DNA from: a virus | Strand: one strand, 5' to 3' | Length of the DNA stretch: 64,000 bases | Virus record (IMG/VR): IMGVR_UViG_3300027744_000013 | Location: 32,001-96,000 of that record | The notes under the pieces: generated by a model | The model's input: only the letters and a program-made list of their open reading frames with translations | Database searches by the model: none | Told to the model about the DNA's origin: nothing | In this document: positions 1 to 64,000 of the stretch, piece after piece | Numbering within the stretch: the first letter of the stretch is position 1 | How the letters are laid out: every line of letters starts with the position of its first letter | Program-made: the position numbers and the translations under genes

Positions 1-629
1 AATAAATCTGCAAGCGTTTGTCCCGTAGGATCACCATTAGAATCCAGCGCAGGTTTACTGAAAATATCAGCAAACTGTTGGCTATCTGTGACCTTCTTAA
101 GTTTCAATCTATACAAGTGTGGAAACCATGTAGAACTAAATCCTTCACTAGCACGGCCAACATCTTCGATAACATAGTACCTTGGAAGTGCTACATCAAA
201 GTCATTGAGGGCAAACTGGTCTCTTAAATGTGGTAATTCTATAACATCGCCACTCAACGGTTTTCTACCTATATACTTGATAAAATCGTTAATATGTACG
301 GTCATGTACAAGGTGTCATTGTCAATAAACAAACCAAACTGGCTTAAATTAAAGTCAATATTTTGTACATTATACAGGCCGCGAATTCGATAAATTTCTT
401 CACTGTATTTTCGATCTCTGTTTTCTAAGAATAACAAATCTTGGATATTTGTTTCCTTTACAGCATCGTAAATTGGCTGATCAGCAGTACCTGTGGTAGG
501 ATTTTTAGGGCCTAGGTACTTGTGTAAGTATACATCTGTTCCACCAACCTGAAACATCTCAGAAATCTGACGGTCGATAAATTTATAATCTTGCCCTCTT
601 TCGGGCTTATACAGTGATAGTCTTGGCAT
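1..629 (-). CDS. Neck/head-closure protein, T4 gp14-like (runs off the left edge)
   Basis: Read manually: MPRLSLYKPERGQDYKFIDRQISEMFQVGG...FNLSQFGLF...GRKPLSGDVIELPHL; divergent from a gp13-like gene; TAAATA 4 nt upstream. Confidence 0.7.
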   Translation of the reverse strand, partial: MPRLSLYKPERGQDYKFIDRQISEMFQVGGTDVYLHKYLGPKNPTTGTADQPIYDAVKETNIQDLLFLENRDRKYSEEIYRIRGLYNVQNIDFNLSQFGLFIDNDTLYMTVHINDFIKYIGRKPLSGDVIELPHLRDQFALNDFDVALPRYYVIEDVGRASEGFSSTWFPHLYRLKLKKVTDSQQFADIFSKPALDSNGDPTGQTLADL

Positions 630-681
630 ATGATATTTATCGTAAATAATATTAACGATAAATATGTATGGAGAACTTAAT

Positions 682-1473
682 ATGGCAGATAATTACCCAT
701 CAGATCCTAGTGAATCAGACAGTACAATAGAACGTAACAAGGTATTTGATTACGTGCGTACTATGCTGGGCGACGGCATGGTTGAAGTAGAGCTTGATCC
801 TAAACATTACGAAACTGCACTAGATCGTGCAATTACAAAGTTTAGACAGCGTTCTAGCAATTCTGTAGAAGAAAGCTATATGTTCTTAGAATTAATACAA
901 GATCAAAACGAATATAAACTGCCAAATGAAGTTGTAGAAGTGCAGAGCATATTCCGCAGAGCAATTGGTTCACGTAGCGGGTTAGGTTCCGGCGGAACAT
1001 TATTTGAACCATTTAATTTGGCCTATACCAACAGCTACTTGTTAACCGGTAGCATGATGGGCGGTCTTGCAACATACGAAATGTTTGCAGGATATCAAAA
1101 ATTAGTGGGACGTATGTTTGGTAGTTACATTGAATTCAAATGGCGACAAAGCAATCATACCCTTACTATTTTACAACGTCCGTTTGCCGCAGGCGAACAA
1201 ATCTTAATTCGCTGCCATAACTATCGTCCAGATTTTGTATTGCTACAAGACATTTACGCAAAACAATGGTTGTACGATTATACCCTTGCAGTATGTAAAT
1301 TAATGCTAGGTGAAGCACGTAGCAAGTTTGGAAGCATTGCCGGCCCTGGATCTCCAATCACATTAAACGGTGCCGCTTTACAAGGGCAAGGCAAAGAAGA
1401 AGTCGAAAAGCTAGAAAAAGAAATTGGCGAACTTGTTTCTGGCGGAACTCCAATGACATTCGTGATTGGCTAA
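682..1473 (+). CDS. Neck/head-tail adaptor, T4 gp13-like
   Basis: LGDGMVEVELD, WLYDYTLAVCK..GEARSKF..I.GP...TLNG; GGAG RBS before ATG 682. Confidence 0.8.
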   Translation: MADNYPSDPSESDSTIERNKVFDYVRTMLGDGMVEVELDPKHYETALDRAITKFRQRSSNSVEESYMFLELIQDQNEYKLPNEVVEVQSIFRRAIGSRSGLGSGGTLFEPFNLAYTNSYLLTGSMMGGLATYEMFAGYQKLVGRMFGSYIEFKWRQSNHTLTILQRPFAAGEQILIRCHNYRPDFVLLQDIYAKQWLYDYTLAVCKLMLGEARSKFGSIAGPGSPITLNGAALQGQGKEEVEKLEKEIGELVSGGTPMTFVIG

Positions 1474-1532
1474 CAAATAATTTGACCTTGTAATAAAACT
1501 GTTATATACTAGTAGTTCATTAGGAGACTACT

Positions 1533-2231
1533 ATGATTATTGGTGTATGCGGGTTTATTGGTTCTGGCAAAGATACCATTGCAGATTATCTAACTAACTT
1601 CCACGGTTTCCGACGAGAAAGCTTCGCTAACACCCTTAAAGATGCAGTAAGCTATGTCTTTGGCTGGGACCGCACTATGCTAGAAGGCCGCACAAAACAA
1701 GCACGTGAGTGGCGAGAACAAGTAGATCCATGGTGGTCACAGCGTTTGAACATGCCCGACCTTACTCCCAGATTAATGCTTCAACTATGGGGCACTGAAG
1801 TATGTCGCAGAGGATTCCATGATGATATTTGGATTGCCAGCCTAGAAAACAAACTCCGTACTAGCACTGATAACGTAGTCATCTCTGACTGTCGTTTCCC
1901 CAATGAAATCAAATCAATTCGTGAAGCAGGCGGCATTATTGTCTGGGTCAAACGAGGCGAATTGCCGGAATGGTACGAAGATGCTGTTAATTCAAATCGT
2001 GGAGAGACAGGAAATTTTGCCTGGGCCACAAGTCGTAGTAGGTTAGAAAAAATAGGGATTCATGCTAGCGAAACTGCTTGGGTTGGCACCAAGTTTGATG
2101 CTGTGTTAGACAATAACGGAAGCATTGATGACTTGTTTGAACAAGTTAAAGATCTGGTACTAAGTCACCTTGACGCCAACGAATCCCCTCTTTATGTAGG
2201 ACACGCTGACAGTTTGAGCATACCGTCTTAA
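1533..2231 (+). CDS. Deoxynucleoside monophosphate kinase (T4 gp1-like)
   Basis: IIGVCGFIGSGKDT P-loop, TPR..LQ.WGTE, ISDCRFPNE, HASE. Confidence 0.9.
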   Translation: MIIGVCGFIGSGKDTIADYLTNFHGFRRESFANTLKDAVSYVFGWDRTMLEGRTKQAREWREQVDPWWSQRLNMPDLTPRLMLQLWGTEVCRRGFHDDIWIASLENKLRTSTDNVVISDCRFPNEIKSIREAGGIIVWVKRGELPEWYEDAVNSNRGETGNFAWATSRSRLEKIGIHASETAWVGTKFDAVLDNNGSIDDLFEQVKDLVLSHLDANESPLYVGHADSLSIPS

Positions 2232-2481
2232 GGTTGATAGGGCGACAGTTGTTTAGGTCGCCGTCAACATGAAATACAGCAAACACTTCCGTGTGCTGTG
2301 ATTTAAAGCCGCATTTGTCACAAGTATTTTTTATCTTATAGCCAGCTCGATGCCATCTGGCAATACCAGCATACTTGCCACCCTTAAGGCAAGCCTCACA
2401 TAATTTTCTATAATAAGTCCTGCCGTTTTTAACATAGTTAACGGCAGCTGGCCTATAGCCGCACGAACATAATGGTCTCAT
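2146..2481 (-). CDS. Zn-binding HNH-type endonuclease
   Basis: CxC/CxxC pairs, HVDGDLNNC...NL..VCSNC; TAAATA 4 nt before ATG. Confidence 0.7.
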   Translation of the reverse strand: MRPLCSCGYRPAAVNYVKNGRTYYRKLCEACLKGGKYAGIARWHRAGYKIKNTCDKCGFKSQHTEVFAVFHVDGDLNNCRPINLKTVCSNCQRVLHKEGIRWRQGDLVPDL

Positions 2482-2590
2482 ATTTTATTTAAGCCTTTTC
2501 CGTCCCTTTTTTAGAGTGTATTACAAGTATAAAAAGCCAAAAAGCACTAAATACAATTAGAATGAACACGTATTCACGGAGATTACAAAT

Positions 2591-5500
2591 ATGGCTCAAT
2601 TAAGTTCACCAGGTGTAGCAGTTACGGTTGTAGACGAAAGTTTTTATACACCAGCGGCTCCCGGGACAACCCCTTTAATAGTAGTAACTAGTGCTGAGAA
2701 TAAAGCAAATGGTTCTGCAACTGGTACAGCACCTGCTACACTAAAAGCTAATGCAGGTAAAGTTTACCTACTAACAAGTCAGAAAGATTTAGCGGATAGC
2801 TTTGGTACTCCAATCTTTAAGACTGATAGTAATAATAACCCAATCCATGCAGGCGAACAAAACGAATATGGCCTACAAGCGGCTTACAGTTATTTAGGTG
2901 TAAGTAACCGTGCATTTGTTGTTCGTGCAGACATTGATCTATCACAATTAGATGCTAAGGCAATAGCACCTGCTGGTGAGCCAGCCGACGGCCAGTACTG
3001 GTTTGATACAGCAAATACTAAGTTTGGTATCTTCCAATGGAATGGCGCAGAGGCAACAACTGCAACAGGCCAAACATTTAGCAATTCAATTCCGCTAGTT
3101 ATTACTGACAGCACAAAAATTGCCGTTAATGATGCTCCAAAAGACAGCGTTGGTGCAGTAGGTGATTATGCAATTGTAGCAATTGCAGGCACTTATTCAT
3201 TATATTTTAAGAAAGCAAAGACCTTTACAGCCGCTGGTACTTGGGTAGCTGTTGGTTCTAACGCATGGGCCGCAAGCTGGCCAACTGTACAGGGTACAGT
3301 TGCAAGCCCAGTACTACTTGCAGGTGATGCACTAACAATGACAATTAGTGGAGCTCCGTATAGTTTTACTGGCCATACAAGTTTAACAACTCTAGTAGCA
3401 GACATTAATACAGCAATGGATGACAGCGACGGCGTAGGCACCGGCGACTTAGATAATCCAGTTGTACCTCCTGGTGTTTCTGCGGCAGTTATTAATAACC
3501 GTTTAGAAATTTATTCAACTGGAACTGCAATTGCTATTAGTGGAACATCTGCTAGTAAGATTGGTATTACTGTAGGCACTTACTATGCACCAGCATTAGA
3601 AATTAAACCTCATACACAGTTACCAACATACAAGCGCACAGATAATGCATCAGCGGTACAAGGTTACCCAACTGGCTCTTTATGGGTTAAAACAACTGAA
3701 CCTAACTTAGGTTCACGTTGGAGAATTAAAGTTTACAACGAAGCAACAGGTAGTTGGATTGAAAAATTTGCTCCATTGTATGCAAACAGCGCAGCCGCAT
3801 TAAAAGGACTTGATCCTACAGGTGGCGGCTTAAACTTAGTACAAGGCGCACTGTTTGTTAAAACTAATATTGCAGAAACACTTAATGCAGCCAATCGTCC
3901 AACAGATGCAAATTACAAAATTTATGCTCGTAAAACTTCCGGAGCAACAGAAATTGTTTCCGGTACTGCTGTAACATTTACTGCACAAGGCAGTAACTCG
4001 TTTACAATTAAAGAATCAGTTAAAGGTCAAACTGCTACTACCGACGCACTTACAGTAACATTTACTGGAAGTGAAGGAGTTGATGGCTTTTTAACACAGT
4101 TAACACAAAAATTAGCTGATGCAACATTTAACTCTTCACCATACACTTCTAAAATTACAGCTAGTAAAGCTGTTGTAACTGGTGAAGTGACTTTACGTCA
4201 CGCAGACGGCGGTGACATTTACTTTACACAAGGAACTGGAACTCCAATTGCAGATTTGTTTACTCCGTTTACTATTGACCCACTAACAATGGCTGGTTTA
4301 GGAACACCTAATTTTTACACAGATGCAGGCCCTGAACAATATGTAGCAACATTATGGAGCCCATACGCTGACATTACTGCCAGTGCAGATGCTCCAACAA
4401 CTGAAGCCGCTGACAATCAACTATGGTATAATTCAATGGTTGACGAAGTTGATATTTTAATTAACAACGGCTATACATGGGTTGGATATCGCTACCAAGC
4501 AGGTGCTGGCCTATCAAACTATAGTTCCCCTTACTACGCGGCATCAGACGATTCTAAAACAGATCCAGCTGGCCCGCTTGTTTCGGCAACTAAACCAAAG
4601 ACACAAAGTGATGGTACAAATTTAGTCACAGGTGACTTATGGGTTGATACTAGTGACTTGGAAAATTATCCTTCACTATACAAGTATAATAGTAATACCG
4701 GTAAATGGGCAATAGTTGATACTGGCGACCAGACTACAGAAGATGGCATTGTATTTTTTGATGCACGTTGGAATACTGACGGTGAAGCGGCAACTCCAAG
4801 TACAATTAAAGAATTATTAACAAGCGATTTCTTAGATTTTGATGCTCCTGATCCTGCATTATACCCAAGAGGTATGTTGCTATGGAACTTACGTAGAAGT
4901 GGATTTAATGTTAAGAAATTTGTACGTGATTATGTTGATACTAACACAGACAACGTTCGCCAAGATGGCGCACAAATGACCGATTACTATCCACATCGTT
5001 GGGTTACTGAATCAGGTAATCAAGAAAACGGCGCTGGCACATTTGGTCGTAAAGCACAACGTAAAGTTATTGTTCAAGCGTTGCAAGCCCTTGTTAACAG
5101 CAATCAATCACTACGTGATGAAGAAAGCAGAATATTTAACTTGTTAGCTTGTCCTGGATATCCAGAGTTAGTTGGCGAACTTGTATCGTTAAATTACGAT
5201 CGCGGTTTAACAGCATTTGTAGTTGGAGATACACCTGCACGTTTAACAGCAGATGCAACTAGTTTAAACAACTGGGGTAAAAACGTATCGGGCGCAGTTG
5301 AAGACAACGATGACGGTTTAGTATCAAGCGATGAATACTTAGGTGTGTTCTATCCATGGGGATTCACAAGTGATAATTTAGGTAACAACATTGTTGTACC
5401 GCCAAGCCACATGATGTTACGTACTATTGCATTAAATGATAATGTTAGCTATCCATGGTTTGCACCAGCAGGCACACGCCGTGGTGGAATTACTAACGCT

Positions 5501-5989
5501 ACCGCAGTTGGCTACGTTACAAGCGAAGGCGAATTCCAATCAGTTGCATTAAATAATGGACAACGTGATACATTAGCTGGTGTTAAAGTTAACCCAATTA
5601 CATTTATTACAGGAACAGGTCTTGTAAACTACGGACAATATACTCGTGCTAGAAGCGCAAGTGCATTAGATCGTATTAACGTAGCACGTTTAGTAATTTA
5701 TTTACGTCGTCAATTTGCACAGTTGGCTAAACCATATGTGTTTGAACCAAACGATAAAATTACTAGAGATGAATTGAAAGGTGCCGCAGAAAGCCTATTG
5801 TTAGAATTAGTAGGTCAACGTGCATTGTATGACTATATCGTAGTTTGCGATACATCAAACAACACACCATCAAGAATTGATCGTAACGAACTATACCTAG
5901 ACGTTGCAATTGAACCAGTGAAAGCAGTGGAATTTATTTACATTCCACTACGCTTGAAAAACACCGGCGAGATCAAAGGCCTAGCATAA
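2591..5989 (+). CDS. Contractile tail sheath (gp18-like) with large insertion, 1132 aa
   Basis: SPGVAVTVVDES N-terminus; PWFAPAG.RRG, DRINVARL, FEPND, IEPVKAVEFIYI. Confidence 0.95.
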   Translation: MAQLSSPGVAVTVVDESFYTPAAPGTTPLIVVTSAENKANGSATGTAPATLKANAGKVYLLTSQKDLADSFGTPIFKTDSNNNPIHAGEQNEYGLQAAYSYLGVSNRAFVVRADIDLSQLDAKAIAPAGEPADGQYWFDTANTKFGIFQWNGAEATTATGQTFSNSIPLVITDSTKIAVNDAPKDSVGAVGDYAIVAIAGTYSLYFKKAKTFTAAGTWVAVGSNAWAASWPTVQGTVASPVLLAGDALTMTISGAPYSFTGHTSLTTLVADINTAMDDSDGVGTGDLDNPVVPPGVSAAVINNRLEIYSTGTAIAISGTSASKIGITVGTYYAPALEIKPHTQLPTYKRTDNASAVQGYPTGSLWVKTTEPNLGSRWRIKVYNEATGSWIEKFAPLYANSAAALKGLDPTGGGLNLVQGALFVKTNIAETLNAANRPTDANYKIYARKTSGATEIVSGTAVTFTAQGSNSFTIKESVKGQTATTDALTVTFTGSEGVDGFLTQLTQKLADATFNSSPYTSKITASKAVVTGEVTLRHADGGDIYFTQGTGTPIADLFTPFTIDPLTMAGLGTPNFYTDAGPEQYVATLWSPYADITASADAPTTEAADNQLWYNSMVDEVDILINNGYTWVGYRYQAGAGLSNYSSPYYAASDDSKTDPAGPLVSATKPKTQSDGTNLVTGDLWVDTSDLENYPSLYKYNSNTGKWAIVDTGDQTTEDGIVFFDARWNTDGEAATPSTIKELLTSDFLDFDAPDPALYPRGMLLWNLRRSGFNVKKFVRDYVDTNTDNVRQDGAQMTDYYPHRWVTESGNQENGAGTFGRKAQRKVIVQALQALVNSNQSLRDEESRIFNLLACPGYPELVGELVSLNYDRGLTAFVVGDTPARLTADATSLNNWGKNVSGAVEDNDDGLVSSDEYLGVFYPWGFTSDNLGNNIVVPPSHMMLRTIALNDNVSYPWFAPAGTRRGGITNATAVGYVTSEGEFQSVALNNGQRDTLAGVKVNPITFITGTGLVNYGQYTRARSASALDRINVARLVIYLRRQFAQLAKPYVFEPNDKITRDELKGAAESLLLELVGQRALYDYIVVCDTSNNTPSRIDRNELYLDVAIEPVKAVEFIYIPLRLKNTGEIKGLA

Positions 5990-6010
5990 TAATATAACGG
6001 AGCATACAAC

Positions 6011-6634
6011 ATGGCAATCGCAAGTTTATCAAAATTTACCGTACCGCTAGCGTCAGATCAAAGTGCTAGCGCACAAGGTATGTTAATGCCAAAGTTAAAA
6101 TATCGCTTTAGAGTGATGTTTGAAAACTTTGGTACATCAACACCAACAACAGAATTAACCAAGCAAGTTCAAGATGCGGCTAGACCTCAGGTATCTTTTG
6201 AAAATCAAAAGATTATGGTTTATAACTCAACTATTAACTATGCTGGTCGTCCAAGCTGGCAACAAATGTCAATCAAATTACGTGATGACGTAACTGGTGC
6301 AGTATCCAAGCTAGTTGGCGAACAAATGCAGAAACAGTTTGACTTCTTTGAACAAAGTAGTGCGGCCTCAGGCGGCGACTACAAGTTCTTAATGCGTATT
6401 GAAATGCTAGACGGTGGTAACGGCGCACAAACCGCAAACGTTCTTGAAACATGGGAATGTTATGGTTGCTACGTACAAGCCGCTCAGTATAACGCACTAG
6501 GTTATGGCGCACAAGATATGTTAACAATTGACTTGACAATCCAGCCTGATAACTGTATTCAAACTAGTGGTGGCGCGGCAGCTCCAACTTCGAGACGTTT
6601 AGGAACAGCGGCAACTGCATCTGGTTCACGTTGA
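6011..6634 (+). CDS. Tail tube protein (gp19-like)
   Basis: Follows sheath; PKLKYRFRV, YAGRPSW, WECYGC. Confidence 0.85.
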   Translation: MAIASLSKFTVPLASDQSASAQGMLMPKLKYRFRVMFENFGTSTPTTELTKQVQDAARPQVSFENQKIMVYNSTINYAGRPSWQQMSIKLRDDVTGAVSKLVGEQMQKQFDFFEQSSAASGGDYKFLMRIEMLDGGNGAQTANVLETWECYGCYVQAAQYNALGYGAQDMLTIDLTIQPDNCIQTSGGAAAPTSRRLGTAATASGSR

Positions 6635-6639
6635 TAATT

Positions 6640-6663
6640 AAGCTCACTCAGGTGAGCTTTTTT
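6640..6663 (+). terminator. Intrinsic terminator
   Basis: AAGCTCAC-TCAG-GTGAGCTT plus T-run. Confidence 0.85.
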
Positions 6664-6710
6664 ATGACTACTCATTAACTACGTAGTTAATTTTATCGAT
6701 AAATATTGTT

Positions 6711-7700
6711 ATGGCCTTTACACCCAACTCATTTTTATATCGTCCTTCTAATATCACGTTGCGTGATCCACAACACGCCGCCCGGGTGTTTACTGACGAT
6801 CAGTTTAGATTAGCACCAAAGCATAAGTTTTTATTCCACGTAGCATTCAGTATAAATTCAGCGGCATTATCAAATGCTAGTTTAATTGATCGATACAGGA
6901 ATGAAATTAATGTACTGGTAAAAAGTGCAGACTTGCCAAACTTTACACTAAATGCAGAAACACTTAACCAGTACAATAGAAAAAAGAACATACAAACAAC
7001 GCACAAATACAATCCTATTAATATCACATTCCATGATGACAATATGGGATTGATTAATCAGTTATGGCAAAACTACTATAGTTATTACTATGCAGACAGC
7101 AGGTCAGCATGGGATCCAGCGGCATACAAAAGAAATGCTACTCGTAATAGTGACTTTATAACTACACCTTATGGTTTTGATAACGGTAGTACATTGCCGT
7201 TTTTTAATTACATTAAAATTTACCAAATGGCCAGACACGAGTATGTGGGATATACTTTATATAATCCTATAATTACTAGTTGGAACCATAACAAAGTGGA
7301 TTACGCAGGTCAAGGTACAATGGAAAATACAATGGGTATCCAGTTTGAAGCAGTTACTTACGAAAACGGTGACGTATCAACCGGGGATCCAGAAGGCTTT
7401 GGACTTGAGCATTATGATGTAGAAAAAAGTTCTTTACAAGGTAATGTTGATTCTACATCTAGTAGTCCGTCATTTACTGGCAGCGACACAGAAACACTAG
7501 ATTTATCAATAGTTGACACTGTAACACAACAACTTAACTCGTATCAGAATACTGTAGAAAAAACAAATACTAATACAACAACTATTTTAAAAACGTCTAC
7601 AACACCAGCACAGTCTAGCGCACTTAGTGGAATAGCATTTCCAACGGCCCCAACTAACACTAATAGCACAGTTGCATCATTAATTAAGTTAGGAAAATAA
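6711..7700 (+). CDS. Tube-fold baseplate/tube initiator (gp48/gp54-like)
   Basis: Tube-like motifs VKSADLP, YNPINITFHDD, NPIITSW; next to tube gene. Confidence 0.55.
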   Translation: MAFTPNSFLYRPSNITLRDPQHAARVFTDDQFRLAPKHKFLFHVAFSINSAALSNASLIDRYRNEINVLVKSADLPNFTLNAETLNQYNRKKNIQTTHKYNPINITFHDDNMGLINQLWQNYYSYYYADSRSAWDPAAYKRNATRNSDFITTPYGFDNGSTLPFFNYIKIYQMARHEYVGYTLYNPIITSWNHNKVDYAGQGTMENTMGIQFEAVTYENGDVSTGDPEGFGLEHYDVEKSSLQGNVDSTSSSPSFTGSDTETLDLSIVDTVTQQLNSYQNTVEKTNTNTTTILKTSTTPAQSSALSGIAFPTAPTNTNSTVASLIKLGK

Positions 7701-7701
7701 T

Positions 7702-8070
7702 ATGGCATCTAATCTACCTATTGAAGTATCAGTTGATTCAAGCGTTGAAGTAAAAAGTTTTTTTGACAAGTACTATTCAACGTCTGTTAGTTTTCCTAGC
7801 AATCAAATTGATGCAGTTGTTGGGTTTTTTACAAATAACGGATTTGGCACTGAAAGCGCCAACAGTATTAGTATTGTATTGTTAAATCAAGCTCGTGCTG
7901 ATAATGTTAATGTCTTTGAATTAGTAGACAGTTTAAGATCGTTATCAAATGTACAATTAAGCCAGGTTGTTGCACAAGTATTAAATTCATACAGAGAAAA
8001 GACTAGTTTGCTAGGATATCGTGTAGCTCAGATTGTTGACAAATACGAAGATAGAAACATTCTAGTATAA
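7702..8070 (+). CDS. Hypothetical virion-module protein
   Basis: ORF tightly packed in late operon. Confidence 0.6.
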   Translation: MASNLPIEVSVDSSVEVKSFFDKYYSTSVSFPSNQIDAVVGFFTNNGFGTESANSISIVLLNQARADNVNVFELVDSLRSLSNVQLSQVVAQVLNSYREKTSLLGYRVAQIVDKYEDRNILV

Positions 8071-8071
8071 C

Positions 8072-8509
8072 ATGGCCTCAAAATTTGCCCGTGGTACGTT
8101 TACCATGACCCAGCCGGAAAAGTACGTAGGTACTAAGATGCCAACATATAGATCAAGTTGGGAATGGAGTTTCATGCGGTTTTGTGACACTAATAAAAGT
8201 GTGCAAAAGTGGGCAAGCGAAGCGGTTAATATCCCCTATCGTGACCCGTTAACTGGTAGACAAACCATATATGTGCCAGATTTCTTTATACAGTATGTGG
8301 ACAAAAATAATAAAATGAATGTTGAATTAATTGAAATTAAACCAGCTAGTCAGACTATCTTAGAACGTGTTGGTAAGAACAAATACAATCAAGCACAGTT
8401 TGTTAAGAATCAAGCCAAGTGGCAAGCCGCATCAATTTGGTGTAAACAGCAGGGTATAAAATTTAGAATTGTCAACGAAAATGATTTGTTTCATCAAGGC
8501 GGAGCATAA
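8072..8509 (+). CDS. Head completion nuclease (gp4-like, TnsA-type)
   Basis: KYVG, YRSSWE, WASE, YVPDF, IEIKP, NQAKW.AA. Confidence 0.9.
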   Translation: MASKFARGTFTMTQPEKYVGTKMPTYRSSWEWSFMRFCDTNKSVQKWASEAVNIPYRDPLTGRQTIYVPDFFIQYVDKNNKMNVELIEIKPASQTILERVGKNKYNQAQFVKNQAKWQAASIWCKQQGIKFRIVNENDLFHQGGA

Positions 8510-8517
8510 GTAATATT

Positions 8518-9000
8518 ATGAAGAAACTTGAAGACCTATTAAACTTACCTGCTAGTAAAGATATTATTAAAGCAGAAGAAAAGAAAAAGCAAAAATCTGC
8601 TCCTCCCCAAGCATTCTTGCGAGATATGTCAGAATTTGACAAAATTAGTGCGGCTTTACCCGCAGTTAAGGGCCTAGGTGATGCTACTGACGCAGAGTTT
8701 GATTCTCTAGCTCAACGTGCTACTGACGCATATGATGATTTAATTGACCTAGGCATGAATGTAGAAGCACGTTATTCAGCACGTATTTTTGAAGTTGCTG
8801 GTACTATGCTTAAAAACGCAATTGACGCTAAATCAGCCAAAGTTGACAAGAAATTGAAGATGATTGAGCTACAGCTTAAGAAACAGAAGATGGACCACGA
8901 TATATCAGGCGGCGAAGATTCCGGTATTGATCTACAAGCAGACGGTTATATCGTTACAGATCGTAATAGTCTAATAGAAAAATTAAAGAATATGAAATAA
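8518..9000 (+). CDS. Probable terminase small subunit
   Basis: Helical 160 aa, ARIFEVAGTMLKNA, DRNSLI C-terminus; upstream of large terminase. Confidence 0.5.
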   Translation: MKKLEDLLNLPASKDIIKAEEKKKQKSAPPQAFLRDMSEFDKISAALPAVKGLGDATDAEFDSLAQRATDAYDDLIDLGMNVEARYSARIFEVAGTMLKNAIDAKSAKVDKKLKMIELQLKKQKMDHDISGGEDSGIDLQADGYIVTDRNSLIEKLKNMK

Positions 9001-9021
9001 ATACAATACTGGGATCAACAT

Positions 9022-9645
9022 ATGAAATCGTTTAAACACTACATTACAGAAAGCAAAAAGGTCTACGAATTTAAGATCAAAATTGCGGGCGACTGCCCAA
9101 AAGATTGCGCTAAGAAAATCAAAGAAGCATTAGATGTTTACAAAGTAGAATCATGTTCAAGCGGTAAGGGATTACCAATTGCTGAGAATTATGTAGATTT
9201 TCCAACTCTTAAAAATGTTGGAGTTACGGTGTTTGATGTAAAAGTAGCTTACCCAGCTAATGCATATCAAGTACGTACAGCAGTTATTGATCACTTAAAA
9301 AGAAGTGGAGATACAGTTAAAGTTCGTAACATGAAAGAAGAGGAAGAAGACACTCTTAATCACGAACACGATACAAAGTCAGGCGAGTCTTTATTAACAA
9401 AAGACTATGAAAAAAATGACGGGCAACAACTAGTTGGCAATACACAATCTATGTCGTTGTTAAAAGAATTAGGTAAACACAGAACTACAGGTACACCAGT
9501 TAAAGGTACTAATGATGCACTTTTAGCAAACACTGCACCTGTTGAGAAAAAGAACGGGCCAGCAAAAGCTGCCAAAGTTGATGTTAAAAGTCCTGTGGGA
9601 AACAAAAAAGTTAAACTAACACCTGTTAAAGTTAAAGGACAATAA
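9022..9645 (+). CDS. Probable internal head protein
   Basis: MKSFKHYITE resembles the T4 capsid-targeting sequence. Confidence 0.5.
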   Translation: MKSFKHYITESKKVYEFKIKIAGDCPKDCAKKIKEALDVYKVESCSSGKGLPIAENYVDFPTLKNVGVTVFDVKVAYPANAYQVRTAVIDHLKRSGDTVKVRNMKEEEEDTLNHEHDTKSGESLLTKDYEKNDGQQLVGNTQSMSLLKELGKHRTTGTPVKGTNDALLANTAPVEKKNGPAKAAKVDVKSPVGNKKVKLTPVKVKGQ

Positions 9646-9646
9646 T

Positions 9647-10267
9647 ATGAATTTTCAAGACTTGCTAGCAAAAATGAAATCGATTGATGAGTCATCAGCC
9701 GAAGTACAAGACCTTCCAACTAGTGCAACTAGTTCTCCACCAACAGCACCGGACGGCTCTTTGCCCCCGGCAGGTGCCGAAACACCAACTGTAGAATGTG
9801 GTGATGATATGGAAAAAACAAACTCCCAATCTGATGTATTACTTGGTGAAAAAGATGTAGAAGAATGCGGATTACCTGGTATGTCTAGCATGCCATCGGG
9901 TATGATGGGTTCGCCTAAACAAAGCGATTCAGTAACAATGAATGTTAGTATGAATGGAAGTGGTGCTGGTGGAATCCGTGATCTAATGGATATTCTACGT
10001 AACTTAGATGGCGACCAGGATAGCAATGATGCAGGCGCTGACATTGTATTAGGTGTTGAAGAAGATGGTGCTGATGGTAATTTTACCAACGCAACCACCG
10101 AGCCGAACCCAACAACATATGATATGGATGCTGTATTACCAACTGGTGACGACATCCATAGTAAAGGCCGTGAGGCACTTAAAGTTAATGGTGGCGGCAA
10201 TCCCCTAGCAGAAACATTAATGGCTAGACTATCAGCACACTATCAGTCTATTAAAGAAAGACAATAA
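9647..10267 (+). CDS. Acidic low-complexity protein, possible prohead core/internal
   Basis: ORF in late operon. Confidence 0.5.
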   Translation: MNFQDLLAKMKSIDESSAEVQDLPTSATSSPPTAPDGSLPPAGAETPTVECGDDMEKTNSQSDVLLGEKDVEECGLPGMSSMPSGMMGSPKQSDSVTMNVSMNGSGAGGIRDLMDILRNLDGDQDSNDAGADIVLGVEEDGADGNFTNATTEPNPTTYDMDAVLPTGDDIHSKGREALKVNGGGNPLAETLMARLSAHYQSIKERQ

Positions 10268-10268
10268 T

Positions 10269-10670
10269 ATGACTACTGCCGCAGAACAATATCGTGCGTT
10301 AGTTGCTAGATTAGAAGCAATAAACCCATCGGAACCAGTTAACGAAGAAACGCCAGAGCCGGCTGGTTCTCCAACTCCAGCAGACGCACTTGCCCCAGCA
10401 GGCGCTGTAGCTGATGCTCAAGCGGCACCTGTAGATCCTAACAAATATAAACCTAACGATAACATTCCAGAGATCAAAGCCGGAACACTAGCTCAGGCAA
10501 AACAAATTGCGCTAAAACAGTTAGGGCCAGGAAAGAAATTTCGTTTCTGCATGACATACGGAACTAAACTAGGCCCAGCTAAACCTAACCAAGCTGGAAT
10601 GGAAAAACCCCAAGATAATTTTAGTAGATTTGGCGGCGCAAATGTAGTTAAACCTGCGGAGAAAAAATAA
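10269..10670 (+). CDS. Hypothetical; N-terminus paralogous to next gene
   Basis: AEQYRALVARLEAI. Confidence 0.6.
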   Translation: MTTAAEQYRALVARLEAINPSEPVNEETPEPAGSPTPADALAPAGAVADAQAAPVDPNKYKPNDNIPEIKAGTLAQAKQIALKQLGPGKKFRFCMTYGTKLGPAKPNQAGMEKPQDNFSRFGGANVVKPAEKK

Positions 10671-11509
10671 TGAACGCAGAACAATATCGCGCACTAGTTA
10701 ATAAACTAGAAAGCATACAACAACTTAACGAATTAGCCTACGGCCAAGAAGACCCTAACAATCCAGGTTTTATGTGGGTTCCAGCTGATGGTACTACTCC
10801 GCTTGGAGACGGTAGCAAACAAATGATTCGATCAGGATCTGGCGGATATTGGAATGCTAAAAAAGTTCCAATTGTAAAACCAGAAGTTGCACCGGCAGTC
10901 GTCGCCCCCGCAGTTGTAGAACCAGAAAAAGTAGCCGAACCACCCGCAGTTGTAGAACCAGAAAAAGTAGCCGAACCACCCGCAGTTGTAGAACCAGAAA
11001 AAGTAGCAGAAAAGGAGCCAGAAGTTTTTCAACCACAAATTGCTCCTACTAAGAAACTGCCATGTGATCCCGATACACTAGCTAAAATTAAATACATGCC
11101 TAGTTTCAATAAAGCATTTGCGGCCGCTCGTGCTGCCGGATGTGAAAAGTTTGACTGGTGCGGAGTATACACTACACAAGTAGAACAAGCTGGTATGGAT
11201 ACTATCCCAGCGGCTGTGGGTAACCCAACAATTTATGCCCAAGGTATTAATATGGCAGTGAATAGAGCAAAACTTAAAGGCGTTCTTGCCCAAAGCGGCC
11301 CTTACACACAGAAAGATGTTGCTAAGGTTGTAAAAGGATTGCAAGACGGCACAATTGGATACCAATTAGATCCAAAATCACACAGTACAAGTGAAATTGA
11401 AACTTTTACTAGAATGCTACGTGACCAGTTACTCAAAGGTGATAAACGTGCAAGCGGCGACTTTAAAACACCACTTGATCAACGAACATTCCCAGCACCA
11501 AAGAAATAA
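10670..11509 (+). CDS. Hypothetical with PAVVEPEKVAEP repeats
   Basis: AEQYRALVNKLESI N-terminus; internal repeat. Confidence 0.6.
   Translation: MNAEQYRALVNKLESIQQLNELAYGQEDPNNPGFMWVPADGTTPLGDGSKQMIRSGSGGYWNAKKVPIVKPEVAPAVVAPAVVEPEKVAEPPAVVEPEKVAEPPAVVEPEKVAEKEPEVFQPQIAPTKKLPCDPDTLAKIKYMPSFNKAFAAARAAGCEKFDWCGVYTTQVEQAGMDTIPAAVGNPTIYAQGINMAVNRAKLKGVLAQSGPYTQKDVAKVVKGLQDGTIGYQLDPKSHSTSEIETFTRMLRDQLLKGDKRASGDFKTPLDQRTFPAPKK
10907..11007 (+). repeat. 36-bp coding tandem repeat, ~3 copies
   Basis: CCCGCAGTTGTAGAACCAGAAAAAGTAGCCGAACCA. Confidence 0.9.
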
Positions 11510-11527
11510 GATTTCGTCAGCAGTATC

Positions 11528-11555
11528 AAAAAGGGCTCTTCGGAGCCCTTTTTTT
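11528..11555. terminator. Intrinsic terminator with UUCG loop, probably bidirectional
   Basis: AAAAAGGGCTC-TTCG-GAGCCCTTTTTTT. Confidence 0.9.
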
Positions 11556-11569
11556 GTGTAAATAAAGTT

Positions 11570-13162
11570 ATGGCAAAATCATTAGAAGGCGTCTTAGTAA
11601 AAAAAGCGCATACAAAAGAAAAGTTTAACGAAGAGCAAATAACAGACTTGTTAAAGTGTTCCGATCCTACCAACGGATACTTATACTTTTCTCAAAACTT
11701 TTTCTATATTCAGCATCCTGTAAGAGGAAAGTTGTTATTTCAACCGTATGAATATCAGGAAGGGTTATTATCAAGTTACCACGATTTTAGATTCAACATA
11801 AACATGTTGCCACGACAAAGTGGTAAGACAACATGTGCATCAGCATACTTGTTATGGTTTGCCATGTTCCATCCGGACCAAACTATTCTAGTTGCCGCGC
11901 ACAAATATACAGGCGCACAAGAAATTATGGCACGTATCCGTTATGGATATGAATTATGCCCTGACCACATTCGATGTGGTGTGACGAGCTATAACAAAGG
12001 CTCAATGGAGTTTGACAATGGATCACGTATTGTTTCTGCTACCACTACTGGTAACACTGGTCGTGGTATGTCCATATCACTTCTTTATTGCGATGAGTTT
12101 GCATTTGTGCAACCTAATATTGCTGAAGAATTTTGGACGTCAATATCACCAACACTAGCAACTGGCGGTAGGGCAATTTTAACTTCAACACCTAACAGTG
12201 ACGAAGATACGTTTGCTATTATTTGGAAAGAGTCACAAGATAAATTTGACACACACGGAAACGAGCGTACTGATGATTTAGGACGCAATGGGTTTCACGG
12301 ATTCCGTGCAGAATGGAATGAACATCCAGATCGTGACGAAGCATGGAAAGCTGTTGAAATGGGACGTATTGGCGAGGAACGTTTCCGTCGAGAATATGGG
12401 TGCGAGTTTTTAATCTATGACGAAACATTAATTAGCTCGCTTAAACTAACAGACATGCTAGGCAAAGAACCTGCCTTTAAGATGGGACAAGTACGCTGGT
12501 ATAAAAAGCCAACGCCAGGCAACACTTACCTTGTGGGATTAGATCCTAGTTTAGGTACAGGTGGAGATTATGCAGGTATTCAAGTATTTGAATTGCCCAG
12601 TATGATACAATGTGCAGAGTGGCAACACAATCTAACTATTATACAAGATCAAGTTAGGATTTTTCGAGATGTTGTAAAGTATATACAAGAAGAGATCGGA
12701 CACGAATACAGTAATAACATTTATTGGTCAGTAGAAAATAACACCCTAGGAGAAGCCGCCCTAGTAGTTATTGCTAACTTAGGCGAAGAAACATTCCCCG
12801 GATTGTTCTTAAGTGAGCCAGTACGCAAAGGGCATGTGCGCAAGTTCCGCAAAGGATTTAACACTACACACGGTAATAAGATTTCAGCTTGTAGTAGATT
12901 AAAGTATTTTATTGAAGAAAACAGGATGATTGTACACAGTAAGATGCTAATAAGTGAACTTAAAACATTTATTGCCGCGGGTGTAACCTTTAAAGCTAAA
13001 GAAGGACAACACGACGATTTAGTTAGTGCGCTATTGCTAATAGTGCGTATGACTGTAATTTTAGCAGATTGGGATCCAGCTGTATTTGATAAACTCAGTA
13101 TAGAAGGCCAATTAGACGATGATTGGGAAGCTCCGCTACCAATATTCATTTCCAGTAATTAG
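11570..13162 (+). CDS. Terminase large subunit (gp17-like)
   Basis: PRQSGKTT Walker A, LLYCDEFAF Walker B, TSTPN, GLDPSLG, HDDLV. Confidence 0.95.
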   Translation: MAKSLEGVLVKKAHTKEKFNEEQITDLLKCSDPTNGYLYFSQNFFYIQHPVRGKLLFQPYEYQEGLLSSYHDFRFNINMLPRQSGKTTCASAYLLWFAMFHPDQTILVAAHKYTGAQEIMARIRYGYELCPDHIRCGVTSYNKGSMEFDNGSRIVSATTTGNTGRGMSISLLYCDEFAFVQPNIAEEFWTSISPTLATGGRAILTSTPNSDEDTFAIIWKESQDKFDTHGNERTDDLGRNGFHGFRAEWNEHPDRDEAWKAVEMGRIGEERFRREYGCEFLIYDETLISSLKLTDMLGKEPAFKMGQVRWYKKPTPGNTYLVGLDPSLGTGGDYAGIQVFELPSMIQCAEWQHNLTIIQDQVRIFRDVVKYIQEEIGHEYSNNIYWSVENNTLGEAALVVIANLGEETFPGLFLSEPVRKGHVRKFRKGFNTTHGNKISACSRLKYFIEENRMIVHSKMLISELKTFIAAGVTFKAKEGQHDDLVSALLLIVRMTVILADWDPAVFDKLSIEGQLDDDWEAPLPIFISSN

Positions 13163-13175
13163 TGATAAATACAAC

Positions 13176-15437
13176 ATGAATGCAAATTTAGATAAGATTG
13201 CCCAAGACCTTTACGGTAAAATACAAACACGCTTCCCTAATATCCAAATGGGGGACGAAAACGCCGGTGTACTAAGCAAAAAGGAAGATATTCCTAATGC
13301 TCGATTCTTTGAGTTTGAATACGAAGAAAACGGCGAATCATTAGGCACTATTGCTATTACCCTTGATGCCCAAGACGGGATTGTGCTACAAGTTAGCGGC
13401 GATTTAGTCAACGATAACAGCAACACAACGCACCACAGTGCGTACAAGTTTATCCGCGGTTTTAGATCATTTGCAAAAGACAGATTATTAAACTTCGATG
13501 TGCAAAACATCGGTAAGAGCAACTTAGACAAACGAGACTACGAGTTTCAGGCCAAACGTAAGGAAAATGCCATGCCCGCAATTATGGAAAACAAGATGTA
13601 CGGTAATGCCCGTATGAGTTATCAAGATTTAGGCGAAAATGCTAGACTAGTTGTCAAGCACACACAGCCAATCAATATGGAACTTGCCGCCGGACGTACA
13701 ATGCACATTGATAGCATTTACATCGAAAACGCACAAGGCGAACGATTCCGTTACCCAGCAAAGCATTTAAATGGTGCTCGTGCATTAGCAGAGCATATCA
13801 AAGCAGGCGGCAATCCATACGATCCAATTGGCAAACACATTTGCAGTCTAAGTGAAGAACTAGCAAGCCTACGCAAGTTCAAAGGTTATGTTAACCGCCA
13901 AGAACAAGTTAGTGAAGCAATGGGCAGTGTTACTGATCGTGTTCTAGAACGCATTGAACAAATTAAAGAAACTATCCACAAGTTACAACGTCCAGCATAT
14001 TATCAATCATTTGTAGAAACATTTGAAGCTCAAGAAGAACAAATGATTCCTGAAGAAATTGCAAATGACCTAATTGACCGTTTGACAATCCGCACATTTA
14101 ACGAAGAATTAAAAGCAGTATTCCCGTACATTTATAAGTTTGTTGACGAGTCACAATTAGATGTATTAGAAATTGGTGTTGACGAATTACTAAGCGATGC
14201 ATACAATCCTAACTCAGTAGATGCTGAACATCGTCGTAGTTTAGAAAAATCGCAGGAAGACAGCTTAAAGAAAAAAGCAGAGGACGGGGATGAGTCAGCT
14301 AAGAAGCGGTTGCAAGCATTAAAAGATAAAAAAGAACGTATGCGTAACGATTACAACGATCGTATGGAGCGCGAATCCATAGATCCTGAACTAGCATACG
14401 AAAACTTCATGAATGATATCGTCCGTGAAGATAAAGACGAACTGTTTAGTCCTAATAAGTCAGCTCAACAAACAGCTATCAAACAATTAAACGATATTTT
14501 ATCACAACCGTTAATGGGCGGCCCACAAGGCATCAATGCTATACAAAGCCTTAAAGGATTAATTGATGATCCTGAATTTTTACAATCGTTGCAAGACATT
14601 GATCCAGAGTTAGATATACGTCCATTAGTACAACAGTTTATTTTACAAAAAGACCCAGAACTATCAATGCGATTAAACTTCAGTGGTGAAGATAATGAAG
14701 CACCTGCTCCAGCAGCACCTGCTCCGTTAGCGCCTGCTCCAGAAGCACCACCAGCGCCTGCTCCAGAAGCACCACCGGCTGAAGCACCACCAGCTGAAGC
14801 ACCACCCCCAGCTCCAGTAGCTGAAGCTACAGATGATAGTCCTCCATGGGATGTAGATCCTAAAGAGAAAAAGTCTAAACCAACAACACCGGGCAAGCAC
14901 GGTCAGGGTTACAGCCAAGCACGTCACCTAGCACGTCAAGGTATGGCAGATGCTATGAAGAAAGCGGTCAAAGCTGGTGCAAAATTAGAAACTCAATTAG
15001 ACTTTGGTCATGGTGTTAAAACTATCCAAGAAATTCTAAGCGATTGCGGAATGAGTCCTCAAGATGTTGGTATGGAAATGCCCGTTGAAGGCGGATTGCC
15101 AGCAATGCTAAAATTTATCAGCGGCTTTTATAACAAAGACGAAGGTAACTTTCCATTAGGCGGTATGCGCATTAAAATTAAAGTTAAAAAAGGTTTTGAA
15201 GATGGTGAGTTTGGCGAAGCTAGCGATGATGACTTGATCAAAGTATTAAAGTTCATTGACATGAAAGATCCAAGCGACGAAGCAGATCATCATGAACAAC
15301 AACATGTCTTAAAGTTAGCAGGTGTTAGTCCACAACCACAAATGCATGAGCCAGAAGCACACGTTAGTCCTATTAGCGGACACTCTGATGCACATGCCGA
15401 TAGTCTAGCTAGAATCATGCAGTTGGTAAGTAGATAA
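13176..15437 (+). CDS. Large hypothetical late protein with Pro/Ala linker
   Basis: ATG 4 nt after TAAATA; PAPEAPPA repeats near 14700-14820. Confidence 0.65.
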   Translation: MNANLDKIAQDLYGKIQTRFPNIQMGDENAGVLSKKEDIPNARFFEFEYEENGESLGTIAITLDAQDGIVLQVSGDLVNDNSNTTHHSAYKFIRGFRSFAKDRLLNFDVQNIGKSNLDKRDYEFQAKRKENAMPAIMENKMYGNARMSYQDLGENARLVVKHTQPINMELAAGRTMHIDSIYIENAQGERFRYPAKHLNGARALAEHIKAGGNPYDPIGKHICSLSEELASLRKFKGYVNRQEQVSEAMGSVTDRVLERIEQIKETIHKLQRPAYYQSFVETFEAQEEQMIPEEIANDLIDRLTIRTFNEELKAVFPYIYKFVDESQLDVLEIGVDELLSDAYNPNSVDAEHRRSLEKSQEDSLKKKAEDGDESAKKRLQALKDKKERMRNDYNDRMERESIDPELAYENFMNDIVREDKDELFSPNKSAQQTAIKQLNDILSQPLMGGPQGINAIQSLKGLIDDPEFLQSLQDIDPELDIRPLVQQFILQKDPELSMRLNFSGEDNEAPAPAAPAPLAPAPEAPPAPAPEAPPAEAPPAEAPPPAPVAEATDDSPPWDVDPKEKKSKPTTPGKHGQGYSQARHLARQGMADAMKKAVKAGAKLETQLDFGHGVKTIQEILSDCGMSPQDVGMEMPVEGGLPAMLKFISGFYNKDEGNFPLGGMRIKIKVKKGFEDGEFGEASDDDLIKVLKFIDMKDPSDEADHHEQQHVLKLAGVSPQPQMHEPEAHVSPISGHSDAHADSLARIMQLVSR

Positions 15438-15439
15438 TC

Positions 15440-16681
15440 ATGAGCACACCCAACATACTACGCCGTTACATGGACATACTGGCAGAAAGAGTCACAATGA
15501 ATCCAGATGGTACTACGTCTGGTGGGTTTAAGCCCAACCCAGTAGATCCCAACGCACCTGTGGATCCCAGACATCAAGCCATGCAACAAGCCAAGGATCA
15601 AGCGGATCAAGCATATAATGCATGGGTTGTAACTCGCCCCAAAACAGCAGATGGACGCCTTATGCCAGCCAACTTGAATCCTGCCGCAGTTGAACGGGTG
15701 TTGGCTGGAGAAGATCCCAACACAGTTATCAAGGGTCGTAGCCAGCTGGGAGCATTTGGCACTGACCCCTCACAGTACAAAACATTGGCACAGCAGTATC
15801 TAGCATGGTTGGCCAAACAGCCCGCTAAGTTTGATAATATGGATCCCAAGTGGGATTCTCCACCTCCGGCAGCGGCAGCACCTGCTCCCGCCGGAGCAAT
15901 TAATATCAATGTGCAAGGTACTCAGCAGGCCGCTAAACTTAAAGCATATAACGATGCCAAGGCTGCTGGTGCAACAGAAGAACAAGCACAAAACGCAGAA
16001 GCAGCCGCAGGAAATCTTGCTGGTGCTGAAGCACTAAGTAAAGTTGATATAAACGATCCGTCTACATACGTTAATAATCCTAGATCTAACACCGGCCCAA
16101 GTTCTGAAGCAGAACGTCAACAATGGATACAAGATCCTACAAAGACTGCTACAGCAACGGCGCCTGCGGCGGCACCTGCCAAAGCTCCGTACAAGGGCAG
16201 TGCAGGCGCCCAAGAAATTCAAAAGTTAAATCCAGCGATTATAGATGTTAATCGAATACAAGTTGGACAAAAACTTAAGATGCCCAACGGTCAACCAGAT
16301 TATATTGTTAAGCCGGGTGATACATTAGATAGAATTGCCAAAGGTGTAAAACCAGCTCAAGGTGCGATGTCTGCAAATGTAGCACCAGCCGGGCAACCAG
16401 CCGCAACTGCCGCTAATCCCGCATTAGGTACTATAAAAGGCGCAACCCAGGCAATCCCAACAGTAGCACCGCCAGCAGGTAATCCAAGCGGAGTAGGAAA
16501 GAATGCAACATATACGACAGATGAAATTGCGGCGGCCCGCGAAGCATTAAAGGATCCAAAACTCGGCGCAAGGGACAGGGCATTTTATACTGGTATGTTA
16601 GCAAACCAACCAAAAGCAGTTAAAGAAAATACCGGATACGACGAAGTTGAGCGTATTGTGAGTTTGGTACATTACAGATAA
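15440..16681 (+). CDS. LysM-containing, Ala-rich probable virion protein
   Basis: LNPAIIDVNRIQVGQKL and YIVKPGDTLDRIA LysM motifs. Confidence 0.75.
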   Translation: MSTPNILRRYMDILAERVTMNPDGTTSGGFKPNPVDPNAPVDPRHQAMQQAKDQADQAYNAWVVTRPKTADGRLMPANLNPAAVERVLAGEDPNTVIKGRSQLGAFGTDPSQYKTLAQQYLAWLAKQPAKFDNMDPKWDSPPPAAAAPAPAGAININVQGTQQAAKLKAYNDAKAAGATEEQAQNAEAAAGNLAGAEALSKVDINDPSTYVNNPRSNTGPSSEAERQQWIQDPTKTATATAPAAAPAKAPYKGSAGAQEIQKLNPAIIDVNRIQVGQKLKMPNGQPDYIVKPGDTLDRIAKGVKPAQGAMSANVAPAGQPAATAANPALGTIKGATQAIPTVAPPAGNPSGVGKNATYTTDEIAAAREALKDPKLGARDRAFYTGMLANQPKAVKENTGYDEVERIVSLVHYR

Positions 16682-16690
16682 AGAAATATT

Positions 16691-17038
16691 ATGAAAACTC
16701 TTCGCGATTATATAAATCTAATAGAGGATGCCCAAGCGCCAGTTCAAGCACCTGCAGATCCAAATAAACTGCTGGTGTTTATTAATTTTGCCAGCGGTCA
16801 GGGCAACAAACAGTATGATTTAACAAGCATCATGCAAAAAAATGGTTGGGTTGGAACTCCTGCGCAAGTTATTAATCAAGCTGAAAAATGGTTAAGTGAT
16901 TTTTTAAGACAACGCGGCGATCAGTGGACTGGTGCAAACTGGTCTTATAAAGGCCAATTATTGAGAGCAAGCCAAGTTGGTGATGCTGGCGCCGCTGACG
17001 AGTGGGCCGATGAAATTAAAAACTCATTTAAGAAATAA
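16691..17038 (+). CDS. Probable internal head protein
   Basis: MKTLRDYINLIE N-terminus. Confidence 0.5.
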   Translation: MKTLRDYINLIEDAQAPVQAPADPNKLLVFINFASGQGNKQYDLTSIMQKNGWVGTPAQVINQAEKWLSDFLRQRGDQWTGANWSYKGQLLRASQVGDAGAADEWADEIKNSFKK

Positions 17039-17192
17039 TTGAGTAAAATACTCATATTTAAAGCAAGATTTCTCTTGCTTTACTAAATAAAAGTGCGTAT
17101 ACTATGTATATGCACTTTTTACTTTAAGGTAGATCCGTAAAGTAAACAAAGGCAAATGAAGTAAACAAAGGCTTATATAAAGGAGAACTACT

Positions 17193-18179
17193 ATGGCAAC
17201 TTTGGCTGAAATTAGAGCAAAACTTAAGGCATCTGAATCAAAAGGTTCAGGAGAACGTACAGGCGGTGATAATTCAATTTATCCGTTCTGGAACTTAAAA
17301 GAAGGCGATGAATCCGTTCTGCGATTCTTACCCGATGGTAACACTGACAACACATTTTTCTGGGTTGAACGTGCAATGATTAAATTACCATTCGCCGGCA
17401 TCAAGGGTGAATCAGAAAGCAAACCAACTATCGTACAAGTACCATGCGTTGAAATGTATGGCGACACTTGCCCAATACTGTCAGAAGTTCGCGGCTGGTT
17501 TAAAGACCCTGCACTTGAAGATATGGGTCGTAAGTATTGGAAGAAACGCAGTTACATTTTCCAAGGATTTGTAACTGAAGATGGTTTGAATGAGAAAGAA
17601 AAAGCAACAAACCCAATCCGTAGATTTATCATCGGACCTCAAATCTTTACATCAATTCGTGCGGCTTTGGTCGATCCAGAATTGGAAGATTTGCCAACTG
17701 ACTTCACAAACGGTATTGACTATCGTATGAAGAAAGGTAGCAAAGGCGGTTATGCTGACTACTCAACTAGTACTTGGTCACGTCGTTCACGTCCGTTGAA
17801 CGAACAAGAACAAGAAGCTATTAAAGAGCACGGCTTGTTTAACTTGTCAGACTTCCTACCTAAAAAGCCAAGTGAAATTGAGCTTAAAGTAATGAAGGAA
17901 ATGTTTGAAGCATCAGTTGATGGCGAACCATATGACATGGAACGTTGGGGACAGTATTTCAAACCAGCTGGCATGAGTCAGAACACAGGTGATCCACAAA
18001 AGACATCTACTCCTAAAGCCGCACCTGCTCCAGCGGCATCACATGATGATGAAGATGACACACCTGCTCCAAAAGCAACTGCTCCGGCAGTGGCACCTAA
18101 AGCAGAAACACCAAGTGACAGTGGCGGCGACAGTCGTGCCGCAGACATCTTGGCAATGATTCGCAATCGTCAGAAGTAA
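17193..18179 (+). CDS. ssDNA-binding protein (gp32-like)
   Basis: LRFLPDG, CPIL, RKYWKKRSY, GGYADYSTS.W. Confidence 0.9.
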   Translation: MATLAEIRAKLKASESKGSGERTGGDNSIYPFWNLKEGDESVLRFLPDGNTDNTFFWVERAMIKLPFAGIKGESESKPTIVQVPCVEMYGDTCPILSEVRGWFKDPALEDMGRKYWKKRSYIFQGFVTEDGLNEKEKATNPIRRFIIGPQIFTSIRAALVDPELEDLPTDFTNGIDYRMKKGSKGGYADYSTSTWSRRSRPLNEQEQEAIKEHGLFNLSDFLPKKPSEIELKVMKEMFEASVDGEPYDMERWGQYFKPAGMSQNTGDPQKTSTPKAAPAPAASHDDEDDTPAPKATAPAVAPKAETPSDSGGDSRAADILAMIRNRQK

Positions 18180-18241
18180 AAACGGCTTGGGCCTCTGCAA
18201 TCTAGTTGTACGCCCAGGTTATCTATTAGGAGAAAAACAAT

Positions 18242-19300
18242 ATGGCAACGAAAGCATTCGATCTTTCAAAATTTCGTAAAACCTTGACCAAGGCAATTGA
18301 CGGTCTAGGTGTAGGATTTAACGATCCTACAGATTGGGTTAGCACAGGTAACTTTGCGCTTAACTATCTGATCAGCGGTGACTGGAACAAAGGTATTCCT
18401 TTGGGTAAAGTTACTGTATTTGCTGGCGAATCTGGTGCCGGCAAGAGTTATATATGCTCAGGCAACATTGTCAAACACGCACAAGAGCAAGGAATTTATG
18501 TTATCTTAATTGATAGCGAAAATGCACTTGACGAACAATGGTTGAAAGACCTCGGTGTTGACACTAGCGAGAGCAAACTACTAAAACTCAACATGGCCAT
18601 GATTGATGATGTGGCTAAAACAATCCATGAATTTATGGACGAGTATAAAGCAATGGCAGAACGTCCTAAGGTCATGTTTGTCATAGACTCACTGGGTATG
18701 TTGCTTACCCCTACTGACATTAACCAGTTCCAAGCTGGTGATATGAAGGGTGATATGGGCCGTAAGCCAAAAGCATTAACCTCATTAGTTCGTAATTGTG
18801 TTAACATGTTCGGTACTTATAATGTAGGCATGGTTTGTACAAATCACACATACGCAAGTCAAGATATGTTTGATCCAGACGACAAAATATCAGGCGGACA
18901 AGGGTTTGTTTACGCATCTAGTATTGTTGTTGCAATGAAAAAGCTGAAGTTGAAAGAAGATGAAGACGGTAACAAGGTTTCAGAAGTAAATGGCATTCGT
19001 GCTAGTTGCAAGATTATGAAAACTCGTTACAGCAAGCCATTTGAAACACTTCAAATTAAAATCCCATACACAACCGGTATGAATCCTTACAGCGGCCTAG
19101 TAGATATGTTTGAAAAACAAGGTCTACTAAAGCAAGAAGGTAACAGACTCAAGTGGAATGATCCTGAGACTGGTGAGGAATTCAAATTCTATCGAAAAGA
19201 ATGGAAAGATGATAAATTAGATATGATAATGGCGAAATTCCATATCAAGCCTGAAACAACAACTACCATTCCTACGGAGATAGATGAAAATGTTGAATGA
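18242..19300 (+). CDS. uvsX: RecA-like recombinase UvsX
   Basis: GESGAGKS, IDSENA, VIDSLGML, SGGQGF.YASS. Confidence 0.92.
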   Translation: MATKAFDLSKFRKTLTKAIDGLGVGFNDPTDWVSTGNFALNYLISGDWNKGIPLGKVTVFAGESGAGKSYICSGNIVKHAQEQGIYVILIDSENALDEQWLKDLGVDTSESKLLKLNMAMIDDVAKTIHEFMDEYKAMAERPKVMFVIDSLGMLLTPTDINQFQAGDMKGDMGRKPKALTSLVRNCVNMFGTYNVGMVCTNHTYASQDMFDPDDKISGGQGFVYASSIVVAMKKLKLKEDEDGNKVSEVNGIRASCKIMKTRYSKPFETLQIKIPYTTGMNPYSGLVDMFEKQGLLKQEGNRLKWNDPETGEEFKFYRKEWKDDKLDMIMAKFHIKPETTTTIPTEIDENVE

Positions 19301-19520
19301 AACACAAATTGGTGATGTCTGGTTACTATTCGCAGACTATATTGACAAGAAGCAACTAGAACTTGTAGCTGAACGCTATGTAGATTTATTGGCAGATCAC
19401 GGTGTTAGTGACAAAGTGTTGCAAAGTGCAACCGGCGTCGACGACACTTTAGATTCTGCTATTGAATACTATCTTGATGAAGACGCTGAAGACGAAGATT
19501 ATAAAGAATTGGATTTCTAA
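19284..19520 (+). CDS. Hypothetical acidic protein
   Basis: ORF between uvsX and uvsY-like genes. Confidence 0.65.
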   Translation: MKMLNETQIGDVWLLFADYIDKKQLELVAERYVDLLADHGVSDKVLQSATGVDDTLDSAIEYYLDEDAEDEDYKELDF

Positions 19521-19975
19521 TGGGTTGGTACGTTAAAGTTAGCAAGGATATTTCTTATATTCCTGACGCTGTAGATTTCTACAATACTGAACTAATCGAT
19601 GCTCGTAAAGAGTGTTGGATTACCGGTAATGTTGAAAGAGCGGCCGCGTCAATGCCTGGGATTGTAGAACAACGTTTCAGTCAACTACAAGAAATTGAGG
19701 CAATTTTAGAGTACCTTAACATTGAACTTCGCAGACTTAAGAGTCAGCATTTTAGAAAGTATCTTGAAAACTATCAAAGAGCACTAAGCTCAAGAGATTG
19801 TGAAAAGTTTGTTGAAGGTGAAGCAGACGTTGTTGATTTTGAAAAAATTATCAACGAGTTTGCTTTACTTCGCAACAAATGGCTAGGTATTACTAAAGCA
19901 CTAGATCAAAAACAATGGCAGATTACTAATATTGTCAAATTGCGTGTTGCAGGGATGGAAGACGCTTCATTGTGA
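19520..19975 (+). CDS. uvsY: Recombination mediator UvsY-like
   Basis: Coiled coil, YLENYQRAL, C-terminal WQITNIVKLR.AG; synteny. Confidence 0.75.
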   Translation: MGWYVKVSKDISYIPDAVDFYNTELIDARKECWITGNVERAAASMPGIVEQRFSQLQEIEAILEYLNIELRRLKSQHFRKYLENYQRALSSRDCEKFVEGEADVVDFEKIINEFALLRNKWLGITKALDQKQWQITNIVKLRVAGMEDASL

Positions 19976-20397
19976 AGATAGTACTAGTTACTGGCGGGTT
20001 TGATCCAATCCACAGCGGTCACATAGATTATTTTAATTCTGCTAGGCAGTTGGGTGACAAACTTGTTGTTGGTTTAAACAGTGACAAATGGCTGTCTCGT
20101 AAAAAAGGTCAACCATTTATGACATGGCAAGATCGTTTTCAAATTATTAAACATTTAAAAATGGTTGACTTTGTTATCAGTTTTAATGACGATGACAATA
20201 GTGCTAAACTTGCAATTAAATTAGTCCAACAAACTTTTCCCGATGACATTATTATCTTTGCCAATGGCGGTGATCGTACCCAAGACAATGTTCCCGAACT
20301 TGATGTTGCTGGTGTAGACTTTGTATTCAATGTAGGCGCAAAAAAAACAACATCTAGTAGTACTTTATTAGAGTCCTGGACATCTGCACATCACTAA
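19972..20397 (+). CDS. HIGH-type cytidylyl/adenylyltransferase (RfaE-II/TagD-like)
   Basis: TGGFDPIHSGH, GLNSD, FANGGDR, SSS. Confidence 0.88.
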   Translation: MKIVLVTGGFDPIHSGHIDYFNSARQLGDKLVVGLNSDKWLSRKKGQPFMTWQDRFQIIKHLKMVDFVISFNDDDNSAKLAIKLVQQTFPDDIIIFANGGDRTQDNVPELDVAGVDFVFNVGAKKTTSSSTLLESWTSAHH

Positions 20398-20419
20398 TCA
20401 ATTCGCCCAAACGAATACT

Positions 20420-20453
20420 AATAGGCCTTAAATAATATTGAGGCCTATTTTTT
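20420..20453 (+). terminator. Intrinsic terminator
   Basis: AATAGGCCT...AGGCCTATT plus T-run. Confidence 0.7.
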
Positions 20454-20498
20454 ATTCAAATGGTTGACCTTTGACAAATTACCATGTATACTAGTAAT

Positions 20499-21680
20499 AT
20501 GACGACTATAGATAAACTTTTAATTAAAATTGTAAATCAATCGGATCCTTCAGTTGAAGAAGTTATACCAAAGAGAGATGCTAGGGTATTGCGTAGCCTA
20601 GCAACGGCAATTTTAACACCTGGATTTATCACAGAAAATCAAAGTAAACTACTAGTTAAGATTTTAACTGAACATACTGGTAAATTTGTGCAAAATTTAG
20701 ACGAACTTGTTGAGTCGTTAATAACACCAAGTTGGTCTAAACTTTTTAGAGAAGTTGATAAAACTAAAAAAATGTATATTTCATCGGCTGAGCCGTTACT
20801 TGTCATCGAATTTGCATTTTCTTCAATTATGCGGAAATCAGTAACATCTAGTGTTAAAAAAATCAGCGGTCTGGTACAGGTAGCAAGTGGCAAAGTATAC
20901 TCCGCCGACCTGACTGAAGAAAATATTGAAACACTGGTCGAACTACTACAACCAATGGGTTTTGAAATAGAGGAAAAAATCCTGGATTTTTACAAAATCA
21001 TAAAATCTTGGGAAAAAACTGAAGTTAAGAATCAGTTCTTATTAACTAACATTACGCACAGCAACTTTCAAAAACAAATTACGGCCGACTTGGGTATTAG
21101 TACTCCAATTGACGATAACGTCATTAGTGACCGAAGTACTAGGTACCAATATTTTCATGAAAAATCCGGAAAAAATCCGGAAAAATTGACCGAAATTTTA
21201 GCCTATCGAAATTCAACAAAGGTATGGGTTGATAGAAATAAATGGTCATTAGACGAAATTATTTTTAGCTTAACAGAGTTAAAACGATTGCCGGTGTTGG
21301 TTGTCTTTGATAATAACGATCCTAAAAAATGCCTGGCTGAGATGGCAATTTTACATGAAAGTTTAGAAAATAATTCAATATACGATAATGTTGGAATTTA
21401 TTTTAGATTACCAAACGACGAGGTCGGAAGTCAGTTTAATAAATTTATTAGTGAACATAGTTACAACTGTCAACTTGATAATACGACAAAAGTAGTTGGG
21501 GTGCAAAATGGAAAAATTCCGAAATTTTTCCTAAAAAATGAATGGCGGCCGATGAGTGTCATTTCTGTGGGAAATACGCTTCGCCAAACAAAAACATCAG
21601 TGTATGCAAACTTATGCGACTTAATAATTTCACACACTGACACACAACCAATTATTGAGACAAGGAACGTATGGGAGTAA
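20499..21680 (+). CDS. Hypothetical protein upstream of uvsW
   Basis: TTGACC-17-TATACT then ATG 6 nt later. Confidence 0.65.
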   Translation: MTTIDKLLIKIVNQSDPSVEEVIPKRDARVLRSLATAILTPGFITENQSKLLVKILTEHTGKFVQNLDELVESLITPSWSKLFREVDKTKKMYISSAEPLLVIEFAFSSIMRKSVTSSVKKISGLVQVASGKVYSADLTEENIETLVELLQPMGFEIEEKILDFYKIIKSWEKTEVKNQFLLTNITHSNFQKQITADLGISTPIDDNVISDRSTRYQYFHEKSGKNPEKLTEILAYRNSTKVWVDRNKWSLDEIIFSLTELKRLPVLVVFDNNDPKKCLAEMAILHESLENNSIYDNVGIYFRLPNDEVGSQFNKFISEHSYNCQLDNTTKVVGVQNGKIPKFFLKNEWRPMSVISVGNTLRQTKTSVYANLCDLIISHTDTQPIIETRNVWE

Positions 21681-23140
21681 AATTAGTTATACGAGATGAG
21701 GTTAATATTAAATTTGAGAATCTTCCATTAGATGCTCGAAAAAAATTAACTAATACATTTAAGTATGAAAATCCAACTGCACGTTATCAACCTGCGTACA
21801 AATTAGGACGTTGGGATGGTATGGTCAGTATGTTTGGTCTTGGTGGTAACGGCTATTTGAGCCAGCTAGAAAAGTGCCTAGAAATACTTGCAAGTTTACG
21901 TGTACATATCGAAGATGTCGAAGACTTGCGTACCACTGGTCAAATTGAATTTAAAGAAATTACAAATACTTACTGGGCAGACCAAGGTAAGGTATGGCCT
22001 AAAGGACATCGATTTGCAGGGCAACCTATTACATTACGTGATGACCAAGTTGAGGTTGTAAACCGATTTTTTACCAATACGCAAGCACTACAAGAAGTAG
22101 CAACTGGTGCTGGTAAAACTATTATGACAGCAACATTAAGTCACTGTGCTGAAAAATACGGACGTACTATTGTAATTGTTCCTAACAAAGATCTTGTTAC
22201 ACAAACAGAAGAAGATTATATTAATGTTGGACTTGATGTTGGAGTTTACTTTGGCGATCGAAAGGATCTAGGTAAGACTCATACTATCTGTACATGGCAA
22301 AGTCTCAATGTGTTAGATAAGAAAAGTAAGAACTGGGACTTAGAAAATGCAATAACATTGGCAGAGTTCCTTGACGGTGTTAAGACAGTAATTGTTGACG
22401 AAGTACATATGGCCAAAGCGGAAGTGTTGAAGAACTTGCTTACACAAAACCTAGCAAATGCACCTATTCGTTGGGGACTAACTGGCACTGTTCCTAAAGA
22501 TGATTTTGAAGCACAACCTATATATGCTAGCATAGGCCCAGTAGTTGGCGGCATTAAAGCTCACCAATTACAAGAGATGGGTGTGCTTAGTAACCTGCAT
22601 GTAAACATTGTGCAGATGATAGATTTACCAGAATTTAAATCATACGCAGAAGAATTAAAATATCTTGTTACTAGCCCCGAGCGATTAGCGTATATTGCAA
22701 AAATAGTTAAAGGCTTATCAGAAACAGGCAATACATTAGTTCTGGTTAACAGAATTGATTCAGGCAAGCAACTAATAGAATTACTCGATGATGCTGTTTT
22801 TATTTCAGGCGAAGTAAAAGGCACAAAGAGGACCGAGGAGTACAAAGAACATGCAACAAATGATAACAAGATTACTGTGGCGACTTTTGGTGTGGCCTCT
22901 GTTGGTATTAATATCCCAAGGATTTTTAATCTGGTTCTTCTTGAACCCGGAAAGAGCTTTGTCCGTGTTATACAAAGCATTGGGCGAGGCATTAGAAAAG
23001 CAGAAGACAAAGACTTCGTACAAATCTGGGACATAACCAGTACTTGTAAGTATGCAAAACGGCACCTTACAGCGAGAAAGAAATTTTACAAGGATGCCAA
23101 GTATCCGTTTACTATTACTAAAACGGACTGGCAAAAATAA
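21671..23140 (+). CDS. uvsW: SF2 DNA helicase UvsW-like
   Basis: ATGAGKT, VDEVH, GLTGT, QSIGRGIR. Confidence 0.9.
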   Translation: MGVKLVIRDEVNIKFENLPLDARKKLTNTFKYENPTARYQPAYKLGRWDGMVSMFGLGGNGYLSQLEKCLEILASLRVHIEDVEDLRTTGQIEFKEITNTYWADQGKVWPKGHRFAGQPITLRDDQVEVVNRFFTNTQALQEVATGAGKTIMTATLSHCAEKYGRTIVIVPNKDLVTQTEEDYINVGLDVGVYFGDRKDLGKTHTICTWQSLNVLDKKSKNWDLENAITLAEFLDGVKTVIVDEVHMAKAEVLKNLLTQNLANAPIRWGLTGTVPKDDFEAQPIYASIGPVVGGIKAHQLQEMGVLSNLHVNIVQMIDLPEFKSYAEELKYLVTSPERLAYIAKIVKGLSETGNTLVLVNRIDSGKQLIELLDDAVFISGEVKGTKRTEEYKEHATNDNKITVATFGVASVGINIPRIFNLVLLEPGKSFVRVIQSIGRGIRKAEDKDFVQIWDITSTCKYAKRHLTARKKFYKDAKYPFTITKTDWQK

Positions 23141-23147
23141 AGGAATT

Positions 23148-23654
23148 ATGCAAATATTAACATTAGATAACAAGACTTTTTCATTAAACAATCTACCCGA
23201 CGAGGTAGATGATAGTACTAGATTTGCAGTTCTAGATAACAGTGACCCTAAAGAACCCGATTTCTTTTTTATGCCGTTAATCTTTCTTGAGAGTTTTAAT
23301 GCACCTGCCATGGTATTAAGGATTGGCGAAGATGAAGTAACAATGCCCATTGATTGGTGTATTGCAGTGGGTGATAGTAGCTGTGCTACTGACATTGAAA
23401 TTCTACCTTTAACTAGTTTAAATGACAGAGGATTTGAAGCACTGGTGTTTAATCCGTTGAGCTCGTTTAGGGTAGAGTTTAAGAAGATCGAAATTGTAAA
23501 TTTTTATAACGATGTTAAATGGTATTTTCCAAAGATGAAAAATGGACAACTATTAGCAGTACCGACTCGCTTTAAAGAACAACCAGATTGTGCTTATTTT
23601 GTAAAAGAAATTAGCAGACAAAGTGAGATAATTCAGTTAGATAAAATTCTATAA
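23148..23654 (+). CDS. Hypothetical beta-rich protein
   Basis: AGGA RBS, ATG 23148. Confidence 0.65.
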   Translation: MQILTLDNKTFSLNNLPDEVDDSTRFAVLDNSDPKEPDFFFMPLIFLESFNAPAMVLRIGEDEVTMPIDWCIAVGDSSCATDIEILPLTSLNDRGFEALVFNPLSSFRVEFKKIEIVNFYNDVKWYFPKMKNGQLLAVPTRFKEQPDCAYFVKEISRQSEIIQLDKIL

Positions 23655-24244
23655 TGTTTAAAGATATTGTCATCATTAACGATGCTATTCCAGTAGCCCA
23701 GCAAATAGAACTTGAAACTTTATTTACTGGGCCTACTATCCCATGGAGCCTAGTGCCGCCTGGCGAAGAGCATAATTCAACAAGCCTATCCACTAAAGAC
23801 TCAGTTGATTATACTCAATTTGTACACTTAGTATTCTGGGATGAACACAGCATTGTATCTCCATCGTTCCCATTAATGGTTCCTATACTTTCTGCAATGC
23901 CTATCAATATCAAACAGTTACTTAGAATCAAAGCCAACGTTACATTGTCAAATAAAAATCGTCCATTGGATAGCTATGGCATGCCACATGTTGATTTTAC
24001 TCCGCCGGTAAAAGGACTTGTGACAGCAATATACTATATTAATGACAGTGATGGCGATACTGTAATGTTTAATCAACTTGGCGATAAGTTATTGCCAATT
24101 CAAACAATTACTCCAAAACGGGGACGCTTGGTAATGTTTAATGGTTCTCGTTATCATTCGGGTAATTGTCCAACCGGTGATAAGCCACGAGCTCTATTGA
24201 ACATTAATTTTTTACCAGTAAAGGAATATAATGGGATCACTTAA
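23654..24244 (+). CDS. 2OG-Fe(II) oxygenase
   Basis: PHVD, IYYINDSDGDT, H..N, R...NINF. Confidence 0.8.
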   Translation: MFKDIVIINDAIPVAQQIELETLFTGPTIPWSLVPPGEEHNSTSLSTKDSVDYTQFVHLVFWDEHSIVSPSFPLMVPILSAMPINIKQLLRIKANVTLSNKNRPLDSYGMPHVDFTPPVKGLVTAIYYINDSDGDTVMFNQLGDKLLPIQTITPKRGRLVMFNGSRYHSGNCPTGDKPRALLNINFLPVKEYNGIT

Positions 24245-24521
24245 ACCTGGCGCAACATACATATATGAGCGTGACAGAGAAACAGTCTACGCTCGAGAAT
24301 TTGGTGCAGACCCAAGTACTAGACAAGTAGTCGGATGGGATTATGATAAAGAACATCCAAAGTTTGATCCTCGGACCAATGATGGCAGACCGTTACTTGA
24401 TCATATAATGGACAGCAAAATGTGGGGCGAAATTCGGCGAGAAGCACGTACCAATGTGACTTTACAAAAGGCTCTGGATCGTGTTATAATGATATACAAA
24501 TTAAGCAAGGACAAAATATAA
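24231..24521 (+). CDS. Hypothetical protein
   Basis: Coupled ORF. Confidence 0.6.
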   Translation: MGSLKPGATYIYERDRETVYAREFGADPSTRQVVGWDYDKEHPKFDPRTNDGRPLLDHIMDSKMWGEIRREARTNVTLQKALDRVIMIYKLSKDKI

Positions 24522-25174
24522 TGGCTTTACATATTGCATATTTTCAACCAACAATTTTTGCAATTGACACAGTTGCGCCGGTTGAATTTAGTAGAATTTT
24601 TAACTTAACTGAACAGTTACATGCGCATCCAGAGTTAGATGATGCATCCAATCCGTATACTAGTGTTCGTGGAGGACAGCAAATACAAGTATACCCAAAC
24701 GATCTTAACATTGATACTAGTTGGCTTGTTGCATACTTAGAAACAATGTGTAAAGGCTACATGGAAATTGTTTCTAAACAGAGTACAACAAAAGATTTAG
24801 ACATGTGTAGACCCGTTGTTACTAGCATTTGGACTATTAGACAATCCCAAGGACAGTATCAAGAATTGCACAGTCATCCAGGTGGAAATCTAAGCGGAAA
24901 CATTTATATCACTGCACCCGAGCTTACATTAGATAGTAATCCAAGTGACTCACAAATTGCATTTAGAATGCCGCAAACAAGAGACGTTACTAAATTTATG
25001 ATGTCAGATATATGGAAGTACAGCCCAACTCCAGGTTCGATTGTTCTGTTCCCAAGCCATATACCACATACCGTTTATCCGTGGAAAGGTATGGGATATC
25101 GTACTGTGTTAGCGTTTGATGCTAGATTAGTTCCTAAAGACGAAGTGTTAGAAACAGAGCAACCAAATGAGTGA
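24521..25174 (+). CDS. 2OG-Fe(II) oxygenase-like
   Basis: HSH, SGNIY, LFPSHIPH.V.P, RTVLAFD. Confidence 0.8.
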   Translation: MALHIAYFQPTIFAIDTVAPVEFSRIFNLTEQLHAHPELDDASNPYTSVRGGQQIQVYPNDLNIDTSWLVAYLETMCKGYMEIVSKQSTTKDLDMCRPVVTSIWTIRQSQGQYQELHSHPGGNLSGNIYITAPELTLDSNPSDSQIAFRMPQTRDVTKFMMSDIWKYSPTPGSIVLFPSHIPHTVYPWKGMGYRTVLAFDARLVPKDEVLETEQPNE

Positions 25175-25649
25175 AAAAATTGAATTAAAAGAGAAACTGT
25201 CGGCTGTTGATCAAAATGTCCGCGAGCTGTGGGACGCTATGGATGCAGACCAGCAGAAATCTCTTAAGAACGAATATTTTATTCTTAATCGTTATATTAG
25301 CAACGTGCAAGGACAAAAGCGTGAAATTCAAGAACACTTTGTACTAACTGTCAATGAGTATTTTAATAAGAACTGGAATCTTTTACAGAAGCATCCTAAA
25401 CTTATGTGGCTACTGTTGTGTATGTGTAGTCATAACGGAGAGACTGTATACTTCCATCAATGGTTAGGAAATAAAAAGAAAGATGCCGCAAATAGCAACA
25501 AGCGAGTTAAATTCTTAGCTGAAATTTATCCTAATAAAAAAATGGATGAGGTTGAAATGCTGGCTCAGCTAACTACAGATAAAGAGATGAAGGCCCTTGC
25601 TAAAACATACGGCATGGATGATGCAACGATCGCAAAGAAATTTAAATGA
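25167..25649 (+). CDS. Probable clamp-loader small subunit (gp62-like)
   Basis: FILNRYIS, FHQWL, LAEIYP; helical; replication module. Confidence 0.55.
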   Translation: MSEKIELKEKLSAVDQNVRELWDAMDADQQKSLKNEYFILNRYISNVQGQKREIQEHFVLTVNEYFNKNWNLLQKHPKLMWLLLCMCSHNGETVYFHQWLGNKKKDAANSNKRVKFLAEIYPNKKMDEVEMLAQLTTDKEMKALAKTYGMDDATIAKKFK

Positions 25650-26338
25650 TGGCTGTGGAAGAACAAACGTATACTTGTCAGTATTGTAGTAATAAATTTA
25701 CTAAAGAAAAAACGTTAGCTGTGCATGTATGCGAGCAAAAACGCAGGGCACTGGCTAAGACTGAAAGACATGTTGTTCTTGGATACGATACATATAACAA
25801 ATTTTATAGGATGAGTCAAAACTCTAAAGTTGACAAGACCTATGACGAGTTTGCTCATAGTTCGTATTATAATTCGTTTGTTAAGTTTGGTAGTTTTGTC
25901 TCTAATGTTAATCCGTTATATCCAGACAAGTTTATAAATTATGTAGTGACTAGTGGTGTTAAATTAGATCACTGGTGTAGAGATGAATTGTATGAAAAAT
26001 ACGTTCTACACTTGATTAAAACAGAACCGGTTGAAGTTGCACTAGAGCGTAGTATTAGTCATATGCTAACCTGGGCAGAAGACCAAGGAAGTGTATGGAA
26101 TCATTATTTTTTATATGTTAGTCTAAGCAGAGCTACGTACGACATCAAAGATGGTAAAATTAGTCCTTGGCTTGTACTAAATTCAGCAAATGGTAAATCA
26201 ATGCTGAAGAAGATGGGTGATGATCAGCTATCTGCAATAAGTAATATTATAGACTTGCAATTTTGGCTTAATAAGTTTAAGCAAAAGTCGGCAGATGCTG
26301 ATTTAGTCAAGCAAGTTGTTAAGGAATCTAACATATGA
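25646..26338 (+). CDS. Zn-finger protein
   Basis: YTCQYCSNKF...L..H.C. Confidence 0.65.
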   Translation: MMAVEEQTYTCQYCSNKFTKEKTLAVHVCEQKRRALAKTERHVVLGYDTYNKFYRMSQNSKVDKTYDEFAHSSYYNSFVKFGSFVSNVNPLYPDKFINYVVTSGVKLDHWCRDELYEKYVLHLIKTEPVEVALERSISHMLTWAEDQGSVWNHYFLYVSLSRATYDIKDGKISPWLVLNSANGKSMLKKMGDDQLSAISNIIDLQFWLNKFKQKSADADLVKQVVKESNI

Positions 26339-26526
26339 AAACGAATCATGTAAGTCCTAATCCAGATGCATTACAGCTTGAATTGCAAGTAATCGTGTCA
26401 GAAGAAGATAATTCGGTTTACGTAAAGTTTATAGGATTTGATACTATTGAAGAAGCTGACAAGTATGCCGACCACTTAACAGAACACTTACCTTTATTAC
26501 TTTTTGAATCAGAGATAAAACACTAA
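26335..26526 (+). CDS. Hypothetical protein
   Basis: Coupled 63-aa ORF. Confidence 0.55.
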   Translation: MKTNHVSPNPDALQLELQVIVSEEDNSVYVKFIGFDTIEEADKYADHLTEHLPLLLFESEIKH

Positions 26527-27104
26527 TGCCAGATATTGATATTGACTTTGCAGACAGAACAACCGCACTTAAAGTGTTTAAGAATGTCACGGCTGCAATC
26601 AGCGACAACGGAACTTTTAAAAAGCACAATACTGGAATATATTGTACTGCGATCCCGTACAATCCAATTACAGGAATAAGTACGATAGAGTATAAACAAG
26701 CAGAAGAACGAGGTTATTTTAAGTTAGACTTTTTAAATGTTAGTGTCTATGAAGGTGTAAAAGATAGGACACATTTACTCAAGTTAATGGAGACTGAACC
26801 GTTATGGGATCTACTGGAGCAAGACGACTTTACCCAACTACTATTCCATGTGAATGGGCATGGGTCTATTCTGAGACAAAGCAAGCCAAAGTCTATAGAG
26901 CAATTGGCCGCAGTACTGGCGATGATCAGACCCGCGAAACGTTATCTGATTGGGAAAGATTGGACTACGGTGATGAACGAAGTGTGGACGAAACCCGAGA
27001 ATAATGAGTATTACTTTAAAAAAGCACATGCTATTGCTTACGCACATGTGGTGGTAGTGCAGATGAATCTAATCTGTGAAAGTATAAGCTACGAGTTTAG
27101 TTAA
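26526..27104 (+). CDS. Miniature DnaE/Pol III alpha-like protein (catalytic core only)
   Basis: MPDIDIDF, KHNTG, GYFKLDFL, AMIRP, YYFKKAHAIAYA. Confidence 0.8.
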   Translation: MPDIDIDFADRTTALKVFKNVTAAISDNGTFKKHNTGIYCTAIPYNPITGISTIEYKQAEERGYFKLDFLNVSVYEGVKDRTHLLKLMETEPLWDLLEQDDFTQLLFHVNGHGSILRQSKPKSIEQLAAVLAMIRPAKRYLIGKDWTTVMNEVWTKPENNEYYFKKAHAIAYAHVVVVQMNLICESISYEFS

Positions 27105-27475
27105 CGAGTTTTTCGCACTAACTGTACTGATTTACGCTTTACACGCTTGAGTGTTAGATTCATCAAATTAACAACTGGACCTAGTATTACTCTAACATCC
27201 TTACTGTTAAAAGTTTTAACAGCATAAGCAAAGGGTAGTATTTGATCACGACAAATAATGCTAATTGGAAATTGTCTGTTTGATTCCCACCACCAAGTTT
27301 CTCCTATTTCTAAAAATAGGGTTTTTTCTTCTGGGGACTTTATTGCATTTAAATCGTAGAAGCTAGTAACAAATTGGTCTTGATTAATAATTATACCAAC
27401 GTATTCTTCTTCGCCGTAGTTTAATACGCTGATAAAGGGTAATTGTTGTTCGATGTTGTCTCTTAGTTTTGCCAT
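27101..27475 (-). CDS. Hypothetical protein
   Basis: YVGIIIN, WWWESNRQFPI; fills gap between + genes. Confidence 0.7.
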   Translation of the reverse strand: MAKLRDNIEQQLPFISVLNYGEEEYVGIIINQDQFVTSFYDLNAIKSPEEKTLFLEIGETWWWESNRQFPISIICRDQILPFAYAVKTFNSKDVRVILGPVVNLMNLTLKRVKRKSVQLVRKTR

Positions 27476-27500
27476 AAATAGTATATAAAGGTCCTGCCAG

Positions 27501-28337
27501 ATGCAAAAAATATCAAGTTATTTATATCCAAATAGAGTACAGCTATTAGCCGATCTGGCAGGATTTACTACGGAGTATACAAACGTGTATCAGAGAACAG
27601 TAAAAATATATAATGGTATTGATAATACTATCGAGTTCGACATTAAGAATGCCGACCAAAAGCGCATTAACCTAAGCACACTTTCTATAATTGAACTTAA
27701 TGTTATGGATTCTCAAGGTAATGCACTATCGAACAGTCCGTACACCGTTACTCCGTTAAATCAAACTACGCACAAGGGTATTAGTACAGTTACTATCCCA
27801 CAAGATGATTTAGTAGAGTTACAAGATCAATTTTTGCGATATAGTGTTACCGCAGTTAAAGACGGCAATGATATCATACTATACGGCGATTCAAGATTTG
27901 GAGCAGTTGGCACAATTGAATTGATTGGTAATGCTATGCCTACCTTTAGAAACGAGCGAGTATACAAAGACTTTTCAGCAGAAATGAATTTAGAAGGTCT
28001 TCCTATTCGTAAGTCTAGTTCAATTCCAACTACATTTTACGAAGCTGAAAAAACAACTTCATTAGACTTTGAAATTGCATATACGGGATTTAAAGGCACA
28101 ATTTGGATTGAAGGTACTACTGAATCAACTATTACTACCGAAGCATTTAAACCAGAAGTTCGAATTTATGAGTTTCCAGAACTAACGGTAGCCGCATCTG
28201 GAACATTCACAGTGACCATGGATATCGGTGAATACAAATATTTTAGAGTTAGATATCTTAACTCAAGATTGGCAGATGTTACTGGCACTAATTCGTCCGG
28301 AACAACCGGAAAGGTTGACAAAGTAACCGTAAGTTAA
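27501..28337 (+). CDS. Hypothetical beta-rich, probably structural protein
   Basis: TAAATA upstream; Thr-rich. Confidence 0.55.
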   Translation: MQKISSYLYPNRVQLLADLAGFTTEYTNVYQRTVKIYNGIDNTIEFDIKNADQKRINLSTLSIIELNVMDSQGNALSNSPYTVTPLNQTTHKGISTVTIPQDDLVELQDQFLRYSVTAVKDGNDIILYGDSRFGAVGTIELIGNAMPTFRNERVYKDFSAEMNLEGLPIRKSSSIPTTFYEAEKTTSLDFEIAYTGFKGTIWIEGTTESTITTEAFKPEVRIYEFPELTVAASGTFTVTMDIGEYKYFRVRYLNSRLADVTGTNSSGTTGKVDKVTVS

Positions 28338-28350
28338 GTATAATAGTGCT

Positions 28351-29364
28351 ATGAGTCTCATAGCCGATACATTACTACAACACTTACCCGGTAAACGAAA
28401 ACAGACCCCAAGCGGCTGGATAAGTTTCAATGCCCCGTGTTGTGATGACAAACGCCAACGTGGCGGCTTTATTATCAATGGCGGCGATGCAGTATCTTAC
28501 CATTGTTTCAATTGCGGATTTAAAGCAAGCTGGCAACCTGGTAGAACTATTAGTCAAAAAATGAGTAAACTAATGCGTGACCTTAATATGGGTGACGATA
28601 CAATTAGCCAACTTAGATTAGAAGCCCTTAGACTAAATGACAACTCGAATACGGTAATAACAAGTGTTATTCCAAAGTTTGAAACAAGAGCATTGCCACT
28701 GGATGCTATTAGTTTTGAAGAGTTAGATACATTCTTAAAACTTCCAGATGGTGACTATGCTGTTCCAACAAAATTTACCGAAGCAGTTGGATACTTGGTA
28801 GAAAGAAAGATTGATCCGTTTGCTTATCCGTTTTATTGGGCTAACAAAATAGGATTCAACAGCAGACTTATTATTCCGTTTTTATTCAAAGGTGTCATTG
28901 TTGGATGGACTGCCCGTGCTTTCAATGATGCTAAACCCAAGTATCTAAGTGAACAGCAACCTGGTTATGTGTTTAACTTAGACCGTCAAACTAATGAAAG
29001 AAATTTCGTAATTGTTAGTGAAGGGCCGTTTGATGCACTAAGTATTGATGGGTGTGCTTTATTAGGTGCTGAGATTAAAGACAGCCAGAACTGGTTACTA
29101 AAACAGCTGGGCAAAGAAATTGTGCTAGTACCAGATAGAGACCATGAAGGCCCACGGACTGTTGAACAAGCATTAGAGTTCGGCTGGAGTGTAAGCATGC
29201 CAGATTGGCCTGAAGATGTCAAAGATATAAACGATGCAGTGGTTAAGCTGGGCAAACTTGCCACACTATGGCTTATAACTAACGCAAAAGAATCAAATAG
29301 TCTTAAGATTCAACTTAGGGCAAAGAAGTGGTTTCCAAAGGATCAAAATGAAAAAAATAATTGA
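28351..29364 (+). CDS. DNA primase (gp61/DnaG-like)
   Basis: Zn finger with YHCFNCG; TOPRIM SEGPFDA, PDRD..G, KDINDA. Confidence 0.92.
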   Translation: MSLIADTLLQHLPGKRKQTPSGWISFNAPCCDDKRQRGGFIINGGDAVSYHCFNCGFKASWQPGRTISQKMSKLMRDLNMGDDTISQLRLEALRLNDNSNTVITSVIPKFETRALPLDAISFEELDTFLKLPDGDYAVPTKFTEAVGYLVERKIDPFAYPFYWANKIGFNSRLIIPFLFKGVIVGWTARAFNDAKPKYLSEQQPGYVFNLDRQTNERNFVIVSEGPFDALSIDGCALLGAEIKDSQNWLLKQLGKEIVLVPDRDHEGPRTVEQALEFGWSVSMPDWPEDVKDINDAVVKLGKLATLWLITNAKESNSLKIQLRAKKWFPKDQNEKNN

Positions 29365-29461
29365 CTTTCTATTAACTCCCTGGACATGGTACCAGGATCG
29401 CCGTGCGTTTAAAAAACGCCTAAAAGAATTACGCAAACGTGACCCGTTTATTTACAAATGA
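29348..29461 (+). CDS. 37-aa peptide coupled to carbamoyltransferase
   Basis: Read manually: MKKIIDFLLTPWTWYQDRRAFKKRLKELRKRDPFIYK; ATGA overlap with next gene. Confidence 0.65.
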   Translation: MKKIIDFLLTPWTWYQDRRAFKKRLKELRKRDPFIYK

Positions 29462-30396
29462 TACTTTGGGGCGTCAACGCATTAAATCACGGGCATAGTA
29501 TTGCTGTCTTTAAGGACGGCCAATTTGTCGATAACTATACTGGCACAAGCGATCAACTTGAAAGTGAAACCACTTTGAAATCGCTAGCACCAGGAAGTCC
29601 TGACAGGATATTTTGGTATGAAAATCCTTGGTTAAAGAAAGCTAGACAACTGTATGCTGGCCAATACAGTACAGCAATGAAGATAAGTGTACTGCCAAAA
29701 CGCTACATGCGATCATATCGATATGCTCCAATTACCTATACTGCCCACCACGCTAGTCATGCGGCGGCAGGATACTACACTAGCCCATTCAACCATTGCG
29801 CCATTGTTGTACTGGATGCCATTGGCGAGTTTGAGTGTGCTACTATTTGGCAAGGCCAGCACGGTGAAATGCGTAAGGTATGGAGTCGTTGGTATCCAAA
29901 TAGTCTTGGATTGTTCTATAGTGCATTTACACAACTAGTGGGATTAACACCTATACGTGATGAGTATTTGTTGACTCAAATGGCTGAACAAGGCGATGCC
30001 AGTGTGTACTATCAAGACGTTATGGGTTATATGGCGGGAATAGTTGAAGCCAAACAAAACATGCACAGGGGCATTAACAATTGGCCCCATGTGATTAGCA
30101 ACATACAAGATCAATGTAATATTGCCGCGGCAGTACAGCAAATATTCCAGAATCAAGTTGCACAAGTTATGGACACGGCCCTTGAGCTAACCAATGCCGA
30201 TTGCCTAGTTTACATGGGCGGATGTGCTATGAACAAGAGTGCCAACACCAATGTGGTTGAGCCCCGATTCAAGCACATATGGTCATTGCCCAATCCTGGT
30301 GACCCTAGCAGTTCAATTGGTGCTGTCACATATCATACTAAACAGCGAGTCTGGCGCACATGGGATCCAGTCAAACATATTGCTATCAACGTTTAA
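29458..30396 (+). CDS. Carbamoyltransferase (NodU/CmcH) Kae1-like domain only
   Basis: HHASHAAAGYYTSPF, VLDAIGE, SLGLFYS, MGGCAMN, PNPGD. Confidence 0.85.
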   Translation: MILWGVNALNHGHSIAVFKDGQFVDNYTGTSDQLESETTLKSLAPGSPDRIFWYENPWLKKARQLYAGQYSTAMKISVLPKRYMRSYRYAPITYTAHHASHAAAGYYTSPFNHCAIVVLDAIGEFECATIWQGQHGEMRKVWSRWYPNSLGLFYSAFTQLVGLTPIRDEYLLTQMAEQGDASVYYQDVMGYMAGIVEAKQNMHRGINNWPHVISNIQDQCNIAAAVQQIFQNQVAQVMDTALELTNADCLVYMGGCAMNKSANTNVVEPRFKHIWSLPNPGDPSSSIGAVTYHTKQRVWRTWDPVKHIAINV

Positions 30397-30414
30397 AGAG
30401 TATATAATAACTAC

Positions 30415-31845
30415 ATGAAACAAAATACAGACTACGGCTACGACATACAAAAACTATATTTAGAAATGATGCTGGCTGATGCGGCCACATTTGTACGTTG
30501 CCAATCAATCTTTGATCACACACTATTTGATCGCAAGCTACAGATGTCCGCGGAATTTATGAACACTTATGTTGAAGAACATAATGTCATGCCCACAATT
30601 GACATTGTCAATGCGGCCACTGATGCCAGCTTCAAACCCGCAGAGAATCTACGTGAAGAACACTTTGATTGGTTACTGGCAGACTTTGAAACATTCATCC
30701 GCCATAAAGGTCTTGAGAAAGCTATTCTAGCTTCAGCTGACCTGTTGGAAAAAGGTGAGTACGGCCCAGTAGAAGAATTGGTCAAGAAGGCAGTGCAAGT
30801 TGGATTGCAAAAGGACATGGGCACTGATTACTTTCTAGATCCCCGTGCTCGATTGCTCAAGATCAAAGACAAGAACGGACAGTTGAGCACTGGCTGGAAG
30901 AGTGTAGATGACAAACTGTTTGGTGGTATGAACCGCGGAGAGTTGAATATCTTTGCAGGTGGCTCGGGCGCAGGCAAGAGTTTGTTTCTGGCTAACTTGG
31001 GTTGTAATTGGGCATTGCAGGGTTTGAATGTGGTGTACTTGACATTAGAACTTAGTGAAGAACTAGTGTCAATGCGTGTTGACAGCATGTTAACAGGGAT
31101 CCCGACTAGAGAGATTTTTAAACATCTAGATGATGTCGAGATGAAGGTGAAAGTGATTGGCAAAAAGTCGGGCACCTTCCAAGTCAAGTATATGCCGTCT
31201 GGGAAGACCGCAAATGACTTGCGATCATACTTGAAAGAATATGAAATCAAGACTGATCGTAAAGTAGATGTACTATTAGTAGACTACTTGGACTTGCTCA
31301 TGCCAATCTCAAAGAAGATTAGCCCCGCAGACTTGTTTATCAAGGACAAGTATGTGTCAGAAGAATTACGTAACCTAGCAGTGGAAAAGAACTGTATATT
31401 TGTCACAGCCGCACAGTTGAACCGTGGTGCTGTTGAAGAAGTTGAGTTTGATCACAGTCATATCTCAGGTGGACTTAGCAAGATCCAAACTGCGGATAAT
31501 GTGTTTGGTATCTTCACATCAAGGGCAATGCGTGAACGTGGACGTTATCAAATACAACTGATGAAAACACGTAGTAGCAGTGGTGTGGGCATGAAAATTG
31601 ATCTGGAGTTCAATGTGGACAGTTTGCGTATCAGCGACTGTGAACAAGAAGACTCATATGGCAACAGTACCAGCGCCAGTGCAGGTTCAAGTTTGTTGGC
31701 ATCAATCAAGAATCGTCAAACAGTTGATCCTGCTACAGGTGAATTGGATCCCAACAGTCTAGTGCCCATACCCAAAGTACGTGCCCAAGTTGAAAGTAGT
31801 AAACTACGTGAACTGTTGAATAATCTTCCTAGTGATGACGTATAA
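30415..31845 (+). CDS. Replicative DnaB-like helicase (gp41-like)
   Basis: GGSGAGKS, TLELSE, VDYLDL, AAQLNR, MKTR. Confidence 0.93.
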   Translation: MKQNTDYGYDIQKLYLEMMLADAATFVRCQSIFDHTLFDRKLQMSAEFMNTYVEEHNVMPTIDIVNAATDASFKPAENLREEHFDWLLADFETFIRHKGLEKAILASADLLEKGEYGPVEELVKKAVQVGLQKDMGTDYFLDPRARLLKIKDKNGQLSTGWKSVDDKLFGGMNRGELNIFAGGSGAGKSLFLANLGCNWALQGLNVVYLTLELSEELVSMRVDSMLTGIPTREIFKHLDDVEMKVKVIGKKSGTFQVKYMPSGKTANDLRSYLKEYEIKTDRKVDVLLVDYLDLLMPISKKISPADLFIKDKYVSEELRNLAVEKNCIFVTAAQLNRGAVEEVEFDHSHISGGLSKIQTADNVFGIFTSRAMRERGRYQIQLMKTRSSSGVGMKIDLEFNVDSLRISDCEQEDSYGNSTSASAGSSLLASIKNRQTVDPATGELDPNSLVPIPKVRAQVESSKLRELLNNLPSDDV

Positions 31846-31917
31846 TCTCGCTGTAATGCAGTTTTTGACTCAAAGAGATAAGTACGTATATAATAACACT
31901 AAGGAATTTTTAATATC

Positions 31918-32367
31918 ATGCATCTGTACCACATACGCGACATCAATGATCCACAGGTTCGGGTCATCAAAGATGATCCAGTGCGACCACACATTCCCCT
32001 GGAACAGCGTGTAAACGATCTAGCGGAAATACTGATATTGAAAGCCGGAGAAGAAGTGCTGGCGGCCACATGTATGCAATGGCTACGTGATATCCCCAAA
32101 GATGAACAAGACCTTATTGATCTAGCTGAAACACATGATGTGGCTGTGTTCTATACCATTTGGTCATACAGTCCGGGCGCCGGTGCTGAACTGCTGAGAC
32201 AGGCCGCGGAATGGTTACGCACAGAGTTCAAGGATATTAAAAGCATCGTTACGCTGAGTCCCCCAACTGAAATGGCTCGTAAGTTCCATATGAAGAACGG
32301 TGCCACAGTACACAAGACCAACGAGACCACAGTTAACTACAAGTACTACGATCGAGACGCCGCCTAG
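31918..32367 (+). CDS. Hypothetical, possible GNAT-like fold
   Basis: DDPVRPHI, FYTIWSY.PGAG, TLSP.TEMA..FH.KNGA. Confidence 0.55.
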   Translation: MHLYHIRDINDPQVRVIKDDPVRPHIPLEQRVNDLAEILILKAGEEVLAATCMQWLRDIPKDEQDLIDLAETHDVAVFYTIWSYSPGAGAELLRQAAEWLRTEFKDIKSIVTLSPPTEMARKFHMKNGATVHKTNETTVNYKYYDRDAA

Positions 32368-32378
32368 TATATTGATAT

Positions 32379-32403
32379 CGCGAAGCGCCGCGCAAAAATT
32401 TTA
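32379..32403 (+). repeat. Left copy of CGCGAAGCG-N-CGCGCAAAAATTTTA (inverted copy at 48431-48457)
   Basis: Direct comparison. Confidence 0.75.
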
Positions 32404-32482
32404 CTAAGCTACGAAGTAGCGAGCGGTAAAAGATTTTCTAGCACAATAAAAACCAACAGTTTATCTAGTTATAAATAAACTC

Positions 32483-32671
32483 ATGTTCCCACATTGTGTG
32501 CAGGTATCCTGGAGTAACGCACCCGGTCAAAACGACTGGATCAATCATGTTCTCAGCATAGATGCATGGTTAGATCAGTATGTGGGCCACACAAACTGGC
32601 AGTACACTACCAATGTGATTGCTTTTAGACAAGCCAAACATAAAACACTCTACTTGCTGTACTGGTCATAA
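32483..32671 (+). CDS. Small FxLxW-family protein
   Basis: Ends TLYLLYWS; TAAATA 5 nt upstream. Confidence 0.55.
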   Translation: MFPHCVQVSWSNAPGQNDWINHVLSIDAWLDQYVGHTNWQYTTNVIAFRQAKHKTLYLLYWS

Positions 32672-32754
32672 GAAAAGGGTCTTACAACCCATAAAAAATA
32701 CTGCGCAAAAAAAATTACACCAGTACTTACGCACCACAGGGTGGTGATTTTACT

Positions 32755-32955
32755 CTATTGGAATGTATTATCTTCGGGTGTGCAACGTGGGCATGTGTCA
32801 GCAAAGCGTAGCTGAAATTGGGTATTGATGTGCCCGTGTGGTACCCAAAAGCGTGTGCGATTAAAGTGTACAGAGTGCTTGAGATTACATGCTAGTATAA
32901 ACTGTAGCACTTGAGGGAACTCTGGGTTAAGGGATAAGCAGTAGTATTCGTCCAT
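32755..32955 (-). CDS. Small hypothetical protein
   Basis: TAAATA 4 nt upstream. Confidence 0.55.
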   Translation of the reverse strand: MDEYYCLSLNPEFPQVLQFILACNLKHSVHFNRTRFWVPHGHINTQFQLRFADTCPRCTPEDNTFQ

Positions 32956-32981
32956 AGTGTATTTATACTAATAAATACCAT

Positions 32982-33281
32982 ATGAAGACTTTATTAACAG
33001 CTTGTGTATTTGTAGCCGCTACTGGCACGTTATCAGCACAACCACGTACTCTAAACAAGCCAGTTGTGTGTGATGCAACTGAAAAGGTGTTCAAAACAAT
33101 AGTAGAAGACTTTAAAGAAACTCCACAATGGCAAGGGCGTAACCCGCAACAAGGTACCAGCACAGTGCTGACAGTTAACTTGACTACTGGTGCGTGGACT
33201 TTGATCGAATACACTGATATAACAGCCTGTGTGATTGGTGTGGGTGAGAACAGTTCCTCAGCATGGGGAATCCCCATCTAA
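32982..33281 (+). CDS. Exported small protein
   Basis: Signal-peptide-like N-terminus; TAAATA 4 nt upstream. Confidence 0.65.
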   Translation: MKTLLTACVFVAATGTLSAQPRTLNKPVVCDATEKVFKTIVEDFKETPQWQGRNPQQGTSTVLTVNLTTGAWTLIEYTDITACVIGVGENSSSAWGIPI

Positions 33282-33297
33282 ATATCCATATATAAAC

Positions 33298-33723
33298 ATG
33301 CATGAAGCCAGCACTCCCATGATACGTCAACTATTGGTTGAGTGCTGTGATCGACAGGGTTGGCAATTGCCAGAAGACATAGTTAACTACTGCACTATGG
33401 TACTGGCAGATCATGTGGCCAAACCCAATTGGCAACCAAAACCCAGTTATGCAGAACAATTTATGACTGTGCGCACTGTTGAGCAGTATATCAGTTTGGG
33501 TAACGAATGCTGGTTCACTAGGGCTGTATTTCCGGAGTTGATGATCAAGCGTGGTATTAACAGTAGCTACTATGTGGACATGGGCATGGCCTGCTTTGAT
33601 CAAGTGTTGACAAAAACTGCACATCCCACTGTGCGTAAGATCAGAGATCACTTTGAATTCACTGCTGAAGTAGCGTGGACAGCTATACACGCCAGGGATG
33701 GCTTTCGTAGCATGTGGGATTAA
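33298..33723 (+). CDS. Hypothetical protein
   Basis: ORF after TAAATA. Confidence 0.6.
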   Translation: MHEASTPMIRQLLVECCDRQGWQLPEDIVNYCTMVLADHVAKPNWQPKPSYAEQFMTVRTVEQYISLGNECWFTRAVFPELMIKRGINSSYYVDMGMACFDQVLTKTAHPTVRKIRDHFEFTAEVAWTAIHARDGFRSMWD

Positions 33724-33755
33724 TTCAGTATGAGAAATTACTTCATAAATATAAT

Positions 33756-34283
33756 ATGCGAATAATAGAAATTGTAGAAACAATAGGGCCACACAATAAC
33801 AAAGAGCTGGCATTGATGATCCAAGGTACAAAACCTGCGGCGTTAGTGTTTGATACTGAGTTGACCAAATGGAAGCCTTATATAGACAAGTTTAAATGGA
33901 CAGTGACTTCATTTAAAGACTTTAACGGTGGTGTTAGCTATGCTGTTAGTAAAGATCCAAACGGTGCTAAACAGATAGTACAGTTGTTTCAAACAGCCAC
34001 AACAAGCAAAGTGGGTCCAGAGTTTCATGCACAGTTAGGACGCTTATTAGGCTACAGTGAAAAGGACATTGCTGAGTTTCTAGCACAAAAGACCAGCACT
34101 GGTATACTGGGCAGTACAGGTAGGATCTTGGGTCAGTTGGGTCGTAGCATGTTGAGTGCTGTTAAAGTAGTAGGTGGCGCTGCCGCTACATTGGCAACAT
34201 ATAGTCCGGGACTTAACAGTGGGGAAGATGAAGAACTGGCACGTATACGGGCACAAGGTCCTAGAATTACACCTAGACAATAG
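33756..34283 (+). CDS. Possible internal head protein
   Basis: MRIIEIVE start; GRLLGYSE; hairpin at 34282-34300 follows. Confidence 0.55.
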   Translation: MRIIEIVETIGPHNNKELALMIQGTKPAALVFDTELTKWKPYIDKFKWTVTSFKDFNGGVSYAVSKDPNGAKQIVQLFQTATTSKVGPEFHAQLGRLLGYSEKDIAEFLAQKTSTGILGSTGRILGQLGRSMLSAVKVVGGAAATLATYSPGLNSGEDEELARIRAQGPRITPRQ

Positions 34284-34478
34284 GACCCGAAATGGGTCCT
34301 TGCTCCGCAGTTTGGGCCCGCGCAAAAAATTATAAAGAAGTACTTACAGATTCACCCTGGTGATTTTGCACCTATGGTGGTGAAAAAAGGCATGCGCTGT
34401 TGCTATAAAACAACAGTTGTAAATGTATATGCCCCGACCCCCACCCTGCCTCAAATACCATATCCCCACCGGTCGGTC

Positions 34479-34657
34479 AAAAAAAAGCCCCAACAACCGG
34501 GAGCGAATCGGATTTATATTGGGGCTTCAAGAACCCTTGCCGTTTGGACTTGGATTCTTCCTACTGACTGCTTGCCGGGAGCGAATCGTTGGGCAGTCTA
34601 CTACACGTACAGCTAGCACTCTACGGCGCTATGCTGTACCCGCATACATGCTAGCCC
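34479..34657 (-). ncRNA. Candidate four-hairpin small RNA/3' UTR with two AUUCGCUCC loops, ending in an intrinsic terminator
   Basis: 14-bp repeat at 34497-34510 and 34575-34588 inside stems; final stem followed by U-run on minus strand. Confidence 0.6.
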
Positions 34658-35530
34658 TTAGGCGTTGCGCATACACGTTACTTCTACCACAGCCCGCCAC
34701 TTGGCAGGCATACTTACTCGGATGTCCGCTACCTTGAGCACCATACGCAGGCTCAGCTCACGCATACGATCAGCGTTGGCATTGACAAACTCCACGCACT
34801 CGGCCTTGGCTTCATCAGTCAAATCGTATGCATCCAACATGCCCGCATCACGTACTACCTGTTTGATACGCAACAGCTTCTCACGTTGTGTGTCAATGGT
34901 CAAGTCCAAGTAGTGACAGCGTGACTCTAATGCTTCAAGGTGATCGCGTAGCTTCTTGCTACGCACGTGATCGAACTTGATGTTGGTAATGAAGATCGCA
35001 CCACCCTTGAACTCGAATGAGTTAGGCATGCCTTCTTGCTGTAAGCTACGGCTGTCCGTGTTCCAGCAAATCATACGCTTCTTGCCCGAATCCAGTGCGG
35101 CTTTGAGAATGTTCAAGCTCAAGTCATCTAACAGTACTGAGTCACAGTCATCGAACACCAATATGGATTTCTTGTCTGAGAACTCGTACAGCTTCTTGTA
35201 CAGGCCAATGGCACTCATAGCGCCTTTGACCACTTCGTACTTCTTCAGCTTTGAGTCATTGGCTACATCAGCGAACACATCGTGCTTGCTCAGTACCTTC
35301 TCTACACCAAAGCTCTTGCCCACGCCTGGAGGGCCTGTAACGATCATTGATCTAACATCGCCCTTTTTCACTGCACGGGTCATGTCTTCCAGGATCTCAA
35401 AGCGATCAGCCAAACGTTGCATGATCTCTTCATCTGTTTCTGTTAGTACTTTGTTCACGGGCTCTTGTGCCAATGATTTGGATTCTGCTGTGTCTTTAGC
35501 TAGACTCAATGCTGTATGTACCTTTGCCAT
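34658..35530 (-). CDS. AAA+/P-loop ATPase
   Basis: GPPGVGKS, LVFDDCD, IFITN, ALESR. Confidence 0.85.
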   Translation of the reverse strand: MAKVHTALSLAKDTAESKSLAQEPVNKVLTETDEEIMQRLADRFEILEDMTRAVKKGDVRSMIVTGPPGVGKSFGVEKVLSKHDVFADVANDSKLKKYEVVKGAMSAIGLYKKLYEFSDKKSILVFDDCDSVLLDDLSLNILKAALDSGKKRMICWNTDSRSLQQEGMPNSFEFKGGAIFITNIKFDHVRSKKLRDHLEALESRCHYLDLTIDTQREKLLRIKQVVRDAGMLDAYDLTDEAKAECVEFVNANADRMRELSLRMVLKVADIRVSMPAKWRAVVEVTCMRNA

Positions 35531-35609
35531 CTATCGCTCCTTTGTTACGCTGTTAAAGAATTAATTATATAGTCAAGGGCACTGATAGTCAATGCCCTTT
35601 GGTATGCAA

Positions 35610-35936
35610 TTAGTCCAATCTGCTACCACTGTATGCATTCAAACCCAATGCACGGAGGTACTCTGCGTAGGCATCTGCACCCGCTTCTTTGATGTCTATG
35701 TTCTGCACGGGCAGGTTGCCTGGGTTCCACATGCTAAGGCATTTGGGTTTGTAGTCCTTCTTGAACCCTGCGGCAATCAGCTCTTTGGCCTGCGCAGAGT
35801 TGGTGCGATCAACGAACACGTCTACCCAAGCAAAGCCACATGCGAATGCATCCTTACGGCCCATCTTGTCGTACATGGCAATGCTTGCCTGTTCTGCTAG
35901 TGTCTTACCGCTACGGATCTGTTCTGCTGTAATCAT
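35610..35936 (-). CDS. Early hypothetical protein
   Basis: CGFAWV, SRLD end; own promoter and leader. Confidence 0.8.
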   Translation of the reverse strand: MITAEQIRSGKTLAEQASIAMYDKMGRKDAFACGFAWVDVFVDRTNSAQAKELIAAGFKKDYKPKCLSMWNPGNLPVQNIDIKEAGADAYAEYLRALGLNAYSGSRLD

Positions 35937-35979
35937 AAGTTTCGCTCCTTATTTGTTTGTGTAAGTGTATATTATACGA

Positions 35980-36267
35980 TCAAGCCAGCTCTTTGTCAAC
36001 CACGGTTAACATGTTAGCAGGCACTCTCCAGAGGCCCTGACCGGTGTTGACTGTTACATATTTAATGGCAATCTTGGTAACGAAGCCACGTGTGAGTCGT
36101 CCGGTCTTGCCGGACGTGAACTCCACGTTATCGCCAACTGACATGCTACGTTTGATCTGTTTGGCTAGGTTAGCCCTGTTCCATTTGACCGCATCGATCA
36201 TGCTACGAAGTTCGATGTCTGTCCAAGTGCCCAACATGATTGCGGTGTTGACTTGTTTGATATCCAT
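35980..36267 (-). CDS. Early hypothetical, SH3/KOW-like C-terminus
   Basis: VGDNVEF...G.VTKI...WRVPA. Confidence 0.75.
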   Translation of the reverse strand: MDIKQVNTAIMLGTWTDIELRSMIDAVKWNRANLAKQIKRSMSVGDNVEFTSGKTGRLTRGFVTKIAIKYVTVNTGQGLWRVPANMLTVVDKELA

Positions 36268-36302
36268 TAAGTTCGCTCCTTATTGTTTAAGTAGTTATTA
36301 TA

Positions 36303-36446
36303 TTACCAAAGCGTGGGGTTGTCAACCAGCTTCTTCCTGTTGTGAGCAATGATGCCTTCTTCAATGAACAGGGCCACGGCTAGGATCGCCAGGAAGATCC
36401 ACAAGGGCATGGTGTAGTAGAATGCGTAGAGGATAGCGTCGATCAT
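36303..36446 (-). CDS. 47-aa membrane peptide
   Basis: Read manually: MIDAILYAFYYTMPLWIFLAILAVALF...LVDNPTLW. Confidence 0.55.
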   Translation of the reverse strand: MIDAILYAFYYTMPLWIFLAILAVALFIEEGIIAHNRKKLVDNPTLW

Positions 36447-36640
36447 TGTGCGAACACCTCTTTGCTTAGGATTTCGTCTTCAACGATCTGGTTGCAGGCG
36501 TTGAGTGTCAATTGCATGATTTGGTATGCTGTGGCCTTGGCCTCTACTGGCATGCACTCGATGTAGTCCTGAATCTCCGCTAGTGTGCGGGTTGCAAACA
36601 GACCGCTACAGGGAATTGGGTTATTGATGATATTGTACAT
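36443..36640 (-). CDS. Early hypothetical protein
   Basis: Own promoter and leader. Confidence 0.75.
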   Translation of the reverse strand: MYNIINNPIPCSGLFATRTLAEIQDYIECMPVEAKATAYQIMQLTLNACNQIVEDEILSKEVFAQ

Positions 36641-36696
36641 TAGGTTCGCTCCTTAGTGTGTTTAAGTGTTTATTATACTGCCTTTTGGGCAGGGCG

Positions 36697-36858
36697 TCAA
36701 CCTTGCAGATAGCAAGAATGTATAGTGCATCTGGACCCGTACTGGGCTTGGATCATAGCCTTGGCCCTGAAGTCATCGAATGCTGTGACCTGCGTGGTCA
36801 CCCACTGTAGGCTACTGTCCGCACCTTCAACGCTGAATGTCACTTCGAATAGTCTCAT
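36697..36858 (-). CDS. 53-aa early protein
   Basis: Read manually: MRLFEVTFSVEG...; TAATG coupling; stop lies in next -35 box. Confidence 0.6.
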   Translation of the reverse strand: MRLFEVTFSVEGADSSLQWVTTQVTAFDDFRAKAMIQAQYGSRCTIHSCYLQG

Positions 36859-37124
36859 TACATGCTCCAATAGAGTTCGCTGGATGGGTCACATGAGCGC
36901 GGTGTATCATGTGGAATCTGTATGTCCTTGCCACTCATCAAGTTCTTCACAGTCTTCATTGTGGGGAACGCTTCTGCTCTAAAGCCCTGACCGCTGACTT
37001 CCTTGCACTCGCGAGCCATGCTGGCCTCATCTCTGTCTTGCCAAACTGTAGTTGATACAAGACGTTCACCGGTCTTCTTACGACGGTCCGTCTTGTAGAT
37101 GTACATGGTGTAATCTTGTTTCAT
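36858..37124 (-). CDS. Early hypothetical protein
   Basis: VKNLMSG...TP.SCDPSSELYWSM; own promoter. Confidence 0.8.
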   Translation of the reverse strand: MKQDYTMYIYKTDRRKKTGERLVSTTVWQDRDEASMARECKEVSGQGFRAEAFPTMKTVKNLMSGKDIQIPHDTPRSCDPSSELYWSM

Positions 37125-37168
37125 AAGTTTCGCTCCTTATTGTGTCTGTATGTTAGTATTATAAGGCC

Positions 37169-37873
37169 TTAAGCCACTTCTGTCAATCGGATTACGAAGC
37201 CACTGTAGTCCTTCTTTGCACGACCTTTGGCCTTCAAACCAAGCATGATGCCCTTAGGGTCCAAAAAGCGCAAATCAGTTTCGTCTGCACTGGGTACGCC
37301 TGCGGGGATCTTGTCGTAGACCGCAACCACTGACATGCCTTGCAAGAGCGCATCTGCAACATCCGAATCATTGCCGTCAGCCTTGCTGAAGGTCAAGTGG
37401 TAGTTGGCTAGGTGCTTGACCTTACGACCCAGGACCTTGGTGTAGTCGTAGAACTGAACAAAGGAGAAGTATTCAAAGATGTTCTGTCCTGTGCTGGCTA
37501 CCTTGTACTTCTCCCAGCTCAAGTCTGACGTGCCGTTTAAACGAAACACTGGAGTCAAGCCCTTGCGTTCTGCGAACTTGATGGCCTTAGTGATGTCGTT
37601 AACCAAGTCCTGCATGAAGCCTTCACGGTTGTCAAAGAAGTATTGTGTCTTGCGGATGCGAGCCTTTTGGATCATGTTGGTGTTCTCACCCTTCTTGAAC
37701 ATGCCACCACGTCCTGCGGTGTTAAGGCATGCGGCAATGCAACCCTTTGTGGCCTTTGGGCAAGTGTTCTTGCCTGACAAGTCGCTGGGTGCAAGGTGCA
37801 GGATAAAGCTGAGATAGCCCATCTTAGTACCCTTTTGGATCTTAGGATTGGCAGTGCTGAGTAATTTAAACAT
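37169..37873 (-). CDS. Gp88-family protein (radical-SAM-like Cys motif)
   Basis: CP.A..GC...CL..AGRG, RLNGTSD, FYDYTK, DLRFLDP. Confidence 0.75.
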   Translation of the reverse strand: MFKLLSTANPKIQKGTKMGYLSFILHLAPSDLSGKNTCPKATKGCIAACLNTAGRGGMFKKGENTNMIQKARIRKTQYFFDNREGFMQDLVNDITKAIKFAERKGLTPVFRLNGTSDLSWEKYKVASTGQNIFEYFSFVQFYDYTKVLGRKVKHLANYHLTFSKADGNDSDVADALLQGMSVVAVYDKIPAGVPSADETDLRFLDPKGIMLGLKAKGRAKKDYSGFVIRLTEVA

Positions 37874-37939
37874 TGTTTTCGCTCCAGTGTTTGTTTGTAT
37901 GTAAGTATTATAGCAGGATTGGGCCCACCTGTCAACCGA

Positions 37940-38170
37940 TCAATCCCAGCTTTTCTTGTCCCCAAACTGCTCATTGTACTGATAACCCGCCAAGTAGGCC
38001 TGGATCTCTGTAGGCGTCATTTGGCTCTGATCAACGCGATCGCCGTTGTAAGTACCTTCTGGGTACATATGGGGATCACGTGGGCGATGGTAGTAAGAGT
38101 CTGCTGATCCACGATCGAATGCACCACCGTGCTCTGTATTGTAGTTCTGTTTGGTTTCTAATGTGATCAT
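37940..38170 (-). CDS. Early hypothetical protein
   Basis: HGGAFDRGSADSYY; GGAG RBS. Confidence 0.75.
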   Translation of the reverse strand: MITLETKQNYNTEHGGAFDRGSADSYYHRPRDPHMYPEGTYNGDRVDQSQMTPTEIQAYLAGYQYNEQFGDKKSWD

Positions 38171-38370
38171 ACAGTCTCCTTGACAATCAATTTGCTTAAT
38201 GGGCCAATCAGTTCTAACTCCTTGGGGTTGTACCATGCAACCTTCTGCATAGAACCCTCTGGAATAACTAGGCTAACATCGCCATGGTCGTTTACTTCAG
38301 CAACCACAGCCAGTGTACCGAACTTGGTCCAGACAGCGTCTAGTACCTTAAGGGGCTTCTTCTTGCTCAT
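38167..38370 (-). CDS. Early hypothetical protein
   Basis: ATGA coupling; ends KETV like the upstream gene. Confidence 0.7.
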   Translation of the reverse strand: MSKKKPLKVLDAVWTKFGTLAVVAEVNDHGDVSLVIPEGSMQKVAWYNPKELELIGPLSKLIVKETV

Positions 38371-38744
38371 ACAGTCTCCTTAATGAAATAACGATATGGG
38401 AGGCCTAACAAGAAGCAAAGGTACTCGTCGTCACCATTGCTACCCTCTGCCTCATGGACCCAACGCAGGGCCATCTCACGGTCCTTAGCACCCGTCTGTA
38501 GGAGACCCAGCATACGCATTTCGAAGTCATGCTTGGCTACTTCTTCACGGGCCAATTGCTCTGTATAGTTCTCATCGATGGTCTTGGCCAGGCTAACGAA
38601 CTCAGCTTCGAACTGGGCTTCAGTCCACTCTGTAGTGTCGATACCGCGTGGGCGAACGCCATAGGCATCCTTGTACATATCCCAGAACTGGCAAGCATAT
38701 TGCTCTACGGTACTCATCTCTTCCCAGCTTTTGAATTCATTCAT
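38367..38744 (-). CDS. Early hypothetical protein
   Basis: DMYKDAYGVRPR; own promoter. Confidence 0.8.
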   Translation of the reverse strand: MNEFKSWEEMSTVEQYACQFWDMYKDAYGVRPRGIDTTEWTEAQFEAEFVSLAKTIDENYTEQLAREEVAKHDFEMRMLGLLQTGAKDREMALRWVHEAEGSNGDDEYLCFLLGLPYRYFIKETV

Positions 38745-38906
38745 CTTATGCTCCTTTGTGTGTCTGTATGCTAGTATTATAGCAAAGCCAGCCCAAAGTG
38801 TCAACCACGAGAGTGTTGTATTAATACAACAGGCACCGACCCCGTCCACCCCCCTCTGTTCGACTATGCTAGTATACGATCGGGTGGGGTTTCTGTCAAC
38901 CAAAGA

Positions 38907-38981
38907 TGGTCCGGCGTAACGGAATCGAACCGCTATTTAGGGAGTAGAAATCCCCTGTATTATCCATTATACGAACGCCAG
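38907..38981 (-). tRNA. tRNA-Arg(UCU)
   Basis: Full cloverleaf, anticodon loop TT-TCT-AC, encoded CCA. Confidence 0.92.
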
Positions 38982-38982
38982 A

Positions 38983-39061
38983 TGGTAGGCCCTCCCAGAG
39001 TCGAACTGGGCACCAATGGATTATGAGTCCACTGCTCTAACCAAGCATGAGCTAAGGGCCT
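38983..39061 (-). tRNA. tRNA(CAU), probably Ile2
   Basis: Cloverleaf, loop CT-CAT-AA, Ile2-like body, encoded CCA. Confidence 0.88.
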
Positions 39062-39254
39062 ATGATAATTTAATACGTTCTAACTCTATCAACTCGCCTT
39101 CTTCGTCTTCCTTGTAGATGACGTACTCAGTATGGTACTCATCAATGTTAGCGTCAGCGATTTGACGGGCTTCTTTTAGACTCTTTGTAGTATCAACGAG
39201 ATCTTCATGGCCATCTGCATCAATGGACCAAACCTCATAGAGTTCCCAGTTCAT
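39060..39254 (-). CDS. Acidic early protein
   Basis: Coupled ORF. Confidence 0.65.
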   Translation of the reverse strand: MNWELYEVWSIDADGHEDLVDTTKSLKEARQIADANIDEYHTEYVIYKEDEEGELIELERIKLS

Positions 39255-39429
39255 CTTTCGTGCTTTCGTAGTTTAGGAGGTCACAGAGCTTGATTGCTAT
39301 CTGCTCTGCTTCGTGCTGGTTATCGCGAGCGATAACGCATAAGACGCGGCCTTTCGGGTGACTCTCGAAGTCTCGTATGACAACCTTGTTGTCTCCGTAA
39401 TCGTCACTTAGAGAGCACCCGTACCGCAT
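39235..39429 (-). CDS. Early hypothetical protein
   Basis: Coupled ORF. Confidence 0.6.
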   Translation of the reverse strand: MRYGCSLSDDYGDNKVVIRDFESHPKGRVLCVIARDNQHEAEQIAIKLCDLLNYESTKDELGTL

Positions 39430-39432
39430 TAA

Positions 39433-39801
39433 TTAGAACGGAGCGTCTTCGTTCTCAACAACCTTAGCAGTCTTTGTCACGCCAGGGGCTTTGACAGCTT
39501 TGGTTGGTGCTTTGGCAACTGGTGCCTTGGCCTTAGGAGCAGCCTTAACCTTAGGAGCCTTTTCCTCAAGGTACTCTGCAATTGCTGATTGAGCAGCCGC
39601 ATCACTAAAGTCTGCCATGGTGGCAATTTGTTTCACTGCTTCATACTTTGAAACAGGAGTATCCAACTCGCACAAGCGGATGTCTTCGTGTCCGTGTTTC
39701 GCAAGTACCTTGATACGCATGATATCAGTTGCGAAGCGAACCTTGTACTCGCCGCCGAGCTTTGATACACCAACGATGTTAAATGTTTTATCTGTAGCCA
39801 T
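39433..39801 (-). CDS. Protein with Lys/Ala/Pro-rich histone-like tail
   Basis: KAPKVKAAPKAKAPVAKAP; GAGG RBS. Confidence 0.75.
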   Translation of the reverse strand: MATDKTFNIVGVSKLGGEYKVRFATDIMRIKVLAKHGHEDIRLCELDTPVSKYEAVKQIATMADFSDAAAQSAIAEYLEEKAPKVKAAPKAKAPVAKAPTKAVKAPGVTKTAKVVENEDAPF

Positions 39802-39848
39802 TTGTAATACCTCTTCTGTGTGTGATTAAAATTAGTTAAAGAACTTCT

Positions 39849-40124
39849 CTAACTGTTATTATTATAGTGCCGTTTCGCCTTCTTGTCAACCATTTTGTTT
39901 GCCTTTTGGGCAACCATTTGGAACTCTTTTTGGATATAATGTGCAACCATCATGTTCTTAATCATAATGGTTAAATCGGACCCATGATCATCTGGACAGA
40001 TGAATCGGACAGGGCAAGTGCCCCATCCACCGTATTCTACGAACTCAAAGTACCAGCGCCTATGAGCTTTGTTAGCAGGATCAAAGGCTACCAGTGGACG
40101 GGCAAGATATTCTAGTCTACTCAC
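39849..40124 (-). CDS. Early hypothetical protein
   Basis: FDPANKAHR, WGTCPVRF. Confidence 0.7.
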   Translation of the reverse strand: MSRLEYLARPLVAFDPANKAHRRWYFEFVEYGGWGTCPVRFICPDDHGSDLTIMIKNMMVAHYIQKEFQMVAQKANKMVDKKAKRHYNNNS

Positions 40125-40174
40125 GATCCCTTGCCCATTTTGCCATAATGGCTTCTAGTTGGTCCATTGCTTCT

Positions 40175-40810
40175 TTACTTGGTGTCATTTTCTTGTTCCT
40201 GTTCGTTAGTTGCACTCAACCCGCCATCAAGATCGATGTCGATATTTTCCTCTTCGTATTCAGCCATGCACTCGCTGATGCCAAACATCTCGTCCAATTC
40301 TGACGGAACGTCTTCGGCTACCTGTGTGCTAGACATGCCGCCCAGCTCATAGAAGTCATCACCGTTCTCATCATAGATACCAGCAAAGCACATGCCCGGC
40401 TCATAGTAATACAGTCGAACTGAGAAGCCCAAGTCCATGAACTTGTCCATGGCCGCTGTGGGGGGTGCCCAGGCTGAATCAAAACTCATTGTAATCTTGT
40501 TAGGGCTGTCTTGCTGTGGTTCGTTATAGTCATCACCACCTACATCCCACTTGGTGCCCCACTCATTAACGCAGTAGTCATACCATGTGGCATAACCATA
40601 GGTGCTGAGATTGTGCATGGTCTGCTCTTGCAGTTTGATCTGCTCGGGCTCTTCATCACTACCTACGCGGCCTGCTACAATCTGCAGAGCCTGTGGCACT
40701 GGACAGAACTCTGCCAGGAACCGGCCTTCAGCAAAGGCCTTCTTGGCCCGGGTAATCATTGCAGGGTCTTCGTGCTGGAGTTCCAGCGTGTTGTTGCACC
40801 AATTAGGCAT
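40175..40810 (-). CDS. YubB ferredoxin-like (DUF1281-type) protein
   Basis: MPNWCNN, WGTKWD, FDSAWAPP, YYEPGMCFAG. Confidence 0.8.
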   Translation of the reverse strand: MPNWCNNTLELQHEDPAMITRAKKAFAEGRFLAEFCPVPQALQIVAGRVGSDEEPEQIKLQEQTMHNLSTYGYATWYDYCVNEWGTKWDVGGDDYNEPQQDSPNKITMSFDSAWAPPTAAMDKFMDLGFSVRLYYYEPGMCFAGIYDENGDDFYELGGMSSTQVAEDVPSELDEMFGISECMAEYEEENIDIDLDGGLSATNEQEQENDTK

Positions 40811-40811
40811 A

Positions 40812-40955
40812 TTAGACTCCAGTGTGTAAAGGATTGCGTTTACGAAGGTGTGCCAAAGCGGCCTCTTTGCTGTCAAAGCGACCCGAGATGGGCGTTTGAT
40901 GGCTACCACGCACAATGAACCAACCTGCTAACAGGCTATTGAAGATGACTTTCAT
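40812..40955 (-). CDS. 47-aa early protein
   Basis: Read manually: MKVIFNSLLAGWFIVRGSHQTPISGRFDSKEAALAHL...; GGAG RBS. Confidence 0.6.
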   Translation of the reverse strand: MKVIFNSLLAGWFIVRGSHQTPISGRFDSKEAALAHLRKRNPLHTGV

Positions 40956-40956
40956 C

Positions 40957-41223
40957 TTAGACTCCCATTTCGTAAAAGGTTACTGAAGGATCAATGCTGA
41001 GCAGTTCTTCTGCACAACGGCTAAGGAACTTAACTCTGCGGCTTACTTCTGCACGGGGCAGTTCGCCATCGCATGTTAGGTTCTCTGGGCTCATGTCGCT
41101 GTCAATGCGATCTGCAATCTTTTGACGATCAGCGGCGTTGAGCAGGCTGAGTGGCTTGTTGCCAAACAAGGCACCCCATCGATTGATACCATCTACATAC
41201 TGTTCTATGGTTGCTATGTTCAT
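40957..41223 (-). CDS. Early hypothetical protein
   Basis: SPENLTCDGE; own promoter and leader. Confidence 0.8.
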   Translation of the reverse strand: MNIATIEQYVDGINRWGALFGNKPLSLLNAADRQKIADRIDSDMSPENLTCDGELPRAEVSRRVKFLSRCAEELLSIDPSVTFYEMGV

Positions 41224-41286
41224 AAGTTTCGCTCCTTATCTGTTTGTGTAAGTGTATATTATACTGCCAACTACCCAACTTGTCAA

Positions 41287-41595
41287 TAGTAAAGAGGAAC
41301 CATTGTGCATCTGTCTCTACCCTATGCAACGTCTACATAGGGCCTGCACGGTCATTACTACTAGATTGTCCACCGCAAGTCCGGATCCACATGGCCTAAG
41401 CCATTGATCCTGTTTCATGCTCCTGGACTTGACCAACCCCCGTCGGTATTGTCATCATCCCAGTCGCCTAGTGGTCTAGTTAACCTCAATTTGGGAGGCC
41501 GAGTCTACAAACTCGCTTCGTATCCCTTGGTTCCAACCCTTTTTGCATTTCTGCGTGGGTTCTTACATTCGAGGATCGCCTTTATCTTTTACTTG
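41287..41595 (-). ncRNA. Candidate ~300-nt structured ncRNA
   Basis: Own promoter, no convincing ORF, many nested helices, paired ends. Confidence 0.65.
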
Positions 41596-41617
41596 TTTCT
41601 ATTATAGTCTCTTTCGC

Positions 41618-41878
41618 CTACTTCGTCAATCGGAACTTGTCAATAACCCTTTTTGCTTCAAGGTTATCAGGAAGCATACCATCTTCGGCCATGCCCTTAC
41701 GATAAGTCTCAACCAGTTCCATCTTCATCATCTCTACAATGCTCTCGCACTCGGCCTTTTCCCGCTTGGGCAAGGTAGCAATGAATCGTTCTGCATCACT
41801 CCACTCTTCAATGCTCCACAGAATGTCTGCTAGAACCTTTTGGCGGGCATTGAGGCCCTCTAATGTGATCTCAACCAT
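41618..41878 (-). CDS. Early hypothetical protein
   Basis: Coupled ORF. Confidence 0.7.
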   Translation of the reverse strand: MVEITLEGLNARQKVLADILWSIEEWSDAERFIATLPKREKAECESIVEMMKMELVETYRKGMAEDGMLPDNLEAKRVIDKFRLTK

Positions 41879-42017
41879 TGTCGCGTCCTTTGTGTTTGGG
41901 GTTGCGTTTAAATTTTACCTTGCTCTGCACAACCTTCTGCTTGAAGGGTGTGTCCTTGCAGAACAGGACAATGTGTGCCCTGACCTGCTTGGGTAGTTTG
42001 ATTGTAATCTTCATCAT
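41871..42017 (-). CDS. Basic 48-aa peptide
   Basis: Own promoter; PFKQKVV..K..FKR.PKH. Confidence 0.65.
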   Translation of the reverse strand: MMKITIKLPKQVRAHIVLFCKDTPFKQKVVQSKVKFKRNPKHKGRDNG

Positions 42018-42096
42018 GTGCTCCTGTCTGTATAAATGTATTATACAACCAAAAGCCCAAAGCGTCAACCGCTAAACAGCGGGGCCTGGTCTAGTG

Positions 42097-42291
42097 TTAG
42101 GCTCCGTAGTAGTCGGGCGACTCGGTGTCCTGTGGCGTTTCCGCAACATCTTCACGGGCCACCCCAAAGTCATCCAGTACATCGTAGACATACTCAATTG
42201 GGATCAACAGCTCTGCGGCAATAGCCTTTGCACCGTAGCCCTCAATGAATAGGGTCTCTACATCGTAATACATATCTTTGACTGCACCCAT
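42097..42291 (-). CDS. Early hypothetical protein
   Basis: TAATG coupling. Confidence 0.7.
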   Translation of the reverse strand: MGAVKDMYYDVETLFIEGYGAKAIAAELLIPIEYVYDVLDDFGVAREDVAETPQDTESPDYYGA

Positions 42292-42521
42292 TATGCGTTC
42301 TCCATCTCTTTGCGTTGTTCAACTTCTGCTACCAACTCCTCGTCTGAGAAGTTACCGTAGCCCTTAAATCCATCTTCCAGGTATGTCCAAAGCAGTTCTA
42401 GACCCCCGTCGTCTGTAGACATTATATAGTCAAAGTCGCTTTGGGTCAAGTAGTCAACGGCTGTTTCTCTATCGAATAGCTTGTCTTTCGCACTCGCCTT
42501 TTTGCTTTGGAATCCAGTCAT
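42291..42521 (-). CDS. Early hypothetical protein
   Basis: TAATG coupling. Confidence 0.7.
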   Translation of the reverse strand: MTGFQSKKASAKDKLFDRETAVDYLTQSDFDYIMSTDDGGLELLWTYLEDGFKGYGNFSDEELVAEVEQRKEMENA

Positions 42522-42988
42522 TATGCGTACTCCCCTTCTGTGAGGAACGCTTCTTCAAGCGTCACATAGTTGTCGCTGTGGTCTGCTACAAACCAAACAG
42601 CCTTGCCGTTGACGTTGCGCAGGATGTACTCAAATTCTTCGTACTGGTGATTGGCAACATAGTCTGCATAGTCTTTGAACTTCTTAGCAGGGCACTTCTC
42701 GTTGCGATCACGTCCGTAGAATGTACACATATTCTCTACCAGTGCTTCGTGTGCATCGCGTTCCTCTTTGGTTTCCAATTGGAATGAGCTAAACGGATGT
42801 TGGACGCCAATGGTAGGGCGCAGGCTAGACAAGTCACCCAAGTCAATCAGCCTGCGCAGTTTGAACGGGTCACTGTAATGTTCAGCAAGGATCTTGCCGT
42901 TGTTGCTCAAGTAACCGTCCCAGTGGCAGTATACCTGCTCTACTGTACCGTCTGCGTATTCAAGTGCGATTGTTGAACGTGTTCCCAT
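42521..42988 (-). CDS. Early protein with YCHWDGY motif
   Basis: MGTRSTI...YCHWDGY...YGRDR; own promoter. Confidence 0.8.
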   Translation of the reverse strand: MGTRSTIALEYADGTVEQVYCHWDGYLSNNGKILAEHYSDPFKLRRLIDLGDLSSLRPTIGVQHPFSSFQLETKEERDAHEALVENMCTFYGRDRNEKCPAKKFKDYADYVANHQYEEFEYILRNVNGKAVWFVADHSDNYVTLEEAFLTEGEYA

Positions 42989-43044
42989 TTTAGCTCCTAG
43001 TGTGTTTGTGTATGTGTATATTATAGCGCCTTTTGGGCACCCAG

Positions 43045-43257
43045 TCAATCAGCCCAGCATTCCGTGGCCAAGCGTGTGGTTATTGTTTCACCACCAATGT
43101 AGTCACCTGAGAAGCCATGCTTGTTCTCCAGCACAAGAGCCACGCCAGCATAAGTCTTCTTGATCTCTATGATCTTGGCCCATTGCTCGATGTCGCTCTT
43201 GAAGGCCACGTTGTCGCCTACCTTAACTTCTACATCATGTACCATGCAAGTCTTCAT
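43045..43257 (-). CDS. Early hypothetical protein
   Basis: Own promoter and leader. Confidence 0.75.
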   Translation of the reverse strand: MKTCMVHDVEVKVGDNVAFKSDIEQWAKIIEIKKTYAGVALVLENKHGFSGDYIGGETITTRLATECWAD

Positions 43258-43322
43258 AGTTCGCTCCTAGTGTGTTTGTGTATGTGTTAATTATAACAGG
43301 GAACCCAGTCCCTGTCAACCAA

Positions 43323-43520
43323 TTAGCGATTGGCAAACTCGCAGTCGGCACCCTCGGGACCAACCTTGACTTCGTCGTACCAGGTAATCTCATACCCAAA
43401 GTCCTCGCCCTCCAAGACTGCGATACGAGCCAGGGCCAGCTTGGCAGTGGGATACACTCCGTAGATCATGCTCTCAGGAGCGCCACGGTATTCAGCACGA
43501 ACAATAAAAATAGAAGTCAT
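43323..43520 (-). CDS. Early hypothetical protein
   Basis: Own promoter. Confidence 0.7.
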   Translation of the reverse strand: MTSIFIVRAEYRGAPESMIYGVYPTAKLALARIAVLEGEDFGYEITWYDEVKVGPEGADCEFANR

Positions 43521-43561
43521 TTTGTTTCCTTAGTGTGTTGCGATGTGTGTATTATAACGTC

Positions 43562-43810
43562 TCAAGCCCACTCTGTCAACTGGACGTCAGCAATAACCCT
43601 ACTGCCTGTATGGGTAAGGAATACCTTAGTGCTGTCAGAACCGCCCTTGCACAGGAAGACTGCCATGTAGCAGAACTGCCCACCGTTGGTGATGCCCAGG
43701 AACTTGCATGAGCTGAACGCAGGGCCCTTGTAGCCCGCATCCTTGGCCGCCCGGGTTAGGGCTGGTGCTGAGAAGCTGATAAGGGTCTTAAGTGTGTCAG
43801 GTGTGATCAT
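43562..43810 (-). CDS. Early hypothetical protein
   Basis: ATGA coupling. Confidence 0.7.
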   Translation of the reverse strand: MITPDTLKTLISFSAPALTRAAKDAGYKGPAFSSCKFLGITNGGQFCYMAVFLCKGGSDSTKVFLTHTGSRVIADVQLTEWA

Positions 43811-44055
43811 GCCAGCACCACTACCTTTCTAACGTCTGTACGCAAGTCGCCAGTCTCTTTATCAAACTGGTCCTCGTACTCCCCTACCATCTTGTCCATG
43901 CGGTGGTACTCACTGTACTCCACTACACCCTCGTCAACCCTATCAATCTTAGGGGCTACTTCTGTGCGCCAGTGGTCGCCGTAGCAGTAGCTGAAGTGGA
44001 CCTCTGCGTCCTGATCCATATACTTGAGGGATTCGATAAGTTCTTTGACTAGCAT
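43807..44055 (-). CDS. Early hypothetical protein
   Basis: MLVKELIE.L; own promoter and leader. Confidence 0.75.
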   Translation of the reverse strand: MLVKELIESLKYMDQDAEVHFSYCYGDHWRTEVAPKIDRVDEGVVEYSEYHRMDKMVGEYEDQFDKETGDLRTDVRKVVVLA

Positions 44056-44105
44056 AGTTTCGCTCCTATTGCGTTGTTGATGTATGTATTATAACGCCTT
44101 TTGGG

Positions 44106-44372
44106 TTAGGCGTCAACCGCTTCTTTAAAATAGACAACTTTGATTGTGCCTTTTGCACGATCTTCTACGAACACGTATTCTGCACTTTCGTTAAAATTAG
44201 CACGTGGATCGCTTAGGACCTTCTTAGTCATAATCTTAACACTGCGCACACTAACAGAACCCTGCCAGTCTTCGTGGGCCACGTTTTCGTTGTAGCTGTA
44301 TTTGCCGAGGCATCCGCACATACAACCGATCTTGCCCGAATATACTTTGGCCACTTTGCTGATGTCTAACAT
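44106..44372 (-). CDS. Early hypothetical protein
   Basis: YSGK.GCMCGC.GKY; own promoter and leader. Confidence 0.75.
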   Translation of the reverse strand: MLDISKVAKVYSGKIGCMCGCLGKYSYNENVAHEDWQGSVSVRSVKIMTKKVLSDPRANFNESAEYVFVEDRAKGTIKVVYFKEAVDA

Positions 44373-44467
44373 AGTTTCGCTCCTAATGTTTGTTTGTATG
44401 TGTGTATTATAGCACTGTTTGGGCAAAGCGTCAACCGCGTTAAAAAAAGCCCCTAAGGGCTGTAGGG

Positions 44468-44629
44468 TTATGCTACTGCTTTATAAACTATTACAGTAGT
44501 GTCCGCAAAATCTGCGTGTGCATTGTAAAATGCTTGTGCTCGTGCAATAGCGTCTTCTGCGCTAGTTGCTGTTACTACGCACAAATCTTCTATGTTGTCG
44601 TAACGCAAATAAACTGTGTATTTCTGCAT
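44468..44629 (-). CDS. 53-aa early protein, GA/GG-free template
   Basis: Read manually: MQKYTVYLRYDNIEDLCVVTATSAEDAIARA...; own promoter. Confidence 0.7.
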   Translation of the reverse strand: MQKYTVYLRYDNIEDLCVVTATSAEDAIARAQAFYNAHADFADTTVIVYKAVA

Positions 44630-44764
44630 GGTGTTTCCTTTGTTGCTAAGTGTTAATTATAGCGCAAAGGGTCCAAAACGTCAACAGCTTTGTGCAAAGA
44701 CCCTGATGTCAACCAGGTCTTTTTTTAGGCCGTAAAAAAACCCTACGTAGTGTAGGGTTTCTTA

Positions 44765-44977
44765 TTATGCTCCGACTTTTGCAAGAACTTCTGTTACATG
44801 TTCTACCAACTGCCAGACGGGTCGTTTCTGCGTATCGGTATAGCGGATAGCTGGCTTGCCGTTTTTAAAGTCATTGTTGATCTCTTCAACGATAACAATA
44901 ATAGCGGGACTACTGCCAAACCCTTCGCGTACTTTTACGATGGAGCCGACTTCTATTTGGTCTACTGTTACATACAT
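44765..44977 (-). CDS. Early hypothetical protein
   Basis: AAGGAGG RBS. Confidence 0.7.
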   Translation of the reverse strand: MYVTVDQIEVGSIVKVREGFGSSPAIIVIVEEINNDFKNGKPAIRYTDTQKRPVWQLVEHVTEVLAKVGA

Positions 44978-45008
44978 GATAGCACCCTCCTTAGTATAGT
45001 CTTATTTA

Positions 45009-45218
45009 TTAATAAAAAAGGCCTAGTACATATAGAGCGAGCAGTACTCCGTTAACAATAATTAAATTAGTTTCCTTAATGCGCACAGCCCAAATCAAGT
45101 ACAGTAGGGCCCCCGCATTTAGAAAGTATATGTTAAGGGGGTCTATGCGCAGGCTAGTAAACAGGGCCCCTGCTAGCACTGTAGCGCACCCTGCCCATTT
45201 TAGTATGTTGTTTAACAT
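45009..45218 (-). CDS. Small membrane protein
   Basis: Three hydrophobic segments; TAATG coupling. Confidence 0.7.
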   Translation of the reverse strand: MLNNILKWAGCATVLAGALFTSLRIDPLNIYFLNAGALLYLIWAVRIKETNLIIVNGVLLALYVLGLFY

Positions 45219-45595
45219 TACAGTTCCATGCTCGCATAGCCGTCGTCTTGCATACCCTGCTCTGTAAACATAACGTCTGTACCTAGCAGTGTGCTAATCG
45301 CATCTACAAAACCGCTGTCTGTGTACAGTCTCCAGCTGTCCTCGTACTCCGCATCGCCGTTAACCGTGTAGCACACTGCAATGTGTATGCTACTGTCGCC
45401 GTCCAATTCGTCCCACCATGTCTCGTGTATGTGTATGCTTGTAACTGTAACTGCCTCAATCTCGCAGTCCCATATACTGTCACCTGCAAGTTGCACCTCT
45501 ACGTTGCAGTCGTATGTTGTACTAATACTGTCTGTGTTAGTCTCTGTACTTGCCAGTGTCAGCTTGTTGCTAACTTCAAATTGTGTTGCTTGCAT
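45218..45595 (-). CDS. Acidic early protein, GA/GG-free template
   Basis: IYTD-like YTDSGF, FTEQGMQ; own promoter; no Pro. Confidence 0.8.
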   Translation of the reverse strand: MQATQFEVSNKLTLASTETNTDSISTTYDCNVEVQLAGDSIWDCEIEAVTVTSIHIHETWWDELDGDSSIHIAVCYTVNGDAEYEDSWRLYTDSGFVDAISTLLGTDVMFTEQGMQDDGYASMEL

Positions 45596-45635
45596 AGTTT
45601 TCGCTCCTAATGCTTGTTAAAAATTAATTATACAC

Positions 45636-45791
45636 TCAATCTACGTAATAGTCAACCGCTTCTGTTAGCTTGTGCAAAGCACCCTCTAACTCAGCAAAGC
45701 ACCCCATCTCTGCTAGTTGCTCGCCGTCCAGCGTTGCCTCTAACAGCATGTCTTCTACTTCTGCTAGCTTTGCAAGTATCTCGTCTCTCAT
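45636..45791 (-). CDS. 51-aa acidic early protein, GA/GG-free template
   Basis: Read manually: MRDEILAKLAEVEDMLLEATLDG...EAVDYYVD; AAGGAG RBS. Confidence 0.7.
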   Translation of the reverse strand: MRDEILAKLAEVEDMLLEATLDGEQLAEMGCFAELEGALHKLTEAVDYYVD

Positions 45792-45792
45792 T

Positions 45793-46011
45793 TTACGCTC
45801 CTTCTGTGTAAGTATAACCCACTTCGCCTGCTAGTGCGCAGTCCATCCACTCCTCAAAGCAGTCCTCTGCGTACTCCTCTTCCCAAATTAGTATTTCGTC
45901 ACAGCTAGCAATCTCCTTGCCGCGTTGTAGCGTTACCTTTACAGTACTACCGCTAGCATATTCGCTAGTGTAATAGCCTGCCGCTTCTATGTTTACTACT
46001 TTTACTTTCAT
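45793..46011 (-). CDS. Acidic early protein, GA/GG-free template
   Basis: Own promoter and leader; no Pro. Confidence 0.75.
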   Translation of the reverse strand: MKVKVVNIEAAGYYTSEYASGSTVKVTLQRGKEIASCDEILIWEEEYAEDCFEEWMDCALAGEVGYTYTEGA

Positions 46012-46088
46012 TTCGCTCCTTTGTTGCTAAGTGTTAATTATAGCGCATTTAGCCAAAACTGTCAAATGCGCTATAAAGACCCTACAGT

Positions 46089-46343
46089 TTACTCTACAAA
46101 TTCTACGCTGTTTGTGCGTAGTTGTGCGTAAACGCTAGGCAATACAGTACTTAATTCTTGTGCTAAGTTTTCTGCAAGTAAGTCGCCGCTAACATAAGCG
46201 CATTTTGCTTGTGTAGGAAATGCATACTTTACTATGCCTGCTGTAGTAATTGTTTTGTGTGCGTTAAACGCCACAACTAGTTTGTAAGATTTAAGTTTTT
46301 TGTTAAAAACTAACTTGGCTTTTGCAACACAATTTGTAAGCAT
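46089..46343 (-). CDS. Early hypothetical protein, GA/GG-poor template
   Basis: Own promoter. Confidence 0.75.
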   Translation of the reverse strand: MLTNCVAKAKLVFNKKLKSYKLVVAFNAHKTITTAGIVKYAFPTQAKCAYVSGDLLAENLAQELSTVLPSVYAQLRTNSVEFVE

Positions 46344-46441
46344 TTGGTTTCCTTTTTGTTTAAGTGTTAATTATACTGCACTTAGCCCAAAGTGTCAAGC
46401 CAAAAAAGAATAACCCTGGAGCCAGCAGGGTTATCCATGGT

Positions 46442-46762
46442 TCACAAGTACTGGTCGTTCAAGCTGGGCACTTGTTCCTTAACCAGTGCTCGTTCGTATG
46501 CATAGGCTTCCTTGCGTCCGCGTATGATTGCGAGAACCCGGTGTTCCCAAGCCCAATCCATAGCACCCATCTTCAAGTACTCGTACAGGACCCAAGCCCT
46601 GTTTTCGTTACGGGCACGGCTGATATGCTTGCGCCACCGTTCCTTAACCACCTTGTTGACATTGGCCAGGCTCTTGCGTGTTAGGCCAATGTAGTTCTCG
46701 CCGTGCTCATCCGTCATTTCGTATATGATGTAGTTGCAGTCTACTCGGGTTTTACGTCTCAT
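46442..46762 (-). CDS. GIY-YIG nuclease-like protein
   Basis: YIIY...YIGLT, RWRKH, E...LN; own promoter and leader. Confidence 0.75.
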   Translation of the reverse strand: MRRKTRVDCNYIIYEMTDEHGENYIGLTRKSLANVNKVVKERWRKHISRARNENRAWVLYEYLKMGAMDWAWEHRVLAIIRGRKEAYAYERALVKEQVPSLNDQYL

Positions 46763-46863
46763 GGTTCGCTCCAATCTCTCAGTATCTTATTATAACATTT
46801 GGAACCCAAAGTGTCAACCGCCAAAAATACCCACACTCAGCCCAGGGTCTCTCTAAAAGCCGT

Positions 46864-46892
46864 TTGACAGGAAGGCCAAAAGACAGTATAAT
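46864..46892 (+). promoter_or_regulatory. Consensus sigma70 promoter divergent from the early array
   Basis: TTGACA-17-TATAAT. Confidence 0.85.
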
Positions 46893-47076
46893 ATACACAT
46901 GTTCGAACTTAGAGGGGGTGGACGTGGAGAGCGGGCGAAAGGTTCTCTGTTAGTAAGCGCCAACTAACTTAGGCGGCTGTGGCGAAAAAACAACGACCTG
47001 GTTGACAAAAGGGTTATACAAAAATCCGGTTGACAAAACGGATTTGGACGGAGCGCCTCCGGCCCCTAAACGCCGT

Positions 47077-47295
47077 TTACTTTGGAATGGATCCTGGCAC
47101 ACAGGGCTGACGTGCAATAAACTTAATAGCATCCTCTTGACTCTCAAATACACCATAATCACATGCGGTATCACTATACTTGAATATATGCACATGCTGA
47201 CTAGCTATACAGTAGCTGATATGTATATAGTAGTCACGATCACTAACTCTGACATGTGCCAGTGTGACCATATTGTTCTTAGATATATCCATCAT
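47077..47295 (-). CDS. Hypothetical protein
   Basis: 72-aa ORF; no clear RBS. Confidence 0.4.
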   Translation of the reverse strand: MMDISKNNMVTLAHVRVSDRDYYIHISYCIASQHVHIFKYSDTACDYGVFESQEDAIKFIARQPCVPGSIPK

Positions 47296-47378
47296 GTATT
47301 TACAGTCATGCTAGTCTATATATACAGTGAACAGACTCTGCCACTGTGCCTTAGTGTGATCCAGTGTGAATATTCTTA

Positions 47379-47847
47379 TAAAAGTGTGATCTAGATCAGA
47401 CCACCATGCGTAGATGCGTCACTAACGGTGGTCATGGTTGACAAAAGTGTGGAAAAGTGCAATAAAGTGTGACACTTTCAAGGTAATGAGTCAGAATCAA
47501 GGCTGGCCCCCCAGCGTATAGGCACTGTAAAGAATGGTTCGGATCAGGCAGGGAGGCATAGTTAAAATGGATACTCTAAAGACCTCTACAGCGGGGCCTA
47601 CTGTAGTACAGGTCCTCTAAGCTAGCCCATTACCCTCGATCACTACAGCGGGGCCTATTGCTATGCTATACACGCTGTGCCACAGATGCTCAAACTGTTT
47701 GACTCCAGCGTGTATGCTGTGTATAGTATAGCTTATAAGTCCGGCAAAGCGAAGCGTTCATTGTTCTATATAGTCTAGCTACCATTAGGGATCATAGCAG
47801 TACTGTATATGCACTACGCACACATAGCAACAGCGGGGCCTTTGCTA
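47379..47847. repeat. Repeat-rich non-coding tract (AAAGTG x4, ACAGCGGGGCCT x3)
   Basis: 12-mers at 47588, 47645, 47830; another at 42076. Confidence 0.7.
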
Positions 47848-48061
47848 CAGTTAATACTATAAGGGATACTCATATGCTTGTTACCATGTCAACTCATGCA
47901 CACATTATCATCACTGTGTATGTCATTGTCGCTGTGTGTGTTGTCAATTGGCTTGTTGTCAATAAGCGTTAACGCCATATGGATAGCGTGGACTTTCTTT
48001 GTGCGTTTGCTGTATTTTTATGCTTATGGGCATTTATACTATATCTATTAGGACGATCATC

Positions 48062-48256
48062 ATGACTAGCTATACTGTACACAAGATACTCACACACAAT
48101 AGTTTACAACTGTTGTTGGTGCAAGGGCGATCCAATGACATGCCAATTGAACTGTGTGTATACAACGAACACACTGGCAACACTGTGATGCGGCTTACCA
48201 GCCCAACACTAGAAGCTTTTGAACGAGCCATTCAGCTGATACGTGATGCTGAATAA
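48062..48256 (+). CDS. Hypothetical protein
   Basis: AGGA RBS. Confidence 0.5.
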   Translation: MTSYTVHKILTHNSLQLLLVQGRSNDMPIELCVYNEHTGNTVMRLTSPTLEAFERAIQLIRDAE

Positions 48257-48430
48257 ACTAGAAGCTATTATAGAGGATCCGGGGTTATACCTGCTGACCC
48301 TAGCACTAGTCAGCTTGTTCAGCTTTGCCTTTGGACTAGCTATGGGCTTAGTGTGGGCTTATAGTTAACACCCAAAGTTAGTCGGGGCAGTGCGCTCTGA
48401 CTAACGCATGGAATTGATCTGCATGTTCGC

Positions 48431-48457
48431 TAAAATTTTTTGCGCGACCGCTTCGCG
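48431..48457 (-). repeat. Inverted copy of the 32379-32403 element
   Basis: Reverse complement CGCGAAGCGGTCGCGCAAAAAATTTTA. Confidence 0.75.
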
Positions 48458-48469
48458 GCATAGTTAGCA

Positions 48470-48976
48470 TTAGCTGCCCCGAGTCTTTTGGGTGCGTACA
48501 AACTCTTCAGGTGTAACCAAATTGATGCCCACACTTATGCGCATGTCCGTGCTCCGGTTAGGCTGTACTCTGTGCAGTATCATACCATCAAATGCCACGA
48601 TATCACCTGCTGTGGGTTGGTATCCTTGCCATTCCTTTAGTTCATTTTGAAACTCAATTTCACCTGAGTCTGGGGGTACTTGTACATAATACACTATGCT
48701 GATCATGTGGTCGCCGTGATAGTGTTCAAATGTTTCCTCTTGTGGTGCGCACACATTAATCCACCAACGATCCAACAGCATGTGTGGGTATCTGCTCAAT
48801 ATGTACTGTATAACCTGCCGGAATGAACCCGCGGCTTCTACTGAGTATCGATATTCCGAATGCCATCCTGTGGTGCGTTTACCCAGAAGTCTTTTGGGTT
48901 CGATACGTGTTTGGAACAGGGCTGAGTTGATCAGTGCAGGGTCCAAAGCATAGTGGGCTACGGTGTACATGCTCAT
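48470..48976 (-). CDS. 2OG-Fe(II) oxygenase-like
   Basis: WWIN, HYH, SIVYYV, LHRV.PN, RISVGIN. Confidence 0.8.
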   Translation of the reverse strand: MSMYTVAHYALDPALINSALFQTRIEPKRLLGKRTTGWHSEYRYSVEAAGSFRQVIQYILSRYPHMLLDRWWINVCAPQEETFEHYHGDHMISIVYYVQVPPDSGEIEFQNELKEWQGYQPTAGDIVAFDGMILHRVQPNRSTDMRISVGINLVTPEEFVRTQKTRGS

Positions 48977-49041
48977 ATTTACTTGACAGCTTATGCGTTG
49001 TGTGTTATAATTGACGCATCGCATACACACATAGAGGCACA

Positions 49042-49369
49042 AATGGAAGCTGTTCGTGAAACTACTGGGGGCTTATTTCCCGCACACACATACCTACTGG
49101 ATGGCAACAATCTTGTGGCCTATATCAAGAAGGGTGAAACCGAGCCCTACTACTTTAAACAGCCAATCAAGGGCTTCTCTAAGTCAGGGCGCAAGTTTGA
49201 CAGGGTCACTAGCACGGCGTTTACCATGCAGGTTGAGCCAGAGGTTGCTCTAAAGGCCATACAAGGGTCCAAGGGCAGTGTTTACTATGTTAACGAAGCT
49301 GAGGGTACATGTACCTGCCCGGGCTACACATATAGGGGTGCTTGCAAGCACGTGAAAGAACTAGCATGA
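49042..49369 (+). CDS. SWIM zinc-finger protein
   Basis: CTCPGYTYRGACKH; TTGACA-17-TATAAT upstream. Confidence 0.8.
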
Positions 49370-49761
49370 TGATTACAGTACACAGTCGTAATAGACTTTA
49401 CGCTACATTCGAGAAATGGGAAGTACCCAGAGACTTTGCTGACCCCATGGCCAACTATCTAATATATGGCTATGAGCCTGGCTCATGCTTTACTGGCATC
49501 TTGGCCAACGACTTTGTCAGTGCTATACGCAGTTGTCATCCTGTTAACTCAGTTGAATCGCTCAAAGCACTAGCGGGTTGGATACACAGTGACATGCCCA
49601 GACAAGCATATGGTAATTATGAAAGTGTAAGGGCATGGCTGGCCCTTGACGCAGAAGAACGCAGGGCCATATTGGAACACAACAGGCTGATATATACAGC
49701 TAGAGAAGAAACGTGGCTGGCCCTTAAAAATAGCAATGAGGAGTTTGAATATGAGCACTGA
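49366..49761 (+). CDS. Hypothetical protein
   Basis: GYEPGS...LAND; coupled. Confidence 0.7.
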   Translation: MMITVHSRNRLYATFEKWEVPRDFADPMANYLIYGYEPGSCFTGILANDFVSAIRSCHPVNSVESLKALAGWIHSDMPRQAYGNYESVRAWLALDAEERRAILEHNRLIYTAREETWLALKNSNEEFEYEH

Positions 49762-49975
49762 GTCAACTGGCATAACGGGCTTTATTGAAATCTTTGAGGG
49801 CCGTCTGACTAAGATGAAGCTACACCTTAAAACAGAATTGAGCAAAGACAAGCATGATAGAAATCGCAAGTGGCTTAAAACTCAGCTACGCGATGCTAGC
49901 AAACTAAAACAGACACTGAAAGAAATGCGTAATGCTAGTGCTAAGAAGTGTCCACATTGCGGAGAACGACTATGA
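49751..49975 (+). CDS. Coiled coil with CPHCG knuckle
   Basis: KKCPHCGE. Confidence 0.65.
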   Translation: MSTESTGITGFIEIFEGRLTKMKLHLKTELSKDKHDRNRKWLKTQLRDASKLKQTLKEMRNASAKKCPHCGERL

Positions 49976-50172
49976 ACGAACGAATTCGAATACTGGCTGA
50001 ACAGGCTACAACAACAGTATCAGCCGTGCCCAACGAGTCAATGCCCTGGACTTATTTCGATACTGAAAAGTTCGCCCAGTTGATTGTGCGGGAATGCATG
50101 TCTAAATTGTATCTAAATGGATATGATGATGCCATGATACAGCTTCAAAAAGATTTTGGACTTGGCGAATGA
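49972..50172 (+). CDS. Hypothetical (MNERI...FAQLIVREC family)
   Basis: Coupled ORF. Confidence 0.7.
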   Translation: MNERIRILAEQATTTVSAVPNESMPWTYFDTEKFAQLIVRECMSKLYLNGYDDAMIQLQKDFGLGE

Positions 50173-50537
50173 CTGGGGAAATCACAGTGGAGATGCTGGA
50201 CCAAACTATTCAATGGTGCAAGCAAAACGCATTTTGGGGCAAGGGTTCTGCCATACCTCGTATGCTGGACTTTTACTTTGAAAAGACTCGCTCCATAGTG
50301 GATGAAGATTGGCCAGAGAGTTTTACTTTAGAAGAACTTGCTCAAGCATTGGGAATAGAGCAAGTGCGTTATAGGATTTACTACAGTCAAGACAACCTCA
50401 CATTAAGACTGTTTGTGTTCCGTCCTCGATGCACTTGGGACGAACAAAAAATCATGTTGGACTTGGGATTTGTGATTGCACAGGATAACGACTCCAACAC
50501 TATTCCCAACCAACCTGTAGAGGCAGTTGAACTATGA
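50169..50537 (+). CDS. Hypothetical protein
   Basis: Coupled ORF. Confidence 0.65.
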   Translation: MTGEITVEMLDQTIQWCKQNAFWGKGSAIPRMLDFYFEKTRSIVDEDWPESFTLEELAQALGIEQVRYRIYYSQDNLTLRLFVFRPRCTWDEQKIMLDLGFVIAQDNDSNTIPNQPVEAVEL

Positions 50538-50637
50538 CACATACCATACGGATCACATGTCCACGATGCTTTTTGCGGTTCGCCTACACCCAGAAAAACG
50601 GCAACACCATGTTCTCACACGTGGTTAGGTGCAAAGA

Positions 50638-50877
50638 ATGAACCTAGCAGACTACTTTAAAGCTAATCGCCCTGAGCCCAAATATAATTTTGGTGATAGG
50701 ATTGAAGGCACATACAAGGGTATACCTTTTGTGGGTACTGCATATGGAGACAACATGCGCAGTGAACTGGAAGGCCCTATGGTCAGTGTGCATTTGGACT
50801 TGCCCATGATGATTGGATTTGTTTGGCATCATAATATACGTGTTAAATACGAAGACATCAAAGGATTGAGAAAATGA
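50638..50877 (+). CDS. Hypothetical protein
   Basis: ORF in operon. Confidence 0.6.
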   Translation: MNLADYFKANRPEPKYNFGDRIEGTYKGIPFVGTAYGDNMRSELEGPMVSVHLDLPMMIGFVWHHNIRVKYEDIKGLRK

Positions 50878-51110
50878 CTATCTTTATACCTGTGCTGTTT
50901 ATTTGCCTTAACGGCAACTGTGAATTTATGCAGGGCAAAACACACTACAAAAATGAAGCTCAATGTGTAGCCAGTTTGGACATGCAAAAACAGCATATGC
51001 GAAATTTGGTTAAAGAAGCAGAGAAACAAGGCACCAAAGGTGAAATAACCATTTTGGAAGGTACTTGTATTGATGCTGAAATCAAAACAACTCAGGGACG
51101 AATAACATGA
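50874..51110 (+). CDS. Hypothetical protein
   Basis: Coupled ORF. Confidence 0.6.
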   Translation: MTIFIPVLFICLNGNCEFMQGKTHYKNEAQCVASLDMQKQHMRNLVKEAEKQGTKGEITILEGTCIDAEIKTTQGRIT

Positions 51111-51304
51111 CTCTTGAAGACTTAGAATATATCTTTGAATATCAAATTGAAGAAGGCACAGAGAAACTGTACTTCATGCTGACTGATGGTGATCGTCATC
51201 CTGTGATACAACGACATCCTGCCGACGATTTGGCTGGCTTATTGCCCATGCTGGACTCGTTTCAATACACAGGACACAATGTGATGCCGAGGTTTAAGAA
51301 ATGA
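51107..51304 (+). CDS. Hypothetical protein
   Basis: Coupled ORF. Confidence 0.6.
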   Translation: MTLEDLEYIFEYQIEEGTEKLYFMLTDGDRHPVIQRHPADDLAGLLPMLDSFQYTGHNVMPRFKK

Positions 51305-51477
51305 AAGTAGACAGAATCGATCCAGCTGTAGCACACAACATTGAGTTGGCCAAGCTGACACAACAACAAACAATCAAACAGCAACAACTCAAAGTGATTA
51401 CTGATAGACAGGAAGAAATAAAGCAGATGCGTCCCAAGGATCCAGGCAAGGGTGCCAACATAGATGAGATGGTGTAA
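51301..51477 (+). CDS. 58-aa protein ending PGKGANIDEMV
   Basis: Read manually; ATGA coupling. Confidence 0.55.
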   Translation: MKVDRIDPAVAHNIELAKLTQQQTIKQQQLKVITDRQEEIKQMRPKDPGKGANIDEMV

Positions 51478-51479
51478 CA

Positions 51480-51845
51480 ATGATTAAAGGCTTAATGGGC
51501 ACCTGCGGAGTTACAGTATCAGGTGGTGATACTAGTTTGCCCTACGTTAGCGCAAATCCTAGCAACCCTGTCCAGGGTATGATACGTATTAACAACACAG
51601 ACTTAGAAGTATTCAATGGCACAGGCTGGCAATCACTACCCAGCAGTTATGCCACTGTGAGTTTAGATCAAGACACACAGGATTTATTGCAATGGGCCAG
51701 AGCACAACGTACCATGGCCATGAACAGACTTACCCTGGCCCAAAACAATCCAGCACTGATGAAGGCATTGGAAAAGTTAAAGAAGGCCCAAGACGACTTT
51801 GAGTTACTAGCCCGATTTGTAGAACATGATAAACTTTCCGCCTAA
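51480..51845 (+). CDS. Hypothetical protein
   Basis: GMIRIN..LEVFNG.GW. Confidence 0.65.
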   Translation: MIKGLMGTCGVTVSGGDTSLPYVSANPSNPVQGMIRINNTDLEVFNGTGWQSLPSSYATVSLDQDTQDLLQWARAQRTMAMNRLTLAQNNPALMKALEKLKKAQDDFELLARFVEHDKLSA

Positions 51846-52068
51846 TCAAGATTACTTAGAACGGTTTGACTATTCGATCAAAGTTAAATTAGGCAAGAGC
51901 TATTCACCGGAGTTCAAAGACTTTTATTCATGGTGTGACAACCATTTGGGTGTGCGTTACAAAGATTGGTTTATTGTCAGTGCAGGCAAAGACACATATA
52001 CACTTAGATGTCGCAACAACAAATGGGCAACCTTTTTGGTGCTCTCACATGTTGACAAGCTGGTCTAA
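51826..52068 (+). CDS. Small FxLxW-like protein
   Basis: WC...LG, KWATFLVL. Confidence 0.6.
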   Translation: MINFPPNQDYLERFDYSIKVKLGKSYSPEFKDFYSWCDNHLGVRYKDWFIVSAGKDTYTLRCRNNKWATFLVLSHVDKLV

Positions 52069-52480
52069 TGGCCGTATAATTACAGTAAGTAAAAGGAGCC
52101 AGTATGAACTTTAGAACGTGGTGCAGAGAAAAATGGTTCGAGCATAAAGATGAGCTTGAAGCCTATGGGCAGACTCCATCTTATACTGCCGACGGGTACT
52201 TTCAAATGTACAAGTACTGGCTCAAACGAGAATATCGACATCAACAAAGGAATGTATAATGGATAAATTTGTACAATGGTATCGCAGTTACAGCGTAGAG
52301 ATTACTTGGTTTATTATTGGCTGGCTAGTGTTTGCCGGCATTGATGCACTGTTACGTGAAAGTTACGGCTTTGCTCTGTTTAACTTTGCACTGGTATACA
52401 TCAACTATAGGTTATATAAAAACAATGTTTGATAGCCTGTTTATCTTATTGGCACATTCATTAACTTATTTAGGATTAGT

Positions 52481-52957
52481 ATGGCTAGCAGTTTAACAGT
52501 AGTAAAGGGCAACTTGATTGCCATGGGCAAGGCTAACGACTTTGACATCATTGTACATGGGTGTAATTGTTTTTGTACAATGGGCGCAGGTATCGCCGCA
52601 CAGATTGCACAACAGTTTCCAGATGCGAACTTAGCGGATGCTGAGACTGTACGTGGTGACCCTGGCAAGCTAGGTACGTACACAATTGGCATGAGTGGTC
52701 GATTGGTTATTCTTAATGCCTATACCCAATATGGAACAAGCAACACAGGAAGAGATGTATTTGAATACACAGCCTTTGAACGTGTGCTGGACAAGATTGC
52801 CAGCCGCTTTGGCAAATGGCGCATCGGACTTCCAATGATTGGTATGGGTCTAGCAGGAGGTGATGCAGAGCGTATCATTCCTATGTTAGAACGGTTTGCT
52901 GAACGCATGGCCCAAGCAGGCGGCAGTGCTACACTGGTGGAATATGTTCAATCTTAA
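52481..52957 (+). CDS. Macro-domain protein
   Basis: KGNLI, IVHGCNC..TMGAGIA, NAYTQ, PMIGMGLAGG. Confidence 0.88.
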   Translation: MASSLTVVKGNLIAMGKANDFDIIVHGCNCFCTMGAGIAAQIAQQFPDANLADAETVRGDPGKLGTYTIGMSGRLVILNAYTQYGTSNTGRDVFEYTAFERVLDKIASRFGKWRIGLPMIGMGLAGGDAERIIPMLERFAERMAQAGGSATLVEYVQS

Positions 52958-53195
52958 CTTTAACGTAACCAATCCGTGGAGTACACGTTGGCGTTTTCTA
53001 TTTGGTAAGTCAGGGCTACTAGCCAAACACAAAGCCTGGGAGTTTAACGGATATCGAACACATCACATAATTGACATCAATTTTAGTTTGTCATTTACAG
53101 GTGACCACCCGGGTGTGTCTGTCATGTTAGGGCTTGTAGGCTACAGTTTAGAATTAAGTATATACGACACACGTCATGGAGATATGAGATGTTAG
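52944..53195 (+). CDS. Hypothetical protein
   Basis: ORF in operon. Confidence 0.6.
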   Translation: MFNLNFNVTNPWSTRWRFLFGKSGLLAKHKAWEFNGYRTHHIIDINFSLSFTGDHPGVSVMLGLVGYSLELSIYDTRHGDMRC

Positions 53196-53599
53196 ATTGT
53201 TTGATCATGGGCGATAGCCTAGCAGTGGGTGTAGGACAGATTCGACAGGAATGTACAACTCGTGCCAAGAGTGGTATCAACAGTTACGACTATGTTAATC
53301 GACATTTATGGCACACTAACGGCAACAATCAGGCTAAAACTATTATTATCAGTTTGGGCAGTAACGATACTAAGAACATTAATACATTTGAAGAACTTGA
53401 TACGCTACGCCAATTGGTCAAGGCAGACCGTGTCTATTGGATTGTGCCAGCTATCAAAGAAGACAAGCGCAAGGCAGTATGGGCAGTGGCTAACAAATAT
53501 CACGATCATGTTATCGAAGCTCGTAATCATGAACTTAGTCCAGATCGAGTACACCCCACACACAAGGGTTACACTAGTATTGCTAATCAAACACGATGA
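53189..53599 (+). CDS. SGNH/GDSL hydrolase
   Basis: GDSL, SLGSND, DRVHP...GY. Confidence 0.85.
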   Translation: MLDCLIMGDSLAVGVGQIRQECTTRAKSGINSYDYVNRHLWHTNGNNQAKTIIISLGSNDTKNINTFEELDTLRQLVKADRVYWIVPAIKEDKRKAVWAVANKYHDHVIEARNHELSPDRVHPTHKGYTSIANQTR

Positions 53600-55011
53600 A
53601 ACCCGTAATACTAACTGTTGATCAATGGAAAACAATTCGCAAAGAGTTACAAACAGAACACCCTAAAACTATGTTTATGATTAGGGATAAGATGAAACGT
53701 GTATTAGGATTTACAGTCAGAGAGCATAATGAATGGGTAATAAAACCAGACGGTGGTTATGGTGAATACCAAATACATTTAGATTTTTATAGTGAAAACA
53801 AACGTACAATGTTCTTGTTAAAGTTTAGTGAAGTAATAGGGAATAAAGATGGAAAACTGTGAAGTGGGCATGTTTAGATTGCCGGGCCTTGTATTTGAAA
53901 AAGACCAATTGCCTCCTGAACTACTTGAGGAGATGATTGCTTGGGCCAATGCTGAAGGTGTTGGCATGAGCATGACTGATCGTTTGTGGTCATTTAAAAA
54001 AGAAGCACATAGAGAATGGTTTATCCTCAAATGGAGTGATAGCATTCCAAGACCAGATCCTAAGGATGTATGACAATGGCTTGGGCAATAAGTAACGGTA
54101 CTATTTACGGAAAACGATACTATACAATAATGCCGCCTATGTTTTGTTACAACTGGCCCGACATGGAACTGTGGTGCTATCAACGATTTGGTCCTACTGG
54201 CAGTCTATGGAAAGAGCGGAAGAATCTTGCGCCAGAACCAAATCAGCGTTGGTATGCTAACGACAGTAAGTTTTGGTTTCTAGAAGAGAAAGATCTTAAT
54301 TGGTTTGTATTACGGTGGATGGAATGAAGACAGAACAACGTAAACAATATTGGGGAGCTCTACATGCTGTGCGTAGCGAGTATAGAGAAGCTGTGGGAAA
54401 CAATGCTGAAATGACCGGCCCCACAATGCCTTATTGGGTAGAACAAAAATACGGACTTCGCATGGGTCTAGATGGATCAGGTAACTACACACAATACTAC
54501 GATGTTGTGGATCCTAAACGATTTTTATTTTTTCAAATAAAGTATATGAAATGAATATAGAAGAAGATATTATTAATCGAGCTGGCAAACGAATGGCTGA
54601 TGAAATAGACTTTCAAATTCTAGCCGATATGCTTTGTGAACTAGGGTGGCGCAAGGTTATACTCAGTCCAATGACATGGGAAATGGGACTTGAAGTAGAT
54701 GCGTGGACAGCAAAACATATCAAAGGCCCAGTTGAAAACATGGGATTAGTTTGGATATTTGAACAGGAAGAAGATGCAAATTGGTTTGCACTGAGGTGGC
54801 TATGATAACAACTAGATTTGAAGAAAGCGTATGGAATCAAATTGCTGATTACTATTATGATAATATACATTGGAACAAAGAGTTTCCTAACATGACAATA
54901 GATCGTTGGGTATTGGAAAAGTTTGGTGCTAAGGTTAATAGAGATGATCGTCTACTTGAATTTAATACCGCGTCAAAGAGAGATTGGTTTATACTTCGAT
55001 GGGGGATGTAA
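53596..55011 (+). other. Six tandem small paralog-like CDSs (53596-53862, 53849-54073, 54070-54327, 54324-54554, 54551-54805, 54802-55011)
   Basis: Overlapping ORFs with C-terminal F-x-[LI]-[KR]-[WFY]. Confidence 0.75.
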
Positions 55012-55625
55012 TGCAAGCACCAGTAATATATCCTTTATTCTCTGCGCCGGTATATGTACAGTTTGGGTTAAATCTTAGTGTATTAGACAGTACATTAACA
55101 GAATTAGAACAACTACCTGGCCTTGGTCCTGACTGTGGATTGAGCCAAAACATTGATGTATTAGATCGTCCAGATCTTGCTAACATACGCAAACTATGTG
55201 AACAGCATTTACAGTTATATGTGTCAAATATATGTGGCTATGACAACGATATACGTATAACAACCAGTTGGATGTCACGTAATCCCCCGGGTGTTGATCA
55301 TCCCCCACACAATCATCCAAACAGTTTGTTTAGTGGATGCTTGTATTTGAAATCAAGTCCAGATAATAAATTTAATCTGCATGGACAAAATCACTTTACA
55401 AAACACTGGCCGTTCACATATAATATAAAAACAAATAATATTTACAACAGCGATGATTGGTGGATTCCAGTAGACACAGGTACACTGGTTATATTTCCCA
55501 GCAACTTACAACATAGCGCAGGCCCTAACCAATTAGATGAAACTCGTATTGTATTATGCTTTAACTCTTTTATAAAAGGTACACTAGGCAGCTCAGGAGA
55601 CTTTGCCGCTAGATTAAAATTATGA
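55011..55625 (+). CDS. 2OG-Fe(II) oxygenase-like
   Basis: HNHPNS..SG.LY, IFPS.L.H, RIVLCFN. Confidence 0.85.
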   Translation: MQAPVIYPLFSAPVYVQFGLNLSVLDSTLTELEQLPGLGPDCGLSQNIDVLDRPDLANIRKLCEQHLQLYVSNICGYDNDIRITTSWMSRNPPGVDHPPHNHPNSLFSGCLYLKSSPDNKFNLHGQNHFTKHWPFTYNIKTNNIYNSDDWWIPVDTGTLVIFPSNLQHSAGPNQLDETRIVLCFNSFIKGTLGSSGDFAARLKL

Positions 55626-56122
55626 ACATATTTTTAGACATGGATGATGTGGTTGCCGCCTGGCAAGAACGAGCACAGGATATATTGAAGCTACGTGTTA
55701 ACAAAGACAGTGACCGTATTCCTCAAGCGGAATGGGATAAACTCAAAGAAGACCTGCGCTTTTATCGTGACTTGCCATTAATGGAAGGCGCACATGAGCT
55801 GGTTGGCATGTGCAAAGAATATATTGCTCAAAATCCGCAGTACACACTACGATTCCTAACAGCACTACCACACGACTATTCAATGCCGTTGGCGGTGTAT
55901 GATAAAGTACATTGGGGAGACCAACACTTCCCAGGCATACCAGTTACCATCGGGCCATTCAGCTACGACAAATGGCGACACTGTAAAAACTCAGGAGATA
56001 TCCTGATTGATGACAGGCATTCAAATTGCGAAGAATGGGAAGCTCGAGGCGGCAAGGCCCACGTGTATACCACTTGGACTAACTGCAAGCCGTGGTTAGA
56101 GAAAGAGCTTGGCCAACTATAG
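55622..56122 (+). CDS. HAD 5'(3')-deoxyribonucleotidase-like
   Basis: FLDMDDVV, FLTA, ILIDD. Confidence 0.85.
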   Translation: MNIFLDMDDVVAAWQERAQDILKLRVNKDSDRIPQAEWDKLKEDLRFYRDLPLMEGAHELVGMCKEYIAQNPQYTLRFLTALPHDYSMPLAVYDKVHWGDQHFPGIPVTIGPFSYDKWRHCKNSGDILIDDRHSNCEEWEARGGKAHVYTTWTNCKPWLEKELGQL

Positions 56123-56465
56123 TCAAGCCAGTAATGGCCCAATGGCCAGCCCAAAAGAAAAACGTGTAATTGATAAGTTTATGGTATTTGGTGATCGGGT
56201 ACACGAAATACACACAGTTATTGTACACCGATTTAGAATGGGCGATGTTGAAGATCCAGACTTGTATGCGGCTGAACCATTATTGGCTTGGCAACAAAGT
56301 GAAATGGGTGAATGGATAATGGAACGGGCTGTGGATACTCCAGAATGGCACCGAATGGCAGATGTTGCTAGTTACGGATACAAATATGCTATTGTAGCCA
56401 AACTCAAAGATGTTGATTACACTTGGTGGACGCTCAAATGGGGCAACACTGTGATTGACATATAA
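56109..56465 (+). CDS. Hypothetical, ends WWTLKWG (start uncertain)
   Basis: GDVEDPDLYAA.P. Confidence 0.65.
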   Translation: MANYSQASNGPMASPKEKRVIDKFMVFGDRVHEIHTVIVHRFRMGDVEDPDLYAAEPLLAWQQSEMGEWIMERAVDTPEWHRMADVASYGYKYAIVAKLKDVDYTWWTLKWGNTVIDI

Positions 56466-56488
56466 TCATAATGATAGTATAATACAGC

Positions 56489-56962
56489 ATGACAGAAACA
56501 ATCTTCTATATCAAAAAAGGTCGCAAGTACATTCCGCACAGTACCTATAGTTCGGAGTTCTGCGACAGCTTTCCCAAAGGCACACACTTGGTTGATGTGT
56601 ACCCTGGTGGATCAAGTCGTAGGTTCAACATTGATCCAGCTTATGCTCCAATGATAGCCGCGGCCCGAGTTGCCGAAGATGCTATTAGTAACAGCATCAT
56701 GGAGGCAAGTAAGTTGCGTGTTCCTGAACGTGATCAGCCATTAACTCCAGCACAGTTAAAAGCATGGAAGGCATTGGCCAAGGCATTTGGTAAAGATCAG
56801 TATGCCCTTGAGTGGTGTAGTTATAGAGAAGCAGCCGAGGCCGGTATCAAGGCCATGCAGGTAGAGGCAGACAAACTGTTAACTAACCCAACTGTTCGTA
56901 AAGCATACGAAAAGTTTTTATTTGTATCAGCACTAACAAAGGATCATACTAATGGAACCTAG
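56489..56962 (+). CDS. Hypothetical protein
   Basis: TTGACA-17-TATAAT then ATG 5 nt later. Confidence 0.75.
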   Translation: MTETIFYIKKGRKYIPHSTYSSEFCDSFPKGTHLVDVYPGGSSRRFNIDPAYAPMIAAARVAEDAISNSIMEASKLRVPERDQPLTPAQLKAWKALAKAFGKDQYALEWCSYREAAEAGIKAMQVEADKLLTNPTVRKAYEKFLFVSALTKDHTNGT

Positions 56963-57137
56963 ACATTTATACACTATTAAATGGACACAACCATATTCAA
57001 CGGCGCACCAACGCCCGTACCTGCGTGGCTTACACCAGCAAATGGAACAACTGATTGAACACTATCTTGAAGATGGTGAGTTCAGCGAAGCAAAACTAAT
57101 TATAGAGAGGATTAAAAATGCAAATAAGAGCAACTGA
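56952..57137 (+). CDS. Hypothetical protein
   Basis: ORF in operon. Confidence 0.55.
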   Translation: MEPRHLYTIKWTQPYSTAHQRPYLRGLHQQMEQLIEHYLEDGEFSEAKLIIERIKNANKSN

Positions 57138-57318
57138 AAACCCCAAAGAGTTTGGTAACTGCGGCTGTGGCCGTAGCCCAACGGGTAAATGTGTAGGATG
57201 GCATGGACTGAGTGATCAGGAATGGGCTGAAGGTAAAACACAGCTAGTCCATAATCTGCTATCAGGACATGGAAAAGTAGCAATCGTAGATGAAAGCTCA
57301 GATGATGAAGATCTTTGA
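57118..57318 (+). CDS. CDGSH-type Fe-S/Zn finger-like protein
   Basis: CGCGRS....C.GWH. Confidence 0.6.
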   Translation: MQIRATENPKEFGNCGCGRSPTGKCVGWHGLSDQEWAEGKTQLVHNLLSGHGKVAIVDESSDDEDL

Positions 57319-57634
57319 TAAATGGCTTTACACCAAAGTTCGTCATATGTGGGAAAACAAATGCGAATACGAAGAACCACAAAACAGCTGGCTAAAAAAT
57401 AACAAACAAATGGCAATAGGTATGGGTACAACAGCAATGGTAGAACGCGGCAATGCCGAAGGACAAGATCGAATCACCTTTGAACTGACATCAGCAGTAG
57501 GTGGCCGCATCTTGAATGTGCGCAGATATGACGACCGTAAGGATCGACACGATAGCCAAACTTACGTGATCCCCAGCGGAGAAGATGTAGGGTCTAGGGT
57601 AGCCAAAATTATTAACTTAGAATTGATTAAATAA
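57290..57634 (+). CDS. Hypothetical protein
   Basis: AVGGRI...YD...DR. Confidence 0.65.
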   Translation: MKAQMMKIFDKWLYTKVRHMWENKCEYEEPQNSWLKNNKQMAIGMGTTAMVERGNAEGQDRITFELTSAVGGRILNVRRYDDRKDRHDSQTYVIPSGEDVGSRVAKIINLELIK

Positions 57635-57643
57635 ACTTACCAA

Positions 57644-58012
57644 TTGGAGATTCTTATGGACTTTTTAATATACATTGTCGTGGCCGTAGTTGCATTTTGG
57701 ATTGGTTGGCATGCTAGGGGTATTATCTTTCTAGCCAATATCAGCGAAAATCCAGAACGTGTTATTGACATGCTTAACAAGATCAAAAAGATAAACGAGG
57801 AAGAGGACGATGGCATTGTTAGTGCAGAAGGCACTGAATTGTTCATTGAACAAGTTGGCAACGGACTTTATGCTTACATTAAAGATACCAAACAATTTGT
57901 TGCCCAAGCACCAGATTTGAGTAGCTTGCTGATTGAAGCCCATAAACGTTTTCCAACACAGAAGTTTTTTGGAAAAATATCTAACGAAAATTCTGCCAAA
58001 GAACTTGCTTAA
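57644..58012 (+). CDS. Membrane-anchored hypothetical protein
   Basis: N-terminal TM segment. Confidence 0.65.
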   Translation: MEILMDFLIYIVVAVVAFWIGWHARGIIFLANISENPERVIDMLNKIKKINEEEDDGIVSAEGTELFIEQVGNGLYAYIKDTKQFVAQAPDLSSLLIEAHKRFPTQKFFGKISNENSAKELA

Positions 58013-58089
58013 TATCTTGTGTTGTACTATACTAGTAAAACGTTGGTGATACGCACCGACACACTGATATAAAACACAAAGGAAACAAT

Positions 58090-58362
58090 ATGAAATTTTT
58101 CAATCCAGAAACTAAGACTTACAAGATCTTCAACGCATTGTACAATGGCGACACATTGACAGCTAGCCAAGCTGAAAAGCGTTTTGGCGTTAAGAACATT
58201 AGCGCAGAAGTAAGCCGTATCCGTTCAAACGGTTATGCGATCTATGCTAATGCACGTAAAGCTGGCAATGGCGTTCAGGTAACTGAATACGCTATGGGTA
58301 AGCCATCACGTGAAATTATTGCCTTAGGTTATAAAGCCAAGGCAATGGGCATTACTCTTTAA
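58090..58362 (+). CDS. Winged-HTH DNA-binding protein
   Basis: LTASQAEKRFGVKNISAEVSRIR..GY. Confidence 0.7.
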   Translation: MKFFNPETKTYKIFNALYNGDTLTASQAEKRFGVKNISAEVSRIRSNGYAIYANARKAGNGVQVTEYAMGKPSREIIALGYKAKAMGITL

Positions 58363-58379
58363 TTAGATACTGCTTAGTC

Positions 58380-58409
58380 AAAAAGCCCACAGAGTCGTGG
58401 GCTTTTTTT
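58380..58409. terminator. Intrinsic terminator
   Basis: AAAAAGCCCAC-AGAGTC-GTGGGCTTTTT. Confidence 0.85.
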
Positions 58410-58420
58410 ATAACTATACT

Positions 58421-58705
58421 ATGACTATTAAAAACACTATAAATTGGATTAAACAAGATTATAATGAGTACCCGTTGCGATTTAGTTTGGAGTTAGTTGC
58501 ATGGTTCATGAGTATCAGTTGTACAATATGGATGGGTTATACATTACCAAATCCTCCGTTTATATTTTTATATCCGCTGTTCATTATACAATGTTGTATA
58601 TTTGCGTGGGCCGCTTGGACTAGAGGTTCAACTGGTATGATTGCCAATTACATGCTAATCTCAACTATTGATGTTGTAGCCTACATTAGGATGATTACAC
58701 AATGA
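58421..58705 (+). CDS. Small membrane protein
   Basis: Three hydrophobic segments. Confidence 0.65.
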   Translation: MTIKNTINWIKQDYNEYPLRFSLELVAWFMSISCTIWMGYTLPNPPFIFLYPLFIIQCCIFAWAAWTRGSTGMIANYMLISTIDVVAYIRMITQ

Positions 58706-58823
58706 AGTTAGGTGATTTATTCAGTACCGCATCAGGATTACTATTTAAAGTAACAGGAATAGAGCTTAGGGATAATGACCCATGGGTTCTTTACGAAAAC
58801 ACACAGACATTGGAAAGTTATTC

Positions 58824-59048
58824 ATGCAGACAAGAAGCGTTCTTATCGCGATTCTTTGCCTTGGTTGCTTAAACGGCTGTGCCGTTTATAACGTGGCCAG
58901 TATAGGCAGTTACGCTGTCACAGGTAAGAGTATTGGCGATCACGCAGGGTCAACCGTTTCAGGCGGTGACTGCAATACTATCAAACATCTTTGGAATGGG
59001 AAATACATTTGCGAAATGCCCGTTGTCTACAATCGATCAGCGTTCTAA
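58824..59048 (+). CDS. Small lipoprotein
   Basis: LNGC lipobox. Confidence 0.6.
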   Translation: MQTRSVLIAILCLGCLNGCAVYNVASIGSYAVTGKSIGDHAGSTVSGGDCNTIKHLWNGKYICEMPVVYNRSAF

Positions 59049-59109
59049 TGAGTTGACAACTTTCTGGAATGGCATTATAATAAACACATATTAACACACA
59101 GAGGCATGT

Positions 59110-60240
59110 ATGACATTCAAGTTCAAATACGAGGACGTTACTAAAAAACCAAATCCAATGGTTAAAATCAATCCTCTCAAACGTGGATCTGGTAAGACTG
59201 TTAATCTTCAAGATCGAGTTAATACTCTTAACAAGAGTGCGGCTTGGAAGAAAACAATCAAGGCTTGGACTAACCAAAGCAAACAGTTTGACCTTACACG
59301 CTTGCCAAAAGTCTCAATGGAGAAACTTGGATCGATTGATATTGATGAAGACATCCAACGTGCATTAGATGACAAGCATTGTGCTAATCGCATTGCTGAC
59401 CCAGGCTTGTTTGACCCGGCATTGCTACAAACAGCTCAGTGTATTAAAACTACCAAAGGTAAGTTTATTAGTATTGACAGTCAACATACTGTTAGTACAG
59501 TTGCCGCATTAATTGATGCTGGTCTAGTACCGGGCCACACTGACTGGAGAGAATTTGAATTTCCATTCCAATACATTGAAACTAATAATCTAGCCTATGC
59601 TCGACGTGCATTTAGTATTCTTAACGGCAAGGGCAAGAAAAAGCAGTCAGCATACCAACAGATGCGTAATAGTATCTTCATCGTGCGCATTGACAAAGAC
59701 AAGTCTGATCAGGAAGACGTTGATCTTGAAAAGAAGGTTAGTGTTGCTGAAAAGTACGAGTGCTTTCCGGTTGAGACCGAAAGTGACTTGGCTAAGTATC
59801 CCGGAACATTTACTAACATTGCTACGTTTAAAACTCTTAATGATGACGAAGTAGAACAATCATGTGAATGGCACCATAAGTATTTTCACTACGAAAACGT
59901 TCACGTTAGTCTGTTCTTTGTGTTCCGTGACTTGTGCCGCCAGTTTGATAGTGCTAAGATCAAGTTGACTCCTAAGTTCCAAGAAGAACTAGCCGCAATG
60001 GTACAAAGTTGCTTTGGTAACTTGTCACAGTTCCAAGAGTCTGTTACAGAAGCACATCGCCGTTGGACTGTACAGCGATATGGTTATCAAGCCGCATGGG
60101 ACGACGATGCCTATGCTTGTGCGTTGATTCAACTATATCAACATTTTGGTGGCAAGGAACGAGTCGCACCTACTTTACTTGACCACTTCGACGGACTTAT
60201 TGAGTTTTTTGACCAAGACATTTTGAACCTAGCTGAATAA
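59110..60240 (+). CDS. ParB/DGQHR-like N-domain protein
   Basis: IQR.LD, ISIDSQHT, F..LN; own TTGACA-17-TATAAT. Confidence 0.55.
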   Translation: MTFKFKYEDVTKKPNPMVKINPLKRGSGKTVNLQDRVNTLNKSAAWKKTIKAWTNQSKQFDLTRLPKVSMEKLGSIDIDEDIQRALDDKHCANRIADPGLFDPALLQTAQCIKTTKGKFISIDSQHTVSTVAALIDAGLVPGHTDWREFEFPFQYIETNNLAYARRAFSILNGKGKKKQSAYQQMRNSIFIVRIDKDKSDQEDVDLEKKVSVAEKYECFPVETESDLAKYPGTFTNIATFKTLNDDEVEQSCEWHHKYFHYENVHVSLFFVFRDLCRQFDSAKIKLTPKFQEELAAMVQSCFGNLSQFQESVTEAHRRWTVQRYGYQAAWDDDAYACALIQLYQHFGGKERVAPTLLDHFDGLIEFFDQDILNLAE

Positions 60241-60584
60241 TGTACTACCTATACCTAATCCAAAGCCCGTTTGGGCGTCCTGGGTTTGGCATCATGCAAA
60301 CTCCAAAGGAACGCAATAAACAATACTGTTCACATATGGGCGGAATTGTTAACATGCGGATCTATGGAGGATTGAGAGCCCATGCTAAAGCATTGGAGCG
60401 AACAATTAAAACACAATATGTAGACAACATCTGGACTATTGATGATTGGGAAACAGAGTGGTTAAATGATACTGTGCCTATGATTCAGTTACAAGAGTAT
60501 GTAGAAAGTTTAATTGCAGAGCGACACTTTAGACTAAAACTCATTGTGCCAGAGTGGAACTTTACACAAGACCTACCTGATTAA
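60240..60584 (+). CDS. GIY-YIG-like small protein
   Basis: YLYLI...GFGI...R, LE..IK, TEW; TAATG coupling. Confidence 0.5.
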   Translation: MYYLYLIQSPFGRPGFGIMQTPKERNKQYCSHMGGIVNMRIYGGLRAHAKALERTIKTQYVDNIWTIDDWETEWLNDTVPMIQLQEYVESLIAERHFRLKLIVPEWNFTQDLPD

Positions 60585-60592
60585 ATACTAGC

Positions 60593-61411
60593 ATGAGAAT
60601 ACTAGTAACCGGCCATGAGGGATTTATTGGCCGCAATATGCTTGCCTGGCTCAATCAAGAAGAAGGTTGGCACATTGACGGCTATGAATGGCATCCAACA
60701 GAACGTCCTGACGTAAGTGGCTATGACTGGGTAATACACCTGGGTGCTATTGCTGATATGACTTGTAATGATGTAGAAGCCATACTCAAACAAAACTACG
60801 AGTTCTCCCAGTGGTTGTTCAACGAGTGCAATTTGCACGGGGTAAACTTACAGTATGCTAGCTCAAGTAGTGTCTACGGTGATAGTAAAGACTTTAGTGA
60901 ATATGCTCCTTGTCATCCACAAACACCTTATGCATGGTCTAAGTACCTCTTTGATCGTTGGTGGCCACAACAGAATGTAAACATATATGTACAGGGGTTC
61001 CGTTACTTTAATGTCTACGGCAAGTGGATGCATCTACGAGGCAAACGTGCCAATGCTATTGTCAAGTGGCGCACACAAGCCCGCAAAGAAGGCAAGATCA
61101 CAGTATGGGAAAATGCTGAACATATCCGTCGAGATTGGACTTGGGTTGGTGATGTATGTCGTTTACACATAGACTTTATCAAAGAGGTTAACGGTTCCGG
61201 TATATGGAATTGTGGTGCAGGGTTAACCCACAGCTTTCTAGATATTGCAGAAGAAATAGCAGAACAAGAGAGTGTAGAGTTAGAGTTTGAACCTGTGCCA
61301 GATGCTGAAAAACAGCGTATGCGACACACTACAAAGGCTGATCTAACCAAGTTAAAAGCCACTATAGGCAAGCGTAAATGGTTAAATGTATTTGAGTTCT
61401 TAGCCCAGTAA
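60593..61411 (+). CDS. NAD-dependent epimerase, ADP-heptose 6-epimerase (HldD/RfaD)-like
   Basis: TGHEGFIG, HLGA, YASSSSVYG, YAWSK, RYFNVYG. Confidence 0.85.
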   Translation: MRILVTGHEGFIGRNMLAWLNQEEGWHIDGYEWHPTERPDVSGYDWVIHLGAIADMTCNDVEAILKQNYEFSQWLFNECNLHGVNLQYASSSSVYGDSKDFSEYAPCHPQTPYAWSKYLFDRWWPQQNVNIYVQGFRYFNVYGKWMHLRGKRANAIVKWRTQARKEGKITVWENAEHIRRDWTWVGDVCRLHIDFIKEVNGSGIWNCGAGLTHSFLDIAEEIAEQESVELEFEPVPDAEKQRMRHTTKADLTKLKATIGKRKWLNVFEFLAQ

Positions 61412-61430
61412 GAACAATAAATACATAACT

Positions 61431-61802
61431 ATGAGAGCAAAAGAATTCACCACCGAAGGTGCCATCGGCACACACCCTAAACGCCCGGCTCGTCCTGGAA
61501 GCCGTCCTGATCGAGGGCATACTACAGAATCTCGATATAAAACAGTATGTGAATACTGTGGTACATCACACGATAAAGTTTTAGACGAGCATGGTAAAGC
61601 ATCACGTGAACTATGTAAAAGTTCTAAGCCCGACGCAGACTTAGGTGCTAGTATGCTGTCAAGTTGTAAGTCACAAGGCCTACGTGCCCGTGATGGTGAG
61701 AAATCACATAAGCTAGGCAAAGATAAAAAGAGTCGTATTAAAGTAGGAGGGCACCGTATCAAAGGACAGAAGTACGGAGGTCCCTTGCCTGACTGGAGTT
61801 AA
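61431..61802 (+). CDS. Basic probable internal head protein
   Basis: MRAKEFTTE; TAAATA upstream. Confidence 0.6.
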   Translation: MRAKEFTTEGAIGTHPKRPARPGSRPDRGHTTESRYKTVCEYCGTSHDKVLDEHGKASRELCKSSKPDADLGASMLSSCKSQGLRARDGEKSHKLGKDKKSRIKVGGHRIKGQKYGGPLPDWS

Positions 61803-61803
61803 T

Positions 61804-62364
61804 ATGCGATTCAACGAATTTAAAAATGTTAACGAAAACCTAGATAATATACTTGGCGCTATAATGGGCAAAGCTGGTATAGATATCACAGCTGGCAATA
61901 AGACAACAGATGCAAATAATATATCTATGGATGTAAATAAGCCAGCCAGCGATACAACATTTAAAGCTCATCCAGGGATAACATTACGAACATCAACAGG
62001 CATTGAAATGCCTGCAAACGGCTCACTAACTAGCCCATTTGGACAACGTGCAAGAGGCATGCATTGGGGAACTGACATTGCAGTACCGGTTGGAACACCA
62101 GTCAAAGCTCCTGAAGATTGTTTTGTTGGATCTATTGACAACAATAGTATAGCCGGATTACATGTTAATTTAACTGATGGTGCCGGACGATTAAAACATC
62201 GACTATTACATTTGTCACAAGTAAAAGTTAAACTAGGACAACTGGTTAGAAAAGGCGATGTAGTAGCACTGAGCGGCAACAGTGGAAATTCTACTGGTCC
62301 TCACTTACACTGGGAAAAATATGTTGCCGGCCGTCCAGTAGACCCAATGAAGTATATAGGATAA
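61804..62364 (+). CDS. M23 peptidase with capsid-targeting-like N-terminus
   Basis: HWGTD, HLS, STGPHLHWE. Confidence 0.9.
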   Translation: MRFNEFKNVNENLDNILGAIMGKAGIDITAGNKTTDANNISMDVNKPASDTTFKAHPGITLRTSTGIEMPANGSLTSPFGQRARGMHWGTDIAVPVGTPVKAPEDCFVGSIDNNSIAGLHVNLTDGAGRLKHRLLHLSQVKVKLGQLVRKGDVVALSGNSGNSTGPHLHWEKYVAGRPVDPMKYIG

Positions 62365-62366
62365 TT

Positions 62367-63101
62367 ATGCGATATTCAGAATTTAAAAAGATCAACGAGG
62401 ACTTAGACGGCATACTTAATGCCATCATGGGTAAAGCTGGAGTAAACGTTGCGGCCTTCAATAAAACTGAGACTGACAAACTAGCTGCCGCTGACAAGCC
62501 AGCTACTCCTAGTACGGAAAAGCCAACTACTCCCAGTACGGAAAAGCCAACTACTCCTAGTACTGAAAAGCCAACTACTCCTGAACCCCAAACATCAGTC
62601 ACAGTGTCAAATGGTTATACTCCTAAAGGTGCCACACCAGAACAAATGAAACAGTTTGGTCCTAGTTCTAAAGACAAGATCAACTGGAGAGAAATGCGTT
62701 CTTACATAGCAAACAAGCTAAGTTTTAACCATGCAGTCGCTATGGTAGTAAACTGTAAATGGGAAAGCGGTTGGCAACCGGGTCGTTGGGTACACAGTGA
62801 TGCTAGCCAAGGACCAAGTGGTGGATTGTTTATGTTTCACGATCTTACCTTTAGTGGTAAGGGGTTCTTTAGTTCAATGGCGCAAGCCTGTGGCGGCCCC
62901 GGCAAGTGGCAAACTAACTGGCAAGGACAAATTGATTTTGCCTTGTCATCACGTATAGGAAAAGGGCCAGCATTTGCCGCTAGAACATTTAAATCACCTG
63001 AAGAAGCAACGTACTGGTTTTGCGTAGAGTTTGAACGTCCACAAGATAAAGAGGCAAAGGGAAGAGAACGTGCCAAAGAAGCGCAACTCTATAGTAAGTA
63101 A
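62367..63101 (+). CDS. Phage tail lysozyme-like protein
   Basis: N..WESG, GGLF, QIDF, FERP. Confidence 0.7.
   Translation: MRYSEFKKINEDLDGILNAIMGKAGVNVAAFNKTETDKLAAADKPATPSTEKPTTPSTEKPTTPSTEKPTTPEPQTSVTVSNGYTPKGATPEQMKQFGPSSKDKINWREMRSYIANKLSFNHAVAMVVNCKWESGWQPGRWVHSDASQGPSGGLFMFHDLTFSGKGFFSSMAQACGGPGKWQTNWQGQIDFALSSRIGKGPAFAARTFKSPEEATYWFCVEFERPQDKEAKGRERAKEAQLYSK
62496..62582 (+). repeat. 24-bp coding tandem repeat (KPTTPSTE), ~3.5 copies
   Basis: AAGCCAACTACTCCYAGTACKGAA. Confidence 0.9.
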
Positions 63102-63116
63102 CAATAAATATCTCAT

Positions 63117-63665
63117 ATGAATATTGTTGGTAATTTAATAATCGCGCCGCCTGCTGTAAAAGGTAACTTCTGGCACAAGACTGTTATCATGGTAACAGAA
63201 CATCACTCCCAAGGCAGTGTAGGACTAGTGTTGAACAAGCGTAGTCAAATGAGCATTGTAGAGTTTGGTGAACAACTAGGACATCAAGTTGATGTTCCTG
63301 GATTTGTTTATCTAGGTGGCCCTGTTAATGTTAAGAGCCTGAGCTTCTTACACAGTAACGAATGGACCTGCAAGAACACAATGCAAATAAACGATGAGTT
63401 TAGTATAAGTTCAGCAGATGATATATTACCTAGACTAGCTATGGGAGACCGCCCGGAGCAATGGCGTTTATTTTTGGGCATGTGCGGTTGGAGTCCGGGG
63501 CAGTTAGTTGGCGAGATCAAAGGTCAAACCCCCTGGAATGAAGAAACAAGTTGGTGTTTGGCCAGTGCCGATTACGAACTAGTATACGGGTCAGACACTA
63601 AGGATCAATGGTGCAATGCCCTTGATCGAAGTGGTTTAGAGTTCGCTCAAAGCATATTGACGTAA
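63117..63665 (+). CDS. YqgE/AlgH (DUF179) family protein
   Basis: LIAPP, GLVLN, YLGGPV, G..GW.PGQL..E. Confidence 0.88.
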   Translation: MNIVGNLIIAPPAVKGNFWHKTVIMVTEHHSQGSVGLVLNKRSQMSIVEFGEQLGHQVDVPGFVYLGGPVNVKSLSFLHSNEWTCKNTMQINDEFSISSADDILPRLAMGDRPEQWRLFLGMCGWSPGQLVGEIKGQTPWNEETSWCLASADYELVYGSDTKDQWCNALDRSGLEFAQSILT

Positions 63666-63736
63666 ATACAAATTGAGCGTACAATGTACACTTAACTGGT
63701 TGGGTCTGTAAAACACAACACAGAAAGAGGTTCAAA

Positions 63737-64000
63737 GTGGCAGATACTTTAGTATTAAATGCAGACGGGTTGCCGGTAAGCGTCCTTCCGTTAAGCACAA
63801 TCACATGGGAAGAGTCAATCAAATACATGGTTTTAGACAAGGCCGATGTATTGCTTTATCACGAGAATTGGATTGTGCATTCAGCCCGTTGGGAAACCCA
63901 AGTTCCATCAGTTATCATGTTACGTGAGTATATGAAGCCAAAGAACGCAGTACGTTTCAGTCGGGCTAATGTATACCTACGAGACAGTGGCAAGTGTCAA
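63737..64000 (+). CDS. HNH endonuclease, McrA-like (runs off the right edge)
   Basis: Read manually from GTG: LVLNAD..P...PSVI.L...FSRANVYLRD...CQ. Confidence 0.8.
   Translation, partial: MADTLVLNADGLPVSVLPLSTITWEESIKYMVLDKADVLLYHENWIVHSARWETQVPSVIMLREYMKPKNAVRFSRANVYLRDSGKCQ

Follow-up and report, generated by a model that had tools for sequence, protein, structure and literature searches.

The window, meaning the whole 64,000-nt stretch of DNA that was analysed, comprises bases 32001–96000 of a 108-kb IMG/VR viral contig whose sequence is seen repeatedly in freshwater and lake metagenomes and whose completeness CheckV estimates at 29%. The source virus is an uncultured freshwater/lake jumbo phage. 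The gene of interest sits within a T4-like replication and recombination block that includes a gp32-like SSB, UvsX, UvsY, UvsW, a primase and a DnaB-like helicase. The features on which the analysis draws are, in window coordinates:

21671–23140, plus strand: UvsW-type helicase, the start of the conserved block (PHROG 16, E = 1.9e-71).
25646–26338, plus strand: syntenic CCHC zinc-finger gene, 230 aa, with an all-helical body (PHROG 11058, E = 4.6e-60).
26335–26526, plus strand: 63-aa ORF, a variable insert, translationally coupled to the gene that follows.
26526–27104, plus strand: coding sequence of 192 aa plus stop, read here as the C-terminal unit of a split minimal Pol III alpha (the C-half).
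26529–26549, plus strand: PDIDIDF motif, in which Asp3 and Asp5 are the counterparts of E. coli D401 and D403, and Asp7 of D405.
26721–26735, plus strand: KLDFL motif, with Asp68 corresponding to E. coli D555, the third catalytic Asp, and with an invariant Lys66.
26919–26933, plus strand: AMIRP fingers motif, containing Arg135-Pro136.
27009–27041, plus strand: YYFKKAHAIAY fingers motif, with F164, K165, K166, H168 and A169 conserved at 100%.
27101–27475, minus strand: conserved convergent gene, 124 aa (PHROG 11637, E = 6.2e-31).
28351–29364, plus strand: DNA primase (PHROG 47, E = 1.1e-46).
30415–31845, plus strand: DnaB-like replicative helicase (PHROG 19, E = 2.1e-66).

The 192-residue ORF at 26526–27104 is a real gene, and a strongly conserved one. 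Its ATG shares the letters TAATG with the TAA stop of the upstream 63-aa ORF, and at its 3′ end the stop codon overlaps the convergent 124-aa gene by 4 nt. Clustering divides the family into at least 8000 groups at 90% identity and 420 at 50%, with full-length members of 183–219 aa across the clusters (188–213 aa in a set of 84 sequences). It occurs on at least 548 IMG/VR contigs and, by tblastn, in 96 isolate records, and nearly all of the isolates among the matches listed (40) are jumbo phages of the types RaK2, 121Q, PA5oct, Atu_ph07, Phosso and XaC1. The sequence-only reading of this DNA had described a miniature DnaE that keeps its three catalytic aspartates, and it had named as grounds for refutation homologs of varying length with eroded Asp motifs, or a contig misassembled from a full-length dnaE. 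Instead, lengths are stable, the Asp motifs are invariant, the gene recurs across these hundreds of contigs and isolate records, and the median pairwise dN/dS across homologs is 0.12 (135 unsaturated pairs). As a separate observation, contigs from four lake metatranscriptome studies cover the C-half gene at ≥95% identity, a weak hint of expression that could also reflect DNA carry-over, and the contigs carry neither strand nor level.

The motifs that had been picked out from the letters alone hold up under alignment, and all stand in DnaE order: PDIDIDF (aa 2–8), KHNTG (33–37), KLDFL (66–70), AMIRP (132–136) and YYFKKAHAIAY (162–172). In E. coli DnaE the metal ligands are D401, D403 and D555, and D405 is an extra Asp typical of DnaE that is Asn in PolC (PMC3919608); the 192-aa protein keeps this DnaE-type extra Asp as D7. 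When aligned by the family HMM, KLDFL (K66/D68) falls on E. coli KFDFL (D555), AMIRP on E. coli residues 640–641 (‘ALFRPG’), and YYFKKAHAIAY on E. coli ‘YGFNKSHSAAYAL’ at about residues 751–765, while hhalign places AMIRP on ‘ALYRPG’ of a full-length metagenomic DnaE. Twelve positions (D3, D5, D7, K66, D68, R135, P136, F164, K165, K166, H168 and A169) are conserved at 100% in 84 C-halves. Among 86 representatives at 30–57% identity the only invariant columns are D3, D5, K66, D68 and P136, with D7 conserved at 90% or more in 86 sequences down to 30% identity. The three catalytic aspartates are therefore kept as had been claimed, with D3, D5 and D68 invariant in 86 homologs and under strong constraint.

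Searches with the single sequence return little. Pfam DNA_pol3_finger reaches only E = 0.056, PF07733 scores 16.7 bits against a cut-off of 23.9, PF17657 scores 13.2 and 12.8 bits against a cut-off of 22, and phmmer against the PDB recovers motifs colinear with residues 413, about 661 and 774 of M. tuberculosis DnaE1 at a value that is not significant (E = 1.3). At the level of the family the evidence is clear: PHROG 11778, annotated ‘DNA polymerase’, matches at E = 1.9e-66 (residues 3–186 on profile positions 8–194 of 197), a profile of 86 homologs run against the PDB returns nine matches, all of them Pol III alpha chains (E from 8.6e-6 to 9.8e-5), and hhalign to a full-length metagenomic DnaE gives E = 2.3e-5. 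The resemblance to DnaE thus exceeds chance.

Structure prediction of the C-half alone, which had been proposed as a check, gave a confident fold that matches only C-family polymerases. The AlphaFold2 model has a pLDDT of 96.9 and a pTM of 0.89, and Foldseek has Pol III alpha chains in all of its first 17 places. In VIA-align the best 15 chains are C-family polymerases (Z 6.0–9.9, 174–188 residues aligned), with Taq 461–841 at 9.9, M. tuberculosis 419–808 at 9.6, PolC 971–1296 at 9.4 and E. coli 400–781 at 9.1, these four over 184–188 residues; the next unrelated chain scores Z 3.1. Residues 1–190 of the C-half align to E. coli 400–781 and Taq 461–841, so that 192 residues span ∼380 residues of DnaE, with the thumb and part of the fingers deleted, and these internal deletions relative to DnaE are common to the whole C-half family. 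The chain stops at about E. coli residue 781, before the distal fingers, the HhH, the clamp motif and the OB fold. Of the palm the protein has the metal-binding half, and its fingers region is reduced. The earlier remark that it lacks PHP, clamp-binding and OB domains is borne out, as there is no room for them at 192 aa and Pfam finds no PHP, HhH, clamp-binding or OB part in it.

Because the C-half begins at the DxD strand, it is without the helix–GS-loop half of a Pol-beta-type palm. That half is found as a separate gene, the N-half, of ∼170 aa, matching PF07733 and PHROG 11127. In the isolates Phosso, PAC2 and RaK2 the N-half genes (169–177 aa) match PF07733 above the cut-off, with 46.5, 37 and 34.1 bits, respectively, and cover positions about 20–96 of the model. 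They share an invariant W-G-x-G-R-G-S-S block and lie 224 kb (Phosso), 44 kb (PAC2) and 34 kb (RaK2) from the C-half. Their C-termini read ‘...LD..EFL[K/N]’ (EFLKY in RaK2), and the N-half end matches full-length DnaE at ‘...FERFLNPER..MPDIDVDF’, just before the start of the C-half. The same split point is seen in IMG/VR, where 76 N-half ORFs of 158–264 aa were collected and all tails displayed end at ‘...EFL[K/R]’; none of these 76 loci carries a C-half. No intein sequence stands beside the split point on either half, and there is no spare length for intein blocks. The two halves occur together across isolates, with equal tblastn counts for Escherichia (34), Pseudomonas (11), Erwinia (8), Salmonella (8), Xanthomonas (4) and Yersinia (4), and with 11 C-halves versus 10 N-halves for Klebsiella.

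On the 108-kb contig itself no N-half was found by tblastn, by a three-sequence HMM in six frames or by G[RK]GS motifs (best E = 0.18). This is expected, because the C-half is flanked by only 58 and 49.5 kb, compared with the spacing in close relatives (C-half 73–81% identical), where four of five long contigs have the N-half at a distance of 159–184 kb. A partnership with an N-half in the source genome is therefore predicted from its relatives. Other pieces of a larger DnaE were sought as well. PHP (PF02811) had no match in the contig, two long relatives and the complete RaK2 and PAC2 genomes, with a control search detecting it in 14 of 14 genomes; HhH (PF14579) had no match in the contig, the relatives and the complete RaK2 and PAC2 genomes. 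A second fingers piece was likewise absent from the contig, the relatives, RaK2 and PAC2, the sole match being a short, sub-threshold one inside the C-half gene. A family B polymerase, PolB, is not present on the 108-kb contig; one is present in complete RaK2 and PAC2 and in two of three long relative contigs (G002 and G003).

The two halves also exist as a single chain. Three natural one-piece proteins (P0224, P0272 and P0273) of 375–376 aa share 78–81% mutual identity. In the first, of 375 aa, residues 190–370 match the C-half and the N-terminal part is the N-half, and the two further versions, of 376 aa, come from independent data sets. All match PHROG 11127 and then PHROG 11778 in tandem, a single continuous PF07733 match of 59.6 bits runs across the junction of a one-piece protein, and the linker amounts to ∼9 residues after ‘...EFIKD’. 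Compared with the split form, they are the N-half and C-half families fused, with motifs alike. These three sequences, all from short metagenome contigs, are the only ones known, and scans of IMG/VR found no one-piece copy. A scan of metagenomes yielded one C-half relative of the split type, plus two matches that cross the position of the junction; of these two, the one inspected (L187) is a full-length bacterial DnaE of 1160 aa. As Rosetta-stone evidence, natural fusions argue that the two split genes make one enzyme.

Turning to the surroundings of the gene, the sequence-only reading had placed it near a clamp-loader subunit, a primase and a helicase. The primase and helicase are indeed nearby, but the clamp-loader subunit was not confirmed: no clamp-loader gene was found among the ORFs scanned from 2.6 to 35.5 kb, and PF13177 has no match on the contig. 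Gene order from UvsW onwards is the same in PAC2 and RaK2, and the convergent 124-aa gene is present in 80 loci, RaK2, PAC2 and Phosso among them. In all 83 loci, three distant isolates included, the C-half is preceded by the zinc-finger gene, at 3 nt to 3 kb and often at 3 nt. The zinc-finger protein has invariant C11, C14, H27 and C29 and an AlphaFold2 model with a pLDDT of 89.4, for which no significant fold relative was found (the best Foldseek match is the lambda P loader at E = 1.3, and the VIA-wide best is Z 4.5), and Pfam detects no DnaE homology in it. Its candidacy as a gp59-type loader was rejected, as the T4 gp59 C-domain scores only Z 3.2, within noise; PF08994 had no match in the genomes searched. 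Of 83 related loci, 26 carry the 63-aa ORF, and the three isolates lack it; PHROG gives no match for it, and Pfam a single weak one below threshold (RimM, E = 0.073).

Taken together, these results lead us to read the C-half as one of the two separately encoded chains of a minimal DnaE-type (family C) polymerase confined to RaK2/PA5oct-like (‘group 2.2’) jumbo phages, namely the C-terminal chain, which would bind Mg2+ and template; we put the probability of this reading at roughly 0.82. The suggestion that the protein is one subunit of a split C-family polymerase is upheld by the fixed split point, the co-occurring N-half and the natural fusions. Under the proposed mechanism, the C-half would supply D3, D5, D68 and Lys66 along with the RP and FKK-HA fingers motifs, and the N-half would contribute the GxGRGSS loop that binds the triphosphate in the manner of a GS motif. 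Since there is no intein or extra sequence at the split point, the halves would have to associate non-covalently, without intein splicing, as a predicted heterodimer that rebuilds the palm and gives a catalytic core of ∼360 aa without PHP, thumb, most of the fingers, HhH, clamp-binding motif or OB fold. In the Taq ternary complex the two DnaE fingers motifs lie by the incoming nucleotide and the template, and templated DNA polymerase activity is the presumed outcome. Efficient templated synthesis would not be assured, however, as the core is without the thumb and clamp-binding elements that bacterial DnaE uses to hold DNA. Because these parts are missing and relatives of the phage encode a family B replicase of their own, an auxiliary role beside the family B enzyme is favoured, and our best guess is a probably distributive polymerase that would serve in gap filling, repair or primer extension.

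Several other readings have to be weighed against this one. The neighbouring genes could complete the enzyme, with the zinc-finger protein, with or without the 63-aa ORF, acting as a DNA-binding subunit or a thumb substitute. The presence of the zinc-finger gene upstream in every one of 83 loci, often only 3 nt away, speaks for this, and the mini-polymerase has no DNA-holding domains of its own. The adjacency nevertheless says little, because synteny extends over the entire block, from UvsW to the helicase, and the true palm partner, the N-half, has been identified elsewhere. The zinc-finger protein shows neither homology to a DnaE domain nor a significant structural match, and the 63-aa ORF is found in only 26 of 83 loci. 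We thus abandon the earlier idea that the genes at 25646 and 26335 encode the partners; that they form part of the enzyme in this way is unlikely, though deserving of consideration, and the zinc-finger protein may possibly be an accessory factor at most, rather than a piece of DnaE. A somewhat less probable reading keeps the two-piece enzyme active but makes it a template-independent nucleotidyltransferase that retains only the Pol-beta-type chemistry of DnaE, for example for DNA or RNA end tailing, or for nucleotide signalling or modification. Small Pol-beta-fold enzymes are commonly non-templated, and a core that retains little of the fingers and no thumb, HhH motifs, clamp-binding motif or OB fold, in phages that already own a family B replicase, fits such a role. 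On the other hand, RP and Y-FKK-HA-Y are conserved fingers elements of DnaE that are invariant in the C-half family, and the block with primase, helicase, UvsW and SSB is conserved across RaK2, PA5oct-like phages and Phosso.

That the 192-aa protein is a stand-alone minimal C-family nucleotidyltransferase needing no N-half is very improbable. It does fold confidently by itself in prediction (pLDDT 96.9), it has all three metal-binding aspartates, and the contig carries no N-half; but the GS loop and its helices, which are integral to a Pol-beta-type palm, sit in the co-occurring gene, the split point is fixed, natural fusions of both halves exist, and the spacing of 159–184 kb in relatives explains the missing N-half. 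The self-sufficient enzyme offered as one option by the sequence-only reading is accordingly dropped, as the GS nucleotide-binding half of the palm is not in this protein. The last reading takes the gene for a remnant of a full-length dnaE, left by decay or by misassembly, and draws on the short length of the protein and on one 550-aa sequence (P0121) that ends in the last 33 residues of the C-half family. This sequence was considered as a longer C-half homolog and rejected, as it joins a DnaQ exonuclease and a PHP to those 33 residues and is taken to be an assembly chimera. A fragment is refuted by the results already given: the family falls into more than 8000 clusters when grouped at 90% identity and 420 at 50%, with full-length members of 183–219 aa, it occurs at no fewer than 548 IMG/VR loci and in 96 isolate records, its dN/dS is 0.12 with invariant catalytic residues, and its internal deletions relative to DnaE are common to all members.

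The observation holds and is well supported, but it is not new. For group 2.2 jumbo phages, a phage-specific minimal Pol III alpha in two pieces, present beside a family B polymerase, has already been published as a prediction from sequence (Iyer et al. 2021, Viruses 13:63, PMC7824862, section 3.4.1, Figure 3b). The protein described here agrees with the C-terminal unit of that system (PHROG 11778) in family, in size and in having the Mg2+- and template-binding subdomains only, and the genomic context agrees as well, being a jumbo phage group with a T4-like replication module and, as predicted from relatives, an N-terminal NTP-binding unit in a distant gene. Nothing essential sets the two apart; what differs is that the present gene comes from an uncultured freshwater clade, with the halves 159–184 kb apart in its relatives as against 34–44 kb in RaK2 and PAC2, and that the N-half lies off this contig. 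GenBank and JGI records label both halves ‘DNA polymerase III alpha’, and a full-text literature search found no experimental study of the split mini-DnaE.

Compared with bacterial DnaE (E. coli 2HNH, T. aquaticus 3E0D, M. tuberculosis 5LEW), the C-half shares the Pol-beta-type palm with the counterparts of D401, D403 and D555 plus D405, as well as KxDFL, RP and FNKSHA-type motifs in the same order, with Z 9.1–9.9 over 184–188 residues. In contrast to bacterial DnaE, PHP and the N-terminal palm half are missing from its chain, as are the thumb, distal fingers, HhH, beta-clamp motif, OB fold and tau-binding region, and the Pfam models remain sub-threshold. Splitting of DnaE is also familiar from cyanobacteria, in which DnaE is encoded by two distant genes joined through the Ssp/Npu DnaE split intein. 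The phage system would likewise make a DnaE-type polymerase from two distant genes, but without intein halves: N-halves stop after ...EFL[K/R], C-halves open with M-PDIDID, and the split falls inside the palm core.

A further comparison concerns the replication fork. Firmicutes use two polymerases there, PolC plus DnaE, with DnaE extending RNA primers. With a second polymerase encoded near primase and helicase, the phage arrangement may be a functional analogue, although its main replicase is family B. It is conceivable, if rather doubtful, that the neighbouring primase–helicase works with a dedicated second fork polymerase in the form of the two-piece mini-DnaE, perhaps joined by the strictly syntenic zinc-finger protein. 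Such an enzyme could, for example, elongate RNA primers and then pass them on to the family B replicase. The replisome of these jumbo phages would then be a mixture of family B and family C, and the ∼360-aa core would be the smallest working family C polymerase.

Divided between two chains, a DnaE core of ∼360 residues would be smaller by a wide margin than any other family C polymerase, and the mini-DnaE would show which parts of Pol III alpha serve chemistry and which serve processivity. It would also set a polymerase core of bacterial type alongside a family B replicase of archaeo-eukaryotic type within a single phage, a co-presence of both polymerase types that Iyer et al. have used in an argument on early replicon evolution (PMC7824862).

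The zinc-finger gene upstream of the C-half (the 192-aa mini-DnaE protein, the metal-binding half of a split minimal Pol III alpha) and the other genes accompanying the replication functions in this phage are as follows.

15440-16681 (+), large ORF (413 aa) within the block of replication and structural genes, no PHROG match
20484-21680 (+), large ORF (398 aa) within the same block, neither PHROG nor Pfam match
23654-24244 (+), first 2OG-Fe(II) oxygenase gene between UvsW and the mini-DnaE block, in 2 of 83 related loci
24521-25174 (+), second 2OG-Fe(II) oxygenase gene in the same interval, in 53 of 83
25646-26338 (+), syntenic CCHC zinc-finger protein
29458-30396 (+), carbamoyltransferase-domain gene flanked by primase and helicase

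The two oxygenases are different, belonging to Pfam families PF13640 and PF13759, and the gene between primase and helicase encodes the N-terminal carbamoyltransferase domain only (PF02543, E=5e-27). In the isolate phage RaK2, the gene that occupies the position before uvsW carries the annotation DnaQ-like exonuclease.

The CCHC zinc-finger protein resembles helicase-loading proteins only at noise level, both against lambda P (Foldseek E=1.3) and against the T4 gp59 C-domain (Z 3.2, alongside HMG-box-like matches). Because a search with Pfam gp59 found no match in these phage genomes, reading this protein as a very divergent helicase loader is conceivable but unsupported.

Outside the window, the 550-aa database protein P0121 has a DnaQ-type exonuclease and a PHP domain followed by a tail that matches the last 33 residues of the C-half at 88% identity. 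This combination most probably arose as a chimera during metagenome assembly and not as a genuine fusion. RNA-library contigs from four studies all diverge from the window sequence before 26481 and after 27399; these shared breakpoints suggest co-occurring relatives whose flanks differ in sequence, in agreement with the region of the 63-aa ORF directly before the C-half being a variable insert.

On the side of the N-half, the separate gene with the GRGSS loop, the gene that directly follows in RaK2, in the isolates Phosso and PAC2 and in one close relative of the window phage encodes a small conserved protein (PHROG 14844) with the motif NARGD..G.GG; beyond it, the lake relative has a GroES/Cpn10-like gene. 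The positions for this arrangement are listed below, and the order recurs in L005, L006 and L007.

L089:1255-1470 (-)
L089:932-1252 (-)

The PHROG 14844 protein could be a further conserved partner of the N-half.

Follow-up and report, generated by a model that had tools for sequence, protein, structure and literature searches.

Matched tags in early leaders and loops in a 3′ mRNA tail suggest RNA-based control of early genes in giant aquatic phages

Introduction

In the icaR mRNA of Staphylococcus aureus, a UCCCCUG motif of the 3′-UTR pairs, in cis or in trans, with the message's own Shine-Dalgarno region (PMC3868564). Loading of ribosomes is thereby prevented, and RNase III accepts the duplex as a substrate (PMC3868564). 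The B. subtilis hbs message is a cited precedent for pairing between 5′ and 3′ UTRs (PMC5737220). S. aureus sRNAs of the RNAIII/RsaE type use UCCC motifs, displayed in loops, to pair in trans with the Shine-Dalgarno regions of several targets (PMC3868564). In Alphaproteobacteria, the cuckoo and CcsR1-4 sRNAs are built from two to four hairpins in a row, each of which presents one and the same pyrimidine-rich, anti-Shine-Dalgarno-like loop motif, CCUCCUCCC, on a highly variable stem. Members of the family derive from the 3′ untranslated region of a gene for a DUF1127 protein and are matured by RNase E; processing out of a 3′ UTR is described for the CcsR RNAs (PMC4615179, PMC8034643). A phage example is the c4 antisense RNA of P1 and P7, with loops that are complementary to the site where ribosomes bind a phage message. 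P1 and P7 differ in this match, which underlies their heteroimmunity (PMC12197685).

Here we describe a locus in the DNA of an uncultured phage. The window analysed is a stretch of 64,000 nucleotides, and all coordinates refer to it. The 3′ tail of an early phage mRNA appears to work like icaR, cuckoo/CcsR and c4. It is a member of none of these families: it has no Rfam match and has a different loop, upstream gene and biological setting. Like icaR, the tail complements the Shine-Dalgarno region of its own mRNA, over 7 nt (GGAGCGA) in the window and 8–10 nt in relatives and sister clades. Unlike icaR, which is one chromosomal gene with one UCCCCUG motif, the element belongs to a virulent giant phage and has one to three loop-displayed copies. 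Furthermore, the phage has a private 4-nt tag common to a dozen promoter cassettes, and the tag and loop pairs differ between clades.

The resemblance to cuckoo/CcsR is one of architecture. Four adjacent hairpins make up the phage tail, and the motif is found in two; in relatives the number of motif hairpins is one to three, and the stems covary. Loops of sister clades (CUCCUCCUCC) resemble CCUCCUCCC, and CUCCUCC-type loops are confined to those clades. Conversely, the loops in the window are AUUCGCUCC rather than CCUCCUCCC, the upstream gene encodes a PF13191/phrog_1250 ATPase rather than a DUF1127 protein, and the RNA presumably targets tagged leaders of the phage itself. The tail is like c4 in that phage-encoded loops complement the ribosome-binding region of phage targets. 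Whereas c4 serves a single antirepressor operon of a temperate phage, the present element forms the 3′ end of transcripts from an early array of lytic type and would address many cassettes; no c4-family homology was found, Rfam returning no match to any family. RNAIII and RsaE are independent host sRNA genes with a generic anti-Shine-Dalgarno seed; in the phage, a private extension is added to the seed and the RNA lacks a dedicated promoter. In the manner of 3′UTR-derived sRNAs, the tail instead ends at the terminator (hairpin and U8) of the upstream gene. It is unlike the CsrB/RsmZ sponges, since GGA falls in loops only on the + strand and the evidence points to the minus strand. We found no such phage system in the searchable literature, the coverage of which is incomplete.

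Results

The locus lies in a fragment of a giant phage genome

The source contig (108 kb) is estimated to hold ~29% of the virus genome (IMG/VR, CheckV), and complete relatives measure 345–383 kb. The contig is thus a fragment of an uncultured giant (jumbo) myovirus. Sequencing runs that hold the stretch derive from lake and other freshwater metagenomes. The nearest cultured kin are the distant jumbo phages PA5oct and Atu_ph07, with ~41–49% protein identity (tail sheath, ATPase), and a megablast search of positions 34000–38000 against cultured phages gave no match. The features discussed below are collected in Table 1. The last gene of the early array encodes an ATPase with homologues in T4-type and PA5oct-type phages. 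Relatives carry the Pfam domain PF13191, and more than 8000 homologues of the linked ATPase are present in metagenomes. In PA5oct, further genes are located directly 3′ of the ATPase homologue.

Table 1. Features of the early array and of the 3′ tail (window coordinates; promoter positions are those of the −35 element where so marked).
Feature	Coordinates	Strand	Details
Early array	35564..46817	-	22 co-oriented near-consensus TTGACN-17-TATAAT promoters, A/C-rich leader after each
Last early-array gene	34658..35530	-	nrdC.10-like AAA ATPase, 290 aa; phrog_1250 E = 2e-85
Leader of the ATPase gene	35533..35540	-	GGAGCGAT, given also as GGAGCGAU, 7/8 match; promoter −35 35592, ATG 35530
Tagged ribosome site GGAGCGAA	35941..35948	-	promoter −35 35999, ATG 35936
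Tagged ribosome site	36272..36279	-	promoter 36325, ATG 36267
Tagged ribosome site	36645..36652	-	promoter 36700, ATG 36640
Tagged ribosome site	37129..37136	-	promoter 37186, ATG 37124
Tagged ribosome site	37878..37885	-	promoter 37935, ATG 37873
Tagged ribosome site	41228..41235	-	promoter 41286, ATG 41223
Tagged ribosome site	43260..43267	-	promoter 43318, ATG 43257
Tagged ribosome site	44059..44066	-	promoter 44116, ATG 44055
Tagged ribosome site	44376..44383	-	promoter 44434, ATG 44372
Tagged ribosome site	45600..45607	-	promoter 45655, ATG 45595
Tagged ribosome site	46012..46019	-	promoter 46065, ATG 46011
Tagged ribosome site	46765..46772	-	promoter 46817, ATG 46762
3′ untranslated tail, 179 nt	34479..34657	-	four hairpins, intrinsic terminator at the end; from sequence and fold
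Hairpin 1	34612..34655	-	stem GCUAGCA/UGCUAGC; no anti-tag
Hairpin 2	34566..34598	-	outer stem GACUGC/GCAGUC, 4x4 internal loop CCAA/GCAA, inner CG/CG stem
Anti-tag loop 1, AUUCGCUCC	34578..34586	-	in hairpin 2; exact complement of GGAGCGAA
Hairpin 3	34529..34559	-	stem AAGAAUCC/GGGUUCUU; no anti-tag
Hairpin 4, terminator stem	34485..34527	-	stem AAGCCCCAA/UUGGGGCUU, inner CCG/CGG stem
Anti-tag loop 2, AUUCGCUCC	34500..34508	-	within the terminator loop; P(fully unpaired) = 0.88
Terminator U8 tract	34479..34486	-	

An octamer tag marks promoter-proximal early genes

The original prediction, made from the letters of the window, had noted an octamer before the start codons of 12 array genes. We found GGAGCGAA at 12 places on the minus strand, and these are exactly the positions noted earlier, from 35941 to 46765. 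Each copy is 0–5 nt 5′ of an ATG, and the gene concerned is just behind a consensus sigma-70 promoter. The additional 7-nt match placed at 35534 is also real, and turns out to be the leader of the ATPase gene itself. The complement of GGAGCGAA is located at 34500 and 34578. An unrelated + strand copy of the octamer is located at 60395. Altogether, the window contains 15 matches to the octamer compared with 0.95 expected, and none of 100 shuffles reached 15 or more.

The octamer is composed of a Shine-Dalgarno core, GGAG, and a private 4-nt tag, CGAA. With array genes called heuristically, GGAGCGAA precedes 12 of 18 promoter-proximal genes and none of 15 internal genes (p = 5e-5). Hence, a third of promoter-proximal genes and every internal gene of the early array are untagged. 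The internal genes have ordinary, varied Shine-Dalgarno sites. With this distribution, one RNA could not directly address the entire early regulon, as had been proposed. Among 431 promoter-proximal leaders of relatives, GGAGCGAA is found in 208 and GGAGCGAN in 277, while the A/C-rich sequence beside the tag drifts. In a complete 383-kb relative, one cluster consists of seven tags followed by two loops. The enrichment, the promoter-proximal placement, and the conservation amid drifting neighbours together argue that the tag is a selected feature of 5′-terminal early leaders.

The anti-tag loops are part of an mRNA tail

After the last array gene, the four stems and the U-run that had been predicted are present (34479–34655). 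An identical 14-mer, CGAUUCGCUCCCGG, occurs twice in the tail, at 34575–34588 and 34497–34510, and places the complement of the leader octamer in the loops of hairpins 2 and 4, again as anticipated. The stretch within both loops is UUCGCUCC, and its counterpart in a sister clade is UUGCUCCUCC. The loop of hairpin 3 (CCAA...GGCAA) resembles the internal loop of hairpin 2. Elsewhere in the window, UCGCUCC at 50288 (+) is inside an open reading frame and was taken as a chance occurrence. Scans with the 14-mer returned many single chance matches besides true relatives.

Exposure of the loops, as originally drawn, is predicted for one copy and not for the other. When the 180-nt tail was folded as a thermodynamic ensemble, the copy in the terminator loop was open, with a probability of 0.88 that all eight bases are unpaired. 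Conversely, the first copy is mostly sequestered by an alternative fold (P = 0.01), and opening it would cost 2.8 kcal/mol. The hairpin drawn around this first copy nevertheless has support from the comparative data given below.

The element had been proposed as a candidate antisense master-switch RNA. A promoter of consensus-like type was present between −250 and +60 of the ATPase stop codon in 0 of 101 relatives, and we found no sigma-70-like + strand promoter between 32372 and 36257. Since the element has no promoter of its own in relatives or on the nearby + strand, the tail is the 3′ untranslated end of the ATPase mRNA and of early transcripts, not a separate RNA gene. Few terminator-like sites are found within the early array. 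Rfam searches with window positions 33000–36000 and with five sister-clade loci gave no match at E ≤ 1.

Metatranscriptomes provide a weak hint of transcription and termination at the tail. Six runs each account for half or more of the words sampled from the stretch. In the four of these runs that were examined, contigs cover the ATPase gene and the tail, and summed depth drops past the terminator; these contigs are unstranded assemblies, for which depth is a poor measure of expression and is not comparable between genes. In run X15 the summed depth goes from 190–324 to 0, and in run X17 two contigs break at 34476 and 34490. One low-depth contig, from a relative, bridges the terminator. A metatranscriptome contig that ends with adapter at 34549 was also noted.

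Loops and stems are maintained in relatives

Searching IMG/VR with the ATPase identified more than 596 loci, of which the best 80 (71–90% identical) were kept. All 79 tails long enough to judge have between one and three hairpins bearing the anti-tag loop. Of the 154 hairpins, 147 have AUUCGCUCC as the 9-nt loop and the other seven have AAUCGCUCC. Outside the loops, the 79 tails diverge widely in sequence, length and number of hairpins. Some relatives have extra anti-tag mini-hairpins 3′ of other early genes. The seven AAUCGCUCC variants are not accompanied by GGAGCGAU leaders within the same genomes. We also scanned IMG/VR for altered loops with the degenerate hairpin CCAACGA-N7-CCCGGYAA; among the matches listed there were only chance ones, which lacked stems.

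Covariation is seen in the loop-closing pairs (CCG/CGG, GUG/CAC, CUG/CAG and CCA/UGG). For hairpins of the hairpin-2 type, sequences from 32 relatives could be aligned without gaps. Their outer stem is 97% paired, with changes on both sides at 7 of 7 pairs, compared with pairing of only 16–38% when partners were slid by 1–3 columns as a control. Minimum free energies left the strand unsettled, the antisense fold being on average ~1 kcal/mol more stable than its reverse complement. The question was settled by a position-wise count of wobble pairs. At stem positions 1–7, there are 11 G·U and 1 A·C combinations, and at positions 1–6 there are 7 and 0. Because G·U outnumbers A·C, and because the U-tract is on that strand, these comparisons identify the ATPase-sense (minus) strand as the functional RNA.

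Tag and loop change together between clades

In the clade of the window, tag and loop are both nearly invariant. Evidence for covariation of the two is consequently confined to comparisons between clades. Sister clades were reached by locus searches with representative proteins; the search with protein P0129 returned nothing. In sister clades, the homologous ATPase gene is directly followed by a different pyrimidine-rich element, complementary to the leader of that clade (Table 2). The original prediction had put forward covariation of loop and leader in related phages as a check, and we observed that the sister clades have changed both. For each clade, the longest Watson-Crick match between tail and cognate leader was tested against dinucleotide-shuffled tails. 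Individual clades gave p = 0.001–0.03 and the combined value (Fisher) is 5e-8 over six clades.

Table 2. Leader and 3′ element in sister clades.
Loci	Leader	3′ element	Remark
L317, L318, L322	GGAGGAGCAA	UUGCUCCUCC	
L323, L324	GAGGAGCAAG	CUUGCUCCUC	
L328	GGAGAGAG(U)	(A)CUCUCUCC	
L338, L339	GGAGAGAGA	UCUCUCUCC	
L391	GAUGGAGCG	CGCUCCAUC	
L340	AAGGAGCAA	UUGCUCCUU	further clade
L330-L333	AAGGAGUAA	UUGCUCCUU	same clade as L340; G·U pair
L334-L336	AGGAGUAA	UUACUCCU	same clade as L340

Three states of the pair are found in a single further clade. In the ATPase tree, L340 is placed outside (L336,(L330,L332)). The simplest history for this clade would be a compensatory path from G-C through G·U to A-U.

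The correspondence is not uniform. The leader-element match is weak in clades L320 and L341. A more distant clade (L393-L403) is without a tag-like leader extension and has a plain terminator with a UUCG loop. In a cross-clade matrix of pairing energies, the tail of the same clade is among the best two partners for 9 of 15 leaders, but only ninth and thirteenth for two. That the cognate tail is not always the best partner reflects the low complexity of the CU-repeat loops in some clades; the CU-rich loops of several clades would pair with many Shine-Dalgarno sites. The pattern between clades is nonetheless what RNA-RNA pairing predicts, and neither a protein site nor a DNA operator nor chance would readily account for it. 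Taken together, the comparisons support the view that selection maintains the leader extension and the loops as a matched pair.

The predicted duplex is stronger than predicted pairing with an E. coli-type anti-Shine-Dalgarno sequence

The 8-bp duplex of loop and leader has a predicted energy of −12.4 kcal/mol, or −14.1 kcal/mol with flanks. For the tagged leader and an E. coli-type anti-Shine-Dalgarno sequence, the prediction is −8.5 kcal/mol. Opening the leaders would cost 0.6–3.5 kcal/mol. When the loop was compared with 116 translation-start regions of the contig, the best five partners were tagged early leaders, at −13 to −14 kcal/mol; the median was −4.8 kcal/mol.

Alternatives to pairing with many early messages

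The strongest competing account, which we nonetheless think unlikely, is that the anti-tag acts only within its own molecule, be it the ATPase mRNA or long read-through transcripts. Closure of the loop between 5′ and 3′ UTRs would then autoregulate translation, or protect or expose the ends, as in icaR and B. subtilis hbs, and tags on other cassettes would merely record the spread of a promoter-leader module. Such a mechanism has precedent (PMC3868564, PMC5737220). The element is always 3′ of the ATPase gene and matches the leader of that gene in every clade; in the clade of the window ~85% of ATPase leaders are GGAGCGA. This account sits less well with the exact octamer, which is retained on 12 cassettes, as far as 12 kb upstream, and in about half of the 431 leaders of relatives, with its neighbours drifting. 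In the window, the ATPase gene itself has the weaker, 7/8 match. Tails with two to three loops, and the extra anti-tag hairpins behind other early genes of relatives, are likewise unexpected if pairing is restricted to one molecule.

The hairpins could instead be recognised by a protein or nuclease, for processing, stability or control of termination, with the complementarity secondary. The internal loops (CCAA/GYAA, UAAAUCCG) are indeed conserved in addition to the loop, and hairpin 3 keeps CCAA..GGCAA without an anti-tag. However, recognition of this kind leaves unexplained why loop and leader have changed jointly in six clades, with a shifting register and a G·U intermediate, and we regard it as improbable.

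CsrA and RsmA recognise GGA in hairpin loops. The + strand, if it were the functional RNA, would display GGA in this way, and its GGGAGCGAAUC hairpin loops might titrate a CsrA-type protein, a decoy that was offered as the alternative in the original prediction. Yet 7–11 G·U pairs of the minus strand would be C·A mismatches on the + strand, compared with 0–1 for the converse, and the clade state with leader U and tail G would give an A·C mismatch on the other strand. A U-tract follows the hairpin on the minus strand only. The + strand lacks a sigma-70-like promoter in the interval given above, and Rfam returned no CsrB/Rsm match. We consider the decoy very improbable. An equally improbable option is a double-stranded DNA motif to which a DNA-binding protein of phage or host would bind, in either orientation, and so switch off early promoters; relative to the promoters the motif indeed lies at roughly +25 to +33, and it is inverted at the end of the array, but the copies there are embedded in stems that covary as RNA, the distance from promoter to tag varies while the tag is fixed beside the ATG, and matched length and register vary by clade, one state being a G·U pair.

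Discussion

Pairing of tag and loop is strongly indicated by the sequence comparisons. Leader tag and tail loop very probably pair as RNA and control early protein synthesis. We infer that pairing takes place in the cell and that it represses, either in trans, by full-length mRNA or a processed 3′ fragment, or in cis. Of the original reading, the pairing of loops and leaders has gained support; the 'master switch sRNA' has not. Autoregulation in cis, of the icaR type, appears as well supported as a 'master switch' in trans, because in every clade the tail element also matches the leader of the mRNA that carries it.

The account that we favour, with some reservation, is that tail loops pair with tagged early ribosome sites and so exert delayed negative feedback on early expression. 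Transcripts of the early array that reach the terminator would carry the structured tail with its two anti-tag loops. Since there are few internal terminator-like sites, early transcripts that reach the end of the array probably do carry it. In the short mRNA of the ATPase gene itself, two loops would be available for one leader. The loop AUUCGCUCC would pair with GGAGCGAA in unstructured 5′ leaders, including, over 7 of 8 positions, that of the ATPase mRNA, and the pairing would hide the ribosome-binding site. As tails accumulate, either as whole mRNA or as a processed fragment, they would occupy tagged sites in trans or in cis. The most likely outcome would be less translation initiation of tagged early messages, because the predicted duplex is stronger than that between the leader and an E. 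coli-type anti-Shine-Dalgarno sequence. Faster decay or polarity might also result. Genes with untagged ribosome sites would be spared, and the delayed negative feedback would be mediated by RNA only.

Temporal control in lytic phages is usually ascribed to proteins, including sigma factors, modifiers of RNA polymerase, RegA and RegB. In T4, RegA is a repressor protein and RegB is a nuclease that cuts GGAG; both silence early messages via ribosome-binding sites. The role proposed for the phage tail is the same, with RNA in place of the proteins. A search of the contig, which covers only ~29% of the genome, detected no RegA or RegB Pfam domain. More tentatively, giant aquatic phages may possess an addressable RNA code, in which a tag in early leaders and an anti-tag in a 3′ tail form an RNA-only timer for early shut-off, analogous to RegA/RegB. 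Clade-specific pairs might then allow a phage to tell its own early messages apart from host messages or from those of a co-infecting relative, in a c4-like manner.

Abundant uncultured giant phages of freshwater and marine habitats thus appear to control a class of early messages by a short RNA-RNA match, and this match co-evolves between lineages. If true, this would be a phage case of multi-target regulation based on a 3′-UTR. It would also provide natural orthogonal pairs of tag and anti-tag, usable as translational switches, and a sequence signature that marks the early genes of uncultured phage genomes.

Hairpins with and without the anti-tag

Hairpin 3 of the tail, which is the 3' untranslated region of the nrdC.10-like ATPase mRNA, lacks the anti-tag (the complement of the tag, the octamer preceding the ATG of 12 early genes). 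Its loop retains CCAA...GGCAA, the bases that in hairpin 2 stand on either side of the anti-tag (CCAACG-loop-CGGCAA), and hairpins of the same type are found in relatives such as L146, L130 and L124. Hairpin 3 may be a decayed copy; alternatively, it may hint at a separate role for the internal-loop bases.

Some relatives carry additional anti-tag hairpins within the early array, directly 3' of the stop codons of early genes other than the ATPase gene. The mini-hairpin CUAG-UUCGCUCC-UAG is one of their forms, and at L134 the twin-hairpin element is present a second time. In the sister clades (L317-L329 and L337-L344), a second conserved hairpin lies about 20-60 nt past the anti-SD hairpin, their counterpart of the anti-tag hairpin, and before the next gene. 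This hairpin is GGCGGUGUG-UUUAGAAAUAGA-CACACCGCC, with UUUAGAAAUAGA as the loop, and its stems covary.

Just beyond the terminator is a conserved block, kept in most relatives. A G-tract (GGGGGTCGGGGCATATA) and the palindrome CTGTTG...CAACAG are followed by GCGCATG...CACC..ATAGGTGCAAAATCACCA.

Coordinates of hairpins, promoters and genes (window, unless a relative's locus is named)
Feature	Position	Strand	Remark
Block past terminator	34340-34470		
Hairpin 3	34529-34559		
tRNA-Arg(TCT) and tRNA-Met genes	38907-39061	-	Within early array
Array promoter without tagged ribosome site	39861-39889	-	
Array promoter without tagged ribosome site	41601-41629	-	
Promoter TTGACA-17-TATAAT	56455-56491	+	5 nt, then ATG of the 157-aa ORF
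157-aa ORF	56489-56962	+	
Extra anti-tag hairpin	L134:319-356		
Extra anti-tag hairpin	L137:1957		
Extra anti-tag hairpin	L143:1860		
Extra anti-tag hairpin	L121:2132		

Promoters and variation of the early array

Two array promoters have no tagged ribosome site behind them. One is without an obvious ORF downstream; the other has a long leader that ends in AGAGG. Outside the minus-strand array, the 157-aa ORF is a probable leaderless gene.

Metatranscriptome contigs from two studies contain the junction 35977/37182, which skips 1204 nt, and the junction 36702/37878 occurs in another such contig. Since these breakpoints lie inside or adjoin promoter-leader cassettes, the variation between strains seems to involve entire cassettes. 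The source of this variation is probably recombination between the repeated promoters.

What the first reader, a model, noticed from the sequence alone, without database searches (positions are those of the whole stretch)
41287..41595. Unassigned ~300-nt structured RNA occupying its own cassette
Seen: promoter TTGACG-17-TATAAT (41601-41629) is followed by no leader or credible ORF. Minus-strand pairings: AGUAAA(A)GA/UCUUUACU at the ends; GGAACCA/UGGUUCC; AACCC/GGGUU around GCA-GAAA-UGC; CGAGUU/GACUCG; CCUC/GAGG; ACUAGA/UCUAGU around CCAC/GUGG, CAAGUCC/GGACUUG, GGAUC/GAUCC and AUGGC-UUAG-GCCAU; GUGCA/UGCAC around CCCUAUGUA/UGCAUAGGG. I do not recognise tmRNA, RNase P or group I/II intron hallmarks. 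Inference: a large early-expressed ncRNA, possibly a new class.
Basis: partly seen in the sequence, partly recalled or inferred. Interest (0 to 1): 0.8.

Follow-up and report, generated by a model that had tools for sequence, protein, structure and literature searches.

The report
New folded RNA of giant lake phages
The stretch is a real gene for a non-coding, tightly folded RNA of an uncultured giant freshwater phage, made of two conserved RNA modules fused together; it matches no catalogued RNA family and its job is still unknown.

Summary
A near-consensus sigma-70 promoter (41629-41601) drives about 305 nt on the minus strand that has no conserved reading frame.

The unit is composite:
- an ~87-nt module A (41582-41496);
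- a ~200-nt core (41487-41288);
- an outer closing helix around both (41593-41585 with 41295-41288).

The core is a genuine RNA family. I found 136 copies (101 distinct) in IMG/VR lake-phage contigs. 94% of pair cells are standard pairs, against 65% in shuffles, and 53 of 60 pairs show changes on both sides.

No Rfam family matches, even at E<=10. It is not tmRNA or RNase P RNA, and it is not T4 rnaC or rnaD. It was not found in GenBank phage records or in the nearest isolate, PA5oct.

It is single-copy in 5 of 5 complete 345-383 kb genomes, but missing from three near-complete relatives that also carry tRNA genes. So it is an accessory gene that changes position.

It occurs either as a promoter-driven cassette, as here, or inside phage tRNA arrays, typically between tRNA-Glu and tRNA-Asp.

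Function is unknown. My best guess is a stable trans-acting RNA tied to tRNA or translation takeover.

This scan had already found the same family on other genomes.

The parts
41601..41629 (-). Sigma-70-type promoter: -35 TTGACG at 41629-41624, 17-bp spacer, -10 TATAAT at 41606-41601. The predicted start is about 41595-41593.
   Evidence: 11 of 12 consensus positions. It is one of 12 minus-strand sites with at least 11 of 12 matches in 38.5-44.5 kb. In many relatives the -10 ends 7 nt before the model start.
41585..41593 (-). 5' strand of the outer closing helix (AGUAAAAGA). It pairs with 41295-41288.
   Evidence: The closing helix covaries across the family (helices 1-2).
41496..41582 (-). 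Module A, an ~87-nt two-armed RNA element inserted inside the closing helix. It has a closing AGGC/GCCU stem, an arm AUCCU/GGGAU + AACCC/GGGUU + GCA-GAAA-UGC, and a hairpin GCGAGUU/GACUCGG.
   Evidence: 16 distinct variants, 25 predicted pairs, 6 with changes on both sides. It also occurs alone behind its own promoter (L084) or kilobases away from the core (L124, L130, L135, L166).
41288..41487 (-). Core RNA (~200 nt), running from the inner closing stem GAGG (41487-41484, pairing with CCUC at 41297-41294) to the 3' strand of the outer stem (41295-41288).
   Evidence: Model R1 hits 41272-41505 at 185 bits (the window copy was in the seed). Independent nhmmer hits came from the window sequence alone.
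41360..41480 (-). 5' domain. P2 is CUAGA (41479-41475) with UCUAG (41365-41361). P2a is CCAC (41474-41471) with GUGG (41373-41370). Together they enclose P3 and P4.
   Evidence: Helices 3-5 are 97-100% paired and include CG/GC/AU swaps.
41420..41469 (-). P3 arm, with CUGG (41463-41460) pairing with CCAG (41426-41423). Its tip is the tetraloop GACG at 41444-41441.
   Evidence: Helices 6-8. The tetraloop is GACG or GCCG in most variants.
41409..41419 (-). Near-invariant unpaired junction CAUGAAACAGG.
   Evidence: Alignments.
41383..41410 (-). P4 hairpin, here extended: GGAUC...AUGGC-UUAG-GCCAU...GAUCC. Many relatives have a short stem capped by a GNRA loop (GCAA or GUAA) instead.
   Evidence: An extra covarying base pair sits at its foot (columns 162/255).
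41350..41359 (-). Invariant AGUAAUGACC. Its GACC (41353-41350) pairs with GGUU (41301-41298) to form P5.
   Evidence: Helix 10 (97% paired). The motif was used to find 51 loci.
41305..41349 (-). 3' domain. P6 is GUGCA (41349-41345) with UGCAC (41309-41305). The P7 hairpin spans 41342-41320 with the 7-nt loop AGACGUU at 41334-41328. The purine-rich junction AGAGACAGA lies at 41318-41310.
   Evidence: Helices 11-15. The loop pattern RGACGNN is kept even in variants whose 3' domain is otherwise rebuilt.
41258..41286 (-). Next promoter (TTGACA-17-TATAAT), which starts directly after the RNA. No terminator lies between them.
   Evidence: 12 of 12 consensus positions, and no terminator-like site at 41200-41300.
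40957..41223 (-). Downstream 88-aa ORF of unknown family. It is a neighbour, not part of the RNA.
   Evidence: It has at least 582 relatives in IMG/VR. The RNA lies just upstream of it in only a few of them.
41618..41878 (-). Upstream 86-aa ORF of unknown family. It is a neighbour.
   Evidence: In contig 3300027746_000038 this ORF directly abuts the 88-aa ORF, and the RNA sits elsewhere.

Best explanation
This is a stand-alone gene for a stable, compactly folded, trans-acting non-coding RNA of an uncultured ~350-kb freshwater myophage.

SHOWN:
- A consensus host-type promoter sits directly in front of it, and there is no conserved ORF.
- The ~200-nt core belongs to a family with a covariation-proven fold: a long closing helix and a three-way junction joining two domains.
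- About 60 positions are invariant. They include the junctions UUA, UAGG, CAUGAA and AGUAAUGAC, and two loops that both show GACG.
- In this window an independent ~87-nt RNA module is fused inside the closing helix.
- The core is single-copy, changes place between genomes, and is present in some lineages and absent in close relatives.

INFERRED:
- Host RNA polymerase transcribes it early, starting at the first base of the closing helix.
- There is no terminator, so the 3' end is cut at the ~20-bp closing helix, in the manner of RNase III. In the tRNA-array version the ends are made by RNase P and by tRNA 3' processing of the flanking tRNAs.
- The mature RNA works by offering its invariant loops and junctions to a partner. 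That partner is most probably a component of the tRNA or translation machinery that these phages remodel, since each carrier holds 27-41 tRNA genes.

The partner and the effect are unknown.
For: - Promoter and lack of ORF.
- Fold better than chance, and strand-specific.
- Homologues found from the window sequence alone.
- 136 hits, 101 distinct.
- Covariation: 40 of 60 pairs in 35 sequences. 93% of cells paired against 69% in shuffles for 47 sequences. 94.1% against 65.0%, 53 of 60 pairs with changes on both sides, 0 of 500 shuffles as good, and 36-42% paired when partners are slid, for 100 sequences.
- Composite nature.
- One copy per complete genome.
- Context of the 101 variants: 71 have a sigma-70 promoter within 130 nt upstream. 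34 have a same-strand tRNA within 30 nt downstream, of which 19 are tRNA-Asp(GTC). 16 have one within 30 nt upstream, of which 13 are tRNA-Glu(TTC).
- In L107 and L123 the closing helix starts at the CCA of tRNA-Glu and ends where tRNA-Asp begins.
- Carriers hold 27-41 tRNA genes each.
- A boxA-like TGTTCTTTAAAA lies about 30 nt upstream in 16 of 99 variants.
Against: - No direct evidence of a discrete transcript. The RNA-library data are assembled contigs that cover the whole early region, so they show neither ends nor levels.
- No terminator follows the RNA, so a read-through leader role is not excluded for this copy.
- Near-complete relatives lack the RNA. Two of them have 28-29 tRNA genes in arrays and the third has 7, so it is not needed for array expression.
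- In this genome the RNA is 2.2 kb from the nearest tRNAs and is physically independent of them.
- No partner was identified. The only protein with the same presence pattern is an 85-aa ORF of no known family, found in a sample of just 8 genomes.
Confidence: 0.6

Rival explanations
1. It is an anti-defence or host-takeover decoy. As an accessory early RNA, it would soak up a host factor, for example a tRNA-targeting nuclease or another RNA-binding immune or regulatory protein, by mimicking that factor's natural RNA target.
For: - Patchy presence among close relatives, and movement between genome positions.
- It lies in a dense run of single-promoter early cassettes.
- The invariant loops carry GAC, the codon-like complement of the tRNA-Asp anticodon, and tRNA-Asp is the commonest neighbour.
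Against: No defence target is known. No resemblance to any catalogued RNA, tRNA included, was detected. About 60 invariant positions and a complex fold are more than most sponges need.
Confidence: 0.15
2. It is a self-assembling RNA-only particle, a small counterpart of ROOL and GOLLD. Those are phage-borne, often lie near tRNA islands, and form multimeric cages.
For: It shares the ecological and genomic niche: phage-borne, next to tRNA genes, from lake water (10.1101/2024.12.08.627333, read). RNAs under 200 nt can form large assemblies (10.64898/2026.07.01.735769). Its exposed conserved loops and the GNRA cap on P4 could serve as interfaces.
Against: There is no sequence or model similarity to ROOL or GOLLD. 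The loop palindrome ACGU occurs in only about a third of variants. Nothing here tests oligomerisation.
Confidence: 0.1
3. It is a cis-acting element of the transcript: a processing stalk, an antitermination signal or a leader for downstream genes or tRNAs, and not a free RNA.
For: No terminator follows it. In array-type loci it is the first product after a boxA-like element. Its long closing helix resembles the processing stalks of rRNA operons.
Against: The downstream gene has its own 12/12 promoter straight after the RNA. The downstream partners differ from locus to locus: various ORFs, or tRNA-Asp, Ser, Leu, Glu or Tyr. The internal loops and junctions are more conserved than any flank. Relatives with tRNA arrays do without it.
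Confidence: 0.07
4. It is a ribozyme, for example one that excises itself or acts on tRNA.
For: Many invariant unpaired nucleotides sit at junctions of a compact multi-helix fold.
Against: It matches no ribozyme family in Rfam. The RNase P-like words in the window copy (AAGUCC, GGCUUA) are not conserved in the family.
Confidence: 0.05
5. It is not a functional RNA. It would be either a small protein-coding gene or a chance structure.
For: Short ORFs exist on both strands of the window copy.
Against: No frame is kept open in more than 9 of 100 homologues, and lengths are not multiples of three. Changes on both sides of a pair occur in 53 of 60 pairs.
Confidence: 0.02

Closest known systems
Phage T4 rnaC and rnaD (species 1 and species 2 RNAs, 139 and 119 nt)
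   Same: Both are small stable phage RNAs of unknown function, encoded on the tRNA strand next to or inside the phage tRNA cluster. Both are presumably released by the tRNA-processing machinery.
   Different: There is no homology. With filters off, model R1 scores under 2 bits on rnaC and rnaD. The present RNA is larger, belongs to PA5oct-related giant lake phages, and here sits apart from tRNAs behind its own promoter.
GOLLD and ROOL RNAs (Rfam families; cryo-EM in 10.1101/2024.12.08.627333)
   Same: They are ornate orphan RNAs of phages and prophages, often near tRNA islands, and GOLLD was first seen in lake metagenomes. Their function is unknown.
   Different: They are 500-800+ nt, against about 200 nt here. 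No Rfam match appears even at E<=10. Cage formation is shown for them and is untested here.
Bacterial and phage Y RNA / YrlA with Ro60 (PMC4201824)
   Same: Both are mid-size structured RNAs with a long closing stem and a complex distal module, sometimes phage-encoded near tRNAs.
   Different: No TROVE/Ro60 gene occurs in 5 of 5 complete carrier genomes, and there is no Rfam match.
T-box leader (tRNA-binding RNA)
   Same: The only resemblance is conceptual. A structured RNA presents a codon-like triplet (GAC) in a loop and is genomically tied to the matching tRNA (Asp).
   Different: It is not upstream of aminoacyl-tRNA synthetase or amino-acid genes. It has no T-box sequence or terminator/antiterminator, and no Rfam match. 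tRNA binding is untested.

Membership tests
Any Rfam 15 family (4227 models) | Covariance-model score at or above the family's gathering threshold | tested here: not met
   In the whole window only two tRNAs pass. Region 41100-41800 gives no match at E<=10 with permissive filters.
tmRNA | tRNA-like domain formed by the two ends, plus a tag reading frame | tested here: not met
   ARAGORN finds no tmRNA in the window or in the 108-kb record. The 3' end has no T-arm or CCA.
RNase P RNA | Conserved P4 strands (the AAGUCC and ACAGNA...GGCUUA type) held by long-range pairing, and a match to the Rfam models | tested here: not met
   No Rfam hit. The look-alike words in the window copy vary or are missing in homologues.
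T4 rnaC / rnaD | Sequence and structure homology to the T4 genes | tested here: not met
   Model R1 with filters off on T4 69-75 kb gives only noise, under 2 bits over rnaC and rnaD.
T4 rnaC / rnaD | Location in the phage tRNA cluster, on the tRNA strand | tested here: inconclusive
   This holds for 34 to 58 of the 101 family variants. In this window the nearest tRNAs are 2.2 kb away.
GOLLD / ROOL | Match to the Rfam model and a size of 500-800 nt | tested here: not met
   The core is about 200 nt.
GOLLD / ROOL | Homo-oligomeric cage formation | not testable with these tools
   This needs native gels, SEC or cryo-EM.
Y RNA / YrlA | Co-occurrence with a Ro60 (TROVE) gene | tested here: not met
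   0 of 5 complete carrier genomes have it, and the control genomes respond.
The uncatalogued lake-phage RNA family itself (model R1) | Closing helix, GG-UUA-CC, P2/P2a, UAGG, P3 with a GMCG tetraloop, CAUGAA, P4, AGUAAUGAC pairing with GUU(CC), and a P7 hairpin with an RGACGNN loop | tested here: met
   The window copy has every element and scores 185 bits (it was a seed member). It also retrieves relatives by itself.
Module A family | AGGC/GCCU closure, the AUCCU/GGGAU and AACCC/GGGUU arm with GCA-GAAA-UGC, and the GCGAGUU/GACUCGG hairpin | tested here: met
   nhmmer gives E=4e-28 on the window's own record.

The most novel reading that the evidence does not exclude
The RNA could be a new kind of phage tool that acts on tRNA directly. 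Its two invariant loops both display GAC(G), which is complementary to the GUC anticodon of tRNA-Asp, the tRNA most often encoded right beside it. It would dock tRNA-Asp, or the related GUN-anticodon tRNAs, to shield, sequester or deliver them. Alternatively, it could use those loops to assemble into an RNA-only multimer, as ROOL and GOLLD do.
Probability: 0.12. Interest if true: 0.85.

Novelty: new variant of a known kind. Interest (0 to 1): 0.6.

Why it matters
Complex-fold orphan RNAs with about 60 invariant positions are rare. Past examples turned out to be ribozymes, riboswitches or RNA-only machines.

This one is abundant in lake viromes. Its sequence occurs in 20 public runs from 17 studies. 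It is carried by giant phages that rebuild the host's tRNA pool, and it behaves as a movable accessory gene. That makes it a concrete handle on what non-tRNA RNAs in phage tRNA clusters do, a question open since T4 species 1 and 2 RNAs.

It also shows that these phages shuffle and fuse RNA modules in the same way they shuffle small early genes.

A calibrated model and an alignment of 100 sequences now exist for experiments.

Tried and rejected
- Rfam at gathering threshold and at E<=10: nothing.
- ARAGORN tmRNA search: none.
- RNase P idea, from AAGUCC and GGCUUA in the window copy: the words are not conserved.
- T4 rnaC/rnaD homology: noise only.
- blastn of three diverse variants against 50,697 GenBank phage records: no match.
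- PA5oct whole genome with R1: no match at E<=10.
- Pattern scan of prokaryote genomes: the first 120 pattern matches are all chance (nhmmer).
- Ro60/TROVE partner: absent.
- Presence/absence profiling of about 1050 ORFs over 5 carrier and 3 non-carrier genomes: only one 85-aa ORF (G003 36077-36331) follows the RNA. It has no Pfam or PHROG family and was not found in the window's own 108-kb fragment. That is too thin to call it a partner.
- P3 tetraloop with P7 loop kissing contact: two C-G pairs are kept in 98-99% of 82 sequences. One lineage of 3 sequences changes G-C to A-U together with a second matching change. The proposed A-U/C-G pair holds in only 37%, so support is partial.
- Mutual-information scan for other tertiary pairs: it only extended P3 and P4 by a pair each.
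- Metatranscriptome contigs from 4 freshwater RNA runs: they cover the RNA and the whole early region. Contig depth cannot rank genes, so there is no verdict on expression or ends. Loose ends at about 41496 and 41582 fit module boundaries in co-occurring strains.
- Literature search by topic and by the conserved motifs: no description found.

Full report
SETTING. The window is bases 32001-96000 of a 108-kb IMG/VR virus record that CheckV rates 29% complete. It encodes a tail sheath, large terminase, SSB and DnaB-type helicase. Its terminase is 55% identical to that of the 287-kb Pseudomonas phage PA5oct. Related IMG/VR records are 345-383 kb. Between 38.5 and 44.5 kb there are 20 promoter-like sites against 7.2 expected. 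Twelve of them are minus-strand sites with at least 11 of 12 consensus positions and 17-bp spacers. Two tRNA genes (Met, Arg) lie at 38907-39061 on the same strand.

THE OBSERVATION. The promoter at 41629-41601 and the next one at 41286-41258 are as described. The roughly 305 nt between them hold no ORF with a ribosome-binding site. The minus-strand RNA folds at -96.6 kcal/mol (z -2.9), while the plus strand reaches only z -1.5. All the listed complementarities exist.

HOMOLOGUES AND STRUCTURE. The window sequence alone retrieved relatives in loci that had been fetched through the neighbouring 88-aa protein. Some matched the whole stretch, some only its 3' two-thirds, and some only its 5' third. 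That split showed two modules.
- A motif scan (AGTAATGACNGTNNAGGCC) gave 51 loci.
- An alignment of 35 distinct cores gave a consensus fold in which 40 of 60 pairs show changes on both sides.
- A covariance model (R1) then found 136 copies, 101 of them distinct, including divergent ones at 30-120 bits.
- On 100 distinct sequences, 94.1% of pair cells are standard pairs, against 65.0% in column shuffles and 36-42% when partners are slid.
- 53 of 60 pairs show changes on both sides, and 0 of 500 shuffles reach any of the measures (47 sequences).
- No reading frame is conserved on either strand, and lengths are not multiples of three.

ANATOMY. The core is built as follows.
- A ~19-bp closing helix leads to the junction GG-UUA-CC.
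- The 5' domain has P2/P2a enclosing P3 and P4. P3 carries a GACG or GCCG tetraloop. P4 is often GNRA-capped and is extended here. The near-invariant CAUGAAACAGG lies between P3 and P4.
- The invariant AGUAAUGAC follows. Its GAC(C) pairs with the 3' (G)GUU.
- The 3' domain has P6, the purine-rich junction AGAGAUAGA, and a P7 hairpin with a 7-nt loop RGACGNN. That loop survives even where the rest of the 3' domain is replaced.

Window coordinates are given under parts.

Module A (41582-41496) is a separate family of 16 distinct variants, with 25 predicted pairs and 6 showing changes on both sides. It occurs in three arrangements:
- alone behind its own promoter (L084);
- upstream of a complete core (L103, L125);
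- kilobases away from the core (L124, L130, L135, L166).

It is present in three of the five complete carrier genomes. In the window it is inserted between the outer and inner parts of the closing helix, so this transcript is a fusion. Two clash with the covarying core helices and one with module A's closing stem.

KNOWN FAMILIES. Every test for a known family was negative.
- Rfam 15 gives nothing, even at E<=10.
- ARAGORN finds no tmRNA.
- T4 rnaC and rnaD score as noise with R1.
- Three diverse variants find nothing by blastn in 50,697 GenBank phage records.
- PA5oct lacks it.
- The first 120 pattern matches in prokaryote genomes are all chance.
- Searches of the paper library by topic and by the conserved motifs found no description.

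DISTRIBUTION AND CONTEXT. Five complete (96-100%) genomes of 345-383 kb each carry exactly one copy, and each has 27-41 tRNA genes. Five other large relatives were chosen through the 88-aa protein, not through the RNA. Three of them are 93-100% complete. None has a match by the covariance model. In the three near-complete ones, which I fetched whole, nhmmer at E<=10 also finds nothing. Two of these three have arrays of 28-29 tRNA genes. The RNA is therefore accessory.

Among the 101 variants:
- 71 have a sigma-70 promoter within 130 nt upstream, often ending 7 nt before the closing helix;
- 34 have a same-strand tRNA within 30 nt downstream, of which 19 are tRNA-Asp(GTC);
- 16 have one within 30 nt upstream, of which 13 are tRNA-Glu(TTC).

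In L107 and L123 the closing helix begins at the CCA of tRNA-Glu and ends at the first base of tRNA-Asp. Sixteen of 99 variants have a boxA-like TGTTCTTTAAAA about 30 nt upstream. In contig 3300027746_000038 the two ORFs that flank the RNA in the window are adjacent, and the RNA lies elsewhere. Together these show that the cassette moves.

EXPRESSION. The stretch is held in 20 public runs from 17 studies, all freshwater, lake or viral metagenomes. Six of the runs are RNA libraries. Contigs from four RNA runs cover the RNA and the whole early region. Contigs cannot show ends, strand or level, so expression remains inferred from the promoter. Loose ends near 41496 and 41582 coincide with module boundaries. 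This fits strains in the same samples that join the modules differently.

MECHANISM. What the data show is a conserved, compact, single-copy, movable RNA gene. The rest is inference.
- Transcription by host polymerase starts at the closing helix.
- Release happens at that helix, because there is no terminator, or through processing of flanking tRNAs in the array version.
- Action is in trans, through the invariant loops and junctions.

All carriers remodel the tRNA pool, and a third to a half of the copies sit within or next to tRNA genes. A partner in the tRNA or translation apparatus is therefore the most likely. Against that, relatives with tRNA arrays lack the RNA, which argues against a role in array expression itself and leaves room for an anti-defence decoy.

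Both invariant loops show GAC(G), complementary to the tRNA-Asp anticodon. That is a lead, not a finding. A P3-P7 loop contact has partial support, from one compensated lineage. The only protein that shares the RNA's presence pattern is an 85-aa ORF of no known family.

NOVELTY AND EARLIER NOTES. Earlier agents of this scan reported the same family on other genomes: as a composite early RNA, as an uncatalogued RNA carried once per genome, as a possible kissing-loop RNA, and as the first product after boxA. I re-derived single copy, composite build, boxA and absence from Rfam independently. I could only partly confirm the loop contact. It is a new RNA family within a known kind, the orphan structured RNAs of phage tRNA clusters (T4 species 1 and 2, GOLLD, ROOL).

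Noticed in passing
window 38500-44500, minus strand: There are twelve near-perfect sigma-70 promoters (at least 11 of 12 positions, all with 17-bp spacers), about one per 500 bp, each ahead of one or a few small ORFs. The region 34-46 kb is also richer in G+C (0.44-0.49) than the 0.35-0.44 upstream of it.
   Followed up: partly
L084:3380-3600 (also L085, L086): Between a stand-alone module A and a tRNA-Asp gene lies another ~220-nt ORF-free stretch. It matches neither R1 nor module A and is possibly a further uncatalogued RNA.
   Followed up: no
L127:75-440, minus strand: Two tandem copies of the core RNA sit head to tail at the end of a contig, followed directly by tRNA-Asp. This is the only duplication seen.
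   Followed up: no
L098, L097, L104, L100, L116 and others, about 30 nt upstream of the RNA; window minus strand near 17830: A boxA-like element (TGTTCTTTAAAA or TGTTCTTTAACA, compared with E. coli rrn boxA TGCTCTTTAACAA, quoted from memory) follows the promoter of the tRNA-array operon in 16 of 99 variants. That suggests rRNA-type antitermination of phage tRNA operons. One boxA-like word also occurs in the window.
   Followed up: partly
tRNA-Asp genes in loci L002-L235: 26 of 74 phage tRNA-Asp(GTC) genes have U instead of a purine at position 37, mostly with the anticodon loop UUGUCUA.
   Followed up: no
G009 at about 350196 and G008 at about 329801 (related genomes without the RNA): ARAGORN calls a tRNA with a CUA anticodon, an amber-suppressor type, in two related giant-phage genomes.
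   Followed up: no
G003 36077-36331 (L431:16077-16334): An 85-aa ORF of no Pfam or PHROG family is the only one of about 1050 ORFs present in all 5 RNA-carrying genomes and absent from the 3 non-carriers.
   Followed up: partly
window 40957-41223, minus strand: The 88-aa ORF downstream of the RNA has no PHROG match, yet it has at least 582 relatives in IMG/VR at 58-85% identity among the best 80. It is a very widespread small early protein of this phage group.
   Followed up: no

Follow-up and report, generated by a model that had tools for sequence, protein, structure and literature searches.

In a giant T4-related (PA5oct-like) lake phage, about 1 kb of early genes has been cleared of the dinucleotides UC and CC (together YpC, or YC: U or C followed by C on the message strand). 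The exclusion affects only one strand and particular transcripts, it accompanies certain genes, and selection has maintained it across diverged phages. The window analysed here is a 64,000-nt stretch of DNA corresponding to positions 32,001 to 96,000 of the 108-kb IMG/VR record IMGVR_UViG_3300027744_000013 (referred to as G000). No near relative was found by megablast against GenBank phages.

The YpC-free run and its genes

On the + strand, YC reads as GA or GG (GR). A strand-specific dinucleotide count between positions 45166 and 46077 found no GA and no GG among 158 G residues; each G precedes a pyrimidine, in 75 GC and 83 GT. These counts bear out the original prediction, made by reading the letters, that about 910 nt of the template strand lack both dinucleotides, and that this is not chance: given the window value of P(R|G) = 0.47, the probability that 158 of 158 G are followed by a pyrimidine is ≈10^-43.6 (about 1e-44). 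The GR-free gap measures 913 nt (45165 to 46078), where ≈93 GR would be predicted from the window average. No dinucleotide class in the window has a more extreme gap: this one amounts to 93 times the mean spacing of its class, while the longest in the next unrelated class reaches 22 times. A second GR gap of 164 nt (44466–44630) matches exactly the open reading frame (ORF) of a 53-aa protein (44468–44629), which had also been picked out as GR-free. No second run of the core's kind was found elsewhere in the whole 108-kb record, and the core run is likewise unique in a 353-kb near-complete relative, with a purged part (i.e., one cleared of YC) of ≈1 kb per 353-kb genome.

The genes are oriented leftward, and it is therefore the message strand that lacks UC and CC. 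The exclusion follows the transcribed strand, as had been proposed, and the message strand itself is rich in GR: the 912-nt core contains 76 GA and 58 GG (i.e., 76 TC and 58 CC on the other strand). The message composition of the core is 259 G and 158 C. C thus amounts to 158 in 912 nt, compared to ≈12% in the window, and C following a purine is enriched. The features of the locus, in the direction of transcription, are as follows:

46408–46436, − strand: terminator that closes the preceding unit, whose gene for a GIY-YIG nuclease is unpurged; the depletion reaches no further in the 5′ direction
46370–46398, − strand: σ70 promoter of the partly purged 84-aa gene, 12/12 consensus, no YC
46089–46343, − strand: gene for an 84-aa basic protein, partly purged, 5 YC in 49 C
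45166–46077, − strand: YpC-free core; 2 promoters and 3 whole genes, plus the initial 52 nt of a fourth
46037–46075, − strand: σ70 promoter, 12/12 consensus; −35 at 46065–46060, −10 at 46042–46037
45793–46011, − strand: gene for a 72-aa acidic protein, pI 4.1, 0 YC in 34 C
45636–45791, − strand: gene for a 51-aa acidic helical protein, pI 4.1, 0 YC in 25 C
45627–45655, − strand: internal σ70 promoter, 11/12 consensus, overlapping the 3′ end of the 51-aa gene, no YC
45218–45595, − strand: gene for a 125-aa acidic protein, the core of the cassette, 0 YC in 74 C
45009–45218, − strand: gene for a 69-aa two-helix membrane protein, translationally coupled to the 125-aa gene
44765–44977, − strand: 70-aa gene, last in the operon, unpurged, 19 YC in 43 C
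44738–44760, − strand: palindromic terminator hairpin at the operon end, YC in the stem
44656–44684, − strand: σ70 promoter of the separate 53-aa unit; CC in the untranscribed spacer
44468–44629, − strand: 53-aa gene, no YC from ATG through stop exactly
44448–44467, − strand: terminator hairpin immediately 3′ of the 53-aa gene, containing YC

The 84-aa gene had correctly been described as having a handful of exceptions and the 70-aa neighbour as normal. Part of the leftover YC in the former falls at a conserved Phe-Pro, and the mean YC/C of its family is 0.11. The 69-aa gene has no YC in its first 52 nt and is normal in the remainder (13 YC in 44 C), whereas the 51-aa family has a YC/C of 0.018 over 35 copies. 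One CC is located 2 nt upstream of the ATG of the 53-aa gene. The promoter at 46037–46075 is flanked by a perfect 9-nt inverted repeat, TATAGCGCA (46075–46067) and TGCGCTATA (46047–46039), which is found at only this one of the 32 promoters of the record; promoters of this type also stand at the head of purged units in relatives. Nothing in Rfam matched between 43000 and 48000.

All 164 C residues at codon positions 1, 2 and 3 are preceded by a purine. Not one of the 108 Phe, Ile, Val, Thr and Ala codons is of the form NYC, NAC codons are favoured (GAC 22 vs. GAT 5), and the 33 codons that begin with C are all preceded by a codon with a purine in third position. Proline is missing from the four fully purged proteins, and their serines are encoded as AGY in 17 of 17 codons, just as had been stated. 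Three of these proteins are strongly acidic (pI 4.1), also as noticed, while the fourth has a pI of 4.6. The exclusion is set at the level of the nucleotide sequence rather than that of the codon.

The YC-free region includes the 5′UTRs and the internal promoters, and it is bounded by terminator stems, where CCC, which is double-stranded in the RNA, has been kept. In 83 distinct purged units, the YC density was 0.0002 in the coding sequence and 0.001 in the 5′UTR, compared to 0.093 and 0.013, respectively, in 245 normal units. The DNA upstream of the start site is also YC-poor (0.014 for promoters heading purged islands vs. 0.042), with no YC upstream in 20 of 27 island-heading promoters vs. 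54 of 204 others. The exclusion extends 34–89 nt into the next gene. Template GG is present in the 5′UTR of the 53-aa unit and, 18 nt past the stop codons, in terminators. In the partly purged genes, the residual YC is scarcest as YCA (CCA 0.083 vs. 0.162; TCA 0.083 vs. 0.190).

Purged genes in related phages and in the early region

At least seven unrelated families of small genes are fully purged (YC/C ≤ 0.02) and ≈7 families partly so (YC/C 0.04–0.21); all remaining neighbouring families have a YC/C of 0.3–0.55, including families of equal acidity. Partly purged genes, with one YC per 50–80 nt, coexist with fully purged ones. The exclusion goes with the genes, independent of their map position. 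The 53-aa gene is purged in both of its settings: here it forms a unit of its own, and in a relative (L014) it lies within the main purged cluster. In the relative G002, normal genes lie between two purged blocks. The exclusion is common to diverged phage lineages, while other lineages have the same gene family in unpurged form.

Selection was assessed on 50 distinct copies of the 125-aa gene, down to 70% nucleotide identity, with 190 of 381 columns variable. Following a purine, the pyrimidine is C in 3781 cases and T in 1836 (67% C); following a pyrimidine, it is C in 9 cases and T in 1755 (0.5% C, or 9 of 1764). Over 95 loci, down to 43% amino-acid identity and with one outlier left out, 12 YC occur in ≈33 kb. 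The pattern reflects strong, continuing selection that acts on each site separately: with a residue so near zero, every single YC must presumably carry a cost. Nevertheless, the CC before the ATG of the 53-aa gene and the nine YC in the 50 copies imply that a single site is not lethal. Since only ≈1 kb of 353 kb is purged, it would be gene expression that is protected, and not the integrity of the DNA.

The purged genes belong to the early class and are preceded by consensus σ70 promoters, and their short ORFs carry Shine–Dalgarno sites. The early region comprises at least 12 kb with ≈20 equally strong promoters, and ≈1 kb of it is purged; the other ≈20 early units with equal promoters are undepleted, with a YC/C of 0.3–0.45. 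The region was found in 13 freshwater metatranscriptome runs. RNA contigs from four of the runs span the whole leftward early region, with a gap at the divergent promoter. The contigs show no higher abundance of purged messages, but contigs can neither rank abundance nor show ends, and as contigs rather than reads these data are uninformative on message stability or cleavage. The phage also has an early macro-domain gene, at 52481–52957. A macro domain was rejected as a core feature, as it was detected in G000 only and barely above the cut-off.

Explanations for the loss of YpC

Our preferred, although tentative, explanation is that the exclusion reflects evasion of a factor, either an RNase or a base modifier, that hits single YpC sites in mRNA. 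Host RNA polymerase would transcribe the small early-gene cassette from its consensus σ70 promoters. Selection has removed all UC and CC from the 5′UTRs and coding sequences in all codon phases, and the proteins have adapted by giving up proline and restricting serine to AGY. In the infected cell, the putative agent would attack single-stranded YpC site by site on RNA. It might be either an endoribonuclease or, like CmdT, an enzyme that modifies bases, and it might come from the host, as an immune effector, or from the phage, as its own shut-off weapon. YpC-free messages would remain intact and translatable while other messages were disabled, and a few small, mostly acidic early proteins would thus still be produced.

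Messages without cleavage sites escape sequence-specific mRNA interferases, as in the case of MazF and ACA-less mRNAs, or of T4 RegB and GGAG. Here, too, a short motif is missing from the message strand of certain genes, and such messages would survive an active RNase. Consistent with RNase-site-free mRNA, it is the message strand alone that lacks the motif, whatever the codon phase, and the 5′UTR lacks it as well. Unlike the 3–4-nt motifs of MazF and RegB, however, YC is a degenerate dinucleotide, avoidance of which forces a rewriting of the protein itself, and the early phage genes that lack it are unrelated to one another and form a mobile set. We know of no enzyme with YpC specificity, a YC-specific RNase included.

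A precedent for dinucleotide-specific attack on mRNA is provided by the CmdTAC system, in which CmdT ADP-ribosylates GA in T-even phage mRNA and blocks translation, the site being defined by the target base and its 5′ neighbour; a site-by-site attack on a dinucleotide in single-stranded mRNA, in a T4-like infection, would be common to both cases (PMC11618068). GA, the target of CmdT, is however abundant in the purged messages. To our knowledge, there is no C-directed CmdT homologue with a YC context, nor any report of phages avoiding GA.

Some observations fit less easily with an agent acting on RNA. The YC-poor promoters could be accounted for only by read-through or by a single related promoter family, no RNA model cleanly accounts for the spread of 34–89 nt into the next gene, and a uniform exclusion in many lineages would be unexpected if the agent were a patchily distributed host defence. 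Gene content was compared between two purged (G001 and G002) and two unpurged (G003 and G004) genomes, four genomes being too few to decide. Thirteen genes are exclusive to the purged pair, among them a carbamoyltransferase, a MazG-like enzyme, a phosphoribosyltransferase, a cupin and several of unknown function; none of the 13 is a candidate nuclease, RNase or ADP-ribosyltransferase. A UC/CC-cutting RNase had been listed as an alternative in the original prediction: avoidance of UC and CC at the RNA level has become the favoured reading, but the purged-only genes supplied no RNase candidate. A more elaborate scenario, possible but on the doubtful side, is that lake or sea bacteria, or the giant phages themselves, own an enzyme that cuts or marks single-stranded RNA at YC and shuts down expression, that phages keep mobile YC-free “emergency” genes, and that the 125-aa protein is the antidote or regulator of this enzyme.

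Evasion of Rho is an unlikely explanation, although it accounts for the identity of the dinucleotide. A message without YC could not load Rho and would be finished even if transcription runs uncoupled from translation early in infection. YC is exactly the ligand of the Rho primary site, in which six clefts, one per subunit, each take up one YC, and both cases involve single-stranded nascent RNA made by host polymerase (PMC5314796). Moreover, loss of a single YC weakens termination in a YC-poor leader (PMC5314796). The limitation to the message strand and to transcripts, the tolerance of YC in hairpin stems, the excess of G over C in the message (259 vs. 158) and transcription by the host RNA polymerase are all consistent with Rho, which, as a core factor, would also fit a uniform exclusion in many phage lineages. 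However, Rho needs several YC spaced across 60–90 nt, which it binds cooperatively (PMC5314796), whereas the exclusion here operates per site and in few genes. Isolated YC should be tolerated, since an additional site would be almost neutral once YC is rare, yet C makes up only 9 of 1764 pyrimidines after a pyrimidine in the 50 diverged copies. Furthermore, C as such is not avoided, but enriched after purines, and the purged genes are well-translated short ORFs with Shine–Dalgarno sites. The other ≈20 early units keep a YC/C of 0.3–0.45, which suggests that Rho is no general problem for the early genes of this phage.

The original prediction favoured modification of the virion DNA: a bulky mark, similar to 7-deazaguanine, on G in GA and GG, with the template of the cassette kept clean for host RNA polymerase. 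We consider this improbable. Phage CAjan reportedly carries 7-deazaguanine (preQ0) at GA and GGC, with which the GR of the template strand overlaps, and the limitation to one strand and to transcribed DNA would be in keeping with such a mark. CAjan, however, modifies both strands genome-wide, we know of no purged early genes described in it, and no DpdA was found in the phages studied here. The profile of TGT/DpdA (PF01702), for which a search had been suggested, had no match in G000 (the 108-kb record), G001 (353 kb, 98% complete) or G002–G006 (of which G004 is 100% complete), while the control gave a match in every one of 14 genomes. PF00303 (thymidylate-synthase-type/dCMP hydroxymethylase) was absent from G000 and G001, and profile searches found no C5 or N4/N6 methyltransferase. 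(A search for Tet_JBP also matched nothing, but is uninformative, since its control matched in no control genome.)

A NodU-type carbamoyltransferase and a MazG-like pyrophosphatase are present in the two purged genomes and absent from the two unpurged ones, and members of both families are associated with cytosine hypermodification (PMC8670742). The carbamoyltransferase of G001, which has a homologue in G002, is however without the PF00303 partner of the pathway for carbamoylation of 5-hydroxymethylcytosine (PMC8670742). This route would, moreover, modify C, but the template strand is rich in TC and CC. The notion that first-wave genes need a clean template holds up insofar as these are early genes with consensus σ70 promoters; it does not explain the ≈20 neighbouring units with the same promoters that are unpurged, nor the template GG in the 5′UTR of the 53-aa unit and in the terminators.

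Also very doubtful is an agent acting on the exposed non-template strand of the DNA, such as an APOBEC-like deaminase, a C-directed ADP-ribosyltransferase or a nuclease resembling T4 endonuclease IV (single-stranded TC). YC is the combined APOBEC3 context, and the residual YC, poorest in YCA, recalls TCA-preferring enzymes. The promoter DNA of purged units is likewise YC-poor, there is the early macro-domain gene (52481–52957), and ADP-ribosylation of cytidine has a precedent (PMC12945103). However, damage anywhere in the 353 kb would be equally harmful, which would make a 1-kb purge useless; polymerase is not stopped by non-template lesions, and other, equally transcribed early units are unpurged. 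The deaminase in particular, another of the alternatives first listed, fits poorly: synonymous NYC sites are equally purged, serine is recoded as AGY in conserved proteins, and YT is not in excess (1755 T after a pyrimidine vs. 1836 after a purine), so that the pattern is not a mutational footprint. A search for NADAR gave no match, and DarT1 was rejected as a GR reader, as it has no defined consensus motif that could match GR.

Finally, the idea that no specific reader is involved, and that composition, codon bias, a preference for unstructured mRNA or chance produced the pattern, can be dismissed: purine-rich messages (61–64%) and acidic proteins do lower the expected number of pyrimidine–pyrimidine steps, but the chance probability is ≈1e-44, the exclusion spans codon boundaries and UTRs and survives 30% nucleotide divergence, equally acidic neighbouring families are unpurged, and the purged stretch is predicted to fold with much the same energy per nt as the remainder of the early region (−0.227 vs. 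−0.247).

The cassette proteins and the meaning of the exclusion

The 125-aa protein belongs to a widespread phage family with >1300 homologues. Neither it nor the remaining cassette proteins had a match in Pfam or PHROG. Its AlphaFold2 model is confident (pLDDT 94), but Foldseek found nothing under E = 0.25 in the PDB, and VIA-align gave a top Z of 5.2, which is at noise level, with no clear match to a solved structure. In the ESM Atlas, the only matches were viral clusters without a name (scores ≤0.79). The small, mostly acidic proteins, and the conserved 125-aa family above all, probably serve in counter-defence or take-over, and one of the cassette proteins may be an antidote to the YpC agent.

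That a host factor reading a very short motif can shape viral sequences is familiar from eukaryotic viruses (CpG and ZAP, UpA and RNase L, TC and APOBEC3), and phages avoid restriction sites and PAMs. While all these biases are genome-wide and partial, the exclusion of YC is nearly absolute, strand-specific and restricted to ≈1 kb of a 350-kb genome. A literature search returned no report of a near-absolute dinucleotide exclusion on the message strand that is confined to a few mobile early genes.

The exclusion is strong enough for proteins to do without proline and to use only two of the six serine codons. It would represent the sharp evolutionary footprint of an agent at work in abundant, uncultured giant lake phages, and it offers a direct handle for finding that agent, while flagging the small proteins as likely agents of counter-defence or take-over. 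Should the agent behind the exclusion prove to be a dinucleotide-specific RNase or RNA modifier, its use as a tool would be of interest too.

A YC-free stretch in the leftward early region

Direct counting on the + strand at 45166–46077 gave 158 G, of which 75 were followed by C and 83 by T, with GA = 0 and GG = 0, as the original prediction had it. The genes here lie on the minus strand, so their message strand is free of UC and CC (YC, or YpC), and we refer to such genes as purged. The gap of 913 nt (45165 to 46078), where ≈93 GA or GG (GR) would be expected from the window average, is 93 times the mean spacing. When all single and paired dinucleotide classes in the window were compared, the next unrelated class reached 22 times, making the GR gap by far the most extreme of the window. 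The probability of a pyrimidine after all 158 G is ≈10^−43.6 (P(R|G) = 0.47), and chance had rightly been dismissed. The second largest GR gap (44466–44630) exactly matches the ORF of the 53-aa gene from ATG through stop, confirming that this whole ORF (44468–44629) lacks GA and GG. The few exceptions predicted in the ORF at 46089–46343 and the normal composition of that at 44765–44977 were also found (YC/C of 5/49 and 19/43, respectively). No comparable run occurred elsewhere on either strand of the entire 108-kb record.

The source is a virus fragment of 108 kb in IMG/VR, estimated to be 29% complete, of which the window comprises bases 32001–96000. Genes in the window include those for a 1132-aa tail sheath, a large terminase, a UvsX-like recombinase and helicases. 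The terminase shares 55% identity with its counterpart in the Pseudomonas jumbo phage PA5oct, with Atu_ph07 and Rak2-like phages as more distant kin; no near relative was found in GenBank. The purged genes belong to an array of small leftward genes with 22 near-consensus sigma-70 promoters, originating at a divergent promoter pair, 46817(−) / 46864(+).

Units, terminators and other features of the early regions
Unit 1, −: promoter P46398, 84-aa gene, P46065, 72-aa and 51-aa genes, P45655, 125-aa, 69-aa and 70-aa genes, terminator 44760–44738
Unit 2, −: promoter P44684, 53-aa gene, terminator 44448–44467
44738–44760, 44448–44467 and 46408–46436: early-region terminators with a common CCCTA...TAGGG palindrome core, then T runs, acting as unit boundaries
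46442–46762, −: first leftward early gene, a small stand-alone GIY-YIG nuclease (PF01541, 23.2 bits), unpurged (21 YC / 73 C)
38907–39061, −: adjacent tRNA Arg(TCT) and tRNA Met(CAT), within the leftward early region
52481–52957, +: rightward-arm early gene, a macro-domain protein (PF01661, 23.7 bits, barely above the cut-off)
54999–55625, +: 2OG-Fe(II) oxygenase (PF13759), rightward early region
55622–56122, +: 5'-deoxynucleotidase (NT5C), adjoining the oxygenase

The macro-domain protein could remove ADP-ribose marks; no match was found in G001, the 353-kb relative.

The stretch was present in 13 freshwater metatranscriptome runs from separate studies. RNA contigs of four runs, which can neither rank abundance nor show RNA ends, covered the leftward early region. 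In three of the four there was a hole at the divergent promoter (46818–47418), which points to RNA and not to DNA contamination.

Transcript limits, promoter and codon usage

The ban follows transcripts. Across units drawn from the source phage and its relatives, YC density was 0.0002 in the CDS and 0.001 in the 5'UTR of 83 distinct purged promoter-gene units, compared to 0.093 and 0.013, respectively, in 245 normal units. YC-free runs start where the preceding terminator forms its stem and end either at the next terminator stem, with the first YC 18–28 nt past the stop codon, or 34–89 nt into the following gene. The terminator stems themselves retain CCC, and CC is present in the promoter spacer of the 53-aa unit, which is not transcribed. 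The overrun from the 125-aa gene into the next gene, seen at 45166–45218 and in the related loci L001, L017, L061, L066 and L085–L088, halts abruptly, in many cases where the first conserved Pro codons occur; the shortest overrun, 34 nt, corresponds to roughly one ribosome footprint.

The ban also travels with the genes: the 53-aa gene is purged both in its own unit in the window and inside the main cluster in locus L014. Clustering of all ORFs of 95 related loci gave at least seven unrelated families with YC/C ≤ 0.02 (47 to 125 aa; mostly pI ≈4, one pI 10) and about seven at 0.04–0.21, while the remaining neighbouring families all fell at 0.3–0.55. In the partly purged 84-aa family, some of the residual YC lies at a conserved Phe-Pro. 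The residual YC of partly purged genes is poorest in YCA, a weak additional lead.

The promoter heading the fully purged block (46037–46075, −) is flanked by a perfect 9-nt inverted repeat, of which one arm, TATAGCGCA, immediately precedes the −35 and the other, TGCGCTATA, overlaps with the −10. Only one of the 32 consensus promoters of the 108-kb record has this 9/9 repeat, the others reaching at most 6/9, and many relatives have similarly built promoters (TATAGCACAC...GTGTGCTATA) at the head of purged units. The repeat may serve a dedicated regulator as its operator. Promoters at the head of purged islands are likewise YC-poor, which may reflect one related promoter family bearing this unusual repeat, read-through transcription or a DNA-level component.

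At the codon level, all 164 C in the four fully purged genes are preceded by a purine (33, 61 and 70 at codon positions 1, 2 and 3), showing that the ban is set at the nucleotide level. C-initial codons always follow a purine-ended codon. Codons ending in C are favoured after A or G (GAC 22 vs. GAT 5; AAC 6 vs. 1; TGC 7 vs. 1), and the NYC codons TTC, ATC, GTC, ACC and GCC are never used (0/108). Ser is encoded exclusively by AGY and there is no Pro, as had been noted for four proteins. Since C after purine is enriched, selection acts on the 5' neighbour and not on the C content.

Distribution and selection among relatives

The 125-aa protein has >1300 metagenomic homologues. We collected 95 DNA loci of its gene, mostly freshwater with at least one marine assembly, at amino-acid identities down to 43%. 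These contained 12 YC in ≈33 kb, excluding one outlier (40% identity, 10 YC). In 50 distinct full-length copies, which share as little as 70% nucleotide identity and vary at 190 of 381 columns, the pyrimidine after a purine was C 3781 times vs. T 1836, and that after a pyrimidine C 9 times vs. T 1755.

G001 (98% complete) carries a single such run genome-wide. Its second most unusual C-context gap (24469–24733, +) is 263 nt without CC or CG, of which 160 nt lack YC. Among distant family members, G002 (256 kb, 35% GC), in which normal genes separate two purged blocks, and several other contigs (42–52% GC) are purged, while G003, G004 (complete, 400 kb) and loci L125–L128 are unpurged; 42 of 90 short family representatives are proline-free. 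This spread and divergence, together with the existence of purged and unpurged lineages, indicate a ban of long standing that is widespread and lineage-dependent and is being actively maintained. The feature is genuine and under strong selection.

The genes common to the purged G001 and G002 and absent from the unpurged G003 and G004, G004 being the closer relative overall, include the following four.

Genes shared by G001 and G002 (G001 coordinates)
L108:8140–9969, +: NodU-type O-carbamoyltransferase
L102:1099–1482, +: MazG-like pyrophosphatase
L103:10587–11132, +: phosphoribosyltransferase
L110:14344–14700, +: cupin

Cytosine hypermodification has been found together with carbamoyltransferase and PRA-PH domains (PMC8670742), but a search for a hydroxymethylase found none here.

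The structure of the 125-aa protein, predicted with confidence (pLDDT 94), is a domain that combines a beta-sheet with helix and carries a conserved FTEQGMQ motif C-terminally. Neither Pfam nor PHROG gave a family match for the protein, no solved structure matched significantly, and the domain is also embedded in proteins of 200–850 aa. The remaining purged genes encode small and mostly very acidic proteins. The position, size and charge of the purged-gene products suggest a putative counter-defence or take-over role.

Candidate agents behind the ban

The purged share is only ≈1 kb of a 353-kb genome, and some 20 early units nearby, whose promoters are just as strong, are unpurged. Thus, what is protected must be the expression of these genes, not the DNA as such, and the agent must be one that the other genes either do not face or face only until the purged-gene products act. 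We favour an RNA-level agent at single YpC sites. It would act on individual single-stranded YpC sites of the message, either as an endoribonuclease or as a base-modifying enzyme; a translation-blocking adduct would fit the CDS and 5'UTR pattern particularly well. Dinucleotide-specific attack on mRNA exists: CmdT ADP-ribosylates GA in the mRNA of T-even phages (PMC11618068), whereas the step avoided here is YC. The agent could be an effector of the host or a shut-off weapon of the phage itself; that the ban is so uniform across lineages slightly favours a core host factor or a phage-encoded agent. No cognate YpC enzyme was found.

A serious rival, which the original prediction had not considered, is evasion of Rho, whose primary binding site is to our knowledge the only well-known reader of YC in nascent bacterial RNA. 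The banned dinucleotide is the ligand of that site (PMC5314796). However, Rho binds several spaced YC cooperatively, so that an extra site in a YC-free background should be nearly neutral, yet YC is kept at 0.5%. Furthermore, C itself is not avoided in the purged messages, and other early genes show zero YC depletion. These three points therefore favour the single-site RNA agent.

The explanation originally preferred, modification of the template DNA at GR, lacks its enzymes: no DpdA was found in seven records, of which two are essentially complete, and searches for hydroxymethylase and C5 and N4/N6 methyltransferases were negative, as was that for Tet_JBP, where the control was uninformative. 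It also leaves the unpurged neighbouring units unexplained. Models of damage to the non-template DNA strand are disfavoured, since it is expression that is protected. A mutational deaminase footprint, another alternative raised originally, is excluded by equally purged synonymous sites, the lack of a YT excess and the recoding of Ser to AGY.

We found no description of such a YC ban in the literature, and we consider it a new variant of target-motif avoidance, which we put down to a presumed YpC reader.
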